Shown: in pieces, positions 1 to 64,000 of the stretch | How the letters are laid out: every line of letters starts with the position of its first letter | Position numbering within the stretch: position 1 is the first letter of the stretch | Source: an uncultured Akkermansia sp. | Lineage (GTDB): Bacteria > Verrucomicrobiota > Kiritimatiellia > RFP12 > JAAYNR01 | NCBI GenBank assembly: GCA_964506575.1 | Contig: CAZDLY010000005.1 | Span: 5,131-69,130 of the forward strand | Reading direction: 5' to 3' | DNA: 64,000 bases | Notes under the pieces: generated by a model | What the model saw: the letters and a program-made list of their open reading frames with translations, nothing else | The model's database searches: none | Told to the model about the DNA's origin: nothing | Made by a program: the position numbers and the translations under genes

Positions 1-2
1 TG

Positions 3-410
3 GCCGCCCTGCCCCGTCTCCTGGGCGCCCCCTACCGCGTCATCGCCGTCCTGCGCTCGACGGCGGGGCTGATTCAGGCGGCGCGCGCGCTGCCCGAAAC
101 CGTCGGCATCCTGGTCGAGTGCGGCCGGGGCGTCCTGCCCGGCGGCAACGGCGCCGTCTGGGAGTGGGCCGCCGCCGCGCCCCTCGCCGCGGTCCGCCCC
201 TTCGCCCTCGCCGGCGGCCTCTCCCCCGACACCGTCGTCGGGGCCGTCCGGGACGCGCGGGCCGCCGGCGTGGACATCAGTTCCGGCGTGGAGTCATCCC
301 CCGGCCGCAAGGATGTGGCCCGTGTCCGGCTCCTCATCAGCCGTCTCACGGCGGCCAGCGCCGACCTCTCCGTCCCCGCCGGATCCGTCTTCCGCAGCCC
401 GGGCCGCTAA
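3..410 (+). CDS. trpF: Phosphoribosylanthranilate isomerase, C-terminal part (5' end lies outside the window)
   Basis: Frame 3 is open from the window edge to TAA 408-410. The translation ...LPGGNGAVWEW..FALAGGLSPDTV..AGVDISSGVESSPGRKD carries the conserved TrpF C-terminal motifs (LAGGL, GVDxSSGVE..PGxKD). It is absent from the ORF track because there is no start codon in the window. Confidence 0.7.
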   Translation, partial: AALPRLLGAPYRVIAVLRSTAGLIQAARALPETVGILVECGRGVLPGGNGAVWEWAAAAPLAAVRPFALAGGLSPDTVVGAVRDARAAGVDISSGVESSPGRKDVARVRLLISRLTAASADLSVPAGSVFRSPGR

Positions 411-469
411 ATTCTTCAATCGCGGTTTGACAACCCCTCCCCACTGTGCGAAAATATGCGCTCATTTCT

Positions 470-545
470 GGCGGGTTAGCTCAGTTGGTAGAGCAACGGA
501 ATCATAATCCGTCTGTCGGGGGTTCGAGCCCCTCACCCGCCACCA
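470..545 (+). tRNA. tRNA with CAU anticodon (elongator Met, or Ile2 if lysidine-modified), CCA encoded
   Basis: Hand-folded cloverleaf: acceptor GGCGGGT/ACCCGCC, D arm GCTC-AGTTGGTA-GAGC, anticodon stem ACGGA/TCCGT with loop ATCATAA, T arm GGGGG-TTCGAGC-CCCTC, then A-CCA. It lacks initiator features (1-72 is G-C, and there is no GGG/CCC anticodon stem). Confidence 0.85.
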
Positions 546-579
546 CTCAAACCCGATTTCGGGGCCTGTCCGTGCAGCC

Positions 580-1359
580 ATGATGGTTAAATCACCGGCG
601 ATCGCGCTCAAGATCCGACCCTGGTCACGCACCTCGCATGTGGTGACCTGGCTGACCCCGGATCACGGTCGGACGCTCACTTCGGTCAAGGGCGCCTGCC
701 GACCCAAAAGCGCCTTTCTCGGTCAATACGACATCGGCGCGACCTGCGAGCTGCTTTTCTATGCGCACGACCGGGGTGGCATTCACGCCATCCGCGAATG
801 CACGCCATCGGAAATGCGCGAGCCGCTGCACGTCGATTGGCGCGCGGGAACGGCAGCCTCCTATTTCTGCGATCTGACCGCGTCCGTCTCCGTTCCCATG
901 CAGGAGGCGCAGTCCCTCTTCACCCTGTTGAGCCAGTCACTGGATGCCCTGTGCATACAAACCCCGGGCACCGGCCACCTGCTCGCCTTTGAGATCGCCA
1001 TGCTCGACCGGCTCGGCATTCTCCCCGACCTCGCGCGGTGCCCGGCCTGTCACACCCCGGAACGTGACTGGCTCCGGTTTTCGCTTGCCTCCGGCCGGCT
1101 GCTCTGCGCGCATGCATCGGCCGCCGCCCTCCTGGAACCGTCCATTACCCTCCACCGCGACGTCGTAGCGGCCCTGTGCGACCACCTGTCTCCGGAATCG
1201 GCTCTGCTTCTCCCGCACAGCGGCGATATCGCGCTGGGCATACGTCGGTTTTTGGGGCTGTTCATCCGTTATCACCTCGATCTCCCACCCGCCGCGCGGC
1301 AGGTGGCGTTTGACCTGCTCGCCGAACCGCATGCGTCCGGCGCGCCCCCGGAACTGTGA
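580..1359 (+). CDS. recO: DNA repair protein RecO
   Basis: 259-aa ORF with an ATG start. The N-terminal OB-fold-like pattern (ALKIRPWSRTSHVVTWLTPDHGRTLTSVKGA...) and a C-terminal CPxC zinc motif (CPACH) are typical of RecO. Confidence 0.75.
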   Translation: MMVKSPAIALKIRPWSRTSHVVTWLTPDHGRTLTSVKGACRPKSAFLGQYDIGATCELLFYAHDRGGIHAIRECTPSEMREPLHVDWRAGTAASYFCDLTASVSVPMQEAQSLFTLLSQSLDALCIQTPGTGHLLAFEIAMLDRLGILPDLARCPACHTPERDWLRFSLASGRLLCAHASAAALLEPSITLHRDVVAALCDHLSPESALLLPHSGDIALGIRRFLGLFIRYHLDLPPAARQVAFDLLAEPHASGAPPEL

Positions 1360-1370
1360 AAGGAATGCCC

Positions 1371-2099
1371 ATGAAACGTCTGCCGTTGTTTTCCACCGCG
1401 CTCGTCCTCGCGATCGTTGCCGCCACCCTGACCACGGGATGCTCGAACAAGGGGAAGCTGGCGGACCCGCAGTCGCCCCATAACCACCCGAAGAGCCTGG
1501 CCGTGATCATCAACGGCGTCCCGGTGACCTGGGAGGCGGTGGATCGCCGCGGGCGTGCCTTTCTTCAGGATGAGAAGACTTACAACCATCTGGCGTTCGC
1601 CCCGGAAAAGGAGGCCGAGGCACTCGACCATTTCCGCCGCCGCGCCGTGAAGGTCGAGGTGATGCGCCAGTTGCTGCTGGCCGAGGCCCGTCAGCAGCGG
1701 ATCGTGGTGACCGAGCAGGACCGCCAGACCGCCCTCGCGCGCCTCGCGCCGCTGATGGCCCGGCGGAATTGGACGACGAACGACTTCTTCACCCGCTCCC
1801 CGCTGGGGTTGGAACAGACGCGCGCCGAGTTCGAGGAGAGTCTCTACATTGACAAGCTGCTGTTTGAGCAGGTGATCCGAACGGTTTCGGCCACGGCGGA
1901 TGAGATTGCGGCCGCCACCGCCGAGCTGGCGCGCATCCGCCCCGATGCCAAGCCGAAGCCGGCCGAGATCCGCCAGCTTGTCAACCGGGGGAAGGCCAGG
2001 CAGGCAGTGAACGAGTATTACCGGAAACTCGTTGCGGACGCCACCATCCAATGCGCCTTCCCGGATCTGGTCTTCGAAGAGGTCATGGCCGCCGAATAA
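1371..2099 (+). CDS. Lipoprotein with a SurA-N-like chaperone domain
   Basis: MKRLPLFSTALVLAIVAATLTTGC is a lipobox signal peptide. The helical region with INGVPVT..E..R resembles the SurA/PpiD N-terminal chaperone domain. ATG 1371 is preferred (AAGGA about 8 nt upstream) over the track's GTG at 1356, which overlaps the recO stop. Confidence 0.55.
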   Translation: MKRLPLFSTALVLAIVAATLTTGCSNKGKLADPQSPHNHPKSLAVIINGVPVTWEAVDRRGRAFLQDEKTYNHLAFAPEKEAEALDHFRRRAVKVEVMRQLLLAEARQQRIVVTEQDRQTALARLAPLMARRNWTTNDFFTRSPLGLEQTRAEFEESLYIDKLLFEQVIRTVSATADEIAAATAELARIRPDAKPKPAEIRQLVNRGKARQAVNEYYRKLVADATIQCAFPDLVFEEVMAAE

Positions 2100-2192
2100 T
2101 CAGGCCATCACCCGAACAACGCAAACCGCTTTACATCAGCCGGGCGTCTGGTAAAATCCATGTCAATCGGTAAGTTAAGGAGGGACGCAAAC

Positions 2193-2624
2193 ATGTATTG
2201 CAAAAACTGCGGGAAGGACGTCCATCCACAGGCGGTGGCATGTCCTGGATGCGGTGTTCCTCCTTTGGTTGAAAACAAGTTCTGTCCGAATTGCGGCATC
2301 GCGACCCAATCGAATCAGACGATGTGCGTGAAGTGCGGGACGGCGCTGAACGCCCGCTCAGCGGTATGCGGCACGAAAAGCAAGGTTGCGGCGGGACTCC
2401 TCGGCCTGTTCCTGGGCTGGCTCGGAGTCCACAAGTTCTATCTGGGGTATTCCAAGGAAGGCGTGATCATGCTGCTGGTGTCCGTTCTGGGCGGAATTGT
2501 CACGTGTGGCGTGGCCACAGGGGTCATCTCCATGATCGGTTTCATCGAGGGAATCATCTACCTGACGAAATCGGACGAGGAATTCGACAGGCTCTATGCG
2601 CAGGGCCACCAAGGCTGGTTCTGA
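2193..2624 (+). CDS. Triple zinc-ribbon + TM2 domain membrane protein
   Basis: MYCKNCGK..CPGCG..CPNCG..CVKCG gives repeated CxxC zinc ribbons. This is followed by GLLGLFLGWLGVHKFYLGY, the TM2-domain signature. ATG 2193 follows the RBS AAGGAGG. Confidence 0.75.
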   Translation: MYCKNCGKDVHPQAVACPGCGVPPLVENKFCPNCGIATQSNQTMCVKCGTALNARSAVCGTKSKVAAGLLGLFLGWLGVHKFYLGYSKEGVIMLLVSVLGGIVTCGVATGVISMIGFIEGIIYLTKSDEEFDRLYAQGHQGWF

Positions 2625-2664
2625 ACAGCAGGCGGCCAGGCGAATCTGCGGTGGGCGGCAAACA

Positions 2665-3570
2665 ATGAGACCAACGGAGATAGGCGATCAACGGAACTGG
2701 CGTGTGAGGATGTTTCTGTTGCACGGCGTCATGCTCGCGGTGCCCCTGGCCTTGCTTGTGACGCACACGCGATTTCATCCCCGCAGGTTTGGTGTCTGCC
2801 TATTTAGATGGGTGTTCGGCGTGGACTGCCCCGGATGCGGCATCACGCGATCGGCGATGGCGCTGCTGAACGGCGACTTGATCGGGGCTTTCCGTCTGCA
2901 CCCGGCGGGGCCGCTTGTCGTGTCGCTCATCGCGCTCATCGTGGCGTACCTCGTTCTGGCGCTGTTCACGCGGTTCAGGGGATTGGAATGGAGAAAGGAG
3001 GTACAGGCATTCACGGGAATTGAAATGCTGGCGTTTTCGGCGTTGGTGATTGGATGGGTTGGAAAAGGATTTCTAAACTATCAGAAACAGGAGAACTTAA
3101 ATGGCATTGGTATCATGTCCGAAGTGCTCAAAACAAACGTTTCAAGGTGGATTTCCGGCGTGGGAGATCATCGTGTCGATCTGTTTCTTCCCGCTGGGAT
3201 TGCTGTCGTTGCTGGCGGGGCGCAAACCCACGACGTGCCAGCATTGCAACCATGTCTGGCAGGCATAGGCGATCCGGTCGGACAACAGCGTGGCGCCTGC
3301 CCGATGCCCGAAACGGGCGCCGGGGGGCACACGCCGGACGTTCCTTTATTGCTCAAACTTCTCCCGATAGGCCCAGAGGCCGAGGGCGGGGTTGCTGATG
3401 AAAAAGATCTCTTCGCCGTCCGGCATCCGGTTCCAGCCGTCCTGGAGCCAATCCGGATTGTAGCGTGCGGCCATTTCCGCGTACGGAACGGCATCAAAAC
3501 CGACGGCTCGCACTTCCTCCAGCCCCACCCCGAAGCCCGGACAATAGGTGATGCGAAATCGGCCCTCTGA
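2665..3570 (+). CDS. DUF2752-like membrane protein; only about 2665-3090 looks like the domain, and the frame then stays open to 3570
   Basis: The CPGCGITR motif flanked by TM helices (..FGVDCPGCGITRSAMALL..) is the DUF2752 hallmark. There is no in-frame stop until 3570, so the formal ORF overlaps the small ORF at 3101-3268 and 225 nt of the convergent gene at 3346-4629. The true 3' end is uncertain. Confidence 0.5.
   Translation: MRPTEIGDQRNWRVRMFLLHGVMLAVPLALLVTHTRFHPRRFGVCLFRWVFGVDCPGCGITRSAMALLNGDLIGAFRLHPAGPLVVSLIALIVAYLVLALFTRFRGLEWRKEVQAFTGIEMLAFSALVIGWVGKGFLNYQKQENLNGIGIMSEVLKTNVSRWISGVGDHRVDLFLPAGIAVVAGGAQTHDVPALQPCLAGIGDPVGQQRGACPMPETGAGGHTPDVPLLLKLLPIGPEAEGGVADEKDLFAVRHPVPAVLEPIRIVACGHFRVRNGIKTDGSHFLQPHPEARTIGDAKSAL
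3101..3268 (+). CDS. Small (55 aa) LITAF-like zinc-ribbon membrane protein
   Basis: Below the ORF-track size cut-off. My own translation is MALVSCPKCSKQTFQGGFPAWEIIVSICFFPLGLLSLLAGRKPTTCQHCNHVWQA. The layout is CxxC, a hydrophobic hairpin, then CxxC. GGAG sits 8-11 nt upstream of the ATG, and third-codon positions are mostly G/C. Confidence 0.45.
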   Translation: MALVSCPKCSKQTFQGGFPAWEIIVSICFFPLGLLSLLAGRKPTTCQHCNHVWQA

Positions 3571-4629
3571 CGAACCGTGGATCAAATGGGCCGCCGCGCC
3601 CAGGTTGCCGCGCAGGTCGTCATTTTCCGCAACCGCCTTCAGCGTGGCCGGGGTTCCGCGATAGCCGTATTTGCGGATCAGCCCGTCGATGGCCGGGTCC
3701 TCGCCGAATTCCCTGAGCGCCGGGGCGAGGACGATCAGTTCGCCGCCGTCGGCGACCGCCAGGCGCGTGCGGTAGATCGCCTTGTTGCCGAGCCAGGTGC
3801 TCTGAAACTCGTGAGGATCGAGAGCAACCACCACTTTCCGAGGCTCGCGGTCGAGCAGGGTGATGTTCACCCGGCGCGCCAGCTTGCACGCCTCGTGATA
3901 CACCTGCGCGTCATCCCCGGCATAAAAACCGCGCAGATGCATCTGCCGCGTGACGGCATCCTGCTCGACCACCGTCAGAATGTAGGTGATCGGCAGATCC
4001 CCCAGAAACGTCTCGACGGCCGTGTTGAAGAGCCGGCGCACCGGCGTATCCGCCCGGCCGAGGATGGTCTCCATGTTGCAGACCGCTCCCAGGAAATGCG
4101 ATTTGTTGATGATGTCCGCCCCGCCCGCGCCCACGACGATATTCTTGGTGTAATTGGCCATGCCGGCCACTTCGTGCGGCACGACCTGCCCGATCGACAG
4201 GATCAGGTCGTAACCGTCGAGGAGCCGCCGGCTCACCTCCACGCCGACCGGATAGTCGGCCCGGCCTCCGGAAAGCGCGGCGAGCAGCGTCCCGGGAAGC
4301 TCGCCTCTGCGGACAATCCCGTTGCGCCAGTCATGCACCCGGAAGGCCGTCAACGGGATCGCGTCCCCAAACATCAGGCGAATCTGCCCCTCCGTCATGG
4401 CGTTGTGCGTGCCCAGGGTCGGCATCACGTCCACCCGCGTGCCCCGGGCCGTCAGCGCCTCGTAGGCCATCGCGGTGACCGCCCCCGCCTGCGAATGGAT
4501 GCGGGTGTGATCGGGTGGCAGCAGAAGCACGCGGCGCAGGGCTTCCGGGCGCGCGTCCAGCGTTCGCAGCACCAGCGCGCGCAGCTCCTCGCGCGAAATC
4601 GAGACCTGCTCTCCGCACTGCCTGATCAT
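3346..4629 (-). CDS. LarA-like (lactate racemase N-terminal domain / DUF2088) family protein
   Basis: 427 aa. Motif pattern ..LLLPPDHTR.., ..GTHN.., ..VVPHEVAGMANYTKN.. corresponds to the LarA-family H..AG..G..K block that includes the cofactor-binding Lys. Substrate unknown. Confidence 0.6.
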   Translation of the reverse strand: MIRQCGEQVSISREELRALVLRTLDARPEALRRVLLLPPDHTRIHSQAGAVTAMAYEALTARGTRVDVMPTLGTHNAMTEGQIRLMFGDAIPLTAFRVHDWRNGIVRRGELPGTLLAALSGGRADYPVGVEVSRRLLDGYDLILSIGQVVPHEVAGMANYTKNIVVGAGGADIINKSHFLGAVCNMETILGRADTPVRRLFNTAVETFLGDLPITYILTVVEQDAVTRQMHLRGFYAGDDAQVYHEACKLARRVNITLLDREPRKVVVALDPHEFQSTWLGNKAIYRTRLAVADGGELIVLAPALREFGEDPAIDGLIRKYGYRGTPATLKAVAENDDLRGNLGAAAHLIHGSSEGRFRITYCPGFGVGLEEVRAVGFDAVPYAEMAARYNPDWLQDGWNRMPDGEEIFFISNPALGLWAYREKFEQ

Positions 4630-4647
4630 GGGCGCCGGGCTCCCGTC

Positions 4648-6099
4648 TCACACGACATAGGTGGACGCGGCGGTACTGCCGCCGCGGCCGGTCCAGTTGG
4701 TGTGGAAGAACTGACCGCGCGGCGCGTCCGTGCGCTCATAGGTGTGGGCGCCGAAATAATCGCGCTGGGCCTGCAGCAGGTTGGCCGGCAGCCGCGCGCA
4801 GCGATAGCCGTCATAATAGGCCAGCGCCGCGCTGATGGCCGGGGTCGGAATGCCCAGCTTCACGGCCATGCGAACGACCCGCCGCCAGCCGCCCTGGGCC
4901 CGCCGCATCTTGCCGCTGAAGAACGGGTCGAGCAGCAGGTGGGTCAGGCCCGGATTGTGGTCAAACGCCTTCTTGATCTTGCCGAGGAACACCGAGCGGA
5001 TGATGCAGCCGCCGCGCCACATCAGCGCGATGCCGCCGTAGTTGAGGTTCCAGCCGTAGGACTGGGCGGCGGCGCGCATGAGCTGATAGCCCTGCGCGTA
5101 GCTGACCAGTTTCGAGGCGTAGAGCGCCTGCTTCAGGTCGTTGACGAACCGCTGGCGGGAGCCGGTGAACGTCGTCGACGCCGGGCCGGCGAGCTGCGTC
5201 GCGGCTGCGACGCGCTCGTCCTTGAGCGCCGAGAGGCAGCGGGCGAAGACCGCCTCACCGATCAGCGTGAGCGGCTGGCCTTCGTCGAGCGCGGCCACGG
5301 CCGTCCATTTTCCGGTGCCCTTCTGGCCGGCCGTGTCCAAAATGTTTTCCAGCACCGCTTCGCCCGCCTCGGTCCGGTAACCCAGGATGTCGCGGGTGAT
5401 CTCGATCAGGTAGCTGTCCAGCTCCCCGGTGTTCCATTCGGCAAAGATGGCGTGCATCTCGTCGGCGGTGAGGCCGAGGCCGTCCTTCATCACCTGGTAG
5501 ATCTCGCAGATCAACTGCATGTCGCCGTATTCGATGCCGTTGTGGACCATCTTCACAAAGTGGCCCGCGCCGCCCGCGCCCACCCACTCACAGCAGGGCT
5601 TGCCCGAGTCGGTGTGGGCCGCGATCCTTTGGAAGATCCGCTTCACGGCGGGCCAGGCCGCCCGCGAACCGCCGGGCATGATCGACGGGCCGAGGAGCGC
5701 GCCCTCCTCGCCGCCCGAGACGCCGGTGCCGACATACAGCAGCCGCCGGCTCTCCACGTACTGCGTCCGGCGGATGGTGTCGGCAAAATGGCTGTTGCCG
5801 CCGTCAATGATGATGTCGCCGGGCTCGAGATGGGGAATGACCTGCTCGATGAGATCGTCCACGGCCTGGCCCGCCTTGACCAGCATCATCACCTTGCGCG
5901 GGCGCTCCAGGCTGGCGCATAGCGCCGCGATGCTGTGGCATCCGATGAACTTCTTGCCGGCCCCGCGTCCGTTGATGAACGCATCCACCTTTTCAACCGT
6001 ACGGTTGAAGACCGCCACCGTGAACCCCTTGCTCTCCATGTTGAGGACCAGGTTCTCGCCCATTACCGCCAAGCCGATCAAGCCGATGTCCGCCTTCAT
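4648..6099 (-). CDS. gnd: 6-phosphogluconate dehydrogenase (decarboxylating)
   Basis: 483 aa. N-terminal Rossmann IGLIGLAVMGENLVLN, and full-length similarity to Gnd (..GTGVSGGEEGA.., ..MVHNGIEYGDMQLI..). Confidence 0.95.
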   Translation of the reverse strand: MKADIGLIGLAVMGENLVLNMESKGFTVAVFNRTVEKVDAFINGRGAGKKFIGCHSIAALCASLERPRKVMMLVKAGQAVDDLIEQVIPHLEPGDIIIDGGNSHFADTIRRTQYVESRRLLYVGTGVSGGEEGALLGPSIMPGGSRAAWPAVKRIFQRIAAHTDSGKPCCEWVGAGGAGHFVKMVHNGIEYGDMQLICEIYQVMKDGLGLTADEMHAIFAEWNTGELDSYLIEITRDILGYRTEAGEAVLENILDTAGQKGTGKWTAVAALDEGQPLTLIGEAVFARCLSALKDERVAAATQLAGPASTTFTGSRQRFVNDLKQALYASKLVSYAQGYQLMRAAAQSYGWNLNYGGIALMWRGGCIIRSVFLGKIKKAFDHNPGLTHLLLDPFFSGKMRRAQGGWRRVVRMAVKLGIPTPAISAALAYYDGYRCARLPANLLQAQRDYFGAHTYERTDAPRGQFFHTNWTGRGGSTAASTYVV

Positions 6100-6299
6100 G
6101 TTGTACTCCCGTGATACATCATAATATACTTATACGCAAACACTTACACACGCACACAAAACGGGCTGCATGTGGCCTGCGCCCGTCTCTGCGGGCGGCG
6201 GGTATTATGCGGGGGGGTGAATCAAGAGTCAAAGGGTTTTTCTAGATGATAATGCCGAGAAGAGATGGTACAATTGACTGGAAAAACGGAGGATTGACG

Positions 6300-6509
6300 A
6301 TGACTCAGGAATTTAATGTTGTAATTGAGCGCGATGAAGATGGCTTTTTTGTCGCGTCTGTGCCGTCGTTGCGAGGCTGTCATACCCAGGCCAAATCGCT
6401 CGATGTGCTGATGAAGCGGATTACGGAAGCTATCGAACTGTGTTTGGAAGTTGAGAAGCCGGTCTCTAATCGGTTCATCGGCGTCCAACGCGTTGCGGTA
6501 ATGGCATGA
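6300..6509 (+). CDS. hicB: HicB-family antitoxin-like protein (UPF0150)
   Basis: MTQEFNVVIERDEDGFFVASVPSLRGCHTQAKSLDVLMKRITEAIELCLE is the typical HicB N-terminal fold pattern. The local sequence is visibly more AT-rich than its surroundings. Confidence 0.7.
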   Translation: MTQEFNVVIERDEDGFFVASVPSLRGCHTQAKSLDVLMKRITEAIELCLEVEKPVSNRFIGVQRVAVMA

Positions 6510-6555
6510 GCACATTCCCAGCACTTGAACTCGGCGACAGGAGGAAGGCGGTAAC
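6506..6555 (+). pseudogene. Possible hicA toxin remnant (first ~16 codons only)
   Basis: An ATG overlaps the hicB stop (ATGA at 6506-6509). It encodes MSTFPALELGDRRKAV, resembling the HicA/YcfA N-terminus (MSKLPxLSGKExIKAL). The similarity ends where the nifU RBS and start begin. Confidence 0.3.
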
Positions 6556-7407
6556 ATGTGGGACTATACGGACAAGGTGCTGGATCATTTCAGAAACCCG
6601 CGCAACGTCGGCAAGATTGAGCATCCCGACGGCGTGGGGACCGTCGGCGCGCTCGCCTGCGGCGATGCGCTGACGCTCATGTTCAAGCTGGGGCCGGACG
6701 GCCGCATCGCCGAGGTGAAATTCCAGACCTTCGGCTGCGCCAGCGCGATCGCCTCGTCATCGGTCCTCACCGAAATGGTGATCGGCAAGACCGTGGAAGA
6801 GGCCGGGAGGATCACCAACAGGCAGATCGCCGACGCCCTCGGCGGCCTGCCCGACCAGAAGATGCACTGCTCGGTGATGGGCCGGGAGGCCCTGGAGGCG
6901 GCGATCCACAACTACCGCACCGGCGAGACCGCCATGCGGCATCTGGACGAACGGATCGTCTGCACCTGTTTCGGCGTCTCGGAAAACGAGATCCTCCGCA
7001 TCACCCGTGAAAACGGCCTCTCCTCCGTCGATGAGGTGACGAATTTCTGCAAGGCGGGCGGCGGGTGCGGCCTGTGCCGCAACGAGATCCAGAAGCTGGT
7101 CGATGGCGTCGTCGCCGAGCGGACGCAGACGAAGACCGCGCCGGCCGAGGCGCCGCGCAAGCTGACGAATCTGCAGAAGATCAAGCTGATCGAGGAGATC
7201 ATCACCCGCGAAATCCGTCCCGCCCTCCAACGCGACCATGGCGACGTCGAGCTGGTGGATATCAGCGGCGACCGCGTGACCATCGCCTTCCGCGGCATGT
7301 GCGCCGGCTGCCACGCATCCGAAACCACGCGTCACACCCTGATCGAGGCCAAGCTGCGCGAATGCGTCGCCCCCGAAATCACCGTCGTCGAGGAGGGGAA
7401 GTCATGA
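6556..7407 (+). CDS. nifU: Fe-S cluster assembly scaffold NifU (three-domain form)
   Basis: 283 aa. N-terminal IscU-like domain (..GALACGDALTL..FQTFGCASAIASSS..MHCSV..), central [2Fe-2S] Cys cluster (CTCF..C..GGGCGLC), and a C-terminal Nfu domain (..GMCAGCHAS..). Confidence 0.95.
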   Translation: MWDYTDKVLDHFRNPRNVGKIEHPDGVGTVGALACGDALTLMFKLGPDGRIAEVKFQTFGCASAIASSSVLTEMVIGKTVEEAGRITNRQIADALGGLPDQKMHCSVMGREALEAAIHNYRTGETAMRHLDERIVCTCFGVSENEILRITRENGLSSVDEVTNFCKAGGGCGLCRNEIQKLVDGVVAERTQTKTAPAEAPRKLTNLQKIKLIEEIITREIRPALQRDHGDVELVDISGDRVTIAFRGMCAGCHASETTRHTLIEAKLRECVAPEITVVEEGKS

Positions 7408-8564
7408 ACCGCCTCGTCTATCTGGACAACAACGCCACCACCTGCGTCGCCCCCGAGGTCCGGGAGGCCATGCTCCCCTTTCTGACCGATCTGTGGGGCA
7501 ATCCGTCGAGCATGCACGCCTTCGGCGGGCGGGTCATGCGCCATGTGGAGGAGGCGCGCGAAAAGGTCGCGGCGCTGATCCACGCCGACCCGTCGGAAAT
7601 CATCTTCACCAGTTGCGGCACCGAAAGCAACAACGCCGCCATTTACGGCGTGGCCGAAATCCTCGGTCCCCAGGCCCGACTCATCACCAGCCGCGTGGAG
7701 CATCCCGCCGTGCTCGGTCCCTGCCGCCACTTCCGCGAGCACGGCCACACCGTGATCGAGCTGCCCGTGGACGGCGTCGGCCAGGTCGACCTCGCGGCGC
7801 TGCGCGAGGCGCTCCTGGGCGGCCGCTGCCTCGTCAGCCTCATGTGGGCCAACAACGAGACGGGCACGATCTTCCCCATCGACGAGATCGCCGGGCTCGT
7901 GAAATCGGTCGGCGGCGTTTTCCACACCGACGCCGTCCAGGCGGTCGGCAAGGTGCCGCTCGACGTCAGCCGCACCCCGGTCGACCTGCTGTCGCTTTCG
8001 GGGCACAAGCTCCATGCGCCCAAGGGGATCGGCGCCCTCTACGTCCGCCGCGGCACGCGGCTCAAGACCTATATGATCGGCGGACATCAGGAGAACGGCC
8101 GCCGGGGCGGCACGGAGAACGTGCCGTACATCGTCGGACTTGGAAAGGCGGCCGAACTCGCGGCCGCGTCGCTGGCCGGGGAGGCCGCCCACGTGGCCCC
8201 CCTGCGGGACCGGCTCGAGGCCGGCCTGCTCGCGACCTGCCCCGACGCCCGGGTCAACGGCGACCCCCGCCACCGCCTGCCCAACACCCTCAACATCAGC
8301 TTCGAGTTCATCGAAGGCGAGGCGATCCTGTATCACTTGAGCGACTTGGGCATCTGCGCCTCGTCGGGGTCGGCCTGCTCGTCGGGCTCGCTCGAACCCT
8401 CGCATGTGATCCGCGCCATGGGCGTGCCCTTCACCGCAGTCCACGGCTCGATCCGCTTCAGCCTCAGCCGCTACACCACCGCCGCCGACATCGACACCGT
8501 GCTCGACCACGTCCCCCGCGTCGTGGCCAAGCTGCGCGCCCTGTCGCCCTTTGTCACAACGTAG
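7404..8564 (+). CDS. nifS: Cysteine desulfurase NifS
   Basis: MNRLVYLDNNATT.., a PLP-Lys region (..LSLSGHKLHAPKG..) and the active-site loop SSGSACSSG. The ATG overlaps the nifU stop (ATGA). The longer track ORF from 7065 is an upstream extension inside nifU. Confidence 0.95.
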   Translation: MNRLVYLDNNATTCVAPEVREAMLPFLTDLWGNPSSMHAFGGRVMRHVEEAREKVAALIHADPSEIIFTSCGTESNNAAIYGVAEILGPQARLITSRVEHPAVLGPCRHFREHGHTVIELPVDGVGQVDLAALREALLGGRCLVSLMWANNETGTIFPIDEIAGLVKSVGGVFHTDAVQAVGKVPLDVSRTPVDLLSLSGHKLHAPKGIGALYVRRGTRLKTYMIGGHQENGRRGGTENVPYIVGLGKAAELAAASLAGEAAHVAPLRDRLEAGLLATCPDARVNGDPRHRLPNTLNISFEFIEGEAILYHLSDLGICASSGSACSSGSLEPSHVIRAMGVPFTAVHGSIRFSLSRYTTAADIDTVLDHVPRVVAKLRALSPFVTT

Positions 8565-8693
8565 AAAAGAGAATGCGACAAAGAGGAATCGGTTGACGAG
8601 TACGGGAACAAATGGCGTATCATGCGCGTCTAATTGGCCGATAACCTTGTTGCCGGACTGAGGGTTGAGCAAGAGACAATAAGGAACGATGCC

Positions 8694-8972
8694 ATGAACA
8701 ACAAGCACATCGCCTTCTTCATGACGCTGTTTTGTGCATTCGGCATGATGAGCGCCTCCACCCTCACCCGGGCTGCGGAACCTCAACCACCGGCCGCTGT
8801 CAAGCCCGATTCGAGCGACACATGCAAGGTTGGCGTCAGTGTCAGCTTCGCTTCTGCGGTGCGGCACGATCGGATCGACACGGTTGAAGAAGGCAAGATC
8901 ATCGAGGCGAATGTGGTCGTGGAAGCCGGGAAGTTCGAGGTGCGGCAACGAAAGGATTTGCGATCGACATGA
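8694..8972 (+). CDS. Small secreted protein, unknown function
   Basis: MNNKHIAFFMTLFCAFGMMSASTLTRAAE is a signal peptide. The protein is 92 aa. Its stop overlaps the start of the next gene (ATGA at 8969-8972). Confidence 0.5.
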   Translation: MNNKHIAFFMTLFCAFGMMSASTLTRAAEPQPPAAVKPDSSDTCKVGVSVSFASAVRHDRIDTVEEGKIIEANVVVEAGKFEVRQRKDLRST

Positions 8973-10156
8973 ATATTCCTACCCATCCCTCCGCAATCCG
9001 CGTGGAGCCGGCGAGTCCGTCTCCGCGGCCGGCAGCCGTGCGGGAGGCTTTGGTTCAGGCGCGCGCCGCGCTTGGCACCGCGACGCCGGATCTGCTGCTG
9101 GTGAACGATCCGCAGCGCGCCACGGCCACGCCGGAACTGTTGCGCCAGGCGGACGGTCTGTTTGATCTCTGCCACACGCGGGTGCTCGTGGCCACGGGAA
9201 GCCACACGTTTGCGCCGCCCGTGCGCGAGGCCATGCGGCAGGCGTTTGCCGCGCTGCCACTCGGCGCCTGGGAGTGGCACGACGCGCGCCGTGCGGATCT
9301 GGCGCCCCTCGGCGGCACCGGCGGCTGGCGCGCACATCCGTGGGTAACCGGGGCGTGCCACATCCTCGCCGTCGGCAGCGTCGAACCGCACTATTTCGCC
9401 GGATTCAGCGGCGCGCACAAGACACTGACCATCGGCTGCGCGGCTCTTGCGGACATCGAGCGCAACCATGCCGGGGCACTGGCCCCCGCCTGCCGCCCCT
9501 GCCGGCTTGACGGCACACCGGTGCACGAAGGCGTGGTGCGGATGTTGCAGCCGCTGGCCGAAGGACGGCGGATCGCGGCGGTTAATCTTTTCCAAATCGG
9601 CTCGGTAATTGTGGACGCGGCCGGCGGCTCGCCGCTGGAAGCGCTGCGCACGCTGGTGCCGAAGGTCGAACAGGCTTATCTGCGGCGGATCCCGCAGCCG
9701 GCGGACGCGCTGGTTGCGGAGGTCAGCGGTGCGCTGGCCTGCAGTTTCTATCAGGCCGAAAAAGGGATCAAGAACAACGAGTGGGCGGTGCGCGACGGCG
9801 GGGTGATCGTGCTGGAGGCCGCATGCCCGCAGGGGATCGGACAGGACGCCTTCACGCGGTTGCTGCGCGAGGCCCCGACGTACGCCGAGGCCCTGCAGGC
9901 GGTTCAAACCCGCGGCTACCGGCTGGGCGATCACAAGGCCGTGCGGTTGCGCTATCTCACGGATGCCGCCTGCCGCAGCGTGCGGGTCTTTGTGGTCAGC
10001 CCCGGACTCTCGCCCGGCGACGCTGCCCTGCTCGGCGTGCAAAAGGCGGCTTCCGTGGACGCAGCCCTGCGCGCCGCCGCAGTGCCGCTGTGTGGCGCAC
10101 AGGTGGTGCATGTGGCCGACGCGGGAAACACGTGTGTCGAAGTGGCCTCGCTCTGA
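8969..10156 (+). CDS. LarA-like (lactate racemase domain) family protein, second paralog
   Basis: 395 aa. SVEPHYFAGFSGAHKTL matches the LarA H..AGFSGG.K block (His plus cofactor-tethering Lys), with ..VATGSHT.. upstream. Translationally coupled to 8694-8972. Confidence 0.65.
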   Translation: MNIPTHPSAIRVEPASPSPRPAAVREALVQARAALGTATPDLLLVNDPQRATATPELLRQADGLFDLCHTRVLVATGSHTFAPPVREAMRQAFAALPLGAWEWHDARRADLAPLGGTGGWRAHPWVTGACHILAVGSVEPHYFAGFSGAHKTLTIGCAALADIERNHAGALAPACRPCRLDGTPVHEGVVRMLQPLAEGRRIAAVNLFQIGSVIVDAAGGSPLEALRTLVPKVEQAYLRRIPQPADALVAEVSGALACSFYQAEKGIKNNEWAVRDGGVIVLEAACPQGIGQDAFTRLLREAPTYAEALQAVQTRGYRLGDHKAVRLRYLTDAACRSVRVFVVSPGLSPGDAALLGVQKAASVDAALRAAAVPLCGAQVVHVADAGNTCVEVASL

Positions 10157-10193
10157 CCGCTCCTGCGACACCGGTGCTTCCGCCCGGCACGTT

Positions 10194-10217
10194 CAAGGCC
10201 ACGAAGAACACGAAGTT
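10194..10217 (-). repeat. Short CTTCGTGyTCTTCGTkG module (reverse orientation)
   Basis: The reverse complement aacttcgtgttcttcgtggccttg matches ccttcgtgctcttcgttgtg at 34959-34978 in about 16 of 18 core positions. The match is short, so confidence is low. Confidence 0.3.
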
Positions 10218-10266
10218 TCACCAAGATACCGGGCCGCAAGGGACGGGCCTTCCGTTCCCTGCATCT

Positions 10267-10292
10267 GCCGCCGGCAAGGGACTGCCGGCGGC
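10267..10292 (+). terminator. Perfect 10-bp GC-rich hairpin about 110 nt downstream of the LarA-like gene
   Basis: gccgccggca-agggac-tgccggcggc. There is no clear U-tract, so this is only a candidate terminator or structural element. Confidence 0.35.
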
Positions 10293-11053
10293 TACTACAG
10301 CACCCCGCGCGCAGCAGCATGCCGGTGGGTCGGGCACCCAATCGAAATCGGGACCGGGACCGAAATCGTAATCGACAGCCATCCTGCAACATCCTGTTCA
10401 TCCTGTCCGCAACCGGGATCGTCCAAATCGGGATCGGTGTCGGTATCGGGGTCGATTTCTCCCGTCCAGTTGCTCGTGGCCAAATGCTATCTCGATCTCC
10501 TTTCCGACCCCGATAGCGATTTGGATGAGATCAAGCGCCAACAGGTTCCTGTCCAAAAGTACGGGTTTTGCACCGGCTACCTGCCGCGCGTTTCTCCGAC
10601 CATTCACCTGTCTGGTGCAACAACGATGCCGCAGGAGAAGCCGTCGTCCGGCACGGGGAAGAGCCGTCAGCATCGGCGCGGTGCGTTCCCACGTCCAACT
10701 CATCATCAACCCAGGCGGCCCCGCGCCGAGGGCTGGTCGTCGCAGATCGGGTCGCGGCGCAGCCGTCCGATGGGAAGCGCGTCAGATTGGTCCGTATGCA
10801 AGGCTTGAGACGAAGGGGCTGGATACGCATCCGCCCCGAGGCGAAAACGCAGCAGACGGGCCAATATCACGCGCTTCCCAGCGGCCCGATCCGCGACGTG
10901 CGTACTCACGGCAACACCAACTTGAACCTTCCAACTGCTTTTTTTAGGGTAAACGGCTCCAGGCCGAGTTCATCCGCATCCGCCTTCGTGCCGGACCACC
11001 GATCGTTTCCCTTGATCGCCACATGCCCTGTATTCATCTCGTTGTAGCCTTTC

Positions 11054-11527
11054 CTACGGAATGTGGTTGTCGGTGCCGGCCACGCCGGCCAAGTTGAAAG
11101 CGAAGTCGTAGATCCCCGAACCTACGACATACACGGCACGCCCGTCACGCCGCTCCGCAAAGGATACGCCCTCCGATTTGTTCACGGGCTTGCCGCCTTC
11201 AAGCACGGTCTGCGTTGCATCAACCGGCAGGAAAACGGTGGCCGTCGTGTTGGCCGGAATCTCCAGGTGAAGGTCCACGGCGGCGCCCTGGCGGGTCCAC
11301 TCGCTCTTGATCAGGCCGTGAGACGATTGATAGCTGGCTTTGGCGAAGGTCAGATCGCCGACGATCTGGGGCCGGATGATGAACCGTTTAAACCCGGGGG
11401 CCGCCGGATCGCTGTTGATGCCGGCCAGCCCCTGATAGAACCAGGCGCTGACACAGGTAAGGGCCGGGTGATTCAACGACATCCCCGCGCCCCAGTCCTC
11501 GCTCATGGTGCCGTGCCCGTTGCCCAT
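11054..11527 (-). pseudogene. C-terminal ~157 aa fragment of a GH78 alpha-L-rhamnosidase
   Basis: ..SLNHPALTCVSAWFYQGLAGINSDPAAPGFKRFIIRPQIVGDLTFAKASYQSSHGLIKSEW..IPANTTATVFLP.. matches the conserved C-terminal domain of GH78 enzymes of roughly 900 aa. Only the last ~150 aa plus the native stop are present. Confidence 0.75.
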
Positions 11528-11546
11528 TTTTGTATACTTTTCCGCT

Positions 11547-11828
11547 ATGGCGCATTCTTACGTCGACAACTATCGCCGCGACAATCTGGACGATCATTTC
11601 TTCGTCCGCGTCTTCTGCGCGAACTCCGTTTCCGGAAGAGTGTGGGCTGCACGCCCGCCCAATTCGTGGTTGAACGCCGCATTGCGGCGGCAACCCAGGC
11701 CTTGATCTTCACGAACGACAGCATCGACGAGATCGCCGATCGCCTGGGTTTCGCCAGCCGCTCCCACCTGACGCGCATTTTCAGCAGAGTACGTGCTCAG
11801 AAACGTTCATCCTTCCACAGGGTACTGA
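11547..11828 (+). pseudogene. AraC-family HTH domain remnant, frameshifted
   Basis: Three frames in succession read AHSYVDNYRRDNL.. / ..FRKSVGCTPAQFVVERRIAAATQALIFTNDSIDEIADRLGFASRSHLTRIF / ..AEY....PSTGY*. This is the C-terminal AraC helix-turn-helix pair. No N-terminal sensor domain is present. Its truncated 5' end abuts the truncated 5' end of the GH78 fragment. Confidence 0.65.
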
Positions 11829-11880
11829 CGATGCTGCCGATTTCACTGCATCCGCTTGAGTTCTTTCGGCGCCGCGGATC

Positions 11881-13545
11881 TTATGCGGTCGTTTCCAGCA
11901 GTTTGCGGGCGTGCTCGAGGGTCACGGAGGTCAGGTTCTTGCCGCCGAGCATGCGGGCAATCTCCTCGGCGCGCGCCTCGTCGGTCACGGGTGAGATGCG
12001 GGTGAGCGTGCGATTCTTCTGCACCGCCTTGCTCACCACGAAATGGACATCGCCAAAGACCGCGACCTGCGGCAGGTGGGTGATGCAGAGCACCTGATGG
12101 GTGGCGGCCACGGTGCGCAGCTTGCGGCCCACGGCATGCCCCACCTCGCCGCCGATGTTGGCATCAATCTCATCAAACACCAGCACCGGGATGCGGTCGT
12201 GCCGGGCCAGGACCGTCTTGACGGCGAGCATGACGCGGGCGATCTCGCCGCTCGAGGCGATGTCGCGCAAGGCGCGCATCGGCTCGCCGGGGTTGGGCGC
12301 AAAACCGAAGGAGACGGCGTCGGCGCCGTCGGGACGCGGGGACGCCGGGGTGACGTCCACGCCAAATCCGGCGCGGAGGAAGCCGAGGTCGCGCAGCTCC
12401 CGTGTGATCGCACGGGCGAGACTGACCGAGGCGGCGGCGCGGGCCTTGGATAGCACGGCGGCGCGGGCGGCGCGGGCGGTCAGGGCAGCGGCGATCTCGG
12501 CGTCCAGCCCCGCGAGCCGCTCGTCTCGGGCGGCGAGATCGTCGAGCCGATTCCGGGTTTTCTGCAGCGTGTCGAGCATGTCCTGCACCGTGGCGCCGTA
12601 TTTTCGCCGAAGCTTCTGTATCAGCGCCATCCGCTCTTCCAACTGCTGCAGACGGCCGGGATCGGCGTCAATCCGTTGCAGGCGGCCGGCAATCGTGCGC
12701 CCGAGTTCCTGCACCTGGGTGGCGGCGGACTGCAATTCGGCGCGCCAACCCTCGGCCTCGGGGAGCAGGCGGCCCAATTCGAGCAGGCGGTGCTGCAGGG
12801 CCGCGAGGGTGTCGAAGGCCGATCCCTCGCCGTCGGTCAGCCCGGCGAGGAGGGCGTTGCCGGATTGCAGGATCGCCTCGGCATTGGCCGCTTCGGCGTG
12901 TTCGCGGATGAGGTCGGTGTCGTCTGCCGGGGTCAGGTGGGCGCCGGCCAGTTCGTCCATGACAAACTGGAGGCGGTCCATCTCGCTGGCGGTATCGGCA
13001 GCCCCGTCCAGGAGTTCGGCGCGGCGGCGTTCGAGCGACACGACGGTCCGCCAGGCCTCGTCATAGGCCGCGCGGGCGGGCTGGCAGCGGCCAAAGCTGT
13101 CGAGCAGGTCGAGCTGGAAGGCGGGATCGAGCAGCGACTGGTGGTCGTTCGGGCCGTGGATGTCGACCAGCAGGGCGCCGACGCGCCGGATCGTCTGAAC
13201 CGTGACCGGGGCATCGTTGAGCAGGCAGCGGCCCGCGCCGGCGGCGGCGATCGTGCGGCGGATGATCACCTGTCCGTCCTCGCAGGGGGGGAGGCCGGAC
13301 TCGGCGAGCACGGCATCCACGGCGGCGGGGGCGGCCAGGGCGAAGACCGCCTCGACCTGGGCCTCGACGGCGCCGCTGCGCACCAGCGACTTGTCCGCGC
13401 GCCCGCCCAGCACGAGATCGAGCGCGCCCATCAGGATGGATTTGCCGGCGCCGGTCTCGCCGGTGATGATGTTGAGGCCGGCCCCGGGAAGCATGGAGGC
13501 CTCCTCGACGATCGCCAGATTGTGGACGCGAAGCAGGTTCAACAT
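11881..13545 (-). CDS. recN: DNA repair protein RecN
   Basis: 554 aa. MLNLLRVHNLAIVEE.., Walker A GETGAGKS, a long coiled-coil, and a C-terminal SMC signature / Walker B region (..LVFDEIDANIGG..). Confidence 0.95.
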   Translation of the reverse strand: MLNLLRVHNLAIVEEASMLPGAGLNIITGETGAGKSILMGALDLVLGGRADKSLVRSGAVEAQVEAVFALAAPAAVDAVLAESGLPPCEDGQVIIRRTIAAAGAGRCLLNDAPVTVQTIRRVGALLVDIHGPNDHQSLLDPAFQLDLLDSFGRCQPARAAYDEAWRTVVSLERRRAELLDGAADTASEMDRLQFVMDELAGAHLTPADDTDLIREHAEAANAEAILQSGNALLAGLTDGEGSAFDTLAALQHRLLELGRLLPEAEGWRAELQSAATQVQELGRTIAGRLQRIDADPGRLQQLEERMALIQKLRRKYGATVQDMLDTLQKTRNRLDDLAARDERLAGLDAEIAAALTARAARAAVLSKARAAASVSLARAITRELRDLGFLRAGFGVDVTPASPRPDGADAVSFGFAPNPGEPMRALRDIASSGEIARVMLAVKTVLARHDRIPVLVFDEIDANIGGEVGHAVGRKLRTVAATHQVLCITHLPQVAVFGDVHFVVSKAVQKNRTLTRISPVTDEARAEEIARMLGGKNLTSVTLEHARKLLETTA

Positions 13546-13569
13546 GGCAGGCCACCCCGGATGCGTGTG

Positions 13570-14616
13570 TTATTCCATGAACTTGCCGGTGTGGCGGAAC
13601 GTGACCGCCATGGCGGTGAGGAGGGAGGCCAGATCCATGAGGCGCGCCTCCCGTTGATCCATCCGCACCCGCAACCCGAGCGAACGGGCGCGCTCCACAA
13701 CCTTGTCGAGCAGCATGCGGATATCCTCCGGCGTCATCGCCGACCAGTCGGCGACGCGGGTGATGAGCATGCGGCGGCGGCTGGTGATGAAGGAGGCCGC
13801 CTCGACGGCGGGGACGGGGGCGCGGAATTGCGGAAACACACGCTGGAGCTTGTCGTCGAGGTAGCCCTGGGCCTTGGAGCGGTAACGTTCGGCGCGCTGG
13901 CCGTAGTGCTCGGCGACGGTCATCGCGAGCGTCTCGACCGGCTGCATGAGTTCGCCGCCGGTTACTGCGGGGACGCGCGTGCGCAGGCGGCGCATCACCC
14001 GGTCCACATACGCGAGCTTGCGCAGGGCGGGCCAGTTGGCATAGCGCCTGCGCCAGCCCGATTTCGGCGTGAGCCAGACGGCAAAGGTTTCGGCGAAATC
14101 CTCGTCCGGATGCTTCTGGGCGTAGGTCGTCCGCCGGGCCTGCCCGTGCGCCAGATGGCGGACGAAACGGCGGCTGAAAGGGTCGGTGTCGAACGTGTCG
14201 CGGTAGGGTTCGGCGAACCGTCCGAACAGCTCGCCCCACTCCGGCTCCTCCCAGAGGCGGTAGGCGTAGTTCACCGCGTGGCCGGCTTCGTGGCGCAGGA
14301 GCATCATCACCATCTGCTCGTCCTCGATCTCCCCGGTCTGCTCCTCCTCAATCCGCATCAGCCGCTTGTCGGCCAGATAGAACGGAATACCGATCACCGG
14401 AACCCGGTTGGGGCAGCCCCAGCCATCGGTGATGTAGAACGCGGGCACGAAGCCGATCTTGCGGTCATGAAACTCCTTCTGCAGCCGGTTGAGCGCCGGG
14501 AGGATCGGCGAGCGGGAGAGGCGCAGATTGAGGTCGCAGAGACGGGTGTTCAGCAGTTCGTAACGAACCGTTTCCCACGCATGTATCAGCGAACGAAGAC
14601 GGGCGGCAGCACTCAT
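13570..14616 (-). CDS. Putative zinc metallopeptidase (HExxH)
   Basis: 348 aa starting MSAAARLRSLIHAW... It contains LLRHEAGHAVNYAY (an HExxH motif) and ..HPDEDFAETFAVW... The longer track ORF (to 15297) is an Arg/Gly-rich upstream extension judged non-coding. Confidence 0.6.
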   Translation of the reverse strand: MSAAARLRSLIHAWETVRYELLNTRLCDLNLRLSRSPILPALNRLQKEFHDRKIGFVPAFYITDGWGCPNRVPVIGIPFYLADKRLMRIEEEQTGEIEDEQMVMMLLRHEAGHAVNYAYRLWEEPEWGELFGRFAEPYRDTFDTDPFSRRFVRHLAHGQARRTTYAQKHPDEDFAETFAVWLTPKSGWRRRYANWPALRKLAYVDRVMRRLRTRVPAVTGGELMQPVETLAMTVAEHYGQRAERYRSKAQGYLDDKLQRVFPQFRAPVPAVEAASFITSRRRMLITRVADWSAMTPEDIRMLLDKVVERARSLGLRVRMDQREARLMDLASLLTAMAVTFRHTGKFME

Positions 14617-14775
14617 AGCGGTTTTCCGGCCGGGCAACGGGGTGAGGGGTTCAGGGCAACAGGGCGAAATCCGATCCGGCATCGGTTTGAATTGTCTCAC
14701 GTCCGGCCCCTTTCGTCGAGCCCAGACGATAAACGCTTGCCTAAACGCCCCCGTTGACGGCACAATGGAGCGCTC

Positions 14776-15399
14776 ATGAGCACACCCCTTGAACAGATAC
14801 GCCAGCAGATCGCCCGGCAGGACGCCGAGGTGGTGCGCCAGCTCGCGCAGCGGGCGGTCTGTGGCGTGGCGCCGGGGGGGGGGTACCCCGCCGGCTGGAG
14901 TGCGCCGATCTTTCGCCGCCTGGCTCCGGAGGCGGCATTTCCGTCTGCGCTCGAGTCCTTCCAGGCCCGGATCGAGGCCGGCTTCACCCGCCGGGTCCTG
15001 CCGCTGCTGATTCCGGGTGCCACGGCCGTGGCCGGGGCGGACGAGGCGCGGCGCGCCGCTGACGCCGGCGCCATCGCCGCGATCGCCATCCGGCTCGGTC
15101 TCTCGCTGCAGGTCGCGGCGTGCAAGTTCGCCGGCCGCGACACCCGCCTCCGGGCCGCCGCGGCGGCGGGCGACGCAGCCCAGATCGAGGCGCTGATCAC
15201 CTTTCCGTCGGTCGAGCAGCTCGTCCTGCTGCGGGTCCGATCCTGCGCCGCGGAACACAGTCGCGCCGGCAACCTGCCGCCCCCCCTCGCCGACCATCTG
15301 CCCGCCGCCCTGGACGCCATCTACAGCGGCTGGCTGATCCCCCTGTCACGCGCCATACAGGCGGCCTGGCTCATCCAGGCCGTAACCCGGGAGTCCTGA
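14776..15399 (+). CDS. Hypothetical protein with chorismate-mutase-like (CM_2) helical pattern
   Basis: The N-terminus LEQIRQQIARQDAEVVRQLAQR resembles the first helix of AroQ chorismate mutases. A second similar helical segment lies near the C-terminus. The assignment is weak. Confidence 0.35.
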   Translation: MSTPLEQIRQQIARQDAEVVRQLAQRAVCGVAPGGGYPAGWSAPIFRRLAPEAAFPSALESFQARIEAGFTRRVLPLLIPGATAVAGADEARRAADAGAIAAIAIRLGLSLQVAACKFAGRDTRLRAAAAAGDAAQIEALITFPSVEQLVLLRVRSCAAEHSRAGNLPPPLADHLPAALDAIYSGWLIPLSRAIQAAWLIQAVTRES

Positions 15400-15432
15400 T
15401 AAGCCAGCCTTCCGTTCCGTCCGCAAAACCCC

Positions 15433-16167
15433 ATGCGTTTCTTCCTCTACAACATCCGTTATGGAACCGGGCGCCGCGAGCACCGCGCCTGGATGGATCT
15501 GTTGCGCAAGACCGTCAACCACCTGCCGCGGATCACCGAGCTGATCTGCGGGCACAATCCCGACGTGATCGGTCTGGTCGAGGTTGACACCGGTTCGTTC
15601 CGCAGCCGGGGCGTCAACCAAGCCGAGGCGATCGCCGAGGATCTGGGGAGCTATTTTCACCGGTGCGAGGTGAAATACACCAAGGGCGGGCTGTTCGACC
15701 GCCTGCCCGTTCTGGATAAACAGGCCAATGCCATCCTCACGCGCGGCGAGATTCACCGGGAGCGGTTTCACTACCTGAACTACGGCTTCAAGCGCCTGGT
15801 CATCGAGCTGGAACTGGAGAAAATCAATTTGTTTCTCGTCCACCTGTCGCTCAGCTTCGGCACCCGCCAGCGGCAGCTCACCGACCTGCACGACCTCGTC
15901 ATGGCGTCGGCCAAGCCGTGCGTCGTGATGGGCGACTTCAACGCCCTTTCGGGCTCCAAGGAGATGAAGCTCTTCCTCGCCGCCACCGGCCTGACCTCGG
16001 CCAATCCCAGCCACCAGCCGACCTATCCGAGCTGGCGGCCGACCCGCGAGCTGGACTTCATTTGCACCACCGCCGACATCACCCCGGTCCGCTTCGAGAT
16101 TCTCGGCTCGACCCTCTCCGACCACCTGCCCATCCTCTGCGACCTGCGCATCCCGGGCGAGGCGTGA
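15433..16167 (+). CDS. Endonuclease/exonuclease/phosphatase (EEP) family protein
   Basis: MRFFLYNIRYG.., ..PDVIGLVEV.., ..VMGDFNA.., and C-terminal ..LSDHLPILCDL are the canonical EEP motifs. Confidence 0.8.
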   Translation: MRFFLYNIRYGTGRREHRAWMDLLRKTVNHLPRITELICGHNPDVIGLVEVDTGSFRSRGVNQAEAIAEDLGSYFHRCEVKYTKGGLFDRLPVLDKQANAILTRGEIHRERFHYLNYGFKRLVIELELEKINLFLVHLSLSFGTRQRQLTDLHDLVMASAKPCVVMGDFNALSGSKEMKLFLAATGLTSANPSHQPTYPSWRPTRELDFICTTADITPVRFEILGSTLSDHLPILCDLRIPGEA

Positions 16168-16177
16168 GGGCTCAGCC

Positions 16178-16813
16178 TCATTTCACATGGAGCCGGTGTG
16201 AAAGCACCGCCAGGCTCGCCGCCAGATCCTCGCGCTTGATGATCACCTCGGCGGGAACGACCAGTTGCACCGTCGTAAAATTCCAGATGCCCCGGATCCC
16301 GCCGGCGATCATCGCGTCCGCGACCGGCTGCGCCGCCTCCTGGGGCACCGTCAGAATGCCGATGCGGACGTTCAGCCGCCTGACGATCTCGGCCAGCTTG
16401 TCCGTCGCATAGACCGTCACGCCCGACACCCGCCGCCCCACCCGCCGGGCGTCGAGGTCAAACGCCGCGACGATCTGCAGGCCGTGCTCGCGGAATCCGG
16501 CGTAGCCGAGCAACGCCGATCCCAGTCTGCCGACGCCCGCCAGAACCGTCGCCGTGTCGTCGCTCCAGCCAACGTACCGCTCGATCCCCTTGATCAGCGG
16601 ATCGATCGGGAAACCCAGCCGCGGCGTGCCGCGGACGCCCGACCCGGCCAGGTCCTTGCGCACGACGATCGGGTCGACTTCCAGTATCCTGGCCAGCGCC
16701 GCGCTCGACGCGAAAACCTCCCCGTGATCGCGCATCTCCCGCAACAGCCGCAAATAAAGCGGCAGCCGCTTGACCATCCGATCCCCGATCTCGCTCTTTC
16801 TCGTTCCGCCCAT
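16178..16813 (-). CDS. rex: Redox-sensing transcriptional repressor Rex
   Basis: ..MVKRLPLYLRLLREM.. winged-helix N-terminus and an NADH-binding Rossmann (VLAGVGRLGSALL). Start ATG 16813 gives 211 aa. The track start at 16954 is probably too far upstream. Confidence 0.85.
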   Translation of the reverse strand: MGGTRKSEIGDRMVKRLPLYLRLLREMRDHGEVFASSAALARILEVDPIVVRKDLAGSGVRGTPRLGFPIDPLIKGIERYVGWSDDTATVLAGVGRLGSALLGYAGFREHGLQIVAAFDLDARRVGRRVSGVTVYATDKLAEIVRRLNVRIGILTVPQEAAQPVADAMIAGGIRGIWNFTTVQLVVPAEVIIKREDLAASLAVLSHRLHVK

Positions 16814-16929
16814 ACACGCATCCCGGGTCGTTGGCCAGGCGCCACGTTCCGCATCCCACCCATCCTGCCGGGCCATCCGCCCTCTCCAGGCGGCGTTACT
16901 ATACCACACATTCGGACTTCCCGCATCCA

Positions 16930-16958
16930 CATTTTGCATTTTGCATGGCCGCATTTTG
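16930..16958. promoter_or_regulatory. Three CATTTTG copies (two in tandem) in the rex / ndk-like divergent intergenic region
   Basis: cattttg-cattttg-catggccg-cattttg at 16930-36, 16937-43 and 16952-58. This is a candidate operator or UP-like element with no known consensus assigned. Confidence 0.2.
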
Positions 16959-17100
16959 TGTGTGACAACCCGGCCTCTGACATGCTAACATTCCTCGAAA
17001 GGCCTGTTCATGCCCTGCATGACGGGCAGGGATGGCGTGTGTGGCCGCCGGGAAACAGGAGTTGCCGGCGGGACCTTTCGGCACGCGGCTCAGAAATGAG

Positions 17101-18279
17101 ATGATGGGTATGGCAAAAGAATTGGCGTTCGTGCTGATCAACCCGTATTCGATCCGCAAATCGCGGACGGGGGGGATCATTGCGCGTTATCTCGTTCAGA
17201 CCGATCTGAAGCTGGTCGGCGCCCGGATGTTCGGAGCCTCGCGGGAGCTGGCGGGGACGCTGGCCGACTATCTGGAGACCTATGATCCCGACGATCCGGA
17301 CAAGTGCAGGCTGCTCGCCGCATACGTCCGGAGAAATTACACGCCGGATCCCGTCCTCGGCCGCCCCCACCGCAGCATGATGCTGCTGTTTGAGGGCGAG
17401 AACGCGGTCGCCAAGATCTACGAGATCACCGGGAGTCTTCGCCAGACCTGGGGAACCGGTCTGACGGTGCGCGACACCTTCGGCGATTTCGTGTGCGACG
17501 ACCAGACCGGAAAGATCCTCTATTTCGAGCCGAGCGTCCTCGTCGGCCCCACCGTGCAGGTCGCGGGCGATGTGCTGCGGATCTGGTGCCGCCAGTTTGA
17601 TTCCGAGGCCGGCATCGTGCGCGGGGCCAGCGACGTGCCCGAAGGGGCGGACGTGCATCGCACGCTGGTGCTGATCAAGCCGGAAAACTTCCGGCAGCCG
17701 TCGCTGCGCGCGGGCAACATCATGAGCCTCCTCTCCCGATCGGGACTGCGGATCGTGGCCGTGAAAAAATTCGCCATGAGCGTGGCCCAGGCCGAGAAGT
17801 TCTACGAGCCGGTGCGGGCGAATCTGCGCCGCATCTTCCCGCTGATCGGCAAGGCGCGCGCCGCCCAGGCGCTGTCGACCGCCTTCGGCCTCTCGGTCGA
17901 TCCGGACCGGCTGACCTCGCTGTGCGAGCTGATCGCCCCCGATTTCGCCGATTTCGAGTTCGAGAACATCATCGAATTCATGACCGGCCGCCGGCCCTCC
18001 TCGTGCTCCGACTCGATCAAGCAGTTGAAGGGGACCGAGGAGTGCCTGGCCATCGTATACGAGGGGGTGGACGCCATCAACAAGGTCCGTGACATCCTCG
18101 GTTCGACCGATCCAAGCAAGGCCAGCAGCGGCACGATCCGCCGTGAATTCGGCACCAACATCATGGTCAACGCCGCGCACGCCTCCGATTCCCCCGAAAA
18201 CGCCATTCGCGAAATGACCATCATCGACATCGAGCGGGACACTCCGTTTGAAGCACTCATCAAGACCTACTATCCATGA
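17101..18279 (+). CDS. Tandem nucleoside-diphosphate-kinase-like protein (degenerate N-terminal NDK domain + catalytic C-terminal NDK domain with insertion)
   Basis: The C-terminal half has HRTLVLIKPENF.., ..LAIVYEGVDAINKVRDILGSTDP..GTIRREFG..NAAHASDSPENAIREM (NDK catalytic-His motif). The N-terminal half (ELAFVLINPYSIRKSRTGGIIARYL..MMLLFEGENAVAK..) is NDK-like but lacks the N..H.SD motif. Confidence 0.7.
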   Translation: MMGMAKELAFVLINPYSIRKSRTGGIIARYLVQTDLKLVGARMFGASRELAGTLADYLETYDPDDPDKCRLLAAYVRRNYTPDPVLGRPHRSMMLLFEGENAVAKIYEITGSLRQTWGTGLTVRDTFGDFVCDDQTGKILYFEPSVLVGPTVQVAGDVLRIWCRQFDSEAGIVRGASDVPEGADVHRTLVLIKPENFRQPSLRAGNIMSLLSRSGLRIVAVKKFAMSVAQAEKFYEPVRANLRRIFPLIGKARAAQALSTAFGLSVDPDRLTSLCELIAPDFADFEFENIIEFMTGRRPSSCSDSIKQLKGTEECLAIVYEGVDAINKVRDILGSTDPSKASSGTIRREFGTNIMVNAAHASDSPENAIREMTIIDIERDTPFEALIKTYYP

Positions 18280-19445
18280 AATCACTCAACTCCAGCATCC
18301 TCGCCATCCAGCCCTCCGCCACTCTCGCCATCGCCGCGCTGGCCAAGCAGTTGGCCGCCCAGGGGCGCCCCGTCTGCGACTTCGCGGCCGGCGAGCCCGA
18401 CTTCGACACGCCCGCGTTCATCAAGGACGCTGCCATCGCCGCGCTGCGCGAGGGGAAGACCAAGTATACGCCGGTGGCCGGCGTGCCCAAGCTCTGCGAG
18501 GTGATCGCCGCCAAGTTAAAGCGCGACAACGGCTTGGACTACAAGCCCTCGCAGATCGTCGTGAGCTGCGGGGCCAAGCATTCGCTGGCGCTGGTCTTCC
18601 AGACCCTGCTGAATCCGGGTGACGAGGTGATCATTCCCGCGCCCTACTGGCTGAGCTACCCCGAGATGATCCGCATCGCGGGCGGCGTGCCGGTCTTTGT
18701 CACGGCCACGCCCGCGGCCGACTTCAAGATCACCCCGGCCGACATCGAGCGGGCTGCGACGGCGCGCACGGTCGCCCTCGTGATCAACAGCCCGTGCAAC
18801 CCCACCGGCACGATGTACACCCCGGCCGAATTGCGCGCCCTCGGCGAGACGGCGCTCCGCCTCGGCCTGACCCTCGTTTCCGACGAGATCTACGAGAAGA
18901 TGGTCTACGACGGCCAGGAGCAGGCGAGCATGGCCGCCTTCTCCCCCGCGCTGTACGCCAACACCGTCACGGTCAACGGCCTGAGCAAGGCCTACTCCAT
19001 GACCGGCTGGCGCCTGGGCTACACCGCCGCGCCCGAGCCGTTCATCCGGGCCATGAACGCGCTGCAGAGCCACACGGCGTCGGCGCCCAATACCTTCGCC
19101 CAGTGGGGCGGCGTCGCCGCGATCGAACGCGGCGACGACTCGATCCGCGAGATGGTGGCGGCCTTCGACGCCCGCCGTCGGCGCATTTTCGCCCTGATGT
19201 CCGCGATTCCCGGCGTCGTCTGCCCCCGGCCGACCGGCGCCTTCTACGTCTTCCCCGACATCTCGGCGCTCGGACTCGATTCTGTCGCCTTCTCCCGCCG
19301 CCTCCTCGAAGCGCAAAACGTCGCCGTGGTGCCCGGCATCGCCTTCGGGGCCGATTCGTGCGTCCGGCTCAGCTACGCCTGCACCCTGGAGACAATCGAG
19401 ACCGGGCTGGCCCGTTTCCGGGCTTTCTGCGCGAGCCTCGCGTGA
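18276..19445 (+). CDS. Pyridoxal-phosphate-dependent aminotransferase (aspartate aminotransferase class I)
   Basis: 389 aa. ..GEPDFDTP.., ..YTPVAG.., ..NSPCNPTG.., PLP-Lys motif NGLSKAYSMTGWRLGY. The ATG overlaps the upstream stop (ATGA). Confidence 0.9.
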   Translation: MKSLNSSILAIQPSATLAIAALAKQLAAQGRPVCDFAAGEPDFDTPAFIKDAAIAALREGKTKYTPVAGVPKLCEVIAAKLKRDNGLDYKPSQIVVSCGAKHSLALVFQTLLNPGDEVIIPAPYWLSYPEMIRIAGGVPVFVTATPAADFKITPADIERAATARTVALVINSPCNPTGTMYTPAELRALGETALRLGLTLVSDEIYEKMVYDGQEQASMAAFSPALYANTVTVNGLSKAYSMTGWRLGYTAAPEPFIRAMNALQSHTASAPNTFAQWGGVAAIERGDDSIREMVAAFDARRRRIFALMSAIPGVVCPRPTGAFYVFPDISALGLDSVAFSRRLLEAQNVAVVPGIAFGADSCVRLSYACTLETIETGLARFRAFCASLA

Positions 19446-19457
19446 GCGGGGCCACAC

Positions 19458-19542
19458 CGGGCGAGTGGTGGAATTGGCAGACACGCAAGACTTAGGATCT
19501 TGTGGCGAAAGCCGTGCGGGTTCAAGTCCCGCCCCGCCCACC
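19458..19542 (+). tRNA. tRNA-Leu (anticodon UAG), CCA encoded
   Basis: Hand fold: acceptor GGGCGAG/CCCGCCC (one A-C mismatch), D region TGGTGGAATTGGCAGACACG, anticodon stem-loop CAAGA-CTTAGGA-TCTTG, a long variable arm (GTGGCGAAAGCCGT), T arm GCGGG-TTCAAGT-CCCGC, then A-CCA. Length 85 nt. Confidence 0.85.
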
Positions 19543-19607
19543 AGTTCTCAGATGCGACCGATGCGCGATGACGCGAACCTGAATCATCAGAAGGATGAAC
19601 GTGAACC

Positions 19608-20264
19608 ATGACCCACTCATTCGATGTTTGCCTGAGGGCCGGATTCCGGCTGCTGTTTCTGTGCGCCGTTCTCGGCGGTGTCGCGGGTGTATTTCTGCTC
19701 GATGTGCATGGCTATAACACCACGCAGGACCTTTTCTCCGACCAGTCCTGGACGGAAACGGCGCAAATCGCGCTGCTGTTCCTGTCGGGCGCGGCCTTTC
19801 TCTCGGGCGGGCGTCTCAACCGCGCGCGCTACCTCCCGGCCTGCCTGCTGATGGGCTTGGCGGCGATGGCGTTTGTGCGCGAGCTGGATTGGGTGCTCGA
19901 CAAAGTCTGGCATGGCTTTTGGGTGGTGCCGGCGACCCTCGTGATGATCACCGTGGTGCGTGGGGTGTGGCCGAGGCGAAAGCTCTTCTTCGACGCCTTC
20001 GCGCGGGAGGTGACGCAACCTTATTGGGGAACCCTGTGCGGCGGCTTCGGCATGGTCTTCATCTTCTCCCGGATCTTCGGCATGCGCCGCAACTGGGAGG
20101 CGTTGCTGAGCGGGCAGTTGGCCTTCAAGAGCGTCCGCAGCGTCCGGAGGCTGGCCGAGGAGGGGACCGAGCTGGCCGGCTATGCGTTGATCTTTGTGGC
20201 GGCCATCGGTTTTCTCATCTCGTGCTATCAGGATCGGAAGCAACGGCCGCCGCCCCAGATCTGA
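19608..20264 (+). CDS. Polytopic membrane protein, unknown function
   Basis: 218 aa with about 6 hydrophobic helices (LLFLCAVLGGVAGVFLL, IALLFLSGAAFL, CLLMGLAAMAFV ...). No recognisable motif. Confidence 0.55.
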   Translation: MTHSFDVCLRAGFRLLFLCAVLGGVAGVFLLDVHGYNTTQDLFSDQSWTETAQIALLFLSGAAFLSGGRLNRARYLPACLLMGLAAMAFVRELDWVLDKVWHGFWVVPATLVMITVVRGVWPRRKLFFDAFAREVTQPYWGTLCGGFGMVFIFSRIFGMRRNWEALLSGQLAFKSVRSVRRLAEEGTELAGYALIFVAAIGFLISCYQDRKQRPPPQI

Positions 20265-21202
20265 CGCAGGTGCGCCAGCGCCGCGGCCAGGGCCGTGGCA
20301 GGCGTTCCGGGAAGCGGCTCGAAGACGCGGATCACCTCGGCGGTTCCATAAAACGCGAAGCGCGTGAAATCCAGGACCCCCTTGCCCGGCACCTGGTGGT
20401 CGTCGGCGAGTCCGCACACGTCGTGGATGTGAATGCCGCGCGTGATCGGCAGCAGCTTCGCCGCGACGGCCGCGTGGTCGGGGCTCCAGCCGAGGTGCTG
20501 CCGCACCTGTCCGTGCCCCAGGTCATGCCAATACGCGAGCGCCGGCGCCGGGTAGTCGGCGGCCAGCCGCGCGATTTCGTCCTCGGACGGCACCGCCTCC
20601 CAGGAGGGCAGGTTCTCGAGGCAGAGCGCCACCCCGGCCTTTTCGAAACAGGGGACGAGGCGGTCGAGCGACCGCCGCAGCGCCTCGAGGTGCCGGCCCG
20701 CCCGGCGCTCACGCGCCCGGAGCGCGCGCGCCGTCTGCTTCTGGAAACGCGGGTCGTCGGTTCCGGAATCCGACGCCAGGCGCAGGAGACTTTCGGAATC
20801 GGGCCCGCGGCGCCACCAGCCCTGCTGAATGCGACCGGCATGGAGGATGACCGCCCGTGCGCCGGCCTGCTGCGCGAACTCCAGGGTCTTGCCGGCCAGC
20901 AGCACGGCCATGACGCGGTCGTCCTCATCCAGGGACGCCGCCAGGTAGAGCTCGGGATGGCCGCCCGCGACATGCGCCGGCGCGGGACAGAAGGCATGGA
21001 CGCTGGACACGGCAACGCCGCCCTGCCTCACCCGGCGCAACACGTCCGCGGCCTGCTGCTCGTCCAACTGGTAACCCAGCTCGACCGCGTCAAATCCCAG
21101 CTTCAGGATCTCGTCCACCATCGCCCCGCCCGACGTGTGCCGCGCGCTGTTCCAGTTGGTCGAGAGCGAAAACGTCGGGGCTGCGGGCTGTGCGTTCGGC
21201 AT
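20228..21202 (-). CDS. Sugar phosphate isomerase/epimerase (xylose-isomerase-like TIM barrel)
   Basis: 324 aa from ATG 21202 (MPNAQPAAPTFSLSTNW..GFDAVELGY..VILHAG..ALCLENLP..HIHD..). This is the typical AP_endonuc_2 TIM-barrel pattern. The longer track ORF start is rejected. Confidence 0.75.
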   Translation of the reverse strand: MPNAQPAAPTFSLSTNWNSARHTSGGAMVDEILKLGFDAVELGYQLDEQQAADVLRRVRQGGVAVSSVHAFCPAPAHVAGGHPELYLAASLDEDDRVMAVLLAGKTLEFAQQAGARAVILHAGRIQQGWWRRGPDSESLLRLASDSGTDDPRFQKQTARALRARERRAGRHLEALRRSLDRLVPCFEKAGVALCLENLPSWEAVPSEDEIARLAADYPAPALAYWHDLGHGQVRQHLGWSPDHAAVAAKLLPITRGIHIHDVCGLADDHQVPGKGVLDFTRFAFYGTAEVIRVFEPLPGTPATALAAALAHLRQIWGGGRCFRS

Positions 21203-21206
21203 GTGA

Positions 21207-22895
21207 TCATCCCTCCCCATGCGCGGTTTGCAGAATCCATTCGGCGCTACGGGTGAGCACGTCGGATTCCCAGGCCAGGCCGTAGAAACTGTGACCCGCG
21301 TGCGGAACGGTGTGCAGGTCGTGGCGGATCGCGTGGCGGGCGCAGAACGCGGCATAGGCGGCGGCGGAGCCGGCGGCGTCGGGATCCGAGCCGCCGAAGA
21401 TGAAGCGGATGCGGCCGGAATAGCCGCGAAAGCGCTGCAGGATGCGGTCTTCCTCGGCGGCCTCGGCGGCGGACCGGGTCTCATGCTGCAGCAGCGTTTT
21501 CTTCACCATGTCGGCGCGAATGCGGCCGGTGGCGAGCTTGATCCAGGTCTCGCGCCGGGTCAGCTTGAGCGCGTAGGTCGTGAGCGCGCGCCACGTGTGG
21601 CGGCGGCCGGTGGCGGCGGCGCGGAGCGCGCCCATCGATTCGGGGGACCAGAGCGCGAGCGCGTCGATGCCGGGCTCGGAGGCTGCGGCGGAGATGGCGA
21701 CCTTGCACCCGGAACAGATCGCCGTGACGACCAGGGGGCCTCCGTCCGGGCAGGCCTGGCGCAGCCAGGCGAGCGCGGCGCGGGCGTCGTCGGTCATGGC
21801 CCCGATCGACGCGGCATCGGCATCCCCCCCGCTATCACCCCGCCCGGAGAGGTCGATGCGGAGCGACAGAACGCCCGCCGCGGCCAGCCGCCGCGCGAAT
21901 GTGACGAACATCCGGTGCGGCCCGGTGCGATCCCCCGACCAGCCATGAATCAGAAGGAGGCGGGTGGCGGGCGTGCGGGACGATGACGGATATTCCACCC
22001 AGCCCCGGATCGCGCCGGAGGGCGATGCAACCGTGACCGGGCCGCTGCCGGCCGCCTCCGGCAACGGGCGGGAGGCGGCGCGGGGAACGCCGGCAGGCGC
22101 GAGGCGGCGCAGGGCGCCGGCCAACGCGAGGGTCAGCGATCCGACATCCACGCGGCCGATCGTGTTCCAAAAGGCCGGGAGGCGCAGGGCGAGGCGTTCA
22201 GACGCCGGAGCGGCGCCGTGCGCGGCATCGGCCGCGCGGGCGTCGGAGCCGGTCGAGACTACGCAACCGGCCCCGGCCCACGCTCCCGGCGCAAGCGCCG
22301 CGAGATCGGCGGCCAGGCGCGGGGTGAACGGATAGCCGTCCAGATCGGCGCAGGCGCCCTGCCGCCAGCCCGCCTCGATCCGGGCGCGGGAGATCGGCGC
22401 CCGGCCATAGGCGACCATCTGATTCACCTGATTCCGCTGCAGCAGTTGCTTCAGGAGGTCGGCGCCGCCGACCGGCTCGACCAGCAGGCGCGCGGCGCAG
22501 GGCTCGGCGAGGCGGGAGGCCAGCGTGGCGCCGAAGCGGATGCCCAGCACGGCGGGTTCGCACGGCGGATACCGGCCCCGGAGCCAGGCGCGGGCGGCCT
22601 CCGCGTCGGCCAGCCAGTCCGGCACGGAGAAGTCGGCAAAATTCCCCGGGGAGTCCCCGGTGCCGCGGTAGTCGAAGCGGAGGACGGCCGCGCCCTCCGC
22701 CGCCCAGGCGCGGGCCAGATCGCACAGGATGCGGTGGCAGGCCTTCCGCTCCTCGGCCAGCGGGGGGAGGATCAGCGCGCTCCGCAGCGGGGCATCCGGA
22801 GCATGCAGGATGGCGGCCAGCGCGCCCGGCGCGGTCTCCAGAAGAAACGGCGTTTCATGGAACGAAAGCATCGCGGGCGCCTGTGGGTCTGTCAT
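21207..22895 (-). CDS. Fused double alpha/beta-hydrolase-fold protein
   Basis: 562 aa from ATG 22895, which overlaps the upstream stop (ATGA). Two tandem alpha/beta halves are present. The N-half has ..LILPPLAEERKACHR..RFDYRGTGDSPG..LGIRFGATLA (nucleophile position is Arg). The C-half has ..LLLIHGWSGDRTGPHRMF..RIDLSGRGDSGG..TAICSGCKVA (nucleophile position is Cys) ..PHAGHSF. Confidence 0.7.
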   Translation of the reverse strand: MTDPQAPAMLSFHETPFLLETAPGALAAILHAPDAPLRSALILPPLAEERKACHRILCDLARAWAAEGAAVLRFDYRGTGDSPGNFADFSVPDWLADAEAARAWLRGRYPPCEPAVLGIRFGATLASRLAEPCAARLLVEPVGGADLLKQLLQRNQVNQMVAYGRAPISRARIEAGWRQGACADLDGYPFTPRLAADLAALAPGAWAGAGCVVSTGSDARAADAAHGAAPASERLALRLPAFWNTIGRVDVGSLTLALAGALRRLAPAGVPRAASRPLPEAAGSGPVTVASPSGAIRGWVEYPSSSRTPATRLLLIHGWSGDRTGPHRMFVTFARRLAAAGVLSLRIDLSGRGDSGGDADAASIGAMTDDARAALAWLRQACPDGGPLVVTAICSGCKVAISAAASEPGIDALALWSPESMGALRAAATGRRHTWRALTTYALKLTRRETWIKLATGRIRADMVKKTLLQHETRSAAEAAEEDRILQRFRGYSGRIRFIFGGSDPDAAGSAAAYAAFCARHAIRHDLHTVPHAGHSFYGLAWESDVLTRSAEWILQTAHGEG

Positions 22896-23710
22896 CGTTC
22901 GGCGGTTCCTTTCGCCATCCGGCGCGGGAAGACGCGCAAAACACCGGCCACGGGATCGCGCTGGATCGACACGGCGCACTGGTAGACGGCGCCCAGCGTG
23001 TCGGGAGTCAGCACGGCCTCGGGCGGACCGTCCGCGGCGATCCGGCCCTCCTGGAGCAGCACCAGGCGGGGAAAATATTCGGCGGCGAGGTTGAGGTCAT
23101 GGCCGATCATGAGGATCGTCATCCCCTGCTCGCGATTGATCTGCTCGATCAGTTGCACGATTTCGAGCCGGTGGTTCATGTCGAGGTGCGAGGTGGGTTC
23201 GTCGAGCAGGATGATGCGGGGCCGGGCGGCCAGGGCCATGGCAACGGCCACCCGCTGGCGCTCCCCGCCGCTCATTTCCTGAAACACGCGGTCCTTCAGG
23301 TGGCGGGTGTCGGTCAGGGCCATGGCCTCGGCGACCCAGCGCCGGTCTTCGTGCGACGGCGGAATCCAGCGGCCCAGCGCGGCGGTGCGCCCCATCATCA
23401 CCAACTCGCCGGCGGTGAACGGCATGGCCGTATCGAGTTCCTGCGGCACGGTGGCGACCAGGCGCGCCCGCTCCGCGGCCGGGATTTTCCGGACCGGCCG
23501 GTCGAAGAGCGAAACCCCGCCCGCCCGCGTCTGCAGCAGCCCGGTGATGACGCGGAACAGGGTTGATTTGCCGACGCCGTTCGGTCCGAGGATCGCCACG
23601 CGCTCGCCGGCGGCCACGTTCAGGGAGAGATCGCGGATGACCGCCTCGCCGTGGTAACCGGCGGTGACGGCGTCGAGGCGGATGGCGGGGGTGTGCGGTT
23701 CGGCGTTCAT
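22892..23710 (-). CDS. ABC transporter ATP-binding protein, FecE/FepC/BtuD-like
   Basis: Walker A GPNGVGKST, Q-loop VPQE, signature MSGGERQR, Walker B ILLDEPTSHLD, H-loop GHDLN. No permease or binding-protein gene is adjacent. Confidence 0.85.
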   Translation of the reverse strand: MNAEPHTPAIRLDAVTAGYHGEAVIRDLSLNVAAGERVAILGPNGVGKSTLFRVITGLLQTRAGGVSLFDRPVRKIPAAERARLVATVPQELDTAMPFTAGELVMMGRTAALGRWIPPSHEDRRWVAEAMALTDTRHLKDRVFQEMSGGERQRVAVAMALAARPRIILLDEPTSHLDMNHRLEIVQLIEQINREQGMTILMIGHDLNLAAEYFPRLVLLQEGRIAADGPPEAVLTPDTLGAVYQCAVSIQRDPVAGVLRVFPRRMAKGTAER

Positions 23711-23739
23711 GACACTCGCTGGGCCCCGTCGCGGGGCTT

Positions 23740-24414
23740 TCACTCCGCCAGCCGGCAGATCACGCAATGGCGGCAATCGAGTTCCAAGGGGACGGGGGCG
23801 TTCTTGCCAGCGGCGGCGGCGGCCCGGGCCTGGAGCTGGTTGATGAGGGCGAGGATGCAGCCGAGGGTGATGAAGCCGCCGGCGGGGAGGATGGCCAGGG
23901 TGAGGGTGTTGGGATGGATGCGGTAGGCCCAGTCTCCCCAGACCGTAAGGGTGCCATTGCCGATGATTTCGCGCACGGCGGCGATGACCGCCAGCGCGAG
24001 CGTAAAGCCCGCGCCCATCCCGATTCCGTCGGCCACGCTATACCAGACCGCGTTCTTGGCGGCAAAGGCCTCGGCCCGCCCGAGGATGATGCAGTTGACG
24101 ACGATCAGCGGGATGAAGATGCCGAGGCTGGCGGCGAGCGCCGGGGTGAACGCCTGCATGAGCAGGTCGATCACGGTGACGAAGGTGGCGATCACCACGA
24201 CATAGCAGGGAATGCGGACCTTGGCGGGGATCACGTTGCGCAGCGAGGAGATCACGGCATTCGATCCGACCAGGACAAAGGTCGCCGCCACGCCCATGCC
24301 GAGGCCGTTCTCCAGTGACGAGGTTGTCGCCAGGGTCGGGCACATGCCGAGGACCAGACGGAACGTCGGGTTCTCCCGGATGATTCCCCGTGTCAGTTCA
24401 CTGATAAAGCGCAT
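23740..24414 (-). CDS. rnfE: RnfE/RsxE-type electron-transport complex membrane subunit (isolated copy)
   Basis: ..FRLVLGMCPTLATTSSLENGLGMG.., ..GIFIPLIVVNCIILGRAEAFAAKN.., ..REIIGNGTL.. align along the whole length with RsxE/RnfE. It carries an extra Cys-rich tail (LELDCRHCVICRLAE). No other rnf genes are in the window. Confidence 0.8.
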   Translation of the reverse strand: MRFISELTRGIIRENPTFRLVLGMCPTLATTSSLENGLGMGVAATFVLVGSNAVISSLRNVIPAKVRIPCYVVVIATFVTVIDLLMQAFTPALAASLGIFIPLIVVNCIILGRAEAFAAKNAVWYSVADGIGMGAGFTLALAVIAAVREIIGNGTLTVWGDWAYRIHPNTLTLAILPAGGFITLGCILALINQLQARAAAAAGKNAPVPLELDCRHCVICRLAE

Positions 24415-24427
24415 GTCCTTCTCCCTG

Positions 24428-26116
24428 TCATTCGGCGGTTTCGGCATCATCGGCGGATGCGGCAACCGGTTCGGTGCCGGGCGCCGGGCTGAAGGCCGAC
24501 TGCTTCAGGTTCCAGGCCGACCACTCGGCGAAGAGGGGCGGGAAAATCCGCTTCTCGATGGCGCCGCGGATCTGGTCGCGGAGGAGGGTGCTGGTCAGGG
24601 GGTCGCCCGGCGTGCGGGTGGCGACCGCGACGATGACGGCGTTGCCGAAGCGGGGCGCCGGACTGGCGGCGATGCCGCCGGCGCGCAGCTTGACGGCTTC
24701 GCGGATGACGGCGTTGATTTCGGGGATTTCGGCCGGGATCCCGGCGTTGATGGAGAAGGAATAGTTGGTGGTGGCGGTCAGCCGGGCGGCGCGGGCGGCC
24801 TCCTCAAAGGTTTGGCCGGCGGCCACGGCCGCGGTGATGGCCTCGCAGGCCGACGTGACCCGGGCCTTGAACGCCTCGACGCGGGCGGCGGCGCGGGCGT
24901 CGGCGCGAACGCGGTCGGCGACTTCGGCGAAGTCGGGGATGCGCGCGACATCGTTGGAATGGGCGGCGATCAGATAGACGACGCTCTTGCCGCGGACGGC
25001 GTTGAAGCGGGTCTGGGCCTGGCGGGCGTCGAGTTCAAACGCCTTTTCCCGGAACTCGGCGGCGTTCTCAACCCCGGGCATGACATCATCGGCGCCGAAG
25101 AGCGGGGTTTCCACGACGGGGAGCTGGCGGGCGGCGGCGACCGCGTCGATGCCGTTGGTGAGGGCCTGTTCGAGCAGCACATGGCACACGTCGGTGAAGG
25201 CGGCGTCGGCGGTCTGTTCCTGCATGAGGGACTCCACGATGGACGGACGCGCCTCGTCCAGCGGGATGGTCGTGGCCTCGATGTCGTTGGTTCCGGCCGG
25301 GCGGGAGAAACGTTGCGGGTTGCTGTCGTAATAATCCCGTATGTCGGCGTCCGAGACGGTGACGGCCGAGACGTAATTGGAGATGGGGACGGCGACATAG
25401 CGGATGGCGACGCGGTCGGGGAGGGCGTACGCGGTGCGGTGGGCCTCGTAGTGGCGCGCGATATCCTGATCGCTGATCGGCATGTCGGCCTGGGCAAAGG
25501 TGTTGGACACCACGGCATGGCGGACCGAGAAGGTGTCGGTATAGCTGGCGAGCGCGTCGTCGACCTCCAGGGGCGGAACCCAGGCGGCCGAGCCGACGAC
25601 GGCGCCGATCATGCGCAACGTGATGGTGTTGGCCAGGCCGGCCTCGAACTCCGGTTCGGACATCTGCAGGTTCTGTTTGAGCAGGGCGCGGTAGAGATCG
25701 GAGTTGAAGCCGTTGGCGAAGGCTCCGGATTCGAGGATTTCCTGACGGATGAGGTTGGGCGAGGCGGCGATGCCAACCTGTGCGGCGGCCCGTGCGCATG
25801 CCAGGCGCTCCCACGTCTGGGTATAGAGCATGGCGGGCGGAGGCGCCACCTCGTTGCGGCCGGTCTGGCGGATATAGTGTTCGAGCGTGCGGTAAGTCTG
25901 AAGGGAGACGGGCTGGCCGTCGATGGAGCCAGCCCTGGACCGGCCGCGGCCCGTCGAGGAGGTGCACGAGTCCACCGAGACAAAGGCCAGCGCGGTGACG
26001 ATGACGAACGCGCCCCAGATGAAGCGATTGCGGATGATGCGGTTAAAATGATAAATGACCACGGTTGGTTTCCATTCGCTGAGATGCGTTATTACACAAG
26101 ACGCTCCGGGCGGCAA
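24428..26116 (-). CDS. PpiD/SurA-N-like periplasmic chaperone with N-terminal membrane anchor
   Basis: ..NRIIRNRFIWGAFVIVTALAFV.. anchor, followed by long helical chaperone-like regions (..GQPVSLQTYRTLEHY.., ..ISDQDIARHYEAH..DRVAIRYV..). The start is uncertain: an in-frame GTG at 26062 would give a more typical N-terminus. Confidence 0.55.
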   Translation of the reverse strand: MPPGASCVITHLSEWKPTVVIYHFNRIIRNRFIWGAFVIVTALAFVSVDSCTSSTGRGRSRAGSIDGQPVSLQTYRTLEHYIRQTGRNEVAPPPAMLYTQTWERLACARAAAQVGIAASPNLIRQEILESGAFANGFNSDLYRALLKQNLQMSEPEFEAGLANTITLRMIGAVVGSAAWVPPLEVDDALASYTDTFSVRHAVVSNTFAQADMPISDQDIARHYEAHRTAYALPDRVAIRYVAVPISNYVSAVTVSDADIRDYYDSNPQRFSRPAGTNDIEATTIPLDEARPSIVESLMQEQTADAAFTDVCHVLLEQALTNGIDAVAAARQLPVVETPLFGADDVMPGVENAAEFREKAFELDARQAQTRFNAVRGKSVVYLIAAHSNDVARIPDFAEVADRVRADARAAARVEAFKARVTSACEAITAAVAAGQTFEEAARAARLTATTNYSFSINAGIPAEIPEINAVIREAVKLRAGGIAASPAPRFGNAVIVAVATRTPGDPLTSTLLRDQIRGAIEKRIFPPLFAEWSAWNLKQSAFSPAPGTEPVAASADDAETAE

Positions 26117-26157
26117 CGCGGGTCATCCGGAGCGTGTACTGGAGGAGACTGATGGCA

Positions 26158-27111
26158 TCAGGACCCCGATGGCGCGCGCGGCCCGGCATCGACGTCCGGA
26201 GCGGGGGTGCCCTCGGCGGGGGGGGGTGGAGACACGGGCCGTGCGGCGTCGGCGGGGTTGACGGCCTTGGCGGCATTCTCGATGTCACCGGCGTCAACGG
26301 ATACCAGGCCAGCCCGTCCCGCCGAATAGGCGAAGCACTCCGGATGTTTGCCGTCGGGGCCCACGGCGAAAACCGCCACGATCAGGCGGCCGCCGACCGG
26401 GGCGTATTCGCGCCAGATCTTGACCGTCGCGTTGGGGACGGCGTTAAACAGCAGCGGTTGCGGTGTCCCGTTGTCGAGGGTGATGACGGCATCGCCGGCC
26501 TCGACGGCGATCCGGGTGAAGCTGCGGTCGGCCGCCGTCTCGATTCGGAACGCGCACCCGGCCGGGACGCCGGCCATGGCGAACTGGTTGCCGTCGATGC
26601 GGACGCCGCCCTTGACGACCGAGACCCGGGTGGAAAGCAGATCAGCGGCGGCGGGGAGGATCGTCACCACGGCGTGTCCGGAGAAACCGGACACCGCATA
26701 GTCGGGCGTTGCGACGGCAAGCGCCGACGCCGGGGTGTCCCGGTCGGCCAGCACCTGCACCTCGCCGGCGAGGAGCGTGATGATGCGGTTGGTGGGCGCA
26801 TCGGGCGCACGCTCGACAATCGCCTGGGTGGCTTCGCCCAGGGTGACCGACGGATCCCTCTCGGCGGCGGCCCCGGCGAACGCGATGACCGCCGATCCGG
26901 CCGGTCCGGTCTGGATGGCCGTGCCGAACGGATACGCTTTTCGGTCGACGGCCGGCGCAAAGGCGGTGTCGCCGGGGCGTCTGACGTGACAGGCGCCCTG
27001 GACGCGGGTCAACTGAAAGAGCGGGACGACGCTGGCGTGTTGCGCCTGCAGCGTTCCCGTCAGAAGCGCGGCGCCGAGAAGCAGGCGATGGACGGACAAG
27101 TGCATGATCAT
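26158..27111 (-). CDS. Secreted beta-rich protein (FecR-domain-like), unknown function
   Basis: 317 aa from ATG 27111 (GGAG upstream). The signal peptide is MIMHLSVHRLLLGAALLTGTLQA. Pattern ..VQGACHVRRPGDTAFAPAV..YPFGTAIQTGPAGSAVIAF.. resembles FecR-type beta sandwiches. It is divergent from the pilus-like locus. Confidence 0.45.
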   Translation of the reverse strand: MIMHLSVHRLLLGAALLTGTLQAQHASVVPLFQLTRVQGACHVRRPGDTAFAPAVDRKAYPFGTAIQTGPAGSAVIAFAGAAAERDPSVTLGEATQAIVERAPDAPTNRIITLLAGEVQVLADRDTPASALAVATPDYAVSGFSGHAVVTILPAAADLLSTRVSVVKGGVRIDGNQFAMAGVPAGCAFRIETAADRSFTRIAVEAGDAVITLDNGTPQPLLFNAVPNATVKIWREYAPVGGRLIVAVFAVGPDGKHPECFAYSAGRAGLVSVDAGDIENAAKAVNPADAARPVSPPPPAEGTPAPDVDAGPRAPSGS

Positions 27112-27338
27112 CAGTGACTCCTTCTCATTTATCCCGCGTTCCGGTGAACGCCCGCGCCATCGGACGGACGGACGGACAGTCGGGCGGATGCACGTGAATG
27201 GCCATAGTGTATCCCAAGGCAACCGGCGCGTCAATTGCAACAAAAAGTTTTTTTGATTTTCCCTATTGCGGTTATCGCTGAAACACGGTACAGTGTTCTG
27301 AAACTGTGGTGAATCACGTGCTTTGAAAGGGGCCGGCC

Positions 27339-28016
27339 ATGAAACGGATTTTCGTGCTGCGGATAGTGTTGACGCTGGCGGGCGTGGTTTCGTTCCTCGT
27401 CGTGGTTGACCGCGCCGATGCTCAGATCGCGCCGGTCGGGCGGCCGGCGGCTCCGGCGACTCGCGCGGACAGCAAGCCGGGCGTGCTGCGGATTCGCAGA
27501 ATGCCCAAGCCCAGCCGCGCGGTGATGGTGCGAACACCGGAATTCCAGACCAGCGTGGGGCGCAGTTCGCGCACCCCCAAGAATCGGGAGTGGGCGCTTC
27601 TGGAATTCGAATACGAGACGACGCCCGAGTGGATAGACTCCCTGGACATCGCCTATTCGGTGATGACGCGGACGAAGGGATCCAACGGCAAGGATGCCTA
27701 CAGCCTCTTCCAGTCGCGTCTGACGTACATTGACATTCAGAAGGGCGAGCACACGAGCTGCGTAATACTGGCGCCGAACACGCTCGCCCGTTTTGGCGAA
27801 CCCGTGGCGGTCGCGATTGAGATCTATCAGGATGGAACGCTGCTGGAAGGCAGGTCCGAGGTTGCGCCCCGGGAGACGTCCCTGCCCGCGGAGGACTGGT
27901 GGAAGAACCCCCGGATCATCGACAATCCTCTGGTGACCCGGCGCGAGGGCTTGCTGGAGCGCAGCAAGACGCCCTTCGCGCTGATCAACATGGACGATTA
28001 CGAGGCGGTGAAATAG
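27339..28016 (+). CDS. Secreted protein, first gene of the pilus-like locus (position equivalent to Amuc_1102)
   Basis: 225 aa with signal peptide MKRIFVLRIVLTLAGVVSFLVVVDRADA. Its stop TAG at 28014-16 overlaps the GTG start of the next gene by 1 nt. Confidence 0.6.
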   Translation: MKRIFVLRIVLTLAGVVSFLVVVDRADAQIAPVGRPAAPATRADSKPGVLRIRRMPKPSRAVMVRTPEFQTSVGRSSRTPKNREWALLEFEYETTPEWIDSLDIAYSVMTRTKGSNGKDAYSLFQSRLTYIDIQKGEHTSCVILAPNTLARFGEPVAVAIEIYQDGTLLEGRSEVAPRETSLPAEDWWKNPRIIDNPLVTRREGLLERSKTPFALINMDDYEAVK

Positions 28017-29677
28017 TGTTCGCGGCAGACCACATACTGGCTCTAAACGTCGGCGCCGGCAAACTGGCGCTGGCGGAGTTTTCCGTCAGACAGGGGCGCG
28101 TCCCGGTTCTGTTGAACTACGGCTTCGGCGAGTTCGGCATGGATCCGGAGAACGAATCGGCGTCGAGCGCCTTCCTGATTGCGGCGCTGAAAGACGTGAT
28201 GAACGCCCGGGGGATCCGTCCCGCGCCGTTGCTGATGGCGGTTTCGGGGCAGCTCGTCTTCCCGCGGTTTCCCAAGATGCCTCCCGTGTCCAAGGACAAG
28301 CTGGTGCAAATGATCCAGCTCGACGCGGAGCAGAATGTGCCGTTTCCGATCACCGAGCTGGTCTGGGACTACCAGTTGATCGGCGGGGTGTCCGAGGGCG
28401 AGCAGAACGTCATGATCGTGGCCGCGAAGAACGAGACGGTGTCCGAACTCATCGTTTCGGTGGTGGAGGCCGGTCTCGATCCCGAAGTCATCGATGTCGC
28501 GCCGATGGCGCTTTACAATTGCGTCCGTTACAACTATCCCGATCTGGACGGCTGTTCGATGATTGTGGACATCGGCGCCCGGTCCACCAATCTGGTGTTC
28601 ATCGAGGAAGGCCGGTTTTTCAGCCGCTGCATCCCGGTGGCGGGCAACGCCATCACGCAGGAGCTGGCCAAGAGCTTCCAGATCGGGCATCGGGCGGCCG
28701 AGGCGCTGAAGCGGGAATGCGCGTTCGTCGCCCTCGGAGGCGTGTTTGCGCCGGTCGGTGACGAACGGGCGGACCGCGTGTCGAAGGTGGTGCGCAACGT
28801 GATCACCCGGCTGCACGCCGAAATCAGCCGGTCCATCGCCTTTTACAGGAGCCAGCAGGGGGGAAGCGCGCCCAACCGCGTCTTCCTGACCGGCGGGTCG
28901 AGCGTGATTCCCCACATGAACACGTTCTTCGCCGACAAGCTGCAGGTGGAAGTCCAGTATCTCAATCCCTTCCTGCACGTGGCGCTGGCGCCGCCGATCA
29001 ACACGGAACAGCTCGGCCGGGACGCCTTCATGCTGGCCGAGGTGATCGGTCTGGCCCTGCGGCGCAAGCTGGCCTGTCCGGTGGAAATCAACCTGCTGCC
29101 GCCCGCGCTGGCGCGGCGCAAGACCTTCCGGCGGCGGATTCCCTACTTTGGCCTGGCGGCCGCGGGTCTCGTGTTGACGGCCGGTGTCTGGACGATCTAC
29201 ACGAAGGGGACGCTCAAGCTCTACGAAAGGCAGGCCCAGCAGGTGGAAGAGCGCGTGAACCAGTTGAGAAACGAGCAGAAGAAGCTCGATGCCGCGCGGG
29301 CTCAATTCACCGCCGTTCAAAAGGAGGCGGACGCGATCCGGGGCCGGATTGCCGGCCGCACGCAACTGGTGCGTGCGATGGACGCGATACGGGAGTGCCT
29401 CTTTCCCGGAATGTGGCTGACCTCGATCGAGCCGGTCCGCAACCCGCAGGGCGAGCTGGTTCAGTTGCGCCTGTCGGGCCGCGGGTGGGTGGATCGGCTG
29501 AAGGAACTGGAAAACAAGAACGACGGGCCGGCAACGGCAGTGGAACTGTTCCGCGATCAATTGAAGATGCGGCCGATCTTTGCGACCGACGGGGTGAAGA
29601 TCACGAACGAGCGGGAAGAGGCGGACGGATCGGTGCGCGGATTCGTGGTGGAGGCGGCCTTGTCACCGATTTCTTGA
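28016..29677 (+). CDS. pilM: PilM (actin-like ATPase) fused to a PilN-like membrane/coiled-coil module
   Basis: ..ILALNVGAGKLALAEF.., ..MIVDIGARSTNLVFIE.., ..VFLTGGSSVIPHM.. are PilM/FtsA-type actin-fold motifs. These are followed by EINLLPPALARRK (the PilN INLLP motif), a TM helix (YFGLAAAGLVLTAGVWTIY) and a coiled coil. GTG 28016 is the only plausible start after the upstream stop. Confidence 0.8.
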   Translation: MFAADHILALNVGAGKLALAEFSVRQGRVPVLLNYGFGEFGMDPENESASSAFLIAALKDVMNARGIRPAPLLMAVSGQLVFPRFPKMPPVSKDKLVQMIQLDAEQNVPFPITELVWDYQLIGGVSEGEQNVMIVAAKNETVSELIVSVVEAGLDPEVIDVAPMALYNCVRYNYPDLDGCSMIVDIGARSTNLVFIEEGRFFSRCIPVAGNAITQELAKSFQIGHRAAEALKRECAFVALGGVFAPVGDERADRVSKVVRNVITRLHAEISRSIAFYRSQQGGSAPNRVFLTGGSSVIPHMNTFFADKLQVEVQYLNPFLHVALAPPINTEQLGRDAFMLAEVIGLALRRKLACPVEINLLPPALARRKTFRRRIPYFGLAAAGLVLTAGVWTIYTKGTLKLYERQAQQVEERVNQLRNEQKKLDAARAQFTAVQKEADAIRGRIAGRTQLVRAMDAIRECLFPGMWLTSIEPVRNPQGELVQLRLSGRGWVDRLKELENKNDGPATAVELFRDQLKMRPIFATDGVKITNEREEADGSVRGFVVEAALSPIS

Positions 29678-29694
29678 GAAGGGCCGGATCGGAC

Positions 29695-30597
29695 ATGCAG
29701 AAAAAGCAGATTATGGTGTTCGGGTTGAGCGTGGCGATGGCCGGCGTGCTGGTCCGCAGCGGGTGCGTCCTGGCGTCGGCTTTGTCGCACACGGAGGATG
29801 TCGCCCGGCAACGCGATGACAAGCGCGCGGAACTGGGGCGGATGTATAATGAGCCGGTGTTCCCCTCCCCCGCCCATGTGGCGATGATCCGGAATGACGC
29901 CAGTGACCTGACGAACTGGAAAACCGGCTTCATCGAGACCCAGCGGGCCATCCTGCAGGTCGAGACGAATCTGTCGCCCTCGCAATTCAAGATTCAAGTC
30001 CTCCAGCCTGCCATCCGGGAACTCGCCAAGACACAGACGGACGGGGGGTCGCGCATCGTCGCCGCCGATTTTGCATTCGGCTTTGACGCCTACATTCCGG
30101 GGGACCGGATGCCGGCGGTCGCCGACATCCCCAAACTGGCGATGCAGCTTGAAATGACACGGCGGCTGTGTCGCGAGGTGTTCGCGGCCAACATCATCGC
30201 CCTGCGCCAGTTCCAGAACGCCGTCTCCGAAAGCGCGGCTCCCGTCTCCCCGGCTTCCGCATTGCGGGTCAACAGGCTCGGCGCCCCGGCGGCCCCGCCC
30301 CGCCCGACCGCCGACCCCGATGGCCCGTCCCGCGCCCTGACCGGCCGGCATGCTTTTACGCTGGAGTTTACAGCCCGTAAGGATGCGATGCTGACCGTTC
30401 TGAACCGGCTCGCGACCTGCGACCTGTTTGTGACGGTGAAGGCGATTGACGTCCGGAAGTCCGGAACGGATGTGAAAGCGCCGCCTGAAAAATGGAGCGA
30501 GATGGGTGACACGCACCATCAGCAACGGGTGGTCTCGGGTCCCGAACTGGATGCGCCCCTGTTGGTTCGCATGACGGTTGAAGTCGAGCTTTTCTGA
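29695..30597 (+). CDS. PilO-like / Amuc_1100-like membrane-anchored protein
   Basis: 300 aa. N-terminal TM (IMVFGLSVAMAGVLV), a coiled coil, a Pro/Ala-rich linker, and a C-terminal block ..LTVLNRLATCDLFVTVKAIDVRKSG..QQRVVSGPELDAPLLVRMTVEVELF. By recall this block parallels the Amuc_1100 C-terminus (..AMNAITGMQDYLFTVNSIRIRNE..QQVIKPYMGKEQVFVQVSLNLVHF). Confidence 0.6.
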   Translation: MQKKQIMVFGLSVAMAGVLVRSGCVLASALSHTEDVARQRDDKRAELGRMYNEPVFPSPAHVAMIRNDASDLTNWKTGFIETQRAILQVETNLSPSQFKIQVLQPAIRELAKTQTDGGSRIVAADFAFGFDAYIPGDRMPAVADIPKLAMQLEMTRRLCREVFAANIIALRQFQNAVSESAAPVSPASALRVNRLGAPAAPPRPTADPDGPSRALTGRHAFTLEFTARKDAMLTVLNRLATCDLFVTVKAIDVRKSGTDVKAPPEKWSEMGDTHHQQRVVSGPELDAPLLVRMTVEVELF

Positions 30598-30607
30598 GGG
30601 GTCTGCC

Positions 30608-31657
30608 GTGGCAAAAATTGGGAATCAATCGGCGTTGATTGAGCAGTACGACAAGGTGCTGGCGGTTGTCGTGCTGGTGGGTCTCTTGTTGTCGTTGCTG
30701 TGGCTGACGTCCTCGCGTGAGCGGCGGCAACAGGAGGAAAACGCCTATCAGAACGCTTTGAACGCGCTCACGCCCAGGCCGCTGGAAGGCCCTCGATTCG
30801 ATATGGGCGTGTACTCCAATGCGCAGACGCAACTCGTCCATCCCAAGCAGATCGCCCTGGACACTCCGGATCTGGGACTCTTTGTGCCTGAGCGCCGCGT
30901 CTGGTGCGTCAAATGCTCCAAGCCCATCCCGTATGCCGCCGAAACCTGCCCGTTCTGCAGCGAGGCGCAACCGAAACTGGCAGGTCCGGTTCCCGACACC
31001 GACGGCGACGGCATGTTCGACGTCTGGGAGCGTCAGTACGGCTTTGATCCGTTCGATCCGAGCGATGCCGCCGGCGACGTCGACGGGGACGGCTTCAGCA
31101 ACGTCGAAGAATTTCTGGCCAGAACCGATCCGCGTGATGCCCAAAACCACCCGCCGATCGATGTGCTCCTACGGGTCAAGGATGTGGTTGCCAAGCGTAT
31201 CCCGCTGGCGTTGCGCGGAAAAAGCGGGATGCCCGATGGCAAGTTCCAATGCCAGTTCACCCAGCAGGACGGTGAACGGCGGTCGTTCTTCGTCCGAGAG
31301 GGAGAAGCGATCAGCAACGACTGGTCCAACACCGGTTTCGTCCTGCTGGAGTTCACCGAAAGTTTTGAGAAACGGCCTCACCCGACCCTCGGGTCTGTCA
31401 CGGTTGAGACGTCCGTCGCCACGATCAAGCGACTGGCCGACGAGAAGGTGTTTCGCCTGCGAATGAACGACGAGGAGTTTTCGGAGACGGTGGCCGAATT
31501 GGTTCTCCCCGCGGATGGATCGACCTATGCCGTCGTCGCGGGGGGCACATTCGCCCTGCGAGGCGAACGCTATAACGTAATCAGTGTTGACAACAAGGCC
31601 CAAACTGTTGTAATAGAAAGCACATCAACTCGGAAAAGGTTGACGCTCGGGAGGTAG
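30608..31657 (+). CDS. Membrane-anchored zinc-ribbon + calcium-binding (TSP3/DxDxDG) repeat protein (position equivalent to Amuc_1099)
   Basis: TM LAVVVLVGLLLSLLWL; zinc ribbon CVKCSKPIPYAAETCPFC; two D-x-D-x-DG loops (DTDGDGMFDVWE.., DVDGDGFSNVEEF); a beta-rich C-terminal domain. The start is either GTG 30608 (after the upstream stop, GAGGGG RBS) or ATG 30578 (20-nt overlap). Confidence 0.6.
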   Translation: MAKIGNQSALIEQYDKVLAVVVLVGLLLSLLWLTSSRERRQQEENAYQNALNALTPRPLEGPRFDMGVYSNAQTQLVHPKQIALDTPDLGLFVPERRVWCVKCSKPIPYAAETCPFCSEAQPKLAGPVPDTDGDGMFDVWERQYGFDPFDPSDAAGDVDGDGFSNVEEFLARTDPRDAQNHPPIDVLLRVKDVVAKRIPLALRGKSGMPDGKFQCQFTQQDGERRSFFVREGEAISNDWSNTGFVLLEFTESFEKRPHPTLGSVTVETSVATIKRLADEKVFRLRMNDEEFSETVAELVLPADGSTYAVVAGGTFALRGERYNVISVDNKAQTVVIESTSTRKRLTLGR

Positions 31658-31737
31658 GGCGGATGCGTCGTCCGTCAGAATGGTTTCACGGTTCCACTTA
31701 TTTTTAATTGCTGTCTGTTCTAAAGGAGTCCCCCCCA

Positions 31738-34734
31738 ATGACCGGTTCATCTCGCTCGATGCGTGTTCAACTGACCGCAGCCGTTCTTGTTCTCGCCGGC
31801 GCGTGGGCGCACGCGCAGGACGATCATGGCGACATCGACGCGCTGCTGCAGGATTTGGGCGGTGGCGCGAAGCCGAAAGCCGCACCCGCCGTCCCGGTTG
31901 TCGCGGTTCCGGAGCCGGAAGCCCCTCCCCCCGCCGACGCCGGGACAGACCCCGTCAAGGCCGTGGTTGCCGAGCCGTTGCCCGGAGACGAGCCGTTGCC
32001 CGGAGACGAGCCGGAGGCCGGGACGGCCCCGGCGGAGCCAGAGGGAACAGGGGCCGACGCCGATCCCGCCGCGCCGGATGTTCTGAGCACTCCGGAATCG
32101 CGCGAGGCCGTGATTTCGGAACTGGCGACCCTTGAACGGATGCGCCGCGAAGCCAAGATCAGGCAGGGCGAAAATGAACTGGCGGCGGCACGGGAGGATC
32201 TGGCCAAAGGGCGGTATGACGAGGCCAAACGCAAGTTTTCGAACGCGCTGAGCTATATTCCGGACACGCCCGGCACCCGTGATTCGCGCATCGCGGCCGA
32301 GAAGGGGCTGGCCAACGCGCATTATCAGCATGCGCTGTCCCTCCGCAAAAAAGGGCTTCTGGACCAGGCGCTCGTCGAGGCGCGCACCGCGCAGGGCAAA
32401 GGCCAGGCACAGGCCGACCGGTTGATTGGAATGATCCAGAAAGAGCAGAAACTTCCGCCGATAAAGCCCGAGACCGTCGAGGTGCCGCGCGTGAGCCAGC
32501 CCGATTTCAAGGAGGATCGCGAGAAGGCGGCGGCCGGCCTGCGCCGCGCCCGCCAGCACTATGTGGCCGGCGAGTACGCCCGGGCGCGGGACGAGGCGGA
32601 ACTGGTCGTCAAGGATGAGCCGTTCAATACCGAGGCCATCCGCCTGCTCCGCCGCATCGCCGAACGGATGAACGAGGTTTCGAACCTGGAGCATCTGACC
32701 ACCCGCGAGCGGATGATCCGCGACGTGAGCGCCGCCTGGACGCCCGACCGGTATGGCGTCGACGCCGCCTTTGCCGTCGACCTGAAACCGAAGGCTGACG
32801 ACCCGTCCCTCGTCAGCAAGGCGCCGGACAAGGGCCTCTCGCAGGAGCAGGAAATCCAGAAGAAGATGCAGACGATCATGATTCCGTCGGTCCAGTTCAA
32901 CAAAGCCAACATCACCGATGTCATTTCGTTCCTCGAGAAGGCCAGCCGCGAGTACGACGCCGAAAAGGCGCCCGAGAAGCGCGGCATCAACTTTGTAATC
33001 AAGCCCGGCGGTGGCGGCGGGGCAACCCCTCCAAGCGGCGGCACGGCGACGCCCGATCCCTTTTCGCCCGCGGCAACCGGAGACGGGACGGCGGACGGCC
33101 TCGGCGCCGGGCCCATCACGTTCTCGGCCCACTATGTGACCCTGTACAGCGTCCTGAATACCGTCTTGGACGTCTCCAACATGAAGTTCAGGATCAAGGG
33201 CAACATCGTCACCATCATGCCGATGAACGTCCCGGACGACATCCTCATCACACGCTCCTACAACGTCCTGCCGACGCTCACCGAACGCGTCTTGTCCACT
33301 CACAAGGAGATCGCCCCGGGCGGTGGCTTGGACACCCCGCCCGATATGAGCTCGGCGACCGACTGGAAGGGTTTCTTCGGACAGATGGGCATCAAATGGC
33401 CCGAAGGTTCGGCCATCTCCTATCTGGCGACCATCGGCAAGCTCCGCGTGTCCAACACGGCAGACAATCTGGCCAATTTTGAGCAGGTGCTCGAGGAACT
33501 CAACGTCACCCCGCGCCAGATCGAGGTCGAAGCCCGCTTTGTCGAAGTCGCCCAGGAAGATCTCAACTCCCTCGGGTTCGAGTGGATCCTGAATGGAAAC
33601 CTGGGGATCAACACGGGGATCGGGTCGCTCGACAACTTCACATCCCTCCCGGATGGCAATCTGAATCCGCTGAGCGGCAATGCTTTTCTTGGCCCATACA
33701 AGTCGGGCGATCTGATTTTTGACGGCGGAGGGTCGGGCGGAAGGTGGGCCGATGTGGTGACCCCAGGCGTGCCGGATCCCCTCAATCCGGGAGGCTGGTT
33801 GATACCCCCCGGATCGTCGAGACAGTGGCAATGGGATACCAAGCCGCCCGCGAAGAGTTTCGGCCGCGGCATGCGTTTCCTCGACTCGACCGGAAACGGC
33901 GTGACCCCCGCCGGGACCACCAAGAATGACGACCTGCTGAAGCTGACCGCCGGGCTGGACGGCAACGCGATCTCCATGATCCTCCATGCGCTCAGCCAGA
34001 AGACGAGCACGGACGTCCTCTCCGCTCCCAAGGTGGTCACCAAGTCGGGCCAGGAGGCCATCATGAAGGTCATCACCGAATTCATCTACCCGACCACCTT
34101 TGACGTGCAGACCACTCCGACCACCACCGGCACTACCGGCAACACCATCCCGGGTGCAACGACGGTGGCGCCCTCGGACTTCGAAACCCGCGATGTCGGC
34201 GTGATTCTGCAGGTGCTCCCGGAGGTTTCGGCCGATGGCCAGATGATCAACCTGATGATGAACCCCCAGGTCGTCGCGCCGCCTGAGTGGAAGAATTACG
34301 GGTCGAAGGTTCCCCAATACACGCAGGAGACAGTAGTGGATCTTCTGGGACGATCAATCACGCGCACCGTGTTGCTGACGGATGCCGACGGCAACCCGAT
34401 TTATCTGGAGCAGCCCATGGAACAGCCGATCTTCAGGGTGCGGTCGGTCTCGACGAGCATCTCGATCTACAACGGCGCCACGGTCGTCATGGGCGGAATG
34501 ATCACCGAGGAGCGTGTGGCCACGTTTGACAAGATCCCGTTCCTTGGCGACCTCCCCTATCTGGGACGCCTGTTCCAGAGCAAGGGGGAGCGGACGGAAA
34601 AGCGCAACCTGCTGATCTTCGTGACGGCTCGCCTCGTGGACCCGGCCGGGCGCGTGGTGCGCACGGCTGGCGAGGAGAAACTGTTCACCGGCCTGCCCGA
34701 GTCGCTGACGGGCGCACCCGCCACGCCGAAATGA
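31738..34734 (+). CDS. Secretin (type II/III secretion system / PilQ family) with a long N-terminal extension
   Basis: 998 aa from ATG 31738 (AAGGAG RBS). Signal peptide ..LVLAGAWAHAQDD; an acidic Pro-rich region; a helical TPR-like region; then the secretin C-domain (..ISMILHALSQKTSTDVLSAPKVVTKSGQEAIMKV.., ..IPFLGDLPYLGRLFQS..NLLIFVTARLV). Confidence 0.85.
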   Translation: MTGSSRSMRVQLTAAVLVLAGAWAHAQDDHGDIDALLQDLGGGAKPKAAPAVPVVAVPEPEAPPPADAGTDPVKAVVAEPLPGDEPLPGDEPEAGTAPAEPEGTGADADPAAPDVLSTPESREAVISELATLERMRREAKIRQGENELAAAREDLAKGRYDEAKRKFSNALSYIPDTPGTRDSRIAAEKGLANAHYQHALSLRKKGLLDQALVEARTAQGKGQAQADRLIGMIQKEQKLPPIKPETVEVPRVSQPDFKEDREKAAAGLRRARQHYVAGEYARARDEAELVVKDEPFNTEAIRLLRRIAERMNEVSNLEHLTTRERMIRDVSAAWTPDRYGVDAAFAVDLKPKADDPSLVSKAPDKGLSQEQEIQKKMQTIMIPSVQFNKANITDVISFLEKASREYDAEKAPEKRGINFVIKPGGGGGATPPSGGTATPDPFSPAATGDGTADGLGAGPITFSAHYVTLYSVLNTVLDVSNMKFRIKGNIVTIMPMNVPDDILITRSYNVLPTLTERVLSTHKEIAPGGGLDTPPDMSSATDWKGFFGQMGIKWPEGSAISYLATIGKLRVSNTADNLANFEQVLEELNVTPRQIEVEARFVEVAQEDLNSLGFEWILNGNLGINTGIGSLDNFTSLPDGNLNPLSGNAFLGPYKSGDLIFDGGGSGGRWADVVTPGVPDPLNPGGWLIPPGSSRQWQWDTKPPAKSFGRGMRFLDSTGNGVTPAGTTKNDDLLKLTAGLDGNAISMILHALSQKTSTDVLSAPKVVTKSGQEAIMKVITEFIYPTTFDVQTTPTTTGTTGNTIPGATTVAPSDFETRDVGVILQVLPEVSADGQMINLMMNPQVVAPPEWKNYGSKVPQYTQETVVDLLGRSITRTVLLTDADGNPIYLEQPMEQPIFRVRSVSTSISIYNGATVVMGGMITEERVATFDKIPFLGDLPYLGRLFQSKGERTEKRNLLIFVTARLVDPAGRVVRTAGEEKLFTGLPESLTGAPATPK
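31972..32007 (+). repeat. Perfect 18-bp tandem duplication inside the secretin gene (EPLPGD x2)
   Basis: gagccgttgcccggagac occurs at 31972-31989 and again at 31990-32007, followed by a partial third copy (gagccgg). Confidence 0.9.
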
Positions 34735-34759
34735 CACTTTCCTGAGAGACTTCTACCCT

Positions 34760-34818
34760 CTTAATCGTGATCCTGATCTTGGAGGCTCCTGCACCCCCCC
34801 ATCCGGGGTGTTTGCAGG
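34760..34818 (+). repeat. Intergenic repeat modules B (cttaatcgtgatcctgatcttgg) and C (ggctcctgcacccccccatccggggtgtttgcagg), contiguous here
   Basis: Module B matches the reverse complement of 43519-43541 (cttaatcgtRatcctRatcttg). Module C matches the reverse complement of 43101-43136 in about 30 of 36 positions. Confidence 0.75.
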
Positions 34819-34822
34819 ATGG

Positions 34823-34854
34823 AAGTCAGAATTCAGAAGTCAGGAGTCAGAATA
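34823..34854 (+). repeat. 7-nt periodic low-complexity module (GAAGTCA-like x4-5)
   Basis: gaagtca gaattca gaagtca ggagtca gaat. Confidence 0.7.
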
Positions 34855-34958
34855 ATAGAATGCGTTGCCCGTGAGAGGGTTCCCATTCTGAATTTTGAAT
34901 GCTGCGCTTGCAGAACCGACGAAGGCGGTTTTGCAAGCGCCTCGCGTCCCTAATATTT

Positions 34959-34978
34959 CCTTCGTGCTCTTCGTTGTG
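34959..34978 (+). repeat. CTTCGTGyTCTTCGTkG module (forward copy)
   Basis: See 10194-10217. The match is short. Confidence 0.3.
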
Positions 34979-35048
34979 CAAATTGCCTTTTTTGGTTCAT
35001 TCACGGTCCCCTGCGATCTTGGCGACTGAAATCCTGTCTCATTTTATG

Positions 35049-35093
35049 TTCCATCCGGCAGCAGGCCGGCGGCCCGACTGAACGCTGAACCCT
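35049..35093 (+). repeat. Repeat module A: 25-nt core ttccatccggcagcaggccggcggc followed by ctgaacgctgaaccc
   Basis: The core matches 54281-54305 at 23 of 25 positions. Both copies are preceded by ctcaNNNNNgt and followed by a CTGAACC-type periodic tail. Confidence 0.8.
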
Positions 35094-35097
35094 TCCG

Positions 35098-35778
35098 ATG
35101 AGAAAGCGCGCACGCATAAAAATAACGTCCGCTAATTCGCTTGACGGCCCGCCCGATAAAGGGCATCATGGCCGCACTCCTGAAGAAAAGCGGTTTGCCG
35201 TCACCGGCGGAATCGCCTGTGGCAAGAGTGCTTTCTCCCGTTTTCTGGCTGATTCGGGGTGCGAGGTGCTGGACGCGGATGATGTGGTTCACCGTCTTGA
35301 ATCTCCCGGCGGCCGTGCGGTTCCATTGCTTGCGGAGGCGTTTGGTCCCGCCGTGTGCGCGGCGGACGGCGGGATCCGTCGGGATGTGCTCGGTCGTCTT
35401 GTTTTTTCCGATGCTGTCGCACGGGAACGGCTGAATGGCATCATCCACCCGCTGGTTCGGGCTGAACTGGATGGCTGGTTACGGCGCCCGAAGACAGGCA
35501 AGCTCCGTTTTGCGGTGATTCCCCTGCTGTTCGAAGCCGGCTGGCGGGATCACTTTGACTGCGTGGTCTGCCTGGCCTGCAGCGTGGCCACGCAGACGGG
35601 GCGGTTGCTCAGCCGGGGACTCACGGAAAAAGAGGCCGCGCTGCGCATCGGTGCGCAAATGCCGGTTGGAGAGAAAGCGCGTCTTTCAGACCGTGTGGTC
35701 TGGAATGACGGATCGTTGGAAGCGTTGAGGCGCGAGGCGGATGTTCTGGTTCGCGACCTTTCGGAGAGTGGTGCATGA
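35098..35778 (+). CDS. coaE: Dephospho-CoA kinase
   Basis: ..[14 protein letters not shown].. P-loop, ..VLDADDVVH.., ..IIHPLVR.., ..AVIPLLFE... It has a ~30-aa basic N-terminal extension, because no alternative start lies closer to the P-loop. Confidence 0.8.
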
Positions 35779-37406
35779 GCGAAGAACAGCAGAAAGAATC
35801 GGCCGGCGGACCGTCGGCGGACACGGGAGACCAGGCGCCGCGTGAGACCCGGCCGGGGGATCGCGCCGCAAGGACGGCGGGCGGCGAAGCGCCCGGCGCA
35901 AACGATGGCGCGCCTGCGGGATCAGAGGCGGCAAACGTACGGGATCGGCGCCAGAACCGCTGGGCACGCTTCCGCGACCGTCGTGACCGGCAGCGCGATT
36001 TCCGCCGTCCCGAACGGCCCCCGACGGGTCGCGGCCGCCCGGCTCCTGAGGGACCTGCCGATGCCCCCGCCGCTCCGGAAGGCCCGCGTCCGCCCGCGCC
36101 CCGCCAGCAGCAGCAGGACCCCCCGCCCTCCCAGCCCCGCGAAGAGCTGCCGCCGATCCGGCTCACCGACTTGCAGTCCAAGGAGATGGAAGAGCTGACC
36201 GAGCTGCTGGCGCACCTGCCGCCCGAGGAGACCGGCATCATGCGCAAGCACGAGGCGGTCTACGAGATCATCCGCGGCTACCTCAGGCGCGGCGGATCAG
36301 TCATCGCCCAGGGCACGCTCGAAATCCTTCCCGACGGCTTCGGTTTCCTCCGCTCGCCGAAGAGCAACTACCTCCAGTGCCCGGAGGATGTGTATGTGTC
36401 GCCCACGCAGATCCGGAAATACGGCCTGCGCACCGGCGACCAGATTGAAGGGATCGTCCGCGACCCGAAGGAGAAGGAACGCTTCTTCGCCATGGGGCGC
36501 GTCGATCTGGTCAACGGGAAACCGGCCGCAGAGGCCCGCAAACAGGTTCATTTCGAGTACCTGACCCCCCTCTTCCCCGACCGGCGGATCCATCTGGAGG
36601 TCACGGCGGAAGAGGTGGCGATGCGGGTGATGGACATCTTCACGCCGATCGGCATGGGACAGCGCGGACTCATCGTCGCGCCGCCCCGCACCGGCAAGAC
36701 CGTGCTGCTGCAGAAGATGGCCAACTCGATCTCGGCCAACCATCCCGACGTGGCGCTCTTCATCCTGCTCATCGACGAGCGGCCGGAAGAGGTCACCGAC
36801 ATGCAGCGCAACACCAAGGCGCAGGTGCTCAGCTCGACCTTCGACGAGGCGCCGGAACGCCATGTGCAGGTCGCCGAAATGATGATCGAGGTGGCCAAGC
36901 GCCTGGTCGAATCGGGCAAGGATGTCTGCATCCTGCTGGATTCCATCACCCGCCTCGCCCGCGCGTACAACACGGTGCAGCCGCACAGCGGCAAGATTCT
37001 GTCGGGCGGCGTCGACGCCAATGCCCTGCACAAGCCCAAGCGCTTTTTTGGCGCGGCCCGCAACATCGAGAACGGCGGCAGCCTCACGATCATCGCGACC
37101 GCGCTGGTGGACACCGGCAGCCGGATGGATGACGTGATTTTCGAAGAATTCAAGGGCACGGGCAATATGGAGATCTGCCTGGATCGCGCCATGGTCGACA
37201 AGCGCGTGTTCCCCGCGATCAACATCGAGAAGTCGGGCACCCGCAAGGAGGAGCTGCTGCTCCATCCCGACGAGCTCAGCCGGACGTGGATCTTGCGCCG
37301 CGCCTTGAACGGCGTGCCGCCCGTGGAAGCCATGGAGATGGTCATCAAGCGCCTCAAGAGCGCCAAGAGCAACGCGGAATTCTTAATGAGCATCAAGGAA
37401 GCCTAA
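35775..37406 (+). CDS. rho: Transcription termination factor Rho with a ~130-aa disordered N-terminal extension
   Basis: Core motifs: ..[12 protein letters not shown].. (RNA-binding OB), Walker A PPRTGKT, ..RFFGAARN.., ..GTGNME... The N-terminus is R/P/E/A-rich low complexity. The ATG overlaps the coaE stop (ATGA). Confidence 0.95.
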
Positions 37407-37423
37407 AGGAGAGCCCGACAATC

Positions 37424-38716
37424 ATGAAAGTCGAGATGCAGAATGTGTGTCCCTGCCGTGTGAAACTGATCATCAAGGCCGACGCGGCCGAAACCCATGC
37501 CGATTTCGAGGCGGTGATGGAACGCTACATGCGGGACGGCCGGGTGAAGGGGTTTCGCGCGGGCAAGGCCCCTCGCACCGTGATCGAGCGGGAGTACCGC
37601 CAGGATATCGACGCCGATATCCGCCGGCGGCTGGTCAGCACGTTCAGCCGACGCGCGGTCGAGGAGCACAAGCTGGCCCTCGTGTCGATGGTGGATGCCA
37701 CCGACATCCTCTTCTCGCCCGAGACGGGGATCTCTTTTGTGCTGATCTGCGATGTCGCGCCGGATTTCAAACTGCCGAAATACCTGAATATTCCGGTGAA
37801 GAAGAACGAGCCGGCGGTGGGCGACGCGGAGGTGGACCGGCAGCTCACGCTGATCAGAAATCAGATCTCCAAGTATGAGGATGGCCAGCCGGATGGCGTG
37901 GTCGCGCCGGGCGATGTGACGCGCGTCGACTTCACCGCCGTCAGCAACGGCAAGCCGCTCAAGGACCTGGCGGAAGAGGCGGCCGTGTTCTCCGAAGGCG
38001 TTGGTTTCTGGATGCAGGTGTCCGAGCCCGAAATGATCCCCGGTGTCTCGCTGGCCCTTGCCGGAATGAAGACGGGCGAGGAAAGGACCATCAAGACGCA
38101 ATTCCCGAAGGACTTCCGCGTCGCGGCGCTGCAGGGGGTCAAGGCGGTCTATACGGTCAAGCTGGCCGGCTTCCGCCGGATGATCCCGGCGACCGACGAA
38201 GTGCTGTGCCAACAGCTCGGCGTGGCCGATCTCGGCACCCTGCGCGAGCAGGTCCGGACGCAGATGCAACGGCAGGCGGAGTCGGATGAAAAGAGCCGCC
38301 GCCAGCAGGAAGTGATCGATTACCTGCTGAAGAAGACCGATTTTGAGCTGCCAGAGAGCGAGATAGCCCAGGAAACCAACGTGACGGTGCAGACGATGCT
38401 CCGCGGCATCATCAAGCGCGGGGGCACACGCGAGGATTTGGAGAAGCACCGTGACCAGTTGCTGGCGACGGCGACCAGCACGACCAAAGAACGCCTCCGC
38501 CTGCGTTACATCCTGGCGCGCATCGCCGAGGACGCCAAAATCAAGGTGGCCGACGACGATCTGCAGAAGAAGCTGGATCTGTTTGCGGCGCAACACCAGA
38601 TGACGCCCCGCGAGATGCGCGAACGGATCGAGAAGGGGTACGGCATCGAGACGTTCCGCGCCGATGTGCGCAATGAGCAGACGCTCGAGTTTCTCGTCAA
38701 TTCCGCGAAGGGGTGA
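37424..38716 (+). CDS. tig: Trigger factor
   Basis: 430 aa from ATG 37424. The ribosome-binding N-domain has ..GFRAGKAPRTVIERE.. (GFRxGxxP signature). It sits upstream of clpP-clpX, as in most bacteria. Confidence 0.9.
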   Translation: MKVEMQNVCPCRVKLIIKADAAETHADFEAVMERYMRDGRVKGFRAGKAPRTVIEREYRQDIDADIRRRLVSTFSRRAVEEHKLALVSMVDATDILFSPETGISFVLICDVAPDFKLPKYLNIPVKKNEPAVGDAEVDRQLTLIRNQISKYEDGQPDGVVAPGDVTRVDFTAVSNGKPLKDLAEEAAVFSEGVGFWMQVSEPEMIPGVSLALAGMKTGEERTIKTQFPKDFRVAALQGVKAVYTVKLAGFRRMIPATDEVLCQQLGVADLGTLREQVRTQMQRQAESDEKSRRQQEVIDYLLKKTDFELPESEIAQETNVTVQTMLRGIIKRGGTREDLEKHRDQLLATATSTTKERLRLRYILARIAEDAKIKVADDDLQKKLDLFAAQHQMTPREMRERIEKGYGIETFRADVRNEQTLEFLVNSAKG

Positions 38717-38764
38717 CCGGGCGTCACCCCTTCTTAACCGAGGCAGTGTTGGAGGTCTTTCACC

Positions 38765-39394
38765 ATGTCACAGTCATCCCGGGGATCCATGTTGGTTCCG
38801 ATCGTGGTCGAGCAAACCGCCCGCGGCGAGCGTTCCTACGACATCTTTTCACGGCTGCTCATCGACCGCATCGTGTTTATCGGCACGACGATCGACGACC
38901 AGATGAGCAATCTCATCATCGCCCAGCTGCTGTTTCTGCAGTCGCAGGACGCCGCCAAGGAGATCAAGGTTTACGTCAATTCGCCGGGCGGATCGGTCAC
39001 GGCAGGCCTGGCGATCTATGACACCATGCAGTTTCTCTCGTGCGATGTCAGCACGTATTGCATCGGACAGGCGGCCAGCATGGGCGCGGTCCTGCTGGCG
39101 GCCGGAACGAAGGGCAAGCGCTTCGCCCTCCCCAACGCCCGCATCATGATCCACCAGCCGTGGGGCGGAGCCGAAGGCGCGGCCTCCGACATCAGCATTC
39201 AGGCCAAGGAGATCCTGCGGCTGCGCGACCGGCTGAACGCGATTCTGGCCTTCCACACCGGGAAGGATCTCAACGCCGTCGCCACCGACACCGACCGCGA
39301 CTATTTCCTCTCCGCCTCCGAAGCCAAGGCGTATGGCCTGATTGACGATGTGCTGGCCAAGAAGCCCGCCGACACGCCTGCCGCCGGAAAATAA
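38765..39394 (+). CDS. clpP: ATP-dependent Clp protease proteolytic subunit
   Basis: ..[17 protein letters not shown].., catalytic Ser context GQAASMGA, and His context IMIHQP. Confidence 0.95.
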
Positions 39395-39417
39395 ACCGCT
39401 AAGAAAAGGTTTGGCAT

Positions 39418-40797
39418 ATGGCTCCCAAGACGCCGAAAGGCAGAAGCCTGAAATGTTCGTTCTGCGGCGCGACCGAGGCGGGCGGCGCGCACATCCTCGC
39501 TGGCCCGGACGGGTTGTGCATCTGCAGTAATTGCGTGATGACCTGCAACCAGGTTCTCTTTCACTCCCCGGACGGCCTGCCGCCCGGGGCCGCCGGACAA
39601 CCGCCGGCCGCCAACCGCCACGCGGCGGGCGCCAAGACTCCGGCCCGGGAGAAGGAGATGGAGAAGGAGACGCCCCGCCAGCCGCTCGTCGTCCCCAATC
39701 CGGTCGAGATCAAAAAGGCGCTCGATCAGTATATCATCGGCCACGACTATGCCAAACGCGCCCTCTCCGTCGCCGTCCATAATCACTACCGGCGTTTGAA
39801 CCAGTCGCCGGCGGGCCAGCCCGACGACGCCTTTGCCGACGTGGAGATCGAGAAGAGCAACATCCTGCTCATCGGCCCGACGGGCTGTGGCAAGACGCTC
39901 TTCGCCCGCACGCTGGCCAAGATGCTTGACGTCCCCTTCGCCATCGCCGACGCCACCACCATCACCGAGGCGGGATATGTCGGCGAGGATGTCGAGAACA
40001 TCCTCCTCTACCTCCTGCAGGCCGCGGATATGGATGTCAAGCGGGCCCAGACCGGGATCGTCTACATCGACGAAATCGACAAGATCGCCCGTAAGACCGA
40101 AAACGTCTCGATCACCCGTGACGTGTCGGGCGAGGGTGTGCAGCAGGCGCTGCTGAAGATCCTGGAGGGGACGACCGCACGCGTGCCTCCGGGTGGCGGC
40201 CGCAAACATCCGCAACAGGAGTATATCTCGATCGACACGCGCAACATCCTGTTCATCTGCGGCGGCACGTTCGTGGGGTTGGACGCGTTCATCCAGGAGC
40301 GCGAGGGCAAGCGGGCCATCGGCTACCATGACCGGAGCGACAAGACCATCATCACCGGGTTGGGCCGGGGCGAGGGCCTCAAGGTCGAGCCGCAGGACCT
40401 GGTTCGCTATGGACTGATCCCCGAGTTTGTCGGCCGCCTGCCGATCATTACCTCGCTCTCCGATCTGACCGAGGATGATCTCGTGCGCATCCTGGTCGAG
40501 CCCCGGAACTGCATGACCAAGCAGTACCGGAAACTGCTGGCGATGGGGGGCGTCGATCTCTCCTTCTCCGACGAGTCGCTGCGCGCCATGGCCAAGCTCT
40601 CCATCAAGCGGAAGACCGGCGCCCGCGGCCTGCGCTCGGTGATGGAGCATCTGATGATGGACATCATGTTTGAGGCTCCGGGAAATCCGCGCTTGAAGCA
40701 GATCCACGTGACCGACACGATGATCCACGCGCAATTCGATAATCCGGGCGCCCTCTTGCAGATGCTCCTCGAAGGCGCGCCGCCGACCGCCGCCTAG
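39418..40797 (+). CDS. clpX: ATP-dependent Clp protease ATP-binding subunit ClpX
   Basis: N-terminal zinc-binding domain CSFCG..CICSNC; Walker A GPTGCGKT; ..IVYIDEIDK..; sensor regions. There is a Pro/Ala-rich insertion of about 40 aa between the ZBD and the AAA+ module. Confidence 0.95.
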
Positions 40798-40805
40798 TAG
40801 TAAGC

Positions 40806-41720
40806 ATGTACACCTGCCAGTTCGTGATTGCAGACGCAGATACCGGGATCCGCCTGGATGCGGCGGTGCATGCGCGGTGTCCGGCGAGCACGCGGGCGTT
40901 GATCCGGCGGGCGATCACTTCGGGCGGGGTGACGGTCAACGGCCGGTCGGGCGACAAGGGCGACAAGCTGGCCGCGGGGGACGCGGTAGCCGTCCGACGT
41001 CTGCCTGAAGCGGGTGAGGTGCGTGTCCGCGGCGATGCGACGGTCGCGCTGGACGTGGTCTACGAGGATGCCGCCCTGATTGCGGTGAACAAGCCCGCAG
41101 GCCTGGCGTGCCAGCCGCTGGATCCGGACGAGACGGGGACCGTCGCCAACGGTCTGGTCGCCCGCTATCCCGAGCTTGCGGCCGTCGGCGACGCGCCGCT
41201 GGCGGCGGGCGTGCTCCACCGGCTGGACGGTGGAACATCGGGAGTCGTGCTGGCCGCGCGAACGCCGGATGTCTATGCGGCGATGCGCAGGCAGTTCCGC
41301 GACCGCGCGATCATCAAACGGTATGTGGCGCTGGTCGAAGGCCGTGTGGATGGCCCCGGGCGGCTGACACACGATCTGTCGCACCAACCTGCGTTCCGCG
41401 GCCGGATGGTCGAGGCGGGCGTGGTCGCGCAGCCCGACCGGATCATGCGGGCCGTGACGGAGTACCGGCCTGTGCGGCGGATCGGGACGCGGACGCTGCT
41501 GGAGGTGACGATCCGCACCGGTGTGACCCACCAGATTCGCTGCCAATTGGCCTTGAGCGGGCATCCGGTTGTCGGCGATGTCCGCTATGGCGCAGCGGCC
41601 GTCGCGGGTTTCAACCGTCATTTCCTCCATGCCGAGGCCATCTGCTTCCGCCATCCGCTGACGGGCGACAGGCGCGAAATCACCGCGCCCCTGACCGCCG
41701 ATCTGCAGCCGTTCTTATGA
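40806..41720 (+). CDS. RluA-family pseudouridine synthase (RluD-like)
   Basis: An S4-like N-terminus (..IRRAITSGGVTVNG..), the catalytic motif HRLDGGTSGVVL, and ..RTGVTHQIRCQL... Confidence 0.85.
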   Translation: MYTCQFVIADADTGIRLDAAVHARCPASTRALIRRAITSGGVTVNGRSGDKGDKLAAGDAVAVRRLPEAGEVRVRGDATVALDVVYEDAALIAVNKPAGLACQPLDPDETGTVANGLVARYPELAAVGDAPLAAGVLHRLDGGTSGVVLAARTPDVYAAMRRQFRDRAIIKRYVALVEGRVDGPGRLTHDLSHQPAFRGRMVEAGVVAQPDRIMRAVTEYRPVRRIGTRTLLEVTIRTGVTHQIRCQLALSGHPVVGDVRYGAAAVAGFNRHFLHAEAICFRHPLTGDRREITAPLTADLQPFL

Positions 41721-41779
41721 AAACAAACGCCACGGTGGTGTCACCGTGGCGCGGGTTTGAATCGGTCTCGTCGGCGCCC

Positions 41780-41980
41780 TCAGGTCATGGGGGGCGTGGT
41801 ACGGCGGGAGAACAAGCGCGAACGCGCGCGTGCCGACTTGCGGCGCTGCTTCTCGCAAGGCTTTTCGAAATAGCGGTTGGCGCGGAGTTGCTTCATCAGC
41901 CCCTCCTTGTCCATGATCTTCTTCAGCCGCTTCATTGCGCGCTCGACCGCCTCGCCCTTCTTCAGTTTGATCTGAATCAT
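41780..41980 (-). CDS. rpsU: 30S ribosomal protein S21
   Basis: MIQIKLKKGEAVERAMKRLKKIMDKEGLMKQLRANRYFEKPCEKQRRK.. is the canonical S21 sequence pattern. Confidence 0.9.
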   Translation of the reverse strand: MIQIKLKKGEAVERAMKRLKKIMDKEGLMKQLRANRYFEKPCEKQRRKSARARSRLFSRRTTPPMT

Positions 41981-42087
41981 CCGATCTCACCCCCTCTGCA
42001 ACCCGGGATCATCACGCGTCACAGCACACGACGCGTCGTCCGGTGGGTTGAGGTGGAGAGAATACAGCAAAACGCCTCTATGGCGCA

Positions 42088-42119
42088 ACGCCAAATTTCC
42101 CGCACGCCAAATTTCCCGC
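42088..42119 (+). repeat. Perfect 16-nt tandem duplication (acgccaaatttcccgc x2)
   Basis: 42088-42103 equals 42104-42119. It lies immediately upstream of the FN3 remnant. Confidence 0.9.
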
Positions 42120-42149
42120 AGGGCGTAATCGGTTAGCGTTGGCGCCAAC

Positions 42150-42269
42150 GTGATCACCTTCAGCGAGAACGTCGCCAGCGGCACGTATCTCTACCGCGTG
42201 CGCGCCGTCAACAGCGCGGCGGGCGCGGCATCGGCCTATTCGAACACGGCCAGCGTAACCGTGCGTTGA
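42150..42269 (+). pseudogene. C-terminal ~39-aa remnant of a fibronectin-type-III-domain protein
   Basis: VITFSENVASGTYLYRVRAVNSAAGAASAYSNTASVTVR* shows the terminal Y.YRV.A.N..G.S.YS pattern of FN3 domains with a native stop. There is no upstream coding continuation. Confidence 0.4.
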
Positions 42270-42440
42270 AGGAGGCGGAGGAAACAGGATATCTATGGCT
42301 ACCGACCTTTTCAGCATCTGCTGCAGCCTACATCCTCCGCGCGCCGACGCCCGCGGCCAACGCGACCCGCCGCCCGGAACGGCTTCACCCAACGGCCGCA
42401 CCTGCCGTTGCGGGCAGGATGCGGACCGGGGGACCGGTGA

Positions 42441-42974
42441 TCAGGGCGTGGCCGGCGGGTTCACCGCGCCTGCGCCATCCCGTTTTTCGGCCTTGATCTT
42501 CTCGCGCTCCGCCTTGCGCTCGCCCTTCTGCGTGGCGCGGTGCTCCTGATTTTCCTCTTTCTGCTTGGCGAAATGCGCCTTGATCTGCGCCTTGAGTTGC
42601 TCCGCCGTGGCGTCCGTCTCCCCGATCAGCGTATCGAAGAACTTCATATTTTCCTCGTGCTGCTCGGATCGAAAGGCCACGTTCTCCTGGTATTGCTGCT
42701 CGAAGAACGCGACGATGTCGGTCTTTTCCGCATCCGTCAGTTTCTTGCTATTCGCCAGCCGCTCCTTGAGCTTCGCGATGAAGGCGTCATGACGCTTCTG
42801 CCACTCGGCCATCCTCGCGTCATGCTTGGCGTCGCGAGCCTCTTTCCTCTCGGCGATCCTCTCGGCGCGTTTCGCCCCCTTGTTTGCATTCTCGGCCGGT
42901 TTATCCTCGGCCATTGCCGTCGCGCCAATCAAACACAACACGCCCACCGCCACCATTCCCGCGCAGGTCTTCAT
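42441..42974 (-). CDS. Secreted Lys/Glu-rich helical protein, unknown function
   Basis: 177 aa from ATG 42974. The signal peptide is MKTCAGMVAVGVLCLIGATAMA. The rest is highly charged helical sequence (..AERKEARDAKHDARMAEWQKRHDAF..). Confidence 0.55.
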   Translation of the reverse strand: MKTCAGMVAVGVLCLIGATAMAEDKPAENANKGAKRAERIAERKEARDAKHDARMAEWQKRHDAFIAKLKERLANSKKLTDAEKTDIVAFFEQQYQENVAFRSEQHEENMKFFDTLIGETDATAEQLKAQIKAHFAKQKEENQEHRATQKGERKAEREKIKAEKRDGAGAVNPPATP

Positions 42975-43100
42975 ACTCACGTCTCCCGTTGACATCGGCA
43001 CGTTGAATTGTTTCTGGTCCGGTGCGGGCCGTGCTCAGTCACCCGCACCATGACGCATGGTTTGCTTAACGCGCCGGGCGCTCGGATATTGTATGAGGCG

Positions 43101-43136
43101 CCTGAAAACACCCCGGAGGGGTGGGGTGCAAGAGCC
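43101..43136 (-). repeat. Repeat module C, reverse orientation
   Basis: The reverse complement ggctcttgcaccccacccctccggggtgttttcagg matches 34784-34818. Confidence 0.75.
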
Positions 43137-43160
43137 TGAGCGCATCCCCGTTTCACTGAC

Positions 43161-43448
43161 TTGCGCATGAAATGCAAGGGAGACTGGATCAAGGCGGTCA
43201 AGACGGCAATGAAAGGCACCACGGATCTCCCCGTCTATTCCATTCGGGCGCCCGCCCTCATTCCGGGTGTCGGCTTCTCCGATCACTCCAGCTACTGGCC
43301 TCGCGGCTTCAACGCGCTCATGATCACGGACACCGCCTTTTATCGAAACACAGAGTACCACACGATCAACGATACGGAGGACCGGCTTGACTATGGCCGG
43401 ATGTCCAAGGTCGTTGTGGCTGTGTTTGAGGCGATACGAAACCTATGA
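43161..43448 (+). pseudogene. C-terminal ~90-aa fragment of an M28-family metallopeptidase
   Basis: ..GVGFSDHSSYWPRGFNALMITDTAFYRNTEYHTINDTEDRLDYGRMSKVV.. matches the M28 C-terminal zinc-ligand region (SDH..F...G.PA....DTA..RN..YH...DT...LDY). Only the 3' end and the stop are present. The track 'start' is a TTG. Confidence 0.7.
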
Positions 43449-43510
43449 TCGCAAGGGCGCTTACTTAAGCGATGCTTCCGATCATAATCATAATCCGTTC
43501 TCCACCATGA

Positions 43511-43545
43511 GATTAAGATCAAGATTAGGATTACGATTAAGATGG
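43511..43545 (-). repeat. 6-nt periodic module (GATNNN x6) containing repeat module B in reverse orientation
   Basis: gattaa gatcaa gattag gattac gattaa gatgg. The reverse complement of 43519-43541 matches 34760-34782. Confidence 0.75.
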
Positions 43546-43693
43546 CAAAAGCGCCTTATATGAGCGCCATTACCCTATGATTGGCGAACCGCCGGACACT
43601 GCCGGGGCCAGCGTTTTCTTGTCGCCAGACGGGGGGACATGATAAGCTGGCGGGGTCTGGGGTTCAGAGTTTTGCACGGAATAGCTTCGTTAT

Positions 43694-43723
43694 CTTTCCT
43701 GAACCCTGAACCCCGAACCCTGG
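43694..43723 (+). repeat. CTGAACC-type 7-nt periodic module (tail part of module A)
   Basis: ctttcctgaaccctgaaccccgaaccctgg, compared with ctttcctgaacccctgaaccct at 54305-54326. Confidence 0.7.
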
Positions 43724-43780
43724 TTTTTCAGATCCTGGTGACGGCAAGAGCCTAGAAGAGGATTGAGCGATGGGACGCTT

Positions 43781-44557
43781 ATGATGGATGGCAGCGCACA
43801 ACAGGAGGGCCGGAGCCTGGCGCGGGGACACGCCGCGCCGTTTCTGGTGTGGGTCGGGTGCATTGCGGCGCTCGCGGCGGCGGAGCGGCTGGTCAATCTC
43901 CCGGCGCTCGCCCAGCCCTGGGTCTACGCGGCCAAGTCGGCGGTCTGCGCGGCGTTGTTCCTGTGGTGGCGGCCGTGGCGGATCTATCCGGCGCTGCGGC
44001 TCCGCAACGCGCTGTGGGCGGTCGCGGCGGGGCTGGCCGTGGCGGGGCTGTGGGTGCTGCCCGAAACGGTGTGGTTTGGACGGGTGTTCCCGGCGGCGCA
44101 GGCGTTCTACCACCGCTGGCTGATCCTGATGCCCGGCGTCTATCCCGACTATTACGATCCCGCGCTGTTCCCGCGGCTGCCGCCGGGGTTCGCGGGGGCG
44201 GTCTACGATCCGGCGGTCTGCGGCTGGGGGCTGGCCCTGGCTCGGCTGGCCGGCTCGGCGCTTGTGATTGCGGTCATCGAGGAGTTTTTCTTCCGCGGGT
44301 TCCTCTACCGCTGGCTCCGCCAGGAGGCGTTCTGGAAAATCCCCCTGACCCGCTGGGACCTGGCGACGTTCTGGATCGTCGTGCTGGTTTTCGGGATCGA
44401 GCACGACCGCTGGCTGGCGGGAATGGCGGCGGGCGCGGTCTACGGACTGCTGGCGGTGCGCACGGGCGATCTCTGGGCCGCCGCCCTGGCGCACGGATTG
44501 ACCAATCTTGCGCTCGGCACCTATGTGTTGCTTTGCGGCCGCTACGGTTTCTGGTAA
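43781..44557 (+). CDS. CPBP-family intramembrane glutamic endopeptidase (CAAX protease-like)
   Basis: Motif 1 is VIEEFFFRGFLY, motif 2 is FGIEH, motif 3 is ALAHGLTNL, and there are multiple TM helices. ATG 43781 is preferred over the track's TTG at 43763. Confidence 0.8.
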   Translation: MMDGSAQQEGRSLARGHAAPFLVWVGCIAALAAAERLVNLPALAQPWVYAAKSAVCAALFLWWRPWRIYPALRLRNALWAVAAGLAVAGLWVLPETVWFGRVFPAAQAFYHRWLILMPGVYPDYYDPALFPRLPPGFAGAVYDPAVCGWGLALARLAGSALVIAVIEEFFFRGFLYRWLRQEAFWKIPLTRWDLATFWIVVLVFGIEHDRWLAGMAAGAVYGLLAVRTGDLWAAALAHGLTNLALGTYVLLCGRYGFW

Positions 44558-44593
44558 AGTACGGCATCTGTTTTCACGAAAGGGAGCAGAACC

Positions 44594-45304
44594 ATGGCGG
44601 CGATGGCGAAACTGAATCGGGAATATGCGCTCAGGATGCTGGGCGTCGGCGCGCTGATGATCGGCCTGGCCGGCTGGTCGCTCTATGACGGCCTCGTGGG
44701 CTATCCGCGGCTGAACGCCCGCTACGCGGATATCCGTCCGGATCTGGTCGGCCGCGCGATGACTGCGGGCGAGCTGATCAAGTCCGCGGGCGACGACGGC
44801 GTCTCGGTGTATGAGCGCGCCTTTCTGGAAAAAGGGCTCAAGGCGCCCCATTCCACGCTCACCAAGCTCAAGGCGCTCAACGAACAGGCGCGCAGCCAGC
44901 AGGCGCCGGAGGGGCAGGCCGAGCTCTTCCGCGCGCAGCAGGTCGAGGCGGCGCGGCTCGTGCTCGACAAGCCCGCGCGCAGCGGTCATGAGATCCAGTC
45001 TCAGTTTGTGATGGCGGCGCTGGCCGCGCTCGCGGCGCTGGCGGCGTGCGCCGCGGTCGGGTTCAAGGCGAGACGGCGCTTCACGGCGGACGATGCCGGA
45101 CTGCGGGGGTTTGCGGCGGATGTGATCGCGTATGACGCGGTCGCATCGGCCGACTGGAAGCAGTGGGACGACAAACGGATCATCCGCCTCATCCTGCGGG
45201 ACGGCCGCAGGCTGAAGCTCGACGGCTGGCATTTTACCGGCGCCGAGGCGGTCGTGGAGGAGATGCTCCGGCGGCGCCCCGAGTTGAAGCAGGAGAAGAG
45301 GTGA
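44594..45304 (+). CDS. Two-TM membrane protein, unknown function
   Basis: 236 aa with an AAAGGGAG RBS. The TM helices are LGVGALMIGLAGWSL and FVMAALAALAALAACAAVGF. No recognisable motif. Confidence 0.55.
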   Translation: MAAMAKLNREYALRMLGVGALMIGLAGWSLYDGLVGYPRLNARYADIRPDLVGRAMTAGELIKSAGDDGVSVYERAFLEKGLKAPHSTLTKLKALNEQARSQQAPEGQAELFRAQQVEAARLVLDKPARSGHEIQSQFVMAALAALAALAACAAVGFKARRRFTADDAGLRGFAADVIAYDAVASADWKQWDDKRIIRLILRDGRRLKLDGWHFTGAEAVVEEMLRRRPELKQEKR

Positions 45305-45306
45305 CC

Positions 45307-45831
45307 ATGTCTGTCCTTACATCCGCATTGATCCTGTTCGGCATCACGTGTCTGCCGCTATTGGAGCTGCGCGCGTCGATTCCATTCGGATTCTTCAACC
45401 GGGAGGTGGCGGGCGCGCTTCCCTGGCCGGTCGTGGTGGGCGTGTGCATCGCGGCGAACATTTTGGTCGGCTGGGCGACCTACTGGGTGATGGGGCCGGT
45501 GGTCGCGTTTTGCCGCCGGTGGGACTGGTTTGAGCGGCGCCTCTGGCCGCGCCTGGAGCGGTCGCAGCACAAGCTCAAGCCGTATGTGGACAAATACGGC
45601 GAGTGGGGCGTGGCCATCTTCATCGGCGTGCCCCTGCCGGGGACCGGCGCCTACACCGGGGCCTTCGGCTCCTACCTGCTCGGTCTCGACCGTCGGAAGT
45701 TTGCCGTGGCGAACATCGTGGGCGTGCTGCTGGCCGGTCTGGCGGTGACCGCGCTCTGTCTGCTGATCCAGAATGGCGTGGTGGCCGAAGGGAGCTGGGT
45801 CCGGCGGCTGTTCATCAAGGAGATCGGGTAA
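45307..45831 (+). CDS. Small multidrug-export-like membrane protein (COG2426 / Sm_multidrug_ex-like)
   Basis: MSVLTSALILFGITCLPLLELRASIPFGF.., ..GVPLPGTGAYTGAFGSYLLG... The pattern is recalled for this family. The ATG lies 3 nt after the upstream stop. Confidence 0.55.
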   Translation: MSVLTSALILFGITCLPLLELRASIPFGFFNREVAGALPWPVVVGVCIAANILVGWATYWVMGPVVAFCRRWDWFERRLWPRLERSQHKLKPYVDKYGEWGVAIFIGVPLPGTGAYTGAFGSYLLGLDRRKFAVANIVGVLLAGLAVTALCLLIQNGVVAEGSWVRRLFIKEIG

Positions 45832-45839
45832 GGGCGCGC

Positions 45840-46724
45840 ATGGAACCGGGGGAGCAATCGGACTACGAGCTGCTGGACAGCGGGGCGGGGCGCAAGCTGG
45901 AGCGCTTCGGCGGCGTGACGCTGTCGCGTCCCTGCGCGCAGGCGGTCTGGAAGCCCCGTCTGGAGCCGCGCGAATGGGAGCGCCGGGCGACGGCCGCCTT
46001 TGACCGCGAGGAGGGAAACCAGTGGCGCAATCGCGGCGCCCTCCCCGACACGTGGACGATCACGATCGACGGGCTGGCCTTCCGGTTGTCGGGGACCAAC
46101 TTCGGCCACCTCGGCATCTTCCCCGAGCAGCGGGCGCAATGGGCGTGGATCCGTTCGCTCCTGGCCGTGACCGGGCCGCAGCCTGGCACGGGGCCCGTAT
46201 CGGTGCTCAACCTCTTCGCCTACTCGGGTGGCGCAACGCTCGCCGCCGCGCGCGCCGGCGCGGAGGTCTGCCATCTGGACGCCTCCAAGGGGATGGTGCA
46301 GTGGGCGCGCGAGAACGCCGAAATCAACGGCCTGGCCCGTCATCCGATCCGCTGGATCGTGGACGACACCCACAAATTCCTCGCCCGCGAGATCAAGCGC
46401 GGCCGGCGTTACGACGCCGTGATCCTCGATCCGCCGACCTTCGGCCGCGGCCAGAACGACGAAATTTACAAGATCGAGCGCCAACTCCCCGAAACGCTGG
46501 CCCTGTGCCGCCAGGTGCTGAGCAGCCGGCCGCGCTTCATCCTCCTCAGCGCCCACACGCCGGGCTTCTCGCCGGTGGTGCTGGCCAACGTCCTGACCCA
46601 GGCGGCCGGCGGTCTGGGCGGCGGCATCGCCTCGGGCGAGATGCTCCTCGCCGGCGCACGGGATGTGCTGCCGCTGCCCAGCGGCGCCTTCGCGCGGTGG
46701 GATTCCAGCGCCACCGGATCCTGA
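45840..46724 (+). CDS. Class I SAM-dependent methyltransferase (RlmI/RlmK-like, COG1092 type)
   Basis: ..YELLDSGAGRKLERFG.., ..NFGHLGIFPEQ.., SAM motif VLNLFAYSGGATLAAA, and ..DAVILDPPTFG.. (DPP motif). Confidence 0.75.
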   Translation: MEPGEQSDYELLDSGAGRKLERFGGVTLSRPCAQAVWKPRLEPREWERRATAAFDREEGNQWRNRGALPDTWTITIDGLAFRLSGTNFGHLGIFPEQRAQWAWIRSLLAVTGPQPGTGPVSVLNLFAYSGGATLAAARAGAEVCHLDASKGMVQWARENAEINGLARHPIRWIVDDTHKFLAREIKRGRRYDAVILDPPTFGRGQNDEIYKIERQLPETLALCRQVLSSRPRFILLSAHTPGFSPVVLANVLTQAAGGLGGGIASGEMLLAGARDVLPLPSGAFARWDSSATGS

Positions 46725-46847
46725 CTTGGGGTGACGGATTGTTTATAACATATTGCACTGCAATTATTTACATTCAACACGTACGCCGTGAGGCCGCTCA
46801 AGCGCGGCCCCGCTGCGCCGGTCCAGGTGGGCATTCAGGATGAGAGA

Positions 46848-47654
46848 ATGAACCACGAGCACTTCCAGGCGGTCAGAAGCCGTTTCAACCGTTACGTGGC
46901 CCGCTTTCGCGGACCTGACGGCGCGTTTCCCGCGATGCAGGCGCTCAAGCGTCGGCACACCGCCCATGTCGTGGCCGACGCCGGGCGCGTGATGGCCGCG
47001 GAAGGCTGGGCGCTTCCACAGGTGCTGCTGGGGCGGACGGCGGCGCTCTTGCACGACATTGGACGCTTCTCGCAGTACGCCGAGTTCGGCACGTTTCAGG
47101 ACGGCGCCTCGGTGAACCACGCCGAACGGGGATGCGCGGTGATGGTGCAGGAAGGGATCTGCGACGGGCTGCCCGAGGATGACGCGCCAATCATTTTTGA
47201 GGCGGTGAAACTGCACAACCGACTCGCGCTGCCGCCGGACACCGCCGCGGACGTGGCCCGGATTGCCCATGTGGTGCGTGACGCCGATAAGCTCGATATC
47301 TTCCGGGTGCTGGAGGAGGCGGTCGAGCACAAGCAGCTTGAGCGCAATCCCGAAATCACGTGGCACATGCAACTGGACGGAGGGGTCTCCGAACCCGTGC
47401 TGGCGGCGCTCGATGCGGGGATCGCGATCCATTACCGCGATGTCACCACGTTCTGCGATTTCGTCATGGTGCAGGTCTCGTGGCTCTCCGGGCAGTTGCA
47501 CTATGCCGAGACGCGGCGGCTGGCCCGCGAACGGCGCGTGCTGGAATACCGCGAGCGTCTGGTGCTGGCGCAATGCGACGACCCGCGGGTCAGCCGCTAT
47601 TTTCAACGAATCCTTCTGACCTGCACCGGCACGCCGGGCCTGGGGTCGGCATAG
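46848..47654 (+). CDS. HD-domain phosphohydrolase
   Basis: ..AALLHDIGRF.. (the HD motif), ..VKLHN.., ..VVRDADKLDI... Confidence 0.7.
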   Translation: MNHEHFQAVRSRFNRYVARFRGPDGAFPAMQALKRRHTAHVVADAGRVMAAEGWALPQVLLGRTAALLHDIGRFSQYAEFGTFQDGASVNHAERGCAVMVQEGICDGLPEDDAPIIFEAVKLHNRLALPPDTAADVARIAHVVRDADKLDIFRVLEEAVEHKQLERNPEITWHMQLDGGVSEPVLAALDAGIAIHYRDVTTFCDFVMVQVSWLSGQLHYAETRRLARERRVLEYRERLVLAQCDDPRVSRYFQRILLTCTGTPGLGSA

Positions 47655-47699
47655 GTCATGACCGCTGGCTAACGATTACGTTCGCCGGGTGGTTACCGC

Positions 47700-47728
47700 T
47701 TGCTCTCATCGGCGCTGGACAGTACAAT
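47700..47728 (+). promoter_or_regulatory. Candidate sigma-70-type promoter for htpG
   Basis: TTGCTC, 17 nt, TACAAT, located 34 nt upstream of the ATG, with AGGAG at 47751-55. Pattern match only. Confidence 0.3.
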
Positions 47729-47761
47729 AGCGCATTCAATTTTCATCAACAGGAGCATGTC

Positions 47762-49642
47762 ATGGAGCAAAAACACGTTTTCAAGGCGGAAGTCCGGCAA
47801 CTGCTGGATCTGGTCATTCATTCCCTCTATTCCAAGAAGGAGATCTTTCTCCGGGAATTGATTTCCAATGCGTCGGACGCGATCGACCGTGCGCAATACG
47901 AGGGGCTGACCGACAAGACGCTGGTCGAGGGCGTGACGGAATGGCGGATCGACCTGATCGCCGACAAGGCCGCGCGGACGCTGACGCTGTGCGACACCGG
48001 CATCGGCATGACCCAGGCCGAGGCCGAGGAGAGCCTGGGGATGATCGCCCGCTCGGGCACCAAGACGTTTCTGCAGGCGCTCAAGGAGAAGCAGGGCGCC
48101 AACGCGCCGGAGCTGATCGGCCAGTTCGGCGTGGGCTTCTACGCCGCGTTCATGGTGGCCGATGCGGTGACCGTGGTCAGCCGCCGCCGCGGCACCGCGG
48201 CTGATGCGGCGGTGCGCTGGCACTCCACGGGCGACGGCACCTACTCGACGGACGCCGCCGTGCGGGACGAGCCGGGAACGACCGTCACCCTGCACCTGCG
48301 CGAGGGCCTGGACGACTACCTCGATGAGTGGCGGATCAAGGCGCTGGTCAAGCAGTACAGCGACTTCATCGCCCACCCCATCCGCCTGGGCAAGGACGGC
48401 AAGAAGCCCGGGGCGTCCGATGCCCCCCTCAACACCATGAAGGCGCTGTGGAAGCGCGCCAAGGGCGAGGTCAAGGACGAGGATTACACCGAGTTCTACA
48501 AGCATCTCACGCATGACAGCGCCGCGCCGCTGCGCGTGATCCCCATGGCGGTCGAAGGGGCCGTCGAGTTCCGGGCGCTGCTGTTCATCCCGCGGGAAAT
48601 GCCGTTTGACCTGCTCTACCGCTCCGAACGCAAGCACGGCCTCAACCTCTACGTCCGCAACGTCTTCATCGGCGCCGATTTCGATGCCCTGTTGCCGGAA
48701 TACCTCCGCTTTGTTCGCGGCGTGGTCGACTCGAGCGATCTGCCGTTGAATGTCTCACGCGAGATTCTCCAGGACGATGCCGTGATCCGCAAGATTCGCA
48801 GCAATATCGTCGGCAAGATCCTCGCCGCCCTCTCCGACATGAAGAAGGACAAGCCGGACGACTACAAGGTCTTCTTCAAGGCATTCGGACGCATCCTCAA
48901 GGAGGGGTTCCATTTCGATTTTGAAAACAAGGCCAAGCTCCAGGAGCTGACGCTCTTCCATGCGGCGCGGGCCGAGGGGAACGCGCCGGTTTCGCTCCGG
49001 GACTACCGCGATGCCATGAAGTCGACGCAGAAGGAGATTTACTATCTGATCGCCGAGAGCCTCGACGCGGCGCGCCAGTCGCCTCATCTCGAAGCGGTCC
49101 TGGCGAGCGGTTGCGACGTGCTGCTGCTGGTGGATCCGATCGACCAGTGGGTGGTGGATTCGCTCGAAGAATACGAGGGATGCACCTTGCGGGCGATCGA
49201 CAAGGGCGATCTGGAACTCGGTTCCGATGAGGAAAAGGCCGAGGCGAAGAAGGCGATCGAAGCGGCCGGTCTGGCGTTGCGGCCGCTCCTCGACACCCTC
49301 CAGGCCCGGCTGGCGGATCGGGTGCGCGAGGTGCGCGTCTCGCCGCGGCTCACCGACTCGGCTTGCTGTCTCGTGGTTGACGCCCAGGCCATGAACGCGA
49401 CCATGGAGCGGTTCATGCGCGCCATGAACCAGGAGCCGCCCAAGCAACTGCGCATCCTCGAGATCAATCCCAAACACCCCCTGATCGAGAAGATGCGCGC
49501 CATGCGCGAGGCCGACGGCGCCGATCCCCGGCTGGCCGACTATGCCGAGCTGCTCTTCGGCCAGGCTCAACTGGCCGAGGGCACCGTGCCCGCCGACGCG
49601 CAGCGTTTTACCCGGCTGGTCGCCGACCTGATGGCGCGGTAG
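47762..49642 (+). CDS. htpG: Molecular chaperone HtpG (Hsp90)
   Basis: ..FKAEVRQLLDLVIHSLYSKKEIFLRELISNASDAIDR.. signature, ..GQFGVGFYAAFMVA.., 626 aa. Confidence 0.95.
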   Translation: MEQKHVFKAEVRQLLDLVIHSLYSKKEIFLRELISNASDAIDRAQYEGLTDKTLVEGVTEWRIDLIADKAARTLTLCDTGIGMTQAEAEESLGMIARSGTKTFLQALKEKQGANAPELIGQFGVGFYAAFMVADAVTVVSRRRGTAADAAVRWHSTGDGTYSTDAAVRDEPGTTVTLHLREGLDDYLDEWRIKALVKQYSDFIAHPIRLGKDGKKPGASDAPLNTMKALWKRAKGEVKDEDYTEFYKHLTHDSAAPLRVIPMAVEGAVEFRALLFIPREMPFDLLYRSERKHGLNLYVRNVFIGADFDALLPEYLRFVRGVVDSSDLPLNVSREILQDDAVIRKIRSNIVGKILAALSDMKKDKPDDYKVFFKAFGRILKEGFHFDFENKAKLQELTLFHAARAEGNAPVSLRDYRDAMKSTQKEIYYLIAESLDAARQSPHLEAVLASGCDVLLLVDPIDQWVVDSLEEYEGCTLRAIDKGDLELGSDEEKAEAKKAIEAAGLALRPLLDTLQARLADRVREVRVSPRLTDSACCLVVDAQAMNATMERFMRAMNQEPPKQLRILEINPKHPLIEKMRAMREADGADPRLADYAELLFGQAQLAEGTVPADAQRFTRLVADLMAR

Positions 49643-49649
49643 AGGCACC

Positions 49650-51959
49650 ATGGACAGCCATACGACCCCATCCGCAGATCCCGGGCTTGACGTCTCGCTG
49701 CCCCGCCTGGTCGACGAGCTGGCCATCACGCCGCGCCAGATCATGGCCGTGGCCAAGCTCCTCGCCGAGGGCAGCACTATCCCCTTCATCGCCCGCTACC
49801 GCAAGGAGCAGCACGGCAACCTGGACGAGGTGCAGATCTCCAGGATTCAGGAGCGCCTCGCCTATTACCGGGAGCTGGAGAGCCGCAAGCAGACGGTGCT
49901 CCGCTCGATCGAAGAGCAGGGGAAGCTGACCGACGAGCTGCGCGGAAAGATCGCGGCCTGCGTCTCGAAGACGGCTCTCGAGGACCTTTACCTCCCCTTC
50001 AAGCCGAAACGCCGCACCCGCGCCATGATCGCCCGCGAGCGCGGTCTCGCCCCGCTCGCCGACCGCATTCTGGCGCAGGACGCCGCGGGTGACCCGGACG
50101 CGGAGGCTGCCGCCTTCATCAACGCCGAAAAGGGCGTTGACTCGGTTGCCGCCACCTGTGCCGGCGCGCGCGACATCGTGGCGGAGGCCGTATCCGAGAA
50201 TGCCGACGTTCGCGGTTTCATTCGCCGCGCCTTCGCCGAACGGGGCGAGGTCGTCTCCGAGGTTGTCGATCCCAGACCTGGGCAGCCCACCAAGTTCGAG
50301 CAATACTACGACTTCCGCGAACCGGTCGCCGCAATCCCCTCGCACCGCTTCCTCGCCATCCGCCGGGGGCAGACCGAGAACGTTTTGCGCGTCAAGCTGG
50401 CCGTCGACGCCGAACCGCTGGTCCGCCGCATCGAGGAAATCTGCGCGCTCAACCCCGCCTCGCCCTTCGCCCCCCACCTGAAACTCGCCATAGAAGACAG
50501 CTACAAGCGTCTGATCGCCCCCAGCGTGGAGATCGACGTTCTGGTCGAGCTCAAGCTGAAGGCCGACCGCGACGCCATCGCCATCTTCGGCGAGAATCTC
50601 CGTCACCTGCTGCTCCAGCCGCCGCTCGGTGACAAGAAGGTGATCGGCATCGACCCCGGCTATCGCACGGGCTGCAAGTGCGCCGCCATAGACGCCACCG
50701 GCAAGTTTATCGAGACCGTGACGATCTATCCTTCGCAAGGCGACCGTTCCGCGATCGAGGCGCAGGTCGAGGTGTGCAAGCTGGTGGCCAGGCATCACCC
50801 CGCAGCCATCGCCGTCGGCAACGGCACCGCCGGCCGCGAGACCGAGACGTTCGTCCGCCAAACTCTGAAGAAGGCGGGCCACCCGGAGGTCGTCGTGGTT
50901 TCGGTCAACGAAGCCGGCGCCTCGGTCTACTCCGCATCGGAGATCGCGCGTGACGAATTTCCGGATCTCGATCTGACCATCCGCGGCGCCATCTCCATTG
51001 GACGCCGCCTGCAGGACCCGCTCGCCGAGCTGGTCAAGATCGATCCCAAGTCGATCGGCGTCGGCCAGTACCAGCACGACGTCCACCAGCCGCTGCTGGC
51101 GGACAAGCTCGACGAAATCGTCGTCTCCTGCGTGAACCACGTCGGTGTAGAGGCGAACACCGCCTCGGCGGCGCTGCTCGCCCGCGTTTCGGGGATCGGG
51201 CCGACGCTGGCCAAGCGGCTGGTCGCGCATCGCGACGCGCACGGTCCGTTCACCAGCCGCCAGGCGCTCTCCCACGTGACCGGTTTCGGACCCAAGACGT
51301 TCGAACAGGCCGCCGGCTTCCTTCGCATTCACGGCGCGGCCAACCCGCTTGACGCCTCGGCGGTCCATCCCGAGCGTTACGCGCTGGTGGAGCAGATGGC
51401 CGCAGACAGCGGCGTCGCGCTCCGGGACCTGGTCGGCAACAGTGCGTCGATTGACGCGATTCCGCTCAAGAAATATCTATCCGACACGGTTGGCGAGCCC
51501 ACCCTGCGCGACATCATCACCGAATTGAAGAAACCGGGACGCGACCCGCGCGCGACGTTTGAACCGCCCAGATTCCTCGATACCGTCACGGAAATTGAGC
51601 ATGTCAAACCGGGCATGGCCCTCGAAGGCGTGGTCACCAATGTCACGGCCTTCGGCGCGTTCGTGGACATCGGCGTCCATCAGGACGGCCTCGTCCACCT
51701 CTCCCAGCTTTCCGACCGCTTCATTCGCGACCCCTCGGAAGTGGTCAAGGCGGGGGACCGGATCCAGGTCAAGGTGCTGGATGTGGACCTCGCCCGCAAG
51801 CGCATCTCGCTCACCGCGCGCACCCACGGCGCTCCGACGGCACCCGGTCCGAAGCCGACGGCCGCCAGTCCCAACCGGCCCGGCGCGCCCCGGCCCGCCG
51901 CATCCGGCCGCCCCACGCCGCGCACCGGTTTCGCCGCCAATCCGTTTGCGAACCTGTAG
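49650..51959 (+). CDS. tex: Tex-like transcription accessory protein (S1 RNA-binding domain protein)
   Basis: 769 aa. ..STIPFIARYRKE.., a YqgF-like core (..VIGIDPGYRTGCK..), HhH motifs, and a C-terminal S1 domain (GMALEGVVTNVTAFGAFVDIGVHQDGLVHLSQLS). Confidence 0.9.
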   Translation: MDSHTTPSADPGLDVSLPRLVDELAITPRQIMAVAKLLAEGSTIPFIARYRKEQHGNLDEVQISRIQERLAYYRELESRKQTVLRSIEEQGKLTDELRGKIAACVSKTALEDLYLPFKPKRRTRAMIARERGLAPLADRILAQDAAGDPDAEAAAFINAEKGVDSVAATCAGARDIVAEAVSENADVRGFIRRAFAERGEVVSEVVDPRPGQPTKFEQYYDFREPVAAIPSHRFLAIRRGQTENVLRVKLAVDAEPLVRRIEEICALNPASPFAPHLKLAIEDSYKRLIAPSVEIDVLVELKLKADRDAIAIFGENLRHLLLQPPLGDKKVIGIDPGYRTGCKCAAIDATGKFIETVTIYPSQGDRSAIEAQVEVCKLVARHHPAAIAVGNGTAGRETETFVRQTLKKAGHPEVVVVSVNEAGASVYSASEIARDEFPDLDLTIRGAISIGRRLQDPLAELVKIDPKSIGVGQYQHDVHQPLLADKLDEIVVSCVNHVGVEANTASAALLARVSGIGPTLAKRLVAHRDAHGPFTSRQALSHVTGFGPKTFEQAAGFLRIHGAANPLDASAVHPERYALVEQMAADSGVALRDLVGNSASIDAIPLKKYLSDTVGEPTLRDIITELKKPGRDPRATFEPPRFLDTVTEIEHVKPGMALEGVVTNVTAFGAFVDIGVHQDGLVHLSQLSDRFIRDPSEVVKAGDRIQVKVLDVDLARKRISLTARTHGAPTAPGPKPTAASPNRPGAPRPAASGRPTPRTGFAANPFANL

Positions 51960-52068
51960 GGTCCGCAGGCGCCTCCATCATCAGCGGCTCGGCGGGACGC
52001 CGCCGCCCTACCCGCGCGTTGCGCCTTTCCCGGAATCCTGAACCCTTTCTCGTCCCCGCATAAGCGGG

Positions 52069-52097
52069 TTGACGAAGGGAAAGCGGGAGAGCATAAT
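52069..52097 (+). promoter_or_regulatory. Candidate sigma-70-type promoter for the FGE-family gene
   Basis: TTGACG, 17 nt, CATAAT. Pattern match only. Confidence 0.3.
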
Positions 52098-52209
52098 GCG
52101 GACACTGGTTGAGGCGGGAAAGGCTCTTCTTGAACCCCTGAACTCTGTGTGACCTTACGGGTGCCATCGGGACGAATGTGGCGCCGGGGCATTTGGAAAT
52201 CGATACGGA

Positions 52210-53205
52210 ATGGAGCGATGCATGAGGCAATTACTCATACGATTAATGAGGATGATGGCGGCGGGTTTCGTGTGTCTGCTGACGGGTTGTGTTAGCCCGG
52301 GCGATTACATGGTCATCGACCTCTCAGGCGGTCCGGGCGCGGGGAGTTACCCCGTCTCCTATCTCGGCACCGTTCCTTCCGGTGGATGGACCGACACCTA
52401 CAAGACCACCAAGCTGGTGATGCGGAAGATTTCCAGGGGGACGTTCACCATGGGCGGGATGTCTACGGATTATCCCGGCGCAGGCGATGACGGATTGCAT
52501 CAAGTGACGCTGACCCAAGACTTCTACATCGGGGTCTTCGAAGTGACGCAGCGGCAGTGGGAGCTGGTGATGGGCAACAAGCCCAGTTATTTCAACAACG
52601 TCACCTACTATGCGAGCCGCCCGGTGGAGCAGGTCAGTTACTGCGATATCAGGGAGAACCCGACGAACGGTGCAATCACTCCAAACTGGCCACAGTCGTC
52701 GCAGGTGCATGCGGACTCCTTCATGGGCAAGCTGAGGGCCAAGACCGGATTGGCGACCGTCGACTTGCCGACGGAGTCGCAGTGGGAATACGCCTGCCGG
52801 GCGGGAACGACGACGGCGCTGAACTCGGGATATAGTCTGACGAGCACGGACAGCGACCCACGCATGGATGCGGTCGGCCGGTATATTGGCAACGGCGGCG
52901 GGTATGGGGAGACGCGGAACGTTGACACGAGCGTGGCGACGGCGAAAGTCGGCTCGTATCTGCCGAACGCATGGGGCCTCTACGACATGCACGGCAACAT
53001 GTGGGAGTGGTGTCTGGACTGGCACGGGGCGTATCCCGGGACGGTGGAAAATCCTGGAGGTGCGGCGTCGGGGTCGAGCCGCGTGGGGCGGGGCGGGAGT
53101 TGCATCAGCAACGCGGACTACTGCCGTTCGGCGTTTCGCTACAATTTCTGGCCGGGTAACCGGAGCTACAACTTCGGCTTCCGCGCCGCCAGGACCCTGC
53201 CATAG
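52210..53205 (+). CDS. Formylglycine-generating-enzyme (SUMF1/FGE-sulfatase) family lipoprotein
   Basis: Lipobox ..FVCLLTGC. FGE-domain motifs: ..YIGVFEVTQRQWELVMG.., ..RPVEQVS.., ..LPTESQWEYACRAGT.., ..WGLYDMHGNMWEWCLDW.., ..RGGS.., ..FGFRAAR... Confidence 0.85.
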   Translation: MERCMRQLLIRLMRMMAAGFVCLLTGCVSPGDYMVIDLSGGPGAGSYPVSYLGTVPSGGWTDTYKTTKLVMRKISRGTFTMGGMSTDYPGAGDDGLHQVTLTQDFYIGVFEVTQRQWELVMGNKPSYFNNVTYYASRPVEQVSYCDIRENPTNGAITPNWPQSSQVHADSFMGKLRAKTGLATVDLPTESQWEYACRAGTTTALNSGYSLTSTDSDPRMDAVGRYIGNGGGYGETRNVDTSVATAKVGSYLPNAWGLYDMHGNMWEWCLDWHGAYPGTVENPGGAASGSSRVGRGGSCISNADYCRSAFRYNFWPGNRSYNFGFRAARTLP

Positions 53206-53225
53206 CCGGGTACGGCTACCCTCAA

Positions 53226-53257
53226 CCCGGCCATCTCCCAGTCGGGAGAGGGCCGGG
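53226..53257 (+). terminator. Strong interrupted 13-bp hairpin just after the FGE-family gene
   Basis: cccggcc-a-tctccc-agtc-gggaga-g-ggccggg. No obvious U-tract. Confidence 0.4.
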
Positions 53258-53320
53258 CAGGAGATGGATGGAACGGGAAGAACGAGTAAGACTGAAGGCG
53301 AGTGAGGGATGGGGGTGTTT

Positions 53321-53401
53321 CTTGAGGCGGGAGAATCGAATAAATCGATAGAATCGACGGAATCGAATCGGTCGAATCGGTCGAATCTATCGATTCCATC
53401 G
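53321..53401 (+). repeat. GAATCGA-type periodic array, left flank of the four-helix-bundle gene
   Basis: It contains the 24-nt core aatcgacggaatcgaatcggtcga (53352-53375). This matches 54214-54237 at 22 of 24 positions, in the same orientation. It ends in tcgattccatcg, as the right copy does. Confidence 0.8.
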
Positions 53402-53419
53402 AAACGAAAGGAGCGGGAC

Positions 53420-54169
53420 ATGAGCCTATTCGGCGGGACGGGTGGCTACTTCTGGCTGGATTCGTGGATTCTGGCCAATATCGTTCAGCTTGGGACGCAA
53501 CGCTTCTGCAAGCGCTTCCTGAACCGCACGAACGATCCATGCGGGCGACAGTACGACCAGATGACGCAGGCCGCACGGTCGGGGTGCGCAAACATCGCCG
53601 AGGGATCGGCGCGACGGGCGACCTCTAAAGAAACCGAGATGCGGCTGACGGACGTGGCTCGGGCGAGTCTGGCGGAATTGGCAGGCGACTACCTGAACTG
53701 GCTTTTTCAGCAGGAGAAGGTCCCCTGGGGCAAGGAGACGCCCGAGGCGCGGGCGGTTTACGCCGTGCGCTTGGACAAGGCGGCGTACGACGAGGATGTG
53801 GTGCATGATGCCTGCGCGCACATTCTGACGCAGAAGCGGAAGTTTGCAGTGTGGCTGGAGTCGGAAAGCGACGAGACGATGGCGAACACACTCCTTATTC
53901 TTATTGCGCGGGTGATCAACATGCTCAACCACCAGATGGAGAAGCAGTGCGAGACTTTCAAAGAGGAGGGCGGCTTTCGCGAAAAGCTAACCGGCCTGCG
54001 AGTGGAGGCGCGGGCGAAGCAGGAGGCCGCGCCGGTTTGCCCCGACTGCGGCAAGGCGATGACGCGCCGCACGGCCAAGAGCGGCAAGAACGCGGGGAAG
54101 GGATTTTGGGGTTGCACGGGATACCCGGAGTGCACCGGCGTGAGGGAACTCGAAGGAGAGAAGAAATGA
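53420..54169 (+). CDS. Four-helix-bundle (23S rRNA IVS-type) protein with suffix domain and C-terminal topoisomerase-type C4 zinc finger
   Basis: 249 aa from ATG 53420 (AAAGGAG RBS). ..QMTQAARSGCANIAEGSAR.. is the four-helix-bundle family signature. The middle region resembles the 'four helix bundle suffix' domain seen in PVC genomes (recall). The C-terminus CPDCGKAMTRRTAKSGKNAGKGFWGCTGYPEC is the zf-C4-topoisomerase pattern. Confidence 0.75.
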   Translation: MSLFGGTGGYFWLDSWILANIVQLGTQRFCKRFLNRTNDPCGRQYDQMTQAARSGCANIAEGSARRATSKETEMRLTDVARASLAELAGDYLNWLFQQEKVPWGKETPEARAVYAVRLDKAAYDEDVVHDACAHILTQKRKFAVWLESESDETMANTLLILIARVINMLNHQMEKQCETFKEEGGFREKLTGLRVEARAKQEAAPVCPDCGKAMTRRTAKSGKNAGKGFWGCTGYPECTGVRELEGEKK

Positions 54170-54185
54170 GAGCGAGTTCTGGTTT

Positions 54186-54256
54186 TTCGAGGGGAATCGA
54201 ATGAGTCGAGAAAATCGATGGAATCGAATCCGTCGATTCCATCGATTCCATCGCTC
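54186..54256 (+). repeat. GAATCGA-type periodic array, right flank of the four-helix-bundle gene
   Basis: See 53321-53401. It contains the perfect 8-bp inverted pair ggaatcga/tcgattcc (54222-54242). Confidence 0.8.
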
Positions 54257-54280
54257 CCGATAAACCCGGCTCAATCCTGT

Positions 54281-54329
54281 TTCCATCCGGCTGCAGGCTG
54301 GCGGCTTTCCTGAACCCCTGAACCCTACA
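54281..54329 (+). repeat. Repeat module A, second copy (core ttccatccggctgcaggctggcggc + ctttcctgaacccctgaaccct)
   Basis: The core is 23/25 identical to 35049-35073, and the tail is similar to 43694-43716. Confidence 0.8.
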
Positions 54330-54359
54330 CCCGCAAAACCGCCGTGGCGGTTTTGCGGG
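54330..54359. terminator. Near-perfect 13-14-bp hairpin between the four-helix-bundle gene and the PPDK remnant
   Basis: cccgcaaaaccgcc-gt-ggcggttttgcggg. It lies 11 nt downstream of the PPDK-remnant stop (minus strand) and is followed by a T-rich stretch on the plus strand. Confidence 0.45.
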
Positions 54360-54370
54360 TGCCTCCGGGA

Positions 54371-54610
54371 TCATTTCTTTCCATGCCGGATCGCGGCCTG
54401 GGCGGCGGCGACGCGGGCGATGGGGACGCGGTAGGGGGAGCAGCTCACGTAGGTCATGCCCTGGCGGTAGCAGAATTCGACCGAAGCGGGGTCGCCGCCC
54501 TGTTCGCCGCAGATGCCGATCTTGATGTTCGGCCGGGCCTGGCGTCCCTTCTGGGCGGCGATCTCGATCAGCATCCCCTCCCCGACCTCAACACCAACGG
54601 CGCCGCTCAC
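54371..54610 (-). pseudogene. ppdK: C-terminal ~79-aa fragment of pyruvate, phosphate dikinase
   Basis: ..[61 protein letters not shown].. is the extreme C-terminus of PPDK, an enzyme of roughly 880 aa. The track 'start' is a GTG. The rest of the gene is absent. Confidence 0.8.
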
Positions 54611-55017
54611 CCGTGCGGGGACCGCGCAGCGGGCTCCGAGCGGGATGTCGTGGCTGGTTCGGATGGCTGTTTGCCAGGATCACGGAAGATGAAGAACACG
54701 GCTCCCATCAGGCACAGAGCGGCCCAGAGATAGTTCCAGGACCAGGCCTGGCGCATGTACAGCATGGCGAAGGGAACGAAGACCGTCAGGGTAATGACCT
54801 CCTGGATGATCTTGAGCTGCGGAAGGGACAGCGTCACATATCCGATGCGATTGGCCGGAACCTGGAACAGGTATTCGCACAGGGCGATCGCCCAGCTCAC
54901 GAGCGCCGCGATGATCCACGGTTTGTGCGCCCAGTCGCGCAAATGCGCGTACCAGGCGAATGTCATGAACGTGTTGGACACGACCAGAAGAGCGACAGTG
55001 ACCAGGATTCGATTCAT
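54607..55017 (-). CDS. DMT-superfamily small membrane protein (DUF486-like) with an atypical ~24-aa tail
   Basis: [27 protein letters not shown].., ..[10 protein letters not shown].., ..[10 protein letters not shown].. matches the DUF486 pattern (~112 aa). The tail [24 protein letters not shown] runs into the PPDK-remnant junction. There is a strong AAGGAGG RBS. Confidence 0.7.
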
Positions 55018-55047
55018 AATCCTCCTTGCGTCATCAACAATCGTTAT

Positions 55048-56400
55048 CTAAACCGTCGCATACAGGTCATAGCTGCGGCCGCCCGTGAGGGTGACGCGCG
55101 CCCAATCCCCCGGCTTTGCGCCGGTCGGAACACCGACGACGCGCGTGACGCCGTCCACGTCGGGGGCCTGGCGTTCGAGCCGCGCCTCCCAGGACGGACG
55201 GCCGCGCAGCGGGCGCGCGGGGCGAATGAGCAGGGCGTCGGCGCGCGTACCGGTCAGCTCGCGCCGTTTCTCGTCCACGATCCGGCGTTGCGCCAGCATG
55301 AGCCGCCGCCGCCGTTCCCGGGCCACCTCGGGCGGCGGAACAGCCCCCATCCGGAAGGAGGCCGTCCCCTCTTCGGGCGAGTAGACGAAGACCCCCACAT
55401 GATCAAACCGCGCCTGCGTCACGGTGGCCAGCAGATGCTCAAAATGGGCGTCGTCCTCGCCGGGAAATCCGACCAGGCAGGTGGTGCGCAAGACCGCGCC
55501 CGGCACGGCGTTCCGAATCCGCGCGGCAAGCGCGGCGACCGGCTTGACCGTGTCGGCCCGCCGCATCGCCCGCAGCATGTCGGGGTGGCTGTGCTGCACC
55601 GGCACGTCGAAATAGCGGCAGACGTGCCGGGAGGCGGCGACGGTTTCGAGCAGCGCGTCGGAGATCAGCGACGGGTACCCGTACATCACGCGCAGCCAGA
55701 AGCGTCCGTCCAGGACATCCAACGTCCGCAGCAGCGCCGCCAGGCCGTCCCGCTCCCGGCGATCCCGTCCATAGGCGGTCGTGTCCTGCGCAACGAGGTT
55801 CAATTCCCGCGCGCCGGCGTCGAGCAGGCCCCGTGCCTCGGCCACCACCTCGTCCATCGGCCGGGAACGGAGCTTGCCGCGTATTCCCGGAATGGCGCAA
55901 AACGCGCAGGCATGGCTGCACCCTTCGGCAATCTTGAGCCAGGCGAACGGCCCGCCGCTGAACGAGAGCGCCGGACGGGTGGGGCTGAAGAGACGCGACG
56001 GGTTCGCCGTGACCGCGACGATGCCCCGTTCCCCCGCGGCCACGCGCCGGATGACCGCGCCGATCCGGTCCAGGGCGTCCACGCCGACACACGCATCGAT
56101 GTCCGGGAAGCTCTGCAACAGCCGGTCGCCGTACCGCTGCGCCAGACATCCGGTGACCACGACACCGCGGCAACCGCCCGCCGTCTTGAGTCCGCACACC
56201 TGCAGGATCGCCTCGGCGGCCTCTTCGCGCGCGTCACCGATAAACGCGCAGGTGTTGACGATCACGACATCGGCCGCTTCGGGAGAGGACGCGAGAACCA
56301 GACCGTCATCCATCAGGAAGCCGGCCATCACCTGGGCGTCCACCACATTCTTCGAGCATCCCAGACTGACAAACCCCACGGAAACCGGTTTCACAGGCAC
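55048..56400 (-). CDS. rimO: Ribosomal protein S12 methylthiotransferase RimO
   Basis: ..VGFVSLGCSKNVVD.. (MTTase N-domain), radical-SAM CSHACAFC, and a TRAM-like C-terminus. The start is set at GTG 56400 (GGGAG upstream, no overlap). The track ATG at 56487 would overlap the upstream gene by 65 nt. Confidence 0.85.
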   Translation of the reverse strand: MPVKPVSVGFVSLGCSKNVVDAQVMAGFLMDDGLVLASSPEAADVVIVNTCAFIGDAREEAAEAILQVCGLKTAGGCRGVVVTGCLAQRYGDRLLQSFPDIDACVGVDALDRIGAVIRRVAAGERGIVAVTANPSRLFSPTRPALSFSGGPFAWLKIAEGCSHACAFCAIPGIRGKLRSRPMDEVVAEARGLLDAGARELNLVAQDTTAYGRDRRERDGLAALLRTLDVLDGRFWLRVMYGYPSLISDALLETVAASRHVCRYFDVPVQHSHPDMLRAMRRADTVKPVAALAARIRNAVPGAVLRTTCLVGFPGEDDAHFEHLLATVTQARFDHVGVFVYSPEEGTASFRMGAVPPPEVARERRRRLMLAQRRIVDEKRRELTGTRADALLIRPARPLRGRPSWEARLERQAPDVDGVTRVVGVPTGAKPGDWARVTLTGGRSYDLYATV

Positions 56401-56422
56401 CCCACTGCTCCCGCTTGACGGC

Positions 56423-57319
56423 TCACTCAAAATAGGGCGGCGGCGGTGCGAACACGCGCTGGGAAACGATGGGTTTGACATCCGCACGCGCGGCCAGCCA
56501 CGCGATGAAGCGCGCGCCGATCAGCAGCAGCGCGACGGCCGCAACGATCACCGCCGCCAGTGTCAGCCGGCGCGACGTGAGCCACTTCGCCTGCAGGCGC
56601 GGCATGCCGCTCCAGATTCTGGCGACTTCCCGCACCACCACCCGCGATTTGGTCCAGACCGGTTCGGATGGCCGGCGCGGCGGCGGGTCCGGTTTCTCAG
56701 GGGGGGCGGCCGGCGCCGCGTCCGCCTCTTTCCGGCCGCTGAACGGGAGAACCCGCGGCGGCGGCGCATCCGTCCCGCTTGGGGCCCGGGCTCGGCCGCG
56801 CGGCACGGCCGCCGGCCTCTTGTGAGGCGCGAGGGTGAACAGGTCGGAGGGCGGTTCCTCCTCGGGTTGGTCCATCGGCATCACTTCCGGCGCGGACTTC
56901 GGCTTCGGCGGAATCGACTCGAACAGCGTCGCGGGAGAGACCCGATCCGGCAACTCCTGTGCCGGATCGGGCGCAATCGACGGGAACGCAGGAGCGGGCT
57001 CCGGCTTGCGCGCCGCCGACGGAAGCGCCGCCGGGGCTGGGGCGGGGGCGGCCGGAATCGCACGGCGCAGAATCTGGGGCGGGCGCTTCCCGGTGAAAAT
57101 CTCGATGAACTCAGCAACCAAAGGCTCCGGATCGACACCGACACATTCGGCATAAAGCTTGATGAAGCCCCGGCCGTAGAGGGGCGCGGCAATCTTGCGA
57201 AAATCCTCGTGTTCGAGGTCTTCCACAATCTGCACCATCATCCGGGTGGTCTCCGCCACCTGTTGCGGCGTCAGCCCTTTGCTTTCACGCGCCGTTTTTA
57301 AAATCGCTCCCAGAGCCAT
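56423..57319 (-). CDS. RodZ-like helix-turn-helix membrane protein
   Basis: N-terminal HTH LGAILKTARESKGLTPQQVAETTRM.., a long Pro/Ala-rich linker, and a single TM (LTLAAVIVAAVALLLIGA) near the C-terminus. Confidence 0.65.
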   Translation of the reverse strand: MALGAILKTARESKGLTPQQVAETTRMMVQIVEDLEHEDFRKIAAPLYGRGFIKLYAECVGVDPEPLVAEFIEIFTGKRPPQILRRAIPAAPAPAPAALPSAARKPEPAPAFPSIAPDPAQELPDRVSPATLFESIPPKPKSAPEVMPMDQPEEEPPSDLFTLAPHKRPAAVPRGRARAPSGTDAPPPRVLPFSGRKEADAAPAAPPEKPDPPPRRPSEPVWTKSRVVVREVARIWSGMPRLQAKWLTSRRLTLAAVIVAAVALLLIGARFIAWLAARADVKPIVSQRVFAPPPPYFE

Positions 57320-57325
57320 AAGTCT

Positions 57326-59980
57326 TCACCCGCCTTCCCGCTGCTTCTGCCCGCTCCCGGCGTTTTTGGAACCATCCGGTGGTGCGCCGGCATCCCCTCC
57401 CGCTGCGCCTTCGTCCGTCTCCCCCGCCTGGATGGATGAGTCAGGCGGACCGTCAGTATGGACATATCCGGCGTCCAAATCAACCAATATATCGCGGGGG
57501 GCCACGCCCTGCGGCGGGCCGATGATTCCCCGCTCCTCCAGCAGATCCATGATGCGCCCGGCGCGAGTGAACCCGATGCGCAGCCGCCGCTGCAGCGTGG
57601 ACGTCGAGGCCCGGCGCGTATCCCGGATCACGCGCATCGCCTCCTGCACCATCTCCTCGTCCCCGTCCTCCTCGACCGCCCCCTCGCCCCCGCCGCCCCG
57701 TTCCGCGTCCTCATGGGCTCCGTCAGCCTCCTCCTCGTCCTCCTCGCGGTCATCGGCGCCCAGTTCGCGCACCTTTCCGAGCTTGCTGAGAAAGGCATCG
57801 TCAAAGGCCGGGCGGCTGTGCTCCTTGACGAACGTGACGACGCGGGCGATCTCGTCATCGCCGACCCACGCCCCCTGCACGCGCACCTGCCCGAGTTTGG
57901 CGTCGAGAAAGATCATGTCGCCCTTGCCGATCAAGCTCTCGGCGCCCTGGGCGTCGAGGATGATCCGGCTGTCGTTGCGCTGCGCAACCTGAAACGCGAC
58001 GCGCCCCGGTATGTTGGCCTTGATCGTGCCGGTGAGCACGTCGACCGAGGGGCGCTGCGTGGCCAGGATCATATGGATGCCCGCCGCCCGCGACACGGCC
58101 GCCAGGCGCGAGATGCTCGCCTCGATCTCCTTGCCGACGGTGGACATCAGATCGGCCATCTCATCAATCACAATCACGATGTGCGGCAGTTTGCGGGGGA
58201 AGCCGTCGTCGGCCGGCACGGCGGCCGAACCGGACGCGAACAGGTCGTCCTGCTGCACGACCGTGCGGGCGTTGAACACCGCAATGTTGCGGGTCTTGGC
58301 CGCCTGGAACATCTTCAGCCGCTTGTCCATCTCGCCCAGCGCCCAGCGGAGGGAATACGCCACCTTCTTGGGATCGGTGATGACCGGAACCAGCAGGTGC
58401 GGCAGATCGTTGTAGGGAGGGAACTCGACCCGCTTGGGATCGACCAGGATCAGGCGCAGTTCCTCGGGCGTCCGGCTCATGAGCAGTCCGACGAGAATGG
58501 CGTTCAGGCAGACGCTCTTACCCGAGCCCGTCTGCCCGGCGACCAGCATGTGCGGCAGCGTCGCCAGGTCGAGCACGAGGTCCTTGCCCACGACGTCCTT
58601 GCCCATGGCCAGCGGCAGGGCATACGTCCCCTTCTCCCACTTTTCACTCTCCAGCACCTGCCGCAGCGTCACCTTTTGCGCCACCGGGTTGGGCACCTCA
58701 ATGCCGCATACCTTCTTGTTCGGGATCGGCGCCTGCACGCGCAGGCTGGCGGCGCCGAGCGCAAGCTGCAGGTTGCGCACTTCGGCGGCGATCCGCTCCA
58801 CCCGGACACCCGGCCCGGGCAGCACCTCATACTGGGTCACGACCGGGCCCGGGATGATGTTGGTCACCTCGATCTGAATGTTGAATTCCTTGAATTTGGC
58901 GATCAGGTTGGCGGCCGTCTGCTCCATGTCGCCGAAGGTGGGGCTGTCATCGGGCACGGGCGACAGCAAATCGACCGGCGGCAGGCGATAGGGTTCCGGC
59001 TGCAGATCCGGTTCGGCCGCCTCGCCGGCGTCATCCGCCACCGGGGGGACCGCACCCACGCCAGCCGCGGCCGGTTCGGCGGCCGCATCCGCGCCCGCGC
59101 GCTGTTCGCGTTGCGCCGCTTCGCGCATCGCCGCCGCCTGGTTGCGCAGGTCATCCTCCGGTTGCGGCGCGGCGCGCAGGCGCTCTTCCGCCAGCACCCG
59201 TTTGCGCTCATCGAAGGCGCGCCGGGACTCCTCTTCCTTCTGCTGTCTCGTCAGCCGTTCCTGCTCGCGCAGCGCGCGGGCGGCCTCCCGGGCGTCCCGC
59301 ATCTGTTCACGCGCCGCGTCTTTCGCGGCGGCCTCCGCTTCGCGGCCCAGCCGCTCCGCCTGCTGGCGCGCCTGTTTGCGCCGATCCCGCAGCCGGTGCA
59401 GGAGCCAGCACCCCGCGCACCACAGCGTCCGCAACCCGATCGCCAGCATGCCGAACACCACGGCCAGCGTCGCCGCCACTACCGCGCCGCCCACCGGATT
59501 GAGCCAGCGCTTGAGAAAGCCCGTCATGACCCATTGCCCCACGACGCCGCCCGCGTTCGGGGTGATGTTCAGCGCCGACATCCACCCCGTCAGGGGCGCG
59601 GCGCCGGCCGCCAATTGCACGAGCGCGCACACCATCACGAAGAACGGGACGCCCCAGAGCAGGCGCCTGCCGAGGCGCACGGGATGGCCGAAGGCCAGCA
59701 GCAGGCCGACGAGCATCAGCACCGGCGGCAGCAGCCACAGCGCCAACCCGAACAGCGCATAACCTCCAAAGACCAGCCAGGCGCCGACCACCCCCATCAG
59801 GTTCGCGGACGGCAGGTTGGCCGGAACATGCACCCACGCAATATCCCGGCAGTCGTAGGTCACCAGCGCGAGCACGGGGAACAGGCTGGCCGGAATCAAG
59901 GCGGCGCCCATCAGCCGCGCTGCCAGACTCGGCGGCGGAACCGTAACAGTTGCTTGTTCGTCGTCAGCCATAGCCCTCAC
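57326..59980 (-). CDS. ftsK: DNA translocase FtsK/SpoIIIE
   Basis: N-terminal TM helices, a charged linker, a motor domain with Walker A GQTGSGKS, ..VIDEMADL.., and a gamma-domain winged helix (..STSTLQRRLRIGFTRAGRIMDLLEE..). The start is GTG 59980 (GTGA overlap) or ATG 59971. Confidence 0.95.
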   Translation of the reverse strand: MRAMADDEQATVTVPPPSLAARLMGAALIPASLFPVLALVTYDCRDIAWVHVPANLPSANLMGVVGAWLVFGGYALFGLALWLLPPVLMLVGLLLAFGHPVRLGRRLLWGVPFFVMVCALVQLAAGAAPLTGWMSALNITPNAGGVVGQWVMTGFLKRWLNPVGGAVVAATLAVVFGMLAIGLRTLWCAGCWLLHRLRDRRKQARQQAERLGREAEAAAKDAAREQMRDAREAARALREQERLTRQQKEEESRRAFDERKRVLAEERLRAAPQPEDDLRNQAAAMREAAQREQRAGADAAAEPAAAGVGAVPPVADDAGEAAEPDLQPEPYRLPPVDLLSPVPDDSPTFGDMEQTAANLIAKFKEFNIQIEVTNIIPGPVVTQYEVLPGPGVRVERIAAEVRNLQLALGAASLRVQAPIPNKKVCGIEVPNPVAQKVTLRQVLESEKWEKGTYALPLAMGKDVVGKDLVLDLATLPHMLVAGQTGSGKSVCLNAILVGLLMSRTPEELRLILVDPKRVEFPPYNDLPHLLVPVITDPKKVAYSLRWALGEMDKRLKMFQAAKTRNIAVFNARTVVQQDDLFASGSAAVPADDGFPRKLPHIVIVIDEMADLMSTVGKEIEASISRLAAVSRAAGIHMILATQRPSVDVLTGTIKANIPGRVAFQVAQRNDSRIILDAQGAESLIGKGDMIFLDAKLGQVRVQGAWVGDDEIARVVTFVKEHSRPAFDDAFLSKLGKVRELGADDREEDEEEADGAHEDAERGGGGEGAVEEDGDEEMVQEAMRVIRDTRRASTSTLQRRLRIGFTRAGRIMDLLEERGIIGPPQGVAPRDILVDLDAGYVHTDGPPDSSIQAGETDEGAAGGDAGAPPDGSKNAGSGQKQREGG

Positions 59981-61095
59981 CCTTCGGGAACCTTCGCGGC
60001 GCCTTCAGACCCCGCCCCCGCCTCCGCTTCCGCTTCCGGTTGCACCGGTGTCACGGTGACCGTCGGCGGCTCGGTCTCGGCGGTCTCGAACGATAGATCA
60101 TAGGGGAGAAACACCTTCACCGGCAAGACATTGGTTCCGAGCCGCTGCGCGTCGCGCCTGTCGACAAAGACCGAAACCTGATCGGATTGCAGGGCGTTGA
60201 CCACCTCCGCCCGGCCCGTCAGCTTCACGACCACCTCCGGCGGCGCGCAGGCCCACCGGCGCCCATCGCCCGGCAGACCCGTCACCAGCACCGTGACGTT
60301 CGAAAACACGCTCGTGAACCGATCGGTGATGATCTTGACTTCGGCCGTCACTTCGGCCGGCTCCAGTTTGACCAGCCGGGACACGCTGGGCTGCAGGATC
60401 GGCACCGTCTTGCGGTAACCCTGCACACGGCCGTCCACGTCAACCGGCCCGGTTTGCAGTTGAACGCCGCTCGCCGCCATCGCCTCAAGCTGATCGCGCG
60501 AGCCGGTCACACGGACCGTCTTGGGCGTATAGTCGATGACCACGCGGCCCCGATACGGCTTGCCCACCACGACGGGTTCGGCCACGGGCAGTTCGACCTC
60601 GCCGCGCACGTCGTAAGTGACCTTCGCCGTTCGGGGGTCGATCTTGATCACCCGCATCTGCCGGTTGGCGCCCTGCAGATTGCGCGACGAAAGACGGAAC
60701 TCCTCGGTATTGCCCCGCATGCGCGAACGGTTGCCAAACGCCGACCGCAACAGGCGGCCGAACCAGGAGGGTTTAACTGCGCGCCCCTCCGAAACGCTGG
60801 GGCGGACCAGCATCAGCAGATTGCGGCTGTCCAGCCGCTGCAACTCCGTCAGCGAACCCTGAATGGTCACCGACACGGCCAGCGGCTCGATCGTGGCGGC
60901 CGCCACCTGTGCCTGAGGATCGATATCCAGCGGCACCACGACCGTCTCGACATGCCGGATGCGCGCACGAATGAAGAGATACAGGATGGTCGCCAGCACC
61001 AGCGCCACCGTCTTCCAGGGCCAGTCGCGCAGCACCCAGAAAAAAACGTCGCCCAGAAACTCGTTGCGGCGCCATCCCGTCGAGCGGTCAGCCAT
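59977..61095 (-). CDS. cdaR: YbbR-domain protein (CdaR-like regulator of diadenylate cyclase)
   Basis: An N-terminal TM followed by repeated YbbR-like beta-domains (..VPLDIDPQ..VSVTIQGS.., ..VELPV..GKPY.., ..VRVTGS..). It overlaps cdaA by 8 nt. Confidence 0.75.
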   Translation of the reverse strand: MADRSTGWRRNEFLGDVFFWVLRDWPWKTVALVLATILYLFIRARIRHVETVVVPLDIDPQAQVAAATIEPLAVSVTIQGSLTELQRLDSRNLLMLVRPSVSEGRAVKPSWFGRLLRSAFGNRSRMRGNTEEFRLSSRNLQGANRQMRVIKIDPRTAKVTYDVRGEVELPVAEPVVVGKPYRGRVVIDYTPKTVRVTGSRDQLEAMAASGVQLQTGPVDVDGRVQGYRKTVPILQPSVSRLVKLEPAEVTAEVKIITDRFTSVFSNVTVLVTGLPGDGRRWACAPPEVVVKLTGRAEVVNALQSDQVSVFVDRRDAQRLGTNVLPVKVFLPYDLSFETAETEPPTVTVTPVQPEAEAEAGAGSEGAAKVPEG

Positions 61096-61978
61096 GGTTC
61101 ACCTCCCGCCGCCGCCTGATGCGCTGCCGCATCCGTTGCGGATCCCAGTTCTGCGGACTCCGGTTCAGCCGCTCCAGGAATCGTCCGAACGTCAGGGAGT
61201 CGCCGCTTACCAGCGGATCCAGCGCGCGCAGATACCGGCGCAACGCATCCGGCCGCATGTCCCGGTAGAACTTGCCGTCATGCGCGATGGAAACGGCTCC
61301 CGTCTCTTCGGATATGACGATGACCACCGCATCGCTCGCCTCGCTCAGCCCCAGCGCCGCCTGATGGCGCGTCCCCAGCCCCCGCATCTCCGGTCGCTGC
61401 CGCTCCGAAAGCGGAAAGATGCATCGCGCCGCCACCAGGCACTCGCCCCGGACGATCACCCCGCCGTCGTGCAGCGGCGCGGGCGGATAGAACAGCGTCT
61501 GCAGGAGTTCGGGAATCAGGGGCGCGTCGATCCGCACGCCCGAATCCACATACACGCCGAGCGATTCCGCCCGCTCGATCGCGATCAAGGCGCCAATCCG
61601 TCGCTCCGAGAGCCGGTCCACCACCTCGAAGAGCTTCTCCGACACCTGTTCCGGCTGCCGGTGCCGCGCCGTCTGCCAGGGCAGCGCGCTGAGATAGGGC
61701 TGCTTGCCGAGCCTGGCCAGACCCCGTCGGAATTCGGGATGAAAGATGATCACGACCCCGAAGGCGAGATACAGGGCCAATCCCCCGAACAGCCAGCCCA
61801 GCACATCGAGATTGAAGATGCTGATCGAGGCGACGGCGACCACGACCACGATGCCCAGCCCCATCAACATGGCGGCGGCGCGCGTCCCGCGGATGAATCG
61901 CAACACGTAATAGAGCGCCACGGCCAGAATGGCGATTTGCAGAATGTCGCGAAACTCGATCTGGAGCGGTGTCAGCAT
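61088..61978 (-). CDS. cdaA: Diadenylate cyclase CdaA (DisA_N domain)
   Basis: Three N-terminal TM helices, then DAC-domain motifs ..GALIAIER.., ..PLHDGGVIVRG.., ..GTRHQAALGLSEASDAVVIVISEETG... Confidence 0.9.
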   Translation of the reverse strand: MLTPLQIEFRDILQIAILAVALYYVLRFIRGTRAAAMLMGLGIVVVVAVASISIFNLDVLGWLFGGLALYLAFGVVIIFHPEFRRGLARLGKQPYLSALPWQTARHRQPEQVSEKLFEVVDRLSERRIGALIAIERAESLGVYVDSGVRIDAPLIPELLQTLFYPPAPLHDGGVIVRGECLVAARCIFPLSERQRPEMRGLGTRHQAALGLSEASDAVVIVISEETGAVSIAHDGKFYRDMRPDALRRYLRALDPLVSGDSLTFGRFLERLNRSPQNWDPQRMRQRIRRRREVNHG

Positions 61979-62844
61979 CGCCCACCCCGCGGCTTCCCCG
62001 GTTCAACCGCAGCGCGCACGCGCAACGCGTCCGCGGTTTCGCGCACATCGTGAACCCGCACCACGGAGGCGCCGCGCTGCACGGCGAGCATCGCGGCGGC
62101 GACGCTGCCGGCCATCCGCTCGGCGGGAACCGTCCGGCCGGTCAGCGCGCCGATGAACCGCTTGCGTGAAAGCCCGACCAGGACCGGTCCCAGCGTCGTC
62201 AGCCGCGCCAGATCGCGCAGCAGGGCGACGTTGTGTTCCGTCTCCTTGGCAAAGCCGAAGCCGGGATCGACCAGGATCGCCTCCGGCGCCACGCCCGCCG
62301 CGCGGGCGGCGTCCACGGCGGCGCGCAATTCATCGCACACCTCCCGCACCACGTCCTGATACACGGCCAGCCCGTTCATGGTCTGCGGCGTGCCGCGCAG
62401 GTGCATCAGCACCACGCCCGCGCCGGTCTCGACCGCCACCCGCAGCATCTCCGGATCCCCGCCGAGCGCCGTGACGTCGTTGATGATGCAGGCGCCGGCG
62501 AGCAGCGCCGCGCGGGCGACCGCCGCCTTGCGGGTGTCGACCGAAAGCGGCGCCTGCGTCCGGCGGGACAGCTCGCGGATGACCGGAATCACGCGGTTCA
62601 ACTCCTCGTCGAGCGTCACCCCGGCCGCACCCGGCCGGGTCGACTCGCCGCCCACGTCCAGGATGTCGGCGCCGGCCTCCAGCAGCGCGAGGCCGTGAGC
62701 CGCCGCGCGCTCGGGCGCGCCGTTCCACAGGCCGCCGTCGGAGAAGCTGTCGGGCGTGACATTGACAATGCCCATGACTTGCGGCCGATCCAGACTGATC
62801 GCCCGCCCGCGACACCGCCACACGCTCTGACTGCCACTGCCCAT
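61972..62844 (-). CDS. folP: Dihydropteroate synthase
   Basis: ..VMGIVNVTPDSFSDGG.., ..ILDVGGESTRPG.., ..SVDT.., ..INDV.., ..LVGLSRKRF... Confidence 0.9.
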   Translation of the reverse strand: MGSGSQSVWRCRGRAISLDRPQVMGIVNVTPDSFSDGGLWNGAPERAAAHGLALLEAGADILDVGGESTRPGAAGVTLDEELNRVIPVIRELSRRTQAPLSVDTRKAAVARAALLAGACIINDVTALGGDPEMLRVAVETGAGVVLMHLRGTPQTMNGLAVYQDVVREVCDELRAAVDAARAAGVAPEAILVDPGFGFAKETEHNVALLRDLARLTTLGPVLVGLSRKRFIGALTGRTVPAERMAGSVAAAMLAVQRGASVVRVHDVRETADALRVRAAVEPGKPRGGRC

Positions 62845-62862
62845 CGCGCATGCTCCCCCGAT

Positions 62863-64000
62863 TTAGACAGGCGGCGCGGGTGGTGGAGACGGGGCTTCGC
62901 CATCGATCGCCGCAGCTGGCGTCGCCGGCGCGGGAATCGCGGCCTGGGACTCGGCCCGCGCCCGGGCCTGCGCCAGCGCCTCGGCCTCTTTCTCGGCGCG
63001 CGCCCGGCTCTCCCGACTTTCCCGTTCGGCCAGCTCCTCGCGCGTCAGGAAGCGCCCCAGCTTCGCCAGATCGGCCACCTCGCGGCCGTCCATCGTCTCC
63101 TCCTCCAGCAGGCGCTCCACCAGAATCTGCAGCTTGTCGCGGTGGGCCGTCAGCAGGGCGTCGGCCCGGTCGCACGCCTCGCGGATCAGCCGGCTGATCT
63201 CCGCGTCGATCTTCTCCGACGTGGCCTCGCTGTGCGACTGCGATCGCGACACTTCGCGCCCGAGAAAAATAAGTTCCTGATTCTCGCCAAACGCCTGGGG
63301 TCCGATCACCTCGCTCATGCCGTATTCGCAGACCATGTGGTGCGCGATCTGGCTCGCCATGCGGATGTCCATCCGCGCGCCCGTGGACACATCGCCGGTG
63401 TGCAGTTTTTCGGCTATGCGCCCGCCCATGAGCACCACCAGTTGATCCAGGAGCTCGTTGCAGGTCCGGTTGAGCACGTCGTGATCCGGCAGCGACATCG
63501 TCGCGCCCAGCGCCTGCCCGCGCGGGATGATCGTGACCTTGTGCACCGGCTCGGTGTGCTCCAGCAGAACCTGCGTCAGCGCATGACCCGCCTCATGCCA
63601 GGCGGTGATGTTCCGCTCCTTCTCGCTCATCGCCCGGCTCCGCCGCTCGCGCCCCCACAACACCTTGTCGCGGGCCTCTTCGAGATCGGTCTGATCCACC
63701 CCCTCCTTGTTCTGGCGGGCGGCCAGCAGGGCCGCCTCGTTGAGCAGGTTGGCCAGATCGGCGCCGGAGAATCCCGGGGTGCCGCGCGCCGACCGCCGCA
63801 AGTCGGCGGTCGGTCCCAGCTTGAGCTTCTGCGCGTGCATCCGCAAAATCTCCTCGCGGCCGTCGAGCGTCGGCAGATCGATCATGATCTGCCGGTCGAA
63901 CCGCCCCGGCCGCAACAGGGCCGGGTCGAGCACGTCGGAACGGTTCGTCGCCGCGATGATGATCACCCCGTCGGAGGTTTCAAACCCGTCCATCTCGACC
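62863..64000 (-). CDS. ftsH: ATP-dependent zinc metalloprotease FtsH, C-terminal part (5' end outside the window)
   Basis: ..IIIAATNRSDVLDPALLRPGRFDRQI.. (AAA+ second region of homology), the HEAGHAL zinc motif, and an acidic/Ala-rich tail. The ORF is open to the window edge. Confidence 0.95.
   Translation of the reverse strand, partial: VEMDGFETSDGVIIIAATNRSDVLDPALLRPGRFDRQIMIDLPTLDGREEILRMHAQKLKLGPTADLRRSARGTPGFSGADLANLLNEAALLAARQNKEGVDQTDLEEARDKVLWGRERRSRAMSEKERNITAWHEAGHALTQVLLEHTEPVHKVTIIPRGQALGATMSLPDHDVLNRTCNELLDQLVVLMGGRIAEKLHTGDVSTGARMDIRMASQIAHHMVCEYGMSEVIGPQAFGENQELIFLGREVSRSQSHSEATSEKIDAEISRLIREACDRADALLTAHRDKLQILVERLLEEETMDGREVADLAKLGRFLTREELAERESRESRARAEKEAEALAQARARAESQAAIPAPATPAAAIDGEAPSPPPAPPV

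Follow-up and report, generated by a model that had tools for sequence, protein, structure and literature searches.

The DNA analyzed here, a 64-kb stretch referred to as the window, is from an Akkermansia-like member of the Verrucomicrobiota. In it, a 363-nt spacer separates the stop codon of a 1008-aa secretin ORF (31708-34734; Pfam Secretin) from the ATG of coaE at 35098. Genes matching Pfam Amuc_1102, PilM_2, and Amuc_1100 precede the secretin gene, and on the other side coaE (35098-35778) is overlapped by rho at 35775-35778. The coaE start has no Shine–Dalgarno sequence. Within the spacer, only one ORF reaches 60 aa, a mechanical one of just that length (34899-35081) that begins inside the 162-nt unit described below and extends past its end. 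As a first-pass annotation had noted, the spacer is AT-richer than its surroundings, with a GC content of 0.49-0.55 versus 0.59-0.66 in the flanks.

Three metagenome contigs of the same species (L001-L003; other loci are likewise cited by number) match the window at 99.9% identity without indels over 25.1-45.8 kb, the spacer included. The nearest other species, with CoaE 84% identical, are represented by MAGs labeled Kiritimatiellia (L006) and 'Akkermansia muciniphila' (L007), and a metagenome scan with CoaE gained only two further close orthologs.

The first-pass annotation divided the spacer into short modules, and the positions it gave for all of them agree with the sequence (Table 1). Copies of modules A, B, and C were expected elsewhere in the window and are there (blastn-short, E 0.001-0.02): module A at 54281-54305(+) (92% over 25 nt, E 1e-3), module B at 43542-43520(-) (91% over 23 nt, E 0.02), and module C at 43137-43101(-) (89% over 37 nt, E 1e-3). 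A weaker copy of the CTTCGTG module proposed at 10.2 kb did not survive; the match, 10201-10215, is only 15 nt long and has an E of about 5, which is chance level within the window. The modules are neither confined to these loci nor matched equally well by shuffled sequence: 187 of the 363 spacer bases recur at non-orthologous loci, with 14 matches at E<0.01 in 1.19 Mb of fetched sequence, and the same search with shuffled spacers returned 0 matches in each of 20 shuffles. The idea of dispersed intergenic repeats arranged as a mosaic also stands, the modules being ordered differently from locus to locus. In L005, for example, module E, the hexad hairpin, and module A follow one another in a single composite, and their window counterparts lie at 51.97, 43.5, and 35.05/54.28 kb, respectively. 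The short-period hexad and heptad units singled out by the annotation are a real and unusual ingredient of the spacer.

Table 1. Features of the secretin–coaE spacer and related features elsewhere in the window
Feature	Position	Strand	Remarks
Whole secretin–coaE spacer	34735..35097	.	AT-richer; identical in L001-L003
Hexad array, module B, TCTTAATCGTGATCCTGATCTTG	34759..34782	.	Abuts left putative MITE terminus; copy 43542-43520(-)
Putative composite MITE, outer inverted termini GAGGCTCCTGCACCCC / GTTTTGCAAGCGCCTC	34782..34943 (162 nt)	+	Terminal hairpin, heptad-arm hairpin, terminal hairpin
Left terminal hairpin (module C)	34782..34820 (palindrome 34783-34818)	+	Outer arm is a degenerate TIR, 12/16 to GAGGCTCTTGCAAAAC
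GAAGTCA/GAATTCA heptad array, 5′ arm of internal hairpin	34822..34852	+	TRF 4.4 copies; aligns with L114 heptads
Loop GCGTTGCCCGTGAGAGGGTTCC and shortened 3′ arm CATTCTGAATTTTGAATG of heptad hairpin	34853..34903	+	Aligned with L114
Right terminal hairpin (9-bp inverted repeat), 40-nt mini-MITE form	34904..34943	+	Intact TIR GTTTTGCAAGCGCCTC at 34928-34943
CTTCGTG heptad remnant, CTTCGTG x2 at 34959-34974	34955..34978	+	Full hairpin in L004
Module A hairpin CCGGC-AGCAG-GCCGG (35049-35073) and CTGAACG/CTGAACC tail	35049..35092	+	No terminal hairpin here; tail ends ~5 nt before coaE ATG
Second module C hairpin, degenerate terminal hairpin	43101..43137	-	Match to module C
Hexad-arm hairpin (ATCATA.../GATTAn...), conserved loop	43481..43558	.	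Holds module B copy; TRF
Heptad-arm hairpin GGGGTCTGGGGTTCAGAG...(CCTGAAC)3.6	43652..43723	.	96% over 25 nt to L004 6419-6443
Module E, CTCCATCATCAGCGGCTCGGCGGGACGCCGCCGCCC	51973..52008	+	95% over 37 nt, E 2e-8, to L005 2126-2162
Second module A, CCTGAACC heptads, terminal hairpin 54328-54361 ending in TIR-like GTTTTGCGGGTGCCTC	54281..54365	+	Full right end, putative larger MITE subfamily

The 162-nt unit

Positions 34782-34943 align end to end with a 175-nt unit at L114 1414-1588 (78% identity, E 3e-41), which has both termini intact and is flanked by the 4-bp duplication CATA. This locus is not orthologous to the spacer. Divergent genes flank it, and its contig is a different one of the MAG in which the coaE ortholog L006 is found. 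Because the two align over their whole length, module C, the GAAGTCA heptads, the loop that follows them, and the second palindrome make up one element. The modules named in the first-pass annotation are thus real, but three that it had listed as distinct (module C, the heptads, and a 9-bp inverted repeat) are parts of a single 162-nt unit. The inverted repeat is present at 34904-40 as described, but its arms are really 15 nt long (34904-18 and 34926-40). It and module C are two variants of one palindrome, GGCGCTTGCAAAAC...GTTTTGCAAGCGCC, known from L004 and L005.

The right terminus of the unit (34928-34943) matches the pattern used for our database scan exactly and scores 27 bits with the PWM, against a null maximum of 14.9. 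Its terminal hairpin is 95% identical over 37 nt to a 43-nt unit at L014 3626-3668. When the 64-kb window was scanned with the PWM for degenerate termini, one strong terminus was found and only the 34.9-kb pair was recovered. No target duplication flanks the window copy, where the adjoining sequences read GATCTTG and GCGTCCC. Because the left terminus is degenerate (12/16) and a target duplication is absent, the unit is probably immobile, a dead relic. Its own hallmarks being incomplete, it is read as a MITE because it is homologous to the L114 copy, and we take the core 34782-34943 to be a putative decayed MITE of the IS1182-family (ISUnCu17-like) group. The unit is non-coding, and copies or fragments of it occur at 43.1 kb, 54.3 kb, L004, L014, and L114.

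A part of the unit and its neighboring modules recur elsewhere. Positions 34842-34879 match L004 421-458 (87% over 38 nt), and directly after that copy, at L004 465-520, CTTCGTG heptads form the full hairpin. GATTAn hexads like those of module B abut a GCCTC terminus in L102 and L083, and the hexad-arm hairpin at 43.5 kb matches L005 2273-2202 (86% over 78 nt, E 6e-14).

Termini, target duplications, and insertion sequences

The terminus was searched for with GTTTTGCAAGMGCCT, a 15-mer for which we estimate roughly 2000 chance matches in the 596 Gb scanned; about a third of the matches listed are from PVC-superphylum MAGs. In the PVC loci, the motif appears in two settings, as a hairpin's outer arm or as a terminus paired with a second, inverted one around 39-293 nt. 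Twenty-three such units, non-coding and bounded by GAGGC[TG]CTTGCAAAAC ... GTTTTGCAAG[AC]GCCTC, were found in many PVC-superphylum MAGs. Exact flanking direct repeats of 4-5 bp accompany 10 of the 23, where 5000 permutations gave 0.7 on average and never more than 5; the other 13 have no exact duplication. We interpret these repeats as target-site duplications. The units fall into size classes, among them 101 nt and about 131 nt, with many copies at unrelated intergenic sites. Terminus-loop-terminus hairpins can form the ends of a unit, as they do in the window, and also occur alone, as 39-43-nt mini-MITEs. Several other matches were set aside. ORFs beside lone terminus matches proved mostly to be chance matches within coding sequence, and a 1430-bp 'terminus pair' in Treponema (L025) has a poor left match and an ORF that looks by eye like an AraC-type regulator. 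A DNA search of the palindrome against plasmids gave no match.

Insertion sequences that carry MITE-type termini (consensus GAGGCTCTTGCAAAAC) and 4-bp duplications are 1.4-1.65 kb long and encode DUF772+DDE transposases. Two 1426-bp copies with termini GAGGCTCTTGCAAAAC / ATTTTGCAAGAAGCTC occur in Ferrovum JA12; their duplications are TTAT and CTTT, and one copy interrupts an SSF gene. Four 1613-bp copies with exact MITE termini are present in one metagenome (L254-257), with the duplication GAAT in L256. A Gallionella MAG has MITE-type termini separated by 1376 bp, with a frameshifted DUF772/DDE transposase between them. The transposase (domains DUF772 and DDE_Tnp_1) has more than 2000 homologs. 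Among the best 80 loci of a genome scan with the transposase alignment, 63 have the consensus termini GAGGCTCTTGCAAAAC ... GTTTTGCAAGAGGCTC, and 29 of those 63 also have 4-bp duplications; these best 80 are mainly from Proteobacteria and include no PVC member. The right terminus of the window unit, GTTTTGCAAGCGCCTC, fits the insertion-sequence consensus GTTTTGCAAGAGGCTC / GAGGCTCTTGCAAAAC and has exact matches in L254-257.

NCBIfam places the transposase between IS1182 and IS5, below both cut-offs. Its closest plasmid relative bears the NCBI/PGAP name 'IS1182-like element ISUnCu17 family transposase' and has termini GAGCCTCTTGCAAAAG/GTTTTGCAAGAAGCTC and the duplication ATGA. A resemblance of the termini to ISL3 ends was considered at first and dropped, the enclosed transposase being DUF772+DDE_Tnp_1 of IS1182/IS5 type. 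PVC genomes carry the insertion sequence or its ends: in a Kiritimatiellia MAG (L056), the C-terminus of a transposase is about 150-250 nt from a terminus, and a Lentisphaerae MAG (L067) has an insertion-sequence end near-identical to that of L254. The 64-kb window itself encodes no DUF772+DDE transposase of IS1182 type.

On these grounds, we consider it likely that the spacer is a nest of MITEs and decayed fragments derived from the IS1182-family (ISUnCu17-like) group. A DDE transposase would recognize termini of about 16-20 nt with the consensus GAGGCTCTTGCAAAAC(CCC) and make 4-bp target duplications. Copies would have reached permissive intergenic DNA through trans-mobilization and may later have been shuffled and truncated by array slippage, hairpin–hairpin recombination, and deletion. 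The hexad array and the CTTCGTG heptads could be fragments of related composites, and the present effect of the insertions, hairpins in the 3′ region of the secretin gene and in the coaE–rho leader, would be incidental. The units resemble MITEs of the IS1182 family (ISUnCu17-like) in having 16-20-nt termini identical to those of the insertion sequence, a 4-bp duplication, a length of 39-293 nt, and no ORF. They differ from the usual MITEs of DDE-type insertion sequences in that their ends can be terminus-loop-terminus hairpins, with minimal 39-43-nt forms that are REP-like, and in an interior composed of hairpin-forming short-period arrays; the degeneracy of the window copy is a further difference.

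The first-pass annotation had compared the modules to BIME/REP elements, and mosaics mobilized by a RAYT, an IS200/IS605-type tyrosine transposase, would account for imperfect intergenic palindromes of 39-43 nt that occur in both orientations and are joined with other short motifs into mosaics, much as enterobacterial REP/BIME and GTAG/CGTC REPs are. REPs, however, are 20-40-nt palindromes with a conserved GTAG or CGTC head (PMC3733652). The arms described here have no such tag, begin with GAGGC, and are identical to termini of DDE-type IS1182-family elements rather than matching a RAYT system. Exact 4-bp target duplications also flank many of the units, and such duplications are a signature of MITEs moved by DDE transposases, not of REPs mobilized by RAYTs; to our knowledge, single-strand transposition of the RAYT/IS200 type makes none. 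Because the head motif is missing, target duplications are present, and the termini belong to a DDE transposase, we abandon the BIME/REP label and regard a RAYT origin as highly improbable.

Module A and the coaE leader

The likely derivation from MITEs extends to the coaE end of the spacer, where module A matches L004 6463-6502 (92% over 40 nt, E 6e-9), L005 (96% over 25 nt), and L102 (89% over 45 nt). It lies inside TIR-bounded units at L004 6244-6536 (293 nt) and L017 6111-6361 (251 nt). Together with CTGAACC heptads, it sits just inside the terminal hairpins of these two units, and in L102 a terminal hairpin adjoins it; the order module A, heptads, terminal hairpin is common to L102 and the second window copy at 54.3 kb. 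These alignments place module A and its CTGAACC tail as the subterminal part of a putative larger MITE subfamily of about 250-290 nt. Scanning genomes with module A turned up two loci and no more, L004 and L005 of a single other MAG, where its companions are those seen in the window: CTGAACC heptads, the hexad-arm hairpin with the conserved loop, and the palindrome GGCGCTTGCAAAAC...GTTTTGCAAGCGCC. CTGAACC-type heptad hairpins also occur inside unit L052, which has the target duplication CCTT.

Diverged versions of module A, with their own heptads CTGAACA or CTGACCC, stand directly before the coaE ATG in L006, L007, and L132. Where CoaE is 84% identical between species, the orthologous spacers agree over no more than their last ~50 nt, the remainder being unrelated in sequence and modules. 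The orthologous spacer of L007/L132 holds a 101-nt unit that is absent from the window and L006; divergence between the spacers is too great for an empty site to be delimited. These comparisons point to fast turnover of the spacer. Because the diverged versions hold the same place in L006, L007, and L132 while the rest of the spacers is unrelated, 35049-35092 is an old insertion of which the distal part has been retained. It is possibly kept as a leader of the Shine–Dalgarno-less coaE, and the unstructured C/A-rich heptad tail beside that start may have been co-opted.

A selected cis-regulatory RNA is an alternative reading of the spacer: the first hairpin would end or stabilize the pilus/secretin transcript, the rest of the spacer would be a structured coaE–rho leader, for example a Rho-dependent attenuator, and the repeats elsewhere would be a shared regulatory motif. 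The + strand, with z -2.8, does fold better than shuffled sequence, whereas for the - strand z is -1.2 and no better folding is seen; this is compatible with some RNA-level selection. The overlap of coaE with rho makes the spacer the leader of a rho-containing operon, coaE starts without a Shine–Dalgarno sequence, and module A with its heptad tail keeps its place before the coaE ATG in four related species. Conservation, however, stops at the last ~50 nt of the orthologous spacers, and the same modules lie between divergent genes in L114 and between convergent genes at 54.3 kb. The spacer contains no intrinsic-terminator-like site and has no Rfam match, and termini, duplications, and a transposase account for the palindromes without any function. 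We therefore hold it quite unlikely that the spacer as a whole is a regulatory RNA.

Short-period arrays

In 278 kb of PVC loci, 23 of 103 short-period arrays (22%) lie within 150 nt of termini, a region that makes up 5.4% of the bases, so that arrays are about 4-fold enriched there; the other 80 have no terminus-like site within 150 nt. MITEs explain the hexad and heptad arrays only in part. Module B, the CTTCGTG heptads, and positions 34979-35048 were not found inside any terminus-bounded unit.

These counts bear on an explanation in which the arrays come first: they would form an independent PVC class of tandem repeats (hexads, heptads, 9-mers, and 12-13-mers), comparable to cyanobacterial STRR or the TAACTGA heptamers. 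Such arrays would accumulate in permissive spacers through slippage or some active mechanism, with the MITE as a passenger that prefers to insert beside them. This would fit the 80 arrays far from termini, as well as a chain of five to six different arrays with no terminus near in L040 (Lentisphaerae). Identical array units recur in MAGs with different taxonomic labels, and in L056, L083, L007/L132, and the window, arrays sit immediately outside termini. The 9-mer arrays around a gene for a four-helix-bundle protein (53332-53407, 54190-54262) have no terminus of their own (the protein itself, compared by tblastn with all loci, matched only itself), and intergenic heptamers close to start codons have a published precedent (PMC4679880). 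The heptad hairpins and module A nevertheless lie inside terminus-bounded, duplication-flanked units (L052, L114, L004, and L017), arrays are enriched about 4-fold near termini, and no part is better conserved than the palindromes, for which this reading gives no explanation. That the arrays are primary seems to us unlikely.

The most interesting lead is that some heptad arrays, though perhaps not heptad arrays in general, ride inside MITE units. Heptad copy number varies among close strains, with x3 in L007 against x6 in L132, and x2 against x1. CsrA-type GGA motifs were looked for in the arrays by eye and are not general.

Heptamer repeats have been described before. TAACTGA direct repeats occupy intergenic DNA shortly before the start codons of genes in Beggiatoaceae, Cyanobacteria, and Bacteroidetes, and their transfer mechanism is not known (MacGregor 2015, PMC4679880). 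The arrays described here are also tandem heptamers of intergenic DNA with a patchy phylogenetic spread. TAACTGA repeats often stand in forward orientation a few nucleotides before starts that lack a Shine–Dalgarno sequence, as the CTGAACG/CTGAACC heptads do at coaE; a CTGA core is common to TAACTGA and to the CTGAACC, CTGAACG, and TTCTGA (other strand) of the window. Some of our arrays, in contrast to TAACTGA repeats, are carried inside MITEs, and the other arrays of the window are not beside start codons, unlike the CTGAACG/CTGAACC heptads at coaE.

Cyanobacterial STRR are likewise heptamer repeats. From both these and TAACTGA, the arrays differ in their units, in having several units per locus, in periods that also include 6, 9, 12, and 13, and in that they are commonly inverted pairs. 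Pneumococcal BOX (boxA-boxB(n)-boxC) and Neisseria Correia/NIME are modular intergenic repeats, and the likeness extends to a small set of module types, a variable number of internal units, hairpins, and an intergenic location. There is no sequence relation to either, and a cognate group of insertion sequences is identified here, whereas for BOX we know of no cognate transposase.

The first-pass annotation did not recognize the repeats as a described family, and the databases and literature searched agree with it. Rfam 15 at the gathering score returned only two tRNAs from the whole window, and nothing credible was found in the spacer at E up to 10 or in six related loci. A literature search for repeats of Akkermansia/Verrucomicrobia and for the exact terminus and double-hairpin sequences found no report. 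The MITE family thus seems undescribed in Akkermansia-like bacteria; decayed MITE litter is itself common, and the data do not suggest a new biochemical system.

A bolder proposal, which we rate as rather doubtful, is that the arrays are more than slippage debris and constitute a PVC-wide repertoire of sequence-specific tandem units, corresponding to cyanobacterial STRR and Beggiatoa TAACTGA repeats, moved between loci and genomes by IS1182-type MITEs, with the CTGA-core heptads before Shine–Dalgarno-less starts serving as factor-binding sites. If this were true, IS1182-type MITEs would be the missing transfer mechanism for heptamer repeats, and the heptads before starts such as that of coaE would bind a predicted translation or RNA-binding factor.

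For annotation, the REP-like palindrome GAGGCKCTTGCAAAAC...GTTTTGCAAGMGCCTC found in many MAGs labeled Verrucomicrobia, Kiritimatiellia, and Lentisphaerae can be named as the terminus of an IS1182-family (ISUnCu17-like) MITE, and for assembly, MITE units help to explain contig breaks at their sites. Intergenic DNA of Akkermansia-like bacteria turns over much faster than the flanking genes, which matters when promoters and leaders are compared, as for the Amuc_1100 pilus cluster and rho. How heptamer arrays spread, which was left unanswered for the TAACTGA repeats (PMC4679880), now has a testable route in those arrays that lie within duplication-flanked units.

A 101-nt MITE class in the secretin-coaE spacer of a sister species

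In a sister species, but not in the window, the secretin-coaE spacer holds a MITE of a 101-nt class. Members of this class have termini as in the window's MITE family, and inside them a double hairpin is conserved (CATGGGCGTCCCGCCCATG and CACGGGCAAGATGCCCGTG). Further members were found in fetched loci L012, L020, L050, L056, L067, L075, and L108, and the hosts of the class are MAGs labelled Kiritimatiellia, Lentisphaerae, and Verrucomicrobia.

Within the first 20 codons of coaE, AATTCGCTTGACGGCCCGCCCGATAA is nucleotide-identical in the window, L006, and L007 (the latter two carrying coaE orthologues of related species), and the AT-rich codons preceding it vary among these sequences. A promoter scan flagged TTGACG-17-CATCAT here; the stretch may serve as an internal promoter, or the coaE product may just have a conserved N-terminus.

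Coordinates of elements, arrays, and associated genes
Feature	Location	Detail
101-nt MITE	L007 3798-3898; L132 1296-1396	both within the orthologous secretin-coaE spacer
AATTCGCTTGACGGCCCGCCCGATAA in coaE	window 35134-35160	
Terminal hairpin	window 43101-43137	
101-aa ORF	window 43143-43448	Peptidase_M28 match, C-terminal quarter only, E 1e-4
Hexad hairpin	window 43481-43558	
Four-helix-bundle protein gene	window 53420-54169	weak match to Pfam 23S_rRNA_IVP
GAATCGATn arrays	window 53332-53407; 54190-54262	9-nt period
Gene-poor stretch	window 10157-11053	~900 nt
Inverted hexad arrays	window 10419-10455 / 10492-10528	in gene-poor stretch
CATCCTG repeats		in gene-poor stretch
43-nt inverted repeat	window 10757-10799 / 10852-10894	in gene-poor stretch
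Copy of repeat core	L004 6194-6209	
Array chains	L040 3400-3850; 4340-4620	intergenic
ISUnCu17-like IS	within L258 (NZ_AP026405.1 25112-27272)	Aeromonas caviae plasmid

Arrays and hairpins around genes and between them

At 43 kb, an ORF that is probably a gene remnant lies between a terminal hairpin on one side and a hexad hairpin on the other. At 53-54 kb, a four-helix-bundle protein with a fused Top1-type zinc ribbon is encoded by a gene that has a GAATCGATn array on either side. The two arrays are 86-90% similar, and each of them is self-complementary; the second is followed in the window by module A (a small hairpin with a heptad tail), heptads, and a terminal hairpin. Homologues of this protein were sought in the other fetched loci, and none was found.

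The stretch at 10-11 kb is without a convincing gene. The core of its 43-nt inverted repeat, AGCCGTCCGATGGGAA, is found again in L004, a locus of another MAG that shares modules with the window. In L040, from a Lentisphaerae MAG, chains of 5-6 different short-period arrays stand back to back (periods 6, 7, 8, 9, 12, and 13), with no terminus nearby.

Transposase ORFs and plasmid context of the ISUnCu17-like IS

In one subgroup (L248-L253) of these IS, the autonomous partners of the MITEs, gene calling divides the transposase into orfA (107 aa, DUF772) and orfB (237 aa, DDE_Tnp_1). Because this split recurs in several independent contigs, the transposase may really be encoded by two ORFs or through a frameshift. 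The copy on the A. caviae plasmid is flanked by qacEdelta1/sul1 and aac(6')-Ib, in an apparent class 1 integron, which shows that resistance plasmids also carry the IS group around.

What the first reader, a model, noticed from the sequence alone, without database searches (positions are those of the whole stretch)
43101..43545. Modules B and C, contiguous at 34.76 kb, are separated here by 382 nt carrying a 5'-truncated M28 peptidase fragment
At 34760-34818 module B is followed after 1 nt by module C. Here both occur in the opposite orientation: C at 43101-43136 and B at 43519-43541. The interval between them contains only the last ~90 codons and native stop of an M28 metallopeptidase (43161-43448), oriented opposite to the element.

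There are two readings. The B/C junction may be a recombination or insertion hot-spot that has captured or truncated a gene. Alternatively, the 34.76-kb copy may be the deletion product of a similar arrangement. In either case the repeat family is associated with a structural rearrangement rather than being a passive spacer.
Basis: partly seen in the sequence, partly recalled or inferred. Interest (0 to 1): 0.65.

Follow-up and report, generated by a model that had tools for sequence, protein, structure and literature searches.

The report
Decaying peptidase gene beside small repeats
The peptidase fragment is the leftover of a gene that is still whole in sibling strains from the same lakes. 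The two "modules" beside it are unrelated small repeats, one a mobile hairpin element and one a conserved hairpin upstream of the neighbouring gene, so this is ordinary strain-level gene decay in a repeat-rich spacer.

Summary
The sequence facts hold. C (34783-34818 vs 43137-43101, 33/37) and B (34759-34781 vs 43542-43520, 21/23) each occur twice, inverted. Between the second pair lies the last ~90 codons and stop of an M28 peptidase. The join is not an assembly artefact: three JGI assemblies and a Logan contig show it.

The reading of B plus C as one element split by captured DNA is not supported.

- B at 43.5 kb is one arm of a 122-nt hairpin element (43452-43573). It is flanked by a 10-bp direct repeat, is tens to hundreds of times multicopy in lake metagenomes, is 97% identical at an unrelated locus of another species, and is absent from sibling haplotypes.
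- C at 43.1 kb is single-copy. It is conserved 37/37 upstream of the neighbouring 177-aa gene in a relative that has no M28.
- An intact ~324-335-codon M28, 99% identical over the shared part, sits directly upstream of the same CAAX-protease gene in co-occurring strains. Two relatives carry different internal deletions and one has none of the gene.
- The window's 5' break (43176|43177) joins M28 to a 40-nt piece of a third multicopy repeat through a 3-nt microhomology.

The spacer is a structural-variation hot spot, but B/C adjacency plays no part in that.

The parts
34759..34782 (+). B1: solitary 23-24-nt stretch of TAATCN/TGATCN hexamers, 25 nt after the secretin stop codon
   Evidence: 21/23 match to 43542-43520. 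Depth is at baseline in lake metagenomes, so it is not a copy of the multicopy element.
34783..34818 (+). C1: small GC hairpin (CACCCC / GGGGTG with an outer CCTGCA / TGCAGG stem)
   Evidence: 33/37 to C2. It folds. Depth is at baseline. It does not meet the terminator consensus.
34818..34901 (.). Heptamer-array hairpin (GTCAGAA-type units); truly multicopy
   Evidence: Depth 1700-7100 against about 70, with many different flanks.
34902..34943 (.). Palindrome GCGCTTGCAGAACCG...CGGTTTTGCAAGCGC; the most abundant repeat seen here
   Evidence: Depth 17000-35000 against about 70. Fold -31 kcal/mol, z -5.4. A 92.5% copy is in L017.
42441..42974 (-). Gene for a 177-aa secreted, Lys/Glu-rich protein (p177)
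   Evidence: Called in the JGI contigs. Homologues found. It is the divergent neighbour of the CAAX gene in L082.
42975..43100 (-). Conserved upstream leader of p177
   Evidence: Together with C2, the part nearest C (43068-43137) is 66/70 identical to L082, where the protein is only 68% identical. The leader is also kept in L077-L081.
43101..43137 (-). C2: hairpin at the outer edge of the p177 leader
   Evidence: 37/37 identical in L082 and L083 at the same place relative to p177, with no M28 present. Depth is at baseline.
43140..43179 (+). 40-nt piece (outer end at 43140) of a third, multicopy repeat. Other copies form the inverted ends of units about 180 nt long
   Evidence: Depth 250-800 against 30-80. 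The left boundary at 43140 is sharp and the flanks differ between copies. Contigs of 181-184 nt carry it inverted at both ends.
43177..43448 (+). 3' remnant of the M28 peptidase gene (last ~90 codons and stop at 43446-43448; the ORF can start at the ATG at 43167, inside the repeat piece)
   Evidence: Pfam match and tblastn boundaries. A 1774-nt contig with an intact gene is identical from 43177 onward apart from 2 of 264 nt.
43442..43451 (+). Left copy of the 10-bp direct repeat CCTATGATCG (includes the M28 stop codon)
   Evidence: Read from the sequence. In haplotypes without the element, the stop region runs straight into the sequence that follows the right copy.
43452..43573 (.). Hexamer-array hairpin element (MITE-like). 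Left arm 43481-43497, loop TTCTCCACCATGAG 43498-43511, right arm 43512-43545 (contains B2, 43519-43545), second small hairpin 43546-43571. Multicopy core 43456-43559
   Evidence: Depth 1700-21800 against about 70, with sharp edges and varied flanks. 72/74 identity to L018 530-603 at an unrelated locus, plus two further L018 copies. Minus-strand fold -37.1 kcal/mol, z -4.6. Absent from sibling haplotypes.
43574..43583 (+). Right copy of the direct repeat (CCTATGATTG, 9/10)
   Evidence: Read from the sequence. It continues as GCGAACCGCCGGACACTGCCGGGG, exactly what follows the M28 stop in the element-free haplotype.
43652..43722 (.). Heptamer-array hairpin (GGGGTCT/GGGTTCA ... CTGAACC units) in the spacer; single-copy at 90% or more
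   Evidence: Fold -36.3 kcal/mol, z -3.5. Depth is at baseline.
43740..43780 (+). Conserved leader of the CAAX gene (contains GCAAGAGCCT, the same 10-mer as the outer end of C2)
   Evidence: Shared with L017 and L082. The 10-mer repeat is at 43128-43137 and 43744-43753.
43781..44557 (+). CAAX (Rce1-like) protease gene, first gene of a block conserved in all relatives
   Evidence: Pfam PF02517. 60 related loci.

Best explanation
The window comes from a freshwater Lentisphaerota population. In this population a complete M28 peptidase gene (about 324-335 codons) lay directly upstream of, and co-directional with, a CAAX-protease gene.

In the haplotype captured by the window, an illegitimate deletion removed the first ~245 codons and whatever lay further upstream. 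The deletion used a 3-nt microhomology (AGG). It joined codon Gln of '...NQGDW...' (43177) to position 40 of a copy of a multicopy repeat. That repeat copy sat next to the hairpin C2 and the leader of the divergently transcribed 177-aa gene.

Separately, a 122-nt non-coding hairpin element inserted right after the M28 stop codon and duplicated 10 bp of target. Its arms are tandem hexamers, and module B2 is its right arm.

So C2, the M28 remnant and B2 are three unrelated neighbours: a conserved hairpin of the p177 upstream region, a dying gene, and a mobile miniature element.

The B1/C1 pair at 34.76 kb is a single-copy hexamer stretch next to a second, diverged copy of the C hairpin, in another repeat-filled spacer.

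Shown: the intact allele and three other alleles, the presence/absence of the element, the copy numbers, the junction and the conservation of C2.

Inferred: the direction of events (deletion from an intact state on the same chromosome), and that the element moves by transposition.
For: **Ancestral position of M28.**
- L016 (CAAX 94% identical) has M28 directly upstream of CAAX. About 115 N-terminal codons are fused in frame to the last 13 codons, which match the window's at 47/49 nt.
- L139 has a different in-frame internal deletion at the same place.

**Intact allele.**
- A 1774-nt Logan contig in run X5 (depth 92.7) carries L016 1-481 at positions 671-1151 with 1 difference. It carries window 43177-43440 at positions 1511-1774 with 2 differences.
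- After the L016 break it continues as GGTGGTCGGCGCGCACTACGAC (VVGAHYD). Just before 43177 it reads ...AATTTCGTGACGGTGGTGGGAACGTGGAACC (NFVTVVGTWN).
- The intact-type N-terminal region is also present in X1, X3 and X10, at ratios to the truncated allele that differ between samples. That points to strains rather than paralogues.

**Junction.**
- Other copies of the 43140-43179 repeat run to 43179, and the intact gene matches from 43177, so AGG is shared by both.

**Element insertion.**
- A haplotype in X1 and X3 reads ...CCCTATGATCGGCGAA|CCGCCGGACACTGCCGGGG. This equals the window sequence with 43452-43573 removed and one copy of the 10-mer left.
- Depth is 1700-21800 against about 70, with sharp edges at 43452-43456 and about 43559.
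- Copies are at unrelated loci in L018: 72/74 identical overall, and 27/27 for B.

**C2.**
- It is 37/37 identical and in the same position upstream of p177 in L082 and L083. There p177 and CAAX (93% identical to the window's) are direct divergent neighbours with no M28.
- Its depth is at baseline.

**Hot spot.**
- Nucleotide synteny with the sister species ends at 42099.
- The gene upstream of CAAX differs in L016, L017, L018 and L019.
Against: - The DNA upstream of the intact gene (810 nt in the X5 contig, 250 nt in L139) does not match anything at window positions 42000-43176. It is therefore not shown that p177, C2 and the repeat copy lay on the same chromosome upstream of an intact M28 before the deletion.
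- L082 is more diverged from the window than the intact allele is, yet it already has p177 next to the CAAX spacer and keeps a 21-nt piece of the B hairpin in the same order. A simple tree does not fit, so recombination between strains must be invoked.
- The terminal inverted repeats of the hairpin element are weak (about 65-70% over about 28 nt). No transposase partner was found.
- One of the 10 bases of the flanking duplication differs.
- Copy numbers come from summed contig depths of mixed communities, not from one closed genome.
Confidence: 0.7

Rival explanations
1. The fragment was imported. A recipient with p177 and CAAX as direct neighbours (like L082) took up DNA from a strain with intact M28. 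One crossover was homologous, in the CAAX gene or its spacer. The other was illegitimate, at the AGG microhomology (homology-facilitated illegitimate recombination). On this view the recipient 'captured' a gene piece.
For: L082 shows that the M28-free arrangement exists in a close relative (CAAX 93%) and keeps C2 and a piece of the B hairpin. The M28 remnant is 99% identical to the intact allele, whereas p177 and the CAAX gene are more diverged between relatives. This suggests mosaic ancestry.
Against: The model needs the hairpin element, with its duplication of the M28 stop region, to have been in the donor or to have inserted afterwards. It also needs the L082 hairpin piece to be an independent remnant. 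It does not change the conclusion that the 3' side is collinear with the native M28-CAAX arrangement, or that B and C are unrelated.
Confidence: 0.2
2. B and C are two halves of one composite repeat element. Their junction is a hot spot into which the M28 piece was inserted, or the contiguous 34.76-kb copy is a deletion derivative of such an arrangement.
For: Within 64 kb, the only two (TAATCN)n-type stretches lie at the only two loci that hold C, in the same order and relative orientation. In L082 a piece of the B hairpin lies 65 nt from C2.
Against: - B2 pairs with its own left arm and has its own flanking duplication.
- The element is tens to hundreds of times multicopy with unrelated flanks, while C is at baseline depth.
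- Three L018 copies have no C nearby.
- B1 and C1 are single-copy.
- M28 is in its native place.
- The piece kept in L082 is the loop and left arm, not the B arm.
Confidence: 0.04
3. The ~90-residue M28 C-terminal ORF is a conserved stand-alone mini-gene rather than a remnant.
For: All 42 database relatives of the fragment are short, 53-159 aa. In L015 and L013 the homology starts within 1-3 codons of the same point (DQGDW), in different contexts. The ORF is intact.
Against: - The intact allele differs by 2 of 264 nt, so the ORF is open simply because the truncation is recent.
- Many of the short hits are cut by contig ends.
- The fragment keeps only one of the metal-ligand motifs. It also carries Gly at a position where about 90% of relatives have Asp.
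- The flanks of the other fragments are unrelated.
- Sibling strains delete other parts of the gene.
Confidence: 0.04
4. Assembly chimera: the join between the repeat piece and M28 is an artefact of assembling through repeats.
For: The break coincides with a multicopy 40-mer, and Logan unitigs break at 43169/43177 in three runs.
Against: The sequence is identical in two other JGI assemblies from different samples. A 240-nt Logan contig in a fourth data set spans 43143-43382 with no difference.
Confidence: 0.02

Closest known systems
Pseudogene remnants made by microhomology-mediated deletion (ordinary bacterial gene decay)
   Same: A dispensable gene is lost piecemeal. Three independent deletion alleles have short microhomologies at the joints: AGG in the window, GTCCAA(A/G)GTCGT in L016 and CGCGCTC in L139. 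One relative has none of the gene, and an intact allele is still segregating.
   Different: One deletion end lies inside a multicopy repeat. It is unusual to catch four to five alleles of one locus co-occurring in the same lakes.
Bacterial MITEs, especially BrickBuilt of Porphyromonas gingivalis, a MITE that contains a tandem repeat array (PMC4596501); see also the MITE review PMC10969869
   Same: Small, non-coding, strictly intergenic and multicopy. It folds into a long hairpin, contains tandem short repeats, shows presence/absence between strains and has a flanking direct duplication.
   Different: The tandem units here are 6 nt and form both arms of the hairpin around a conserved 14-nt loop. 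BrickBuilt has 23-nt units in one direction. The terminal inverted repeats are weak, and no parent insertion sequence is known.
Pneumococcal BOX/RUP/SPRITE and enterobacterial REP/BIME clusters
   Same: Several unrelated small repeat families pile up in the same intergenic spacers and insert next to or into one another (PMC10969869). This alone can produce recurring neighbour pairs such as B next to C. C and the abundant 34902-34943 palindrome share the outer motif AGGC(T/G)C(T/C)TGCA.
   Different: C itself is not high-copy at 85-90% identity or more. A REP-associated tyrosine transposase was not looked for in the window. A Y1 transposase-like gene was only seen near a p177 homologue in L078-L079.

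Membership tests
Peptidase M28 (Pfam PF04389) | Significant match to the family profile | tested here: met
   E 1.2e-4, 22.3 bits against a cut-off of 21.3, profile positions 141-189 of 193. 57-70% identity to M28 C-termini.
Peptidase M28 (Pfam PF04389) | Complete catalytic domain with the N-terminal metal ligands (HxD, DDNASG and E-E regions) | tested here: not met
   Only the last ~90 codons are present. There is no N-terminal homology in the window. The missing part, including VVGAHYD and DDNASGVAAL, is seen in the sibling alleles.
MITE (miniature inverted-repeat transposable element), for the 43452-43573 element that contains B2 | Small, non-coding, multicopy and dispersed with unrelated flanks | tested here: met
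   122 nt. Depth 1700-21800 against about 70, with varied loose ends. Copies at unrelated loci of L018.
MITE (miniature inverted-repeat transposable element), for the 43452-43573 element that contains B2 | Target-site duplication and an empty site in relatives | tested here: met
   CCTATGATCG / CCTATGATTG flank it. An element-free haplotype with one copy of the 10-mer is present in X1 and X3. This is one locus only.
MITE (miniature inverted-repeat transposable element), for the 43452-43573 element that contains B2 | Terminal inverted repeats matching those of an autonomous insertion sequence | tested here: inconclusive
   The ends are only about 65-70% complementary over about 28 nt (by eye), and L018 copies have other outer ends. 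No transposase partner was searched for or found.
REP/BIME-type extragenic palindrome, for C | Short imperfect palindrome in extragenic DNA | tested here: met
   Folds of C1 and C2. Both are intergenic.
REP/BIME-type extragenic palindrome, for C | High copy number in the genome | tested here: not met
   Depth is at baseline over 43101-43135 and 34783-34803. There are two copies in 64 kb. More diverged copies would be missed.
REP/BIME-type extragenic palindrome, for C | Cognate REP-associated tyrosine transposase in the genome | not tested
   The whole genome is not in hand. A weak Y1_Tnp hit was seen only in a relative's contig.
Intrinsic (Rho-independent) terminator, for C | GC-rich stem-loop followed by a U-run (at least 5 of 8) | tested here: not met
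   No terminator-like site at C1 or C2; the tails have only 3-4 T. Hairpins with the same core in unrelated genomes do carry long T-runs, so C resembles a terminator with a weakened tail.
   Copy numbers differ by about two orders of magnitude. The flanks of B-element copies are unrelated. L018 copies lack C. C2 occurs with p177 in a spacer that holds only a 21-nt piece of the B hairpin, 65 nt from C.

The most novel reading that the evidence does not exclude
The hexamer-array hairpin, its heptamer-array relatives and the AGGC(T/G)CTTGCA palindromes may together form an undescribed set of very abundant mobile intergenic elements in freshwater Lentisphaerota. Their arms are built from tandem 6-7-nt units. 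On this reading they turn over within species and drive much of the strain-level structural variation, including deletion end-points such as the one that killed M28. They might also act at the RNA level, since the minus-strand fold is much stronger than the plus-strand fold.
Probability: 0.3. Interest if true: 0.5.

Novelty: new member of a known kind. Interest (0 to 1): 0.3.

Why it matters
For genome annotation, the ORF at 43167-43448 should be marked as a pseudogene remnant. The spacer should be marked as a pile of small repeats, not as one composite element.

For biology, the locus is a clean natural example of a gene caught in the act of being lost. One lineage shows an intact allele, three different deletion alleles and a null arrangement, with a miniature element coming and going beside it.

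The repeat families themselves reach tens to hundreds of copies per genome equivalent and have arms made of tandem hexamers or heptamers. As far as one literature search showed, they are not described for this phylum. They would be worth a dedicated census once a closed genome exists.

Tried and rejected
- **Misassembly.** Rejected.
- **N-terminal M28 elsewhere in the window, by inversion.** tblastn found nothing. The DNA upstream of the intact allele has no match in the window.
- **tRNA or integration-site remnant.** The 13-mer AATCATAATCCGT (43486) equals the tRNA-Met anticodon arm (500-512). It is explained by the (ATAATC)n arm of the hairpin element.
- **Known RNA families.** No Rfam match at either locus apart from one meaningless sub-threshold hit.
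- **C as a canonical terminator.** Not met.
- **Genome-wide census of C in GTDB species genomes.** There were 55 hits, all generic terminator-like hairpins in unrelated taxa. None carried the AGGCTC prefix that flanks C and none was titled Lentisphaerota, so the scan gave no copy-number information.
- **A site-specific mechanism for the recurring truncation point.** Fragments in L013 and L015 share the DQGDW boundary, and L003 and L005 share another. The upstream flanks show no similarity above shuffles. L003 is an IS110-type insertion, and several other short hits are contig-end artefacts. This is left unexplained; it may be ascertainment by a query that starts at that point.
- **Similarity between L082's 60-nt filler and the 43140 repeat.** Not significant.
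- **A fuzzy-regex scan.** Timed out and was replaced by blastn-short.

Full report
**1. What the window is**

The window is 65% G+C. Exact look-ups place its Rho and ClpX proteins in clusters named 'Lentisphaerota bacterium' MAGs. The sequence occurs in many freshwater and lake metagenomes.

The gene order around the finding is:
- secretin (31708-34734), CoaE, Rho, trigger factor, ClpP, ClpX, an RluD-like synthase and S21 (-);
- a 177-aa secreted protein, here called p177 (42441-42974, -);
- the finding itself;
- a CAAX/Rce1-like protease (43781-44557, +), a 236-aa protein and a small export protein.

**2. The observation**

Both matches are real and sit at the stated places.
- C: 34783-34818 against 43137-43101, 33/37 with one gap, E about 1e-3 within the window.
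- B: 34759-34781 against 43542-43520, 21/23, E 0.006-0.02.
- Each has only these two copies in 64 kb.

The ORF between them matches only the last quarter of the Peptidase_M28 profile, positions 141-189 of 193. A stop codon lies just upstream in frame. No M28 N-terminal homology exists anywhere in the window.

The arrangement is not an assembly artefact.
- The 900 bp around it are identical in two further JGI assemblies, and a third carries the fragment and spacer.
- Logan contigs of three runs cover 42865-43169.
- A 240-nt contig of a fourth run covers 43143-43382 without a difference.

**3. The M28 piece is a relic in its native place**

I searched metagenome contigs with the downstream CAAX protein and obtained a graded series of relatives.

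- **L016** (CAAX 94% identical) has M28 immediately upstream of CAAX. The gene has an internal in-frame deletion: about 115 N-terminal codons are joined to the last 13 codons. Those 13 codons match the window at 47/49 nt, and the joint has a 9-12-nt microhomology.
- **L139** has a different in-frame internal deletion...DDNASGVAAL|MITDTAFYRN..., with the microhomology CGCGCTC, at the same place.
- **An intact allele exists.** I laid Logan contigs of four lake metagenomes on the window and on L016.
  - One 1774-nt contig (X5, depth 92.7) carries L016 1-481 at its positions 671-1151 with 1 difference. It carries window 43177-43440 at positions 1511-1774 with 2 differences.
  - The distance between the two parts gives a gene of 324-335 codons.
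  - After the L016 break the contig reads VVGAHYD. Just before 43177 it reads NFVTVVGTWN, continuing into QGDW.
- The intact-type N-terminal region is also present in X1, X3 and X10. Its depth relative to the truncated allele changes from sample to sample: roughly 1.2 in X5, 0.8 in X1 and 0.4 in X3. This points to co-occurring strains rather than two loci of one genome.

The window therefore holds one of at least three independent deletion alleles of a gene that is still whole in sibling strains. The remnant ORF is open only because the truncation is recent.

**4. The 5' break**

High-resolution depth shows that C2 (43101-43137) is at baseline. In contrast, 43140-43179 (GCGCATCCCCGTTTCACTGACTTGCGCATGAAATGCAAGG) is about 5-15 times over baseline.

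The left boundary of this repeat at 43140 is sharp and its flanks differ between copies. Contigs of 181-184 nt carry the sequence inverted at both ends.

Other copies of the repeat run to 43179, and the intact M28 matches from 43177. The joint is thus 43176|43177 with AGG shared by both parents. The break lies inside the repeat, not at its tip. That argues for illegitimate deletion or recombination rather than a transposase cut.

**5. Module B2 belongs to a mobile hairpin element**

B2 is the right arm of a hairpin. The left arm, (TAATCN)n, is at 43481-43497. A conserved loop, TTCTCCACCATGAG, is at 43498-43511. The right arm, (GATTNN)n, is at 43512-43545 and is followed by a second small hairpin. 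The minus strand folds at -37.1 kcal/mol, z -4.6.

- **Copy number.** Depth rises from about 70 to 1700-21800 between 43452-43456 and about 43559. There are many loose ends of unrelated sequence. This means tens to hundreds of copies per genome equivalent in these communities.
- **Other copies.** An 84%-CAAX relative, L018, has a 72/74-identical copy (27/27 for B) 5.4 kb from its CAAX gene. It has two further variants elsewhere. None has C or M28 nearby.
- **Empty site.** The element (43452-43573) is flanked by CCTATGATCG (43442-43451, including the M28 stop) and CCTATGATTG (43574-43583).
  - A haplotype in X1 and X3 reads ...CCCTATGATCGGCGAA|CCGCCGGACACTGCCGGGG. This is the window sequence minus the element and minus one repeat copy.
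  - L016, L139, X5 and X10 have yet another, 22-nt spacer.

The element behaves like a MITE, with a target duplication, an empty site, multiple copies and an intergenic location. However, its terminal inverted repeats are weak and no transposase partner is known.

**6. Module C2 belongs to the neighbouring gene**

I searched with p177 and fetched contexts. In L082 and L083, p177 and CAAX are direct divergent neighbours with a 196-nt spacer and no M28. L082's CAAX is 93% identical to the window's.

C2 is 37/37 identical there and in the same position. It is followed by the same leader, 66/70 identical over C plus the first 33 nt, although the p177 protein is only 68% identical. Other p177 homologues (L077-L081) keep the leader but lack C.

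So C2 marks the outer edge of a conserved p177 upstream region. It is single-copy at 85% identity or more.

C does not meet a terminator consensus. Hairpins with the same core in unrelated genomes are ordinary terminators with long T-runs. The outer motif of C, AGGCTC(T/C)TGCA, is shared with the very abundant palindrome at 34902-34943 and with long palindromes in the sister species. C therefore looks like a low-copy relative of that REP-like family.

**7. The 34.76-kb locus**

Depth profiling shows that B1 and C1 are single-copy.

The truly repeated parts of that spacer are the heptamer-array hairpin at 34818-34901 (depth 1700-7100) and the palindrome at 34902-34943 (depth 17000-35000).

In the sister species (ClpX above 90% identical) the same spacer has no B or C. 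It carries another hairpin, a (CAGTGTT)x12 array and a long palindrome instead. These spacers are rebuilt quickly from a common stock of small repeats.

That turnover, as in the pneumococcal BOX/RUP/SPRITE clusters (PMC10969869), is enough to produce an occasional repeated neighbour pair. The co-occurrence of the only two (TAATCN)n stretches with the only two C copies, in the same order and orientation, remains mildly non-random: roughly 1 in 40-80 by a crude count of spacers. I cannot fully explain it.

**8. The locus is a hot spot, but not because of a B/C junction**

- Nucleotide synteny with the sister species stops at 42099.
- The gene upstream of CAAX is different in L017 (a 1567-aa protein), L018 (a different gene that ends 50-100 nt upstream of CAAX; not identified) and L019.
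- Counting the intact allele, the two internal deletions, the window's truncation, the M28-free L082 and three spacer forms, at least six structural haplotypes exist among close relatives.

L082 also keeps a 21-nt piece of the hairpin's loop and left arm (20/21), in the same order and orientation as in the window. Either L082 descends from a window-like state by further deletions, or the window arose when an L082-like chromosome recombined with a donor carrying M28. I rank in-situ deletion first (0.7) and the import model second (0.2). Both make the M28 remnant collinear with the native M28-CAAX arrangement, and both leave B and C unrelated.

**9. Comparison with known things, and verdict**

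The M28 piece is an ordinary pseudogene remnant. The B2 element is a new MITE-like family whose closest described analogue is BrickBuilt, a MITE with an internal tandem array (PMC4596501). C is a REP- or terminator-like hairpin of low copy number. No Rfam family matches.

Its interpretation is partly supported: the gene is truncated, the locus is a hot spot and repeats are involved. The specific B/C model is not supported.

Interest is modest. This is a tidy case of gene loss in progress, and a lead to an undescribed repeat family. It is not a new kind of system.

Noticed in passing
window 53321-53406 and 54182-54258: Arrays of 9-nt GAATCGNNN units in inverted orientation (55-nt arms, 78% complementary) flank a stretch of about 0.8 kb. 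They are built on the same principle as the hexamer and heptamer hairpins.
   Followed up: no
window 42975-43100 (minus strand): The upstream leader of the 177-aa gene is far better conserved than the protein: 66/70 nt against 68% aa versus L082. It contains nested hairpins and has no Rfam match, so it is a candidate cis-regulatory RNA.
   Followed up: partly
window 34902-34943; L017 234-273: The palindrome GCGCTTGCAGAACCG...CGGTTTTGCAAGCGC is the most abundant repeat seen, with summed depth 17000-35000 against about 70. It folds at -31 kcal/mol (z -5.4). The sister species has longer palindromes with the same AGGCTCTTGCAAAAC ends.
   Followed up: partly
window 35078-35092, 43699-43713, 54309-54325; L007 about 2640-2670: Two or three tandem CTGAACN heptamers lie upstream of gene starts: a few nt before the CoaE start and about 60-70 nt before the CAAX start (the gene after 54.3 kb was not checked). 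The sister species has TGAACAC x3 at the same place before CoaE. They may be a leader or promoter-proximal motif.
   Followed up: no
L007/L008/L010 about 2400-2480: The sister species carries a (CAGTGTT)x12 heptamer array in the secretin-CoaE spacer where the window has B1 and C1. The spacer content is completely replaced even though the flanking genes are about 90% identical.
   Followed up: no
L015 1298-1585; L013 56-322; L003 618-989; L005 830-1186: M28 C-terminal fragments occur in unrelated metagenomes. In L015 and L013 the homology starts within 1-3 codons of the window's boundary (DQGDW). L003 and L005 share a second boundary (GSQSYP). The contexts differ: an IS110-type transposase in L003, long palindromes in L015, and an overlapping hydrolase gene in L013. 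The flanks are unrelated. This is unexplained and may be ascertainment.
   Followed up: partly
L016 473-487; L139 about 690-700: Two further independent in-frame internal deletions of the same M28 gene occur in close relatives, each at a short microhomology. L082 lacks the gene altogether. The gene has been lost repeatedly in one lineage.
   Followed up: yes
L078/L079 1-383; L077 1458-1760 and L078 2035-2337: Genes with weak Y1 (IS200/RAYT-like) and Y2 transposase domains lie a few kb from the p177 homologue in relatives. They are possible mobilisers of the palindromic repeats.
   Followed up: no
window 43486-43498 and 500-512: A 13-nt exact match exists between the hairpin's left arm and the anticodon arm of tRNA-Met (470-545). 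It is a by-product of the (ATAATC)n repeat, not an integration scar.
   Followed up: yes
window 43128-43137 and 43744-43753; L082 about 4828-4838 and 4931-4941: The 10-11-nt motif AGGCTC(T/C)TGC(A/C), read on the p177 strand, brackets the whole variable part of the p177-CAAX spacer in both the window and L082. One copy is the start of C2 and the other lies in the CAAX leader. It may be a half-site of the REP-like palindromes and a substrate for deletions.
   Followed up: no

Follow-up and report, generated by a model that had tools for sequence, protein, structure and literature searches.

Phased TCGA repeat arrays flanking a four-helix-bundle suffix-domain gene suggest a putative gene-repeat partnership in PVC-group and Bacteroidota bacteria

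RAYTs, the REP-associated tyrosine transposases, are encoded by genes flanked by their own REP/REPIN palindromes. Short repeated sites are also bound cooperatively by MetJ (met-boxes at 8 bp), by omega and ParG (heptads in direct and inverted order), and by ParR (iterons), and the binders of such tandem operator- or centromere-like arrays are ribbon-helix-helix proteins. The S23p/Avd superfamily of four-helix bundles is very large, and Avd, the accessory variability determinant of diversity-generating retroelements, which binds the reverse transcriptase and is required for cDNA synthesis, is, to our knowledge, its sole member with a known function; we know of no periodic arrays around avd. Members of the superfamily are encoded by ORFs in the 23S rRNA intervening sequences of Coxiella and Leptospira (PMC4990558), and the S23p protein of X. 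campestris (PDB 2gsc) is a homopentamer (PMC4990558).

The window analyzed here, a 64-kb stretch of DNA from a Kiritimatiellia genome, contains a gene of this superfamily between two repeat arrays, together with the following features.

52186-52215, plus strand: candidate degenerate left-end copy of the array element (weak), just 5' of the FGE start codon
52210-53205, plus strand: gene for an FGE-sulfatase-domain lipoprotein (PF03781, 1e-35), target of a diversity-generating retroelement (DGR)
53226-53257, plus strand: hairpin 3' of the variable region, candidate DGR target hairpin (-17.4 kcal/mol, z -6.1)
53312-53331, plus strand: G/T-rich left boundary of the array element (GGGGGTGTTTCTTGAGGCGG); homology to the lone element of L001 begins at 53312
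53332-53402, plus strand: left array, 8 TCGA cores, 9-bp period, GC 42%
53407-53413, plus strand: Shine-Dalgarno sequence aaaggag, 6 nt 5' of the ATG at 53420
53420-54169, plus strand: four-helix-bundle gene, 249-aa protein of the S23p/Avd superfamily
54193-54254, plus strand: right array, 6 TCGA cores and one degenerate, 9-bp period
54255-54302, plus strand: right boundary sequence of the element (ctcccgataaacccggctcaatcctgtttccatccggctgcaggctgg), also at the right end of the lone element of L001
54309-54361, no strand assigned: CCTGAACC repeats (54309-54325) and a perfect 16-bp hairpin (54328-54361), outside the element
54371-54610, minus strand: C-terminal remnant of pyruvate phosphate dikinase (PPDK), 79 aa, PF02896

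The product of the gene at 53420-54169 is a four-helix-bundle suffix domain-containing protein, in which TIGR04258 ("4helix_suffix") at residues 151-199 scores 62 bits (cut-off 40) and TIGR02436, the N-terminal four-helix-bundle domain, scores 29.1 bits (cut-off 24). The bundle and the "suffix" helix domain are followed by a topoisomerase-type C4 zinc ribbon (PF01396, residues 207-244, 32.3 bits with a cut-off of 32), and the PF05635 match (27.3 bits) is under the gathering score of 33.8. An AlphaFold2 model (pLDDT 84) is helical over residues 14-201, and its best fold matches in the PDB, 2gsc and 2rld of the S23p family, are weak (E-values of 0.02-0.14). Searches of Pfam, NCBIfam, PHROGs, and PADLOC returned four-helix-bundle, suffix, and zinc-ribbon matches only, with no HUH/Y1 transposase-like domain; PADLOC gave nothing for the protein, and PHROGs gave one weak match of zinc-ribbon size. 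The gene has its own ribosome-binding site, as the initial annotation had stated, and the spacing of the Shine-Dalgarno sequence is the same in most homologous loci. The family amounts to 1020 clusters at 50% identity (E<=1e-10), and its Prevotella branch has at least 7963 matches. Full-text literature searches turned up no account of the arrays or of the biology of TIGR04258.

The initial annotation had also related the gene to those residing in 23S rRNA intervening sequences. This relation holds at the level of the superfamily (PF05635), whose proteins are pentameric four-helix bundles, but not for the TIGR04258 subfamily, which lies among protein-coding genes. The neighbors of the gene at 53420-54169 are protein-coding, and the gene is not within a 23S rRNA gene; at 53150-54450, the Rfam search found no rRNA or other family but only sub-threshold hairpin noise, and no tRNAs were found near the locus. 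As in the intervening sequences, complementary sequences that could pair into a long stem lie on either side of the gene, and the sporadic distribution of the gene suggests transfer. However, it stands outside rRNA and not in helix 9, 25, or 45, its flanks are internally palindromic, periodic, and in direct orientation, and the protein has the added suffix domain and zinc ribbon.

Both flanks of the gene carry TCGA cores in strict phase. Eight cores in the left flank (53336, 53345, 53354, 53363, 53372, 53381, 53390, and 53399) follow one another at steps of exactly 9 bp, and six in the right flank (54197, 54206, 54215, 54224, 54233, and 54242) are followed by a degenerate TCGC at 54251, which gives six to seven units. 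When the three-core pattern TCGA-N5-TCGA-N5-TCGA was searched over the whole window with up to one mismatch, 11 matches lay in the two flanks versus 0.27 expected for all 64 kb; only 2 weak matches, both coding, lay elsewhere, and 0 of 100 shuffles attained 13. The GAATCGA heptamer alone shows no enrichment across the window (15 observed, 14.2 expected), so that what stands out is the clustering in phase and not the word itself. The left array begins with GAATCGA-type units and continues with TCGA(A/T)TC-type units to form an imperfect palindrome, while the right array has the same orientation and unit sequence and contains a perfect 15-bp inverted repeat. The reading of these flanks in the initial annotation, that is, same-orientation copies bracketing the gene, inverted pairs inside each copy, a gaatcgaat common to both starts (53333 and 54194), and tcgattccatcg common to both ends (53390 and 54233/54242), was borne out, each flank being an imperfect palindrome; the match of 22/24 in a 24-nt core is also correct, with its second coordinate shifted by one (53352-75 versus 54213-36).

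Hundreds of genomes from the PVC group and Bacteroidota, spanning Kiritimatiellia, Lentisphaerae, Verrucomicrobia, Planctomycetota, and Bacteroidota, carry the module of gene plus arrays. Among the 30 closest homologous loci, an array stands on at least one side of the gene in 29 and on both sides in 19. Arrays were detected as in-phase runs of cores; sliding lag-9 identity was abandoned because it was too insensitive to arrays whose units reverse direction and picked up spurious matches in coding DNA. In a set of 80 loci, runs of at least 4 units in phase occur in 34 of 77 upstream and 35 of 77 downstream flanks, as against 0 of 160 control regions inside the gene and 4 of 137 far away. The period depends on the protein clade: it is 9 bp in the cluster of the window (39/39 arrays), 10 bp in three other clusters, and 8 bp in Bacteroidales. 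Unit sequence and period are common to both flanks of one gene, and paralogues in one metagenome-assembled genome differ from each other (aaTCGAatc versus TATCGATAt, or 9 bp versus 10 bp). A Prevotella subfamily devoid of the zinc ribbon carries downstream 9-bp arrays with CTAG cores in 4/4 distinct loci. That the arrays are chance low-complexity sequence, or a generic intergenic motif of the host unlinked to the gene, might be suggested by the unenriched heptamer and by perfect TCGATTCNN microsatellites in unrelated phyla, but this deserves almost no credence and is refuted by the excess of phased matches, by recurrence over the 80 loci at both flanks of homologues from several phyla, and by the clade-specific period. 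Coding constraint is likewise excluded as the general origin of the 9-bp period by the 8-bp and 10-bp periods of other clades.

The reading we prefer, tentatively and at slightly below an even chance, is that gene and repeats form a conserved partnership, in which the arrays are putative cognate binding sites and modules are lost by recombination between arrays. The binding-site reading, which the initial annotation had offered as its alternative, is favored because period and unit sequence covary with the protein clade, and the sites are probably those of the encoded protein itself, although plain linkage and shared descent would also give the same covariation. The module consists of a TIGR04258 gene, here with a C-terminal zinc ribbon, and of array elements on its two sides, each self-contained and about 70-120 bp long; within an element, a G/T-rich leader precedes 5-10 units that have a TCGA core and a length of 9 bp, the first units lying opposite to the rest. 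One subunit might occupy each 8-10 bp unit to allow cooperative DNA binding beside the protein's own gene, which seems plausible because the solved relatives of the fold are pentameric rings. Two observations sit less well with this scheme: the zinc ribbon is the obvious DNA-binding part of the protein, yet it is dispensable for the association because relatives in Prevotella that do not have it also carry arrays, and the downstream-only arrays of Prevotella fit poorly with simple promoter autorepression. Tandem operator- or centromere-like arrays likewise consist of short units that abut one another, each with a core that is palindromic or oriented, mix direct and inverted order, and lie beside the gene of the presumed binder. 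In contrast to these, the putative binder here is not a ribbon-helix-helix protein, and the arrays stand on both sides of the gene, or downstream only, and also far off. The pairing of arrays with TIGR04258 is a first handle on a large family of unknown function, to which a conserved cis partner brings a testable protein-nucleic-acid pairing.

Another possibility is that the arrays work in RNA, as stem-loops at the 5' and 3' ends of the transcript that stabilize, process, or insulate the mRNA, like the RNase III-cut terminal stem of S23p intervening sequences or REP elements at 3' ends. Metatranscriptome contigs include the gene and span both arrays from 53312 to 54490, which indicates that the arrays are transcribed. 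As single-stranded DNA, the two flanks fold strongly (-20.8 and -21.6 kcal/mol, with z of -3.5 and -3.75), as longer arrays do (-30 to -55 kcal/mol), and the left and right flanks, each of which also self-pairs, show 78% complementarity over 55 nt. Arrays without the gene occur just 3' of stop codons, and in paired units 41% of the variable positions are complementary versus ~26% expected, as a hairpin in RNA or single-stranded DNA would have it. However, 59% of the variable positions are unpaired, and the folding energies of sense and antisense strands are equal (33 versus 38 arrays, p=0.31), so that there is no strand bias, no sense-strand advantage, and hence no G-U signature; strand-specific RNA structure was rejected on this ground. 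Furthermore, the upstream arrays of L023 and L024 are located 5' of a sigma-70-like promoter (read by eye), the Prevotella arrays, which are downstream only, are mostly one-directional and barely self-complementary, no Rfam family was matched, and the strict clade-specific period is left unexplained. We thus consider the RNA-level role quite unlikely, and the equal folding of the two strands, with the arrays placed before promoters, argues for a role at the DNA level rather than in one RNA strand. The arrays were also rejected as terminators: no intrinsic terminator was predicted at 53150-54450, and a T-run of at least 4 follows 1 of 39 arrays.

In layout, the gene-repeat partnership that we prefer most resembles REP/RAYT, in which the RAYT gene is flanked by REP sequences. 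In both, a single-copy gene lies between its own family of short palindromic repeats, repeats without the gene are scattered in intergenic gaps, often just past stop codons, paralogues within a genome are each matched to a repeat variant of their own, and the contexts of the gene are stable and look vertically inherited. The cognate palindromic repeats that flank the gene were indeed found dispersed in intergenic gaps, in a small sample of arrays biased to one unit sequence. This sample comprises 11 convergent arrays without the gene in the stretch retrieved: 9 have no gene in a stretch of up to 8 kb, and 2 lie beside an L002-type DGR with the gene within ~4 kb, one of them on L002's own contig. 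Most are situated 7-24 nt 3' of a stop codon, in short intergenic gaps, and some share a metagenome-assembled genome with the gene; they might not be functional sites but simply the remains of cassettes since lost. The differences from REP/RAYT are that the protein here is a four-helix bundle without an HUH/Y1 nuclease motif and that the repeats are phased 8-10 bp units with a 4-bp palindrome, whereas REP sequences are single palindromes of 20-40 nt. A broader idea, possible but rather doubtful, is that S23p/Avd-like suffix proteins are partners of unrecognized dispersed periodic repeats in PVC bacteria and Bacteroidota, that each clade recognizes and maintains or spreads its own arrays in a REPIN/RAYT-like manner without a known nuclease, and that the arrays serve as recombination joints that shuffle neighboring genes, including DGR modules. 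If so, this class of repeats, whose units of 8-10 bp enclose a 4-bp palindrome (for example, TCGA or CTAG), would reach human-associated Prevotella.

The locus occurs in three natural haplotypes, which are distinguished by the presence or absence of entire modules and whose breakpoints, 52007 and 53312, coincide with the array-element boundary. L001 carries at 52007 a 173-bp lone array element with both the left and right boundary sequences of the cassette, and its positions 1479-1596 match 54194-54302 of the window at 87%; the left array of L001 is 2 units shorter than that of the window. In L384, 52007 is joined straight to 53312, the whole FGE module is absent, and the left array is a recombinant hybrid. 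The X3 DNA contig and the X24 RNA contig join 52158 to 53312. The weak candidate left end at 52186-52215 (ggggcatttgg aaatcgata cggaatgga) resembles 53312-53365 (GGGGGTGTTT...AAATCGATA...CGGAATCGA) when read by eye. The preferred reading would account for these haplotypes by recombination between arrays that removes the intervening DNA and leaves a lone or hybrid array, since the arrays are direct repeats and such recombination deletes what stands between them. The three haplotypes show the arrays to be breakpoints at which neighboring genes are gained and lost in a natural lake population, one such gene being a DGR target, and this bears on the assembly and dismantling of accessory loci, hypermutation systems included. 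The same loci recall integron cassettes with attC, in which genes are separated by imperfect palindromic elements, in that modules (FGE target, RT-TR-HRDC, and four-helix-bundle gene) are gained, lost, and reordered at the elements. Unlike those cassettes, they have no integron integrase and show a 9-bp period instead of the attC R''-L''-L'-R' boxes, and the hybrid array of L384 is accounted for by ordinary homologous recombination.

The initial annotation had raised the possibility of a small non-autonomous insertion cassette here. The layout is real and family-wide, and modules are gained and lost at array-element boundaries, but the variable modules are the lone array and the upstream FGE gene, and the helix-bundle gene, which is never missing in this population, is not the moving module. 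The comparisons by which the initial annotation could have been refuted turned out in its favor: the sister genome L001 has the gene with the same flanks, and the paralogue L029 of the same metagenome-assembled genome has arrays in its own unit sequence. The array-gene-array unit might still be a present or past insertion element into intergenic gaps, moved by a recombinase in trans or by the protein itself, with lone arrays as recombination footprints. Such a history is compatible with our main explanation, and we judge it unlikely. The lone element of L001, with both boundary sequences, does look like a collapsed cassette, the genomic contexts of the gene in different lineages are unrelated, and the protein of this Kiritimatiellia genome shares 82% identity with its counterpart on a 5.97-Mb Planctomycetota scaffold. 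For the housekeeping Tex, identity is 84% and 81% in the two best relatives and at most 72% in the other 78. Many homologues are found on contigs of 1-2 kb, which would be expected if repeats interrupt assembly, and the array partner may explain this frequent location. On the other hand, the identical protein has the same stable gene context wherever it is found, across many samples, and Pfam annotation revealed no integrase, transposase, or tyrosine recombinase within 6 kb. The combination of terminal inverted repeats and target-site duplication that characterizes insertion sequences and MITEs was not found, no duplication being present at the lone element of L001, the L384 junction, the array edges, or the arrays without the gene. 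No copies of the family were found in phages, and the plasmid search gave zinc-ribbon matches plus one full-family copy, 33% identical, on a 568-kb Prevotella replicon. Nor is there a clean empty site: the relatives found via Tex have no FGE, four-helix-bundle gene, arrays, or conserved downstream gene order, and L211 does not qualify as a clean empty counterpart of the L002 site, the homology being limited to the array and 50 nt. Given no target-site duplication, recombinase, or phage copy, and a single distant plasmid copy, insertion at this site stays putative.

The FGE gene upstream of the cassette has a variable region at ~53056-53201 with an IMH-like end (...CGCCGCCAGGACCCTGCC), and the differences between the FGE of the window and that of L001 are concentrated in the C-terminus. 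Its template repeat was predicted first and then located on another contig, L376; mismatches in the variable region fall at template adenines in 19/23 cases in the window and 22/26 in L001. The hairpin at 53226-53257, which has 13 pairs (14-nt arms with one mismatch), a 4-nt loop, and no T run, is also present after the target gene of L376. Since Avd is in the same fold superfamily (PDB 4DWL; PMC10053308), the protein might be an equivalent of Avd, with the arrays as cis elements that mark or organize the DGR modules (target, RT-TR, and HRDC). In line with this, the gene lies directly 3' of a DGR target here, and in L002, L003, L004, and L024, a full or partial DGR without canonical avd adjoins the gene, with mismatches between variable region and template at template adenines in 25/26 and 23/23 cases; in L081, L024, and L376, arrays stand 5' of the RT gene and on either side of the target gene. 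The presumed nucleic-acid partner also comes right after the gene, as with avd. However, the window has no RT motif, RT homologue, or template repeat, and L375 and L376, the contigs with a template matching its variable region, have HRDC but not the four-helix-bundle gene, so that coding next to RT and template repeat, as for Avd, is seen in L002, L003, L004, and L024 and not in the window, L375, or L376. The protein is also twice the size of Avd, with suffix and zinc-ribbon domains, and three other contigs of the population, which elsewhere differ from the window by 0.2-0.8%, carry an identical variable region. Most copies of the gene have no nearby DGR, with RT within 3 kb in only 4/80 loci and an FGE neighbor in 5-6/80, and most DGRs do not have the gene: an RT-based search, which yielded 77 further DGR loci, found gene and arrays only in L081, which is L002's own contig, and neither of them in the 76 others. 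An Avd-like accessory role is thus very unlikely in our estimation, the DGR link was rejected as a general explanation, and the adjacency to a DGR target in the window is probably a secondary association.

Beyond the right array, the truncated PPDK gene noted by the initial annotation is confirmed by its PF02896 match, and the reading frame is longer in sisters, that of L384 having 315 aa and that of L001 at least 125 aa. The repeat module that had been placed together with a hairpin after the right flank is also present, and the stem is 16 bp and not 14 bp; the copy number of CCTGAAC differs among haplotypes. The left array is an open reading frame, in frame with the gene at 53420-54169, and in L002, the reading frame of the next gene runs through the right array.

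The gene for the four-helix-bundle protein is bracketed in the window by two arrays of in-phase units built around a TCGA core, arranged as follows.

53336-53402, left flank of the gene: left array, eight TCGA cores at an exact 9-bp spacing
53407-53413, plus strand: strong RBS (aaaggag) preceding the gene
53420-54169, plus strand: ORF of the helix-bundle protein, 249 aa
54197-54254, right flank of the gene: right array, six TCGA cores and a degenerate seventh

A phased pattern of three cores gave 11 matches in the two flanks versus 0.27 expected across the 64-kb window, and none of 100 shuffles came near that count. The bare heptamer GAATCGA is not enriched across the window, and the signal therefore lies in phasing and clustering. 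In both flanks GAATCGA-type units come first and TCGA(A/T)TC-type units follow, which makes each flank an imperfect palindrome; folded as single-stranded DNA, the flanks reach -20.8 and -21.6 kcal/mol (z about -3.5 and -3.75), and as copies in the same orientation they agree at 79% over 68 nt. The initial annotation, which had described such direct copies around the gene, was correct in its details of the flanks except for a one-base offset, and the hairpin it reported beyond the right flank is present, with a stem of 16 bp, not 14. Because the period equals three codons, some reading frames stay open through the arrays. An ATG at 53309 opens a frame that runs through the left array into the gene (53309-53419), and several database entries are for that reason 20-32 residues longer. 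On L002, a contig carrying a diversity-generating retroelement (DGR), the ATG of the next gene overlaps the stop codon, and its frame crosses the right array before entering a signal peptide (MRGFWDFSRESRESRKSKESIQSNRSIPSILSRAGLVAAALF...; 3745-3860).

The 249-aa protein scored 62 bits against TIGR04258, “four helix bundle suffix domain” (cut-off 40), and 29.1 bits against TIGR02436, four-helix-bundle protein (cut-off 24). It also matched the topoisomerase-type C4 zinc ribbon PF01396, while its match to PF05635, which is Avd-like (PMC10053308), was below threshold. In an AlphaFold2 model (pLDDT 84), residues 14-201 are helical and a small three-stranded ribbon is placed at 213-243; the best PDB matches, with weak scores, were the S23p-family proteins 2gsc and 2rld. 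The former, S23p of X. campestris, is described as a homopentamer (PMC4990558). The helix-bundle suffix family is large, with 2595 proteins by word search and 1020 clusters at 50% identity (E<=1e-10).

The arrays are a trait of this family. Homologous loci, 80 in all, were taken from species-representative genomes in the Kiritimatiellia, Lentisphaerae, Verrucomicrobia, Planctomycetota, and Bacteroidales. The nearest 30 (68-98% identity) include 25 with an upstream array, 23 with a downstream array, 19 with both, and 29 with at least one. When runs of at least four in-phase copies of one 4-mer were sought over all 80 loci, they were found in 34/77 upstream and 35/77 downstream flanks, compared with 0/160 for intragenic controls and 4/137 for controls 1 kb away, some of these four being real extra arrays. 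The period follows the protein clade: it is 9 bp in all 39 arrays of the window's protein cluster, 10 bp in three other clusters, and 8 bp in Bacteroidales. The unit sequence is common to both flanks of one gene and differs between paralogues within a metagenome-assembled genome, as in JBIJDW01 (aaTCGAatc versus TATCGATAt), CAZSNT01 (9 bp versus 10 bp), and Geminisphaera TAV2 (AATCGACTTA versus T.ACGACAGG). A distant subfamily lacking the zinc ribbon (at least 7963 hits, including WP_004367454.1 of the isolate Prevotella nigrescens) has downstream 9-bp arrays with CTAG cores in four of four distinct loci, and therefore it is the helix-bundle and suffix part of the protein that the arrays accompany, rather than its zinc ribbon. 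Two contigs encoding an identical protein of this subfamily differ in their array units; the arrays change faster than the gene. In one lineage (L009 and L166-L173), the helix-bundle gene lies directly 3' of a 270-aa gene, which is DUF1189 in the P0004 contigs (L166-L173), and no array separates the two. The array of L009 instead stands upstream of the 270-aa gene, and the pair is therefore bracketed as one unit.

We infer that the arrays are putative cognate sites of the encoded protein, which would act as an oligomer. In one plausible model, each 8-10 bp unit would accommodate one subunit, so that the geometry of the protein would set the period and the period would co-evolve with the protein. 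The nearest likeness in layout is a RAYT gene with its REP sequences, and genes that have cognate repeats both at their flanks and dispersed elsewhere are already a known kind of arrangement. A full-text literature search turned up no work on these arrays or on TIGR04258 biology, and there is a fair chance that they represent a new kind of protein-repeat partnership.

One main rival to this reading is that the arrays work as RNA hairpins, as in the intervening sequences in which S23p occurs (PMC4990558). Metatranscriptome contigs, produced in a study that also yielded some of the DNA runs, do cover 53312-54490 with both arrays included, and their coverage exceeds that of the variable region in the upstream FGE gene, although depth of contigs is an unreliable measure and some DNA may have been carried over. 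In paired units, 41% of the variable positions are complementary versus about 26% expected, which indicates some pressure or history towards pairing, with most of them unpaired. On the other side, the sense strand had no folding advantage over the antisense strand in 80 arrays (33 versus 38, p=0.31), and therefore there is no G-U signature of a strand-specific RNA. Only one of 39 arrays is followed by a T-run, and the left side is G-rich; neither terminator nor promoter was predicted at the window locus, and a sigma-70-like promoter was seen by eye between array and gene in two other loci (L023 and L024). Taken together, the evidence favors a DNA-level element with dyad symmetry, and a hairpin may still play a role.

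Some arrays have no such gene beside them. When the genome collection was searched for exact runs of three RAATCGA-N2 units, at least 120 stretches were returned, and among the matches listed, most were three-unit hits or perfect microsatellites from unrelated phyla, and 13 were convergent arrays of the window kind, with the gene present in the fetched stretch for 2 and absent for 11. Two of these 11 adjoin the L002-type DGR, no more than about 4 kb from the gene; one of the two is on the contig of L002 itself. The other nine have no gene in a fetched stretch of up to 8 kb. The gene-less arrays occupy short gaps between same-strand genes, typically 7-24 nt after a stop codon, and some belong to metagenome-assembled genomes that also hold the gene (JAAYLN01 and CAYZQL01). 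The sample is limited in size and skewed to a single unit sequence, and for that reason no ratio of gene-less to gene-linked arrays is given. About a third of the close loci have extra arrays 1-3 kb from the gene. A true mobile cassette, as the initial annotation had proposed beside binding sites, would make the gene-less arrays its footprints; this second main rival is compatible with cognate sites. In the Verrucomicrobia MAG CALLYA01, at least nine contigs (L181, L186, L199, L215, L217, L220, L228, L231, and L238) carry TCGA-periodic arrays, several at contig ends and some as long one-directional runs of up to 15 units, which suggests array expansion and assembly breaks at arrays. Perfect 9-bp microsatellites, for example (TCGATTCCG)n and (TCGAACGAA)n, occur in unrelated phyla (Gemmatimonadetes, Microthrixaceae, and Pirellulaceae; L175, L176, L223, L253, L284, and L292); they probably have no relation to the arrays linked to the gene, and they produce false positives in pattern scans.

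The locus has three haplotypes.

Haplotype A, the window: Tex, 25 bp and an intergenic stretch, FGE gene, hairpin, and cassette (the helix-bundle gene with its arrays)
Haplotype B, Kiritimatiellia MAG L001, about 95% identical with the same gene order: a 173-bp lone element exactly after 52007
Haplotype C, contig L384, about 94.6% identical: 52007 joined directly to 53312

The lone element of L001 has the make-up expected of a collapsed cassette, with a single array between the left and right boundary sequences of the cassette. L384 lacks the entire FGE module (52008-53311), and its left array is a hybrid whose left part resembles the L001 lone element (95.8%) and whose right part resembles the cassette's left array. 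Recombination between the two array copies of haplotype B, which are direct repeats, would leave haplotype C; in the reverse direction, the FGE module might have been inserted into an array. Both the B-type junction and a further junction of 52158 to 53312 are present in Logan contigs of lake metagenomes, and the recurrence of 53312 in independent observations marks it as an element boundary. Haplotypes A and B differ by two 9-bp units in the left array, and loss of the helix-bundle gene was seen in none of the three. As direct repeats, the arrays would cause loss (or gain) of the intervening DNA, leaving lone or hybrid arrays behind. The pyruvate phosphate dikinase gene (54371-54610, minus strand) is a 79-aa C-terminal remnant in the window, and its frame is longer in L384 (315 aa) and in L001 (at least 125 aa). 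Since homology to each of these stops at 54586, the window lineage has a deletion next to the cassette.

The FGE neighbor introduces the third main rival, a DGR-specific role. The following features are concerned.

52210-53205: FGE-sulfatase lipoprotein gene
about 53056-53201, within that gene: variable region
53226-53257, 20 nt beyond the FGE stop codon: strong hairpin whose 14-nt arms form 13 pairs and one mismatch around a 4-nt loop, lacking a T run

Differences from the L001 orthologue fall almost all in the last 45 residues, a pattern typical of a DGR variable region, and the gene is a DGR target. A 21-nt template-repeat stretch predicted from the window and L001 variable regions occurred three times in a metagenome collection, and two of the three contigs (L375 and L376) show the order FGE target, hairpin, HRDC, reverse transcriptase (RT), and template repeat, with an array between HRDC and RT in L376. 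Mismatches lie at template adenines in 19/23 cases for the window and 22/26 for L001, and the 3' ends of variable region and template differ in the IMH/IMH* manner. The hairpin is kept after the L376 target gene and looks like the hairpin/cruciform downstream of the variable region in DGR targets. The 64-kb window contains neither RT nor template repeat, and three more contigs from the population, which elsewhere differ by 0.2-0.8% from the window, have an identical variable region; the FGE target is therefore without visible diversification now.

In four loci (L002, L003, L004, and L024), a DGR immediately adjoins the helix-bundle gene and arrays punctuate the locus; their textbook variable region/template pairs have mismatches at template adenines in 25/26 and 23/23 cases. 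The contig of L002, from a Kiritimatiellia MAG, holds a complete DGR with interspersed arrays (L081, 3607-7658) in the order array, FGE target, half array, RT with the template repeat in its 3' end, HRDC, array, helix-bundle gene, and array. The module order differs in L376 (target, HRDC, array, RT, template repeat), and the helix-bundle gene is absent from L375 and L376. These four loci contain no canonical avd gene, and the chance that the helix-bundle protein serves as Avd in the L002-type DGR clade is low but real. An RT lies near the helix-bundle gene in only 4 of the 80 loci, and none of 76 other DGR-RT loci has the gene or arrays, L081 alone having both. The DGR link is accordingly read as a recurrent but secondary association.

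Two further sorts of short repeat were observed. The motif (T)CCTGAACCC stands in tandem in several intergenic regions of the genome (43689-43716, 52037-52045, 52129-52143, and 54309-54325; L384, 1064-1092), and its copy number varies by haplotype, with two in the window and four in L384. The AT-rich intergenic stretch at 43481-43543 shows repeats with a 6-bp period (ATCATA x2.5, then AGATTA-like x5.7), and CCTGAAC repeats come after it; the sequence of these 6-bp repeats is unrelated to the TCGA arrays.
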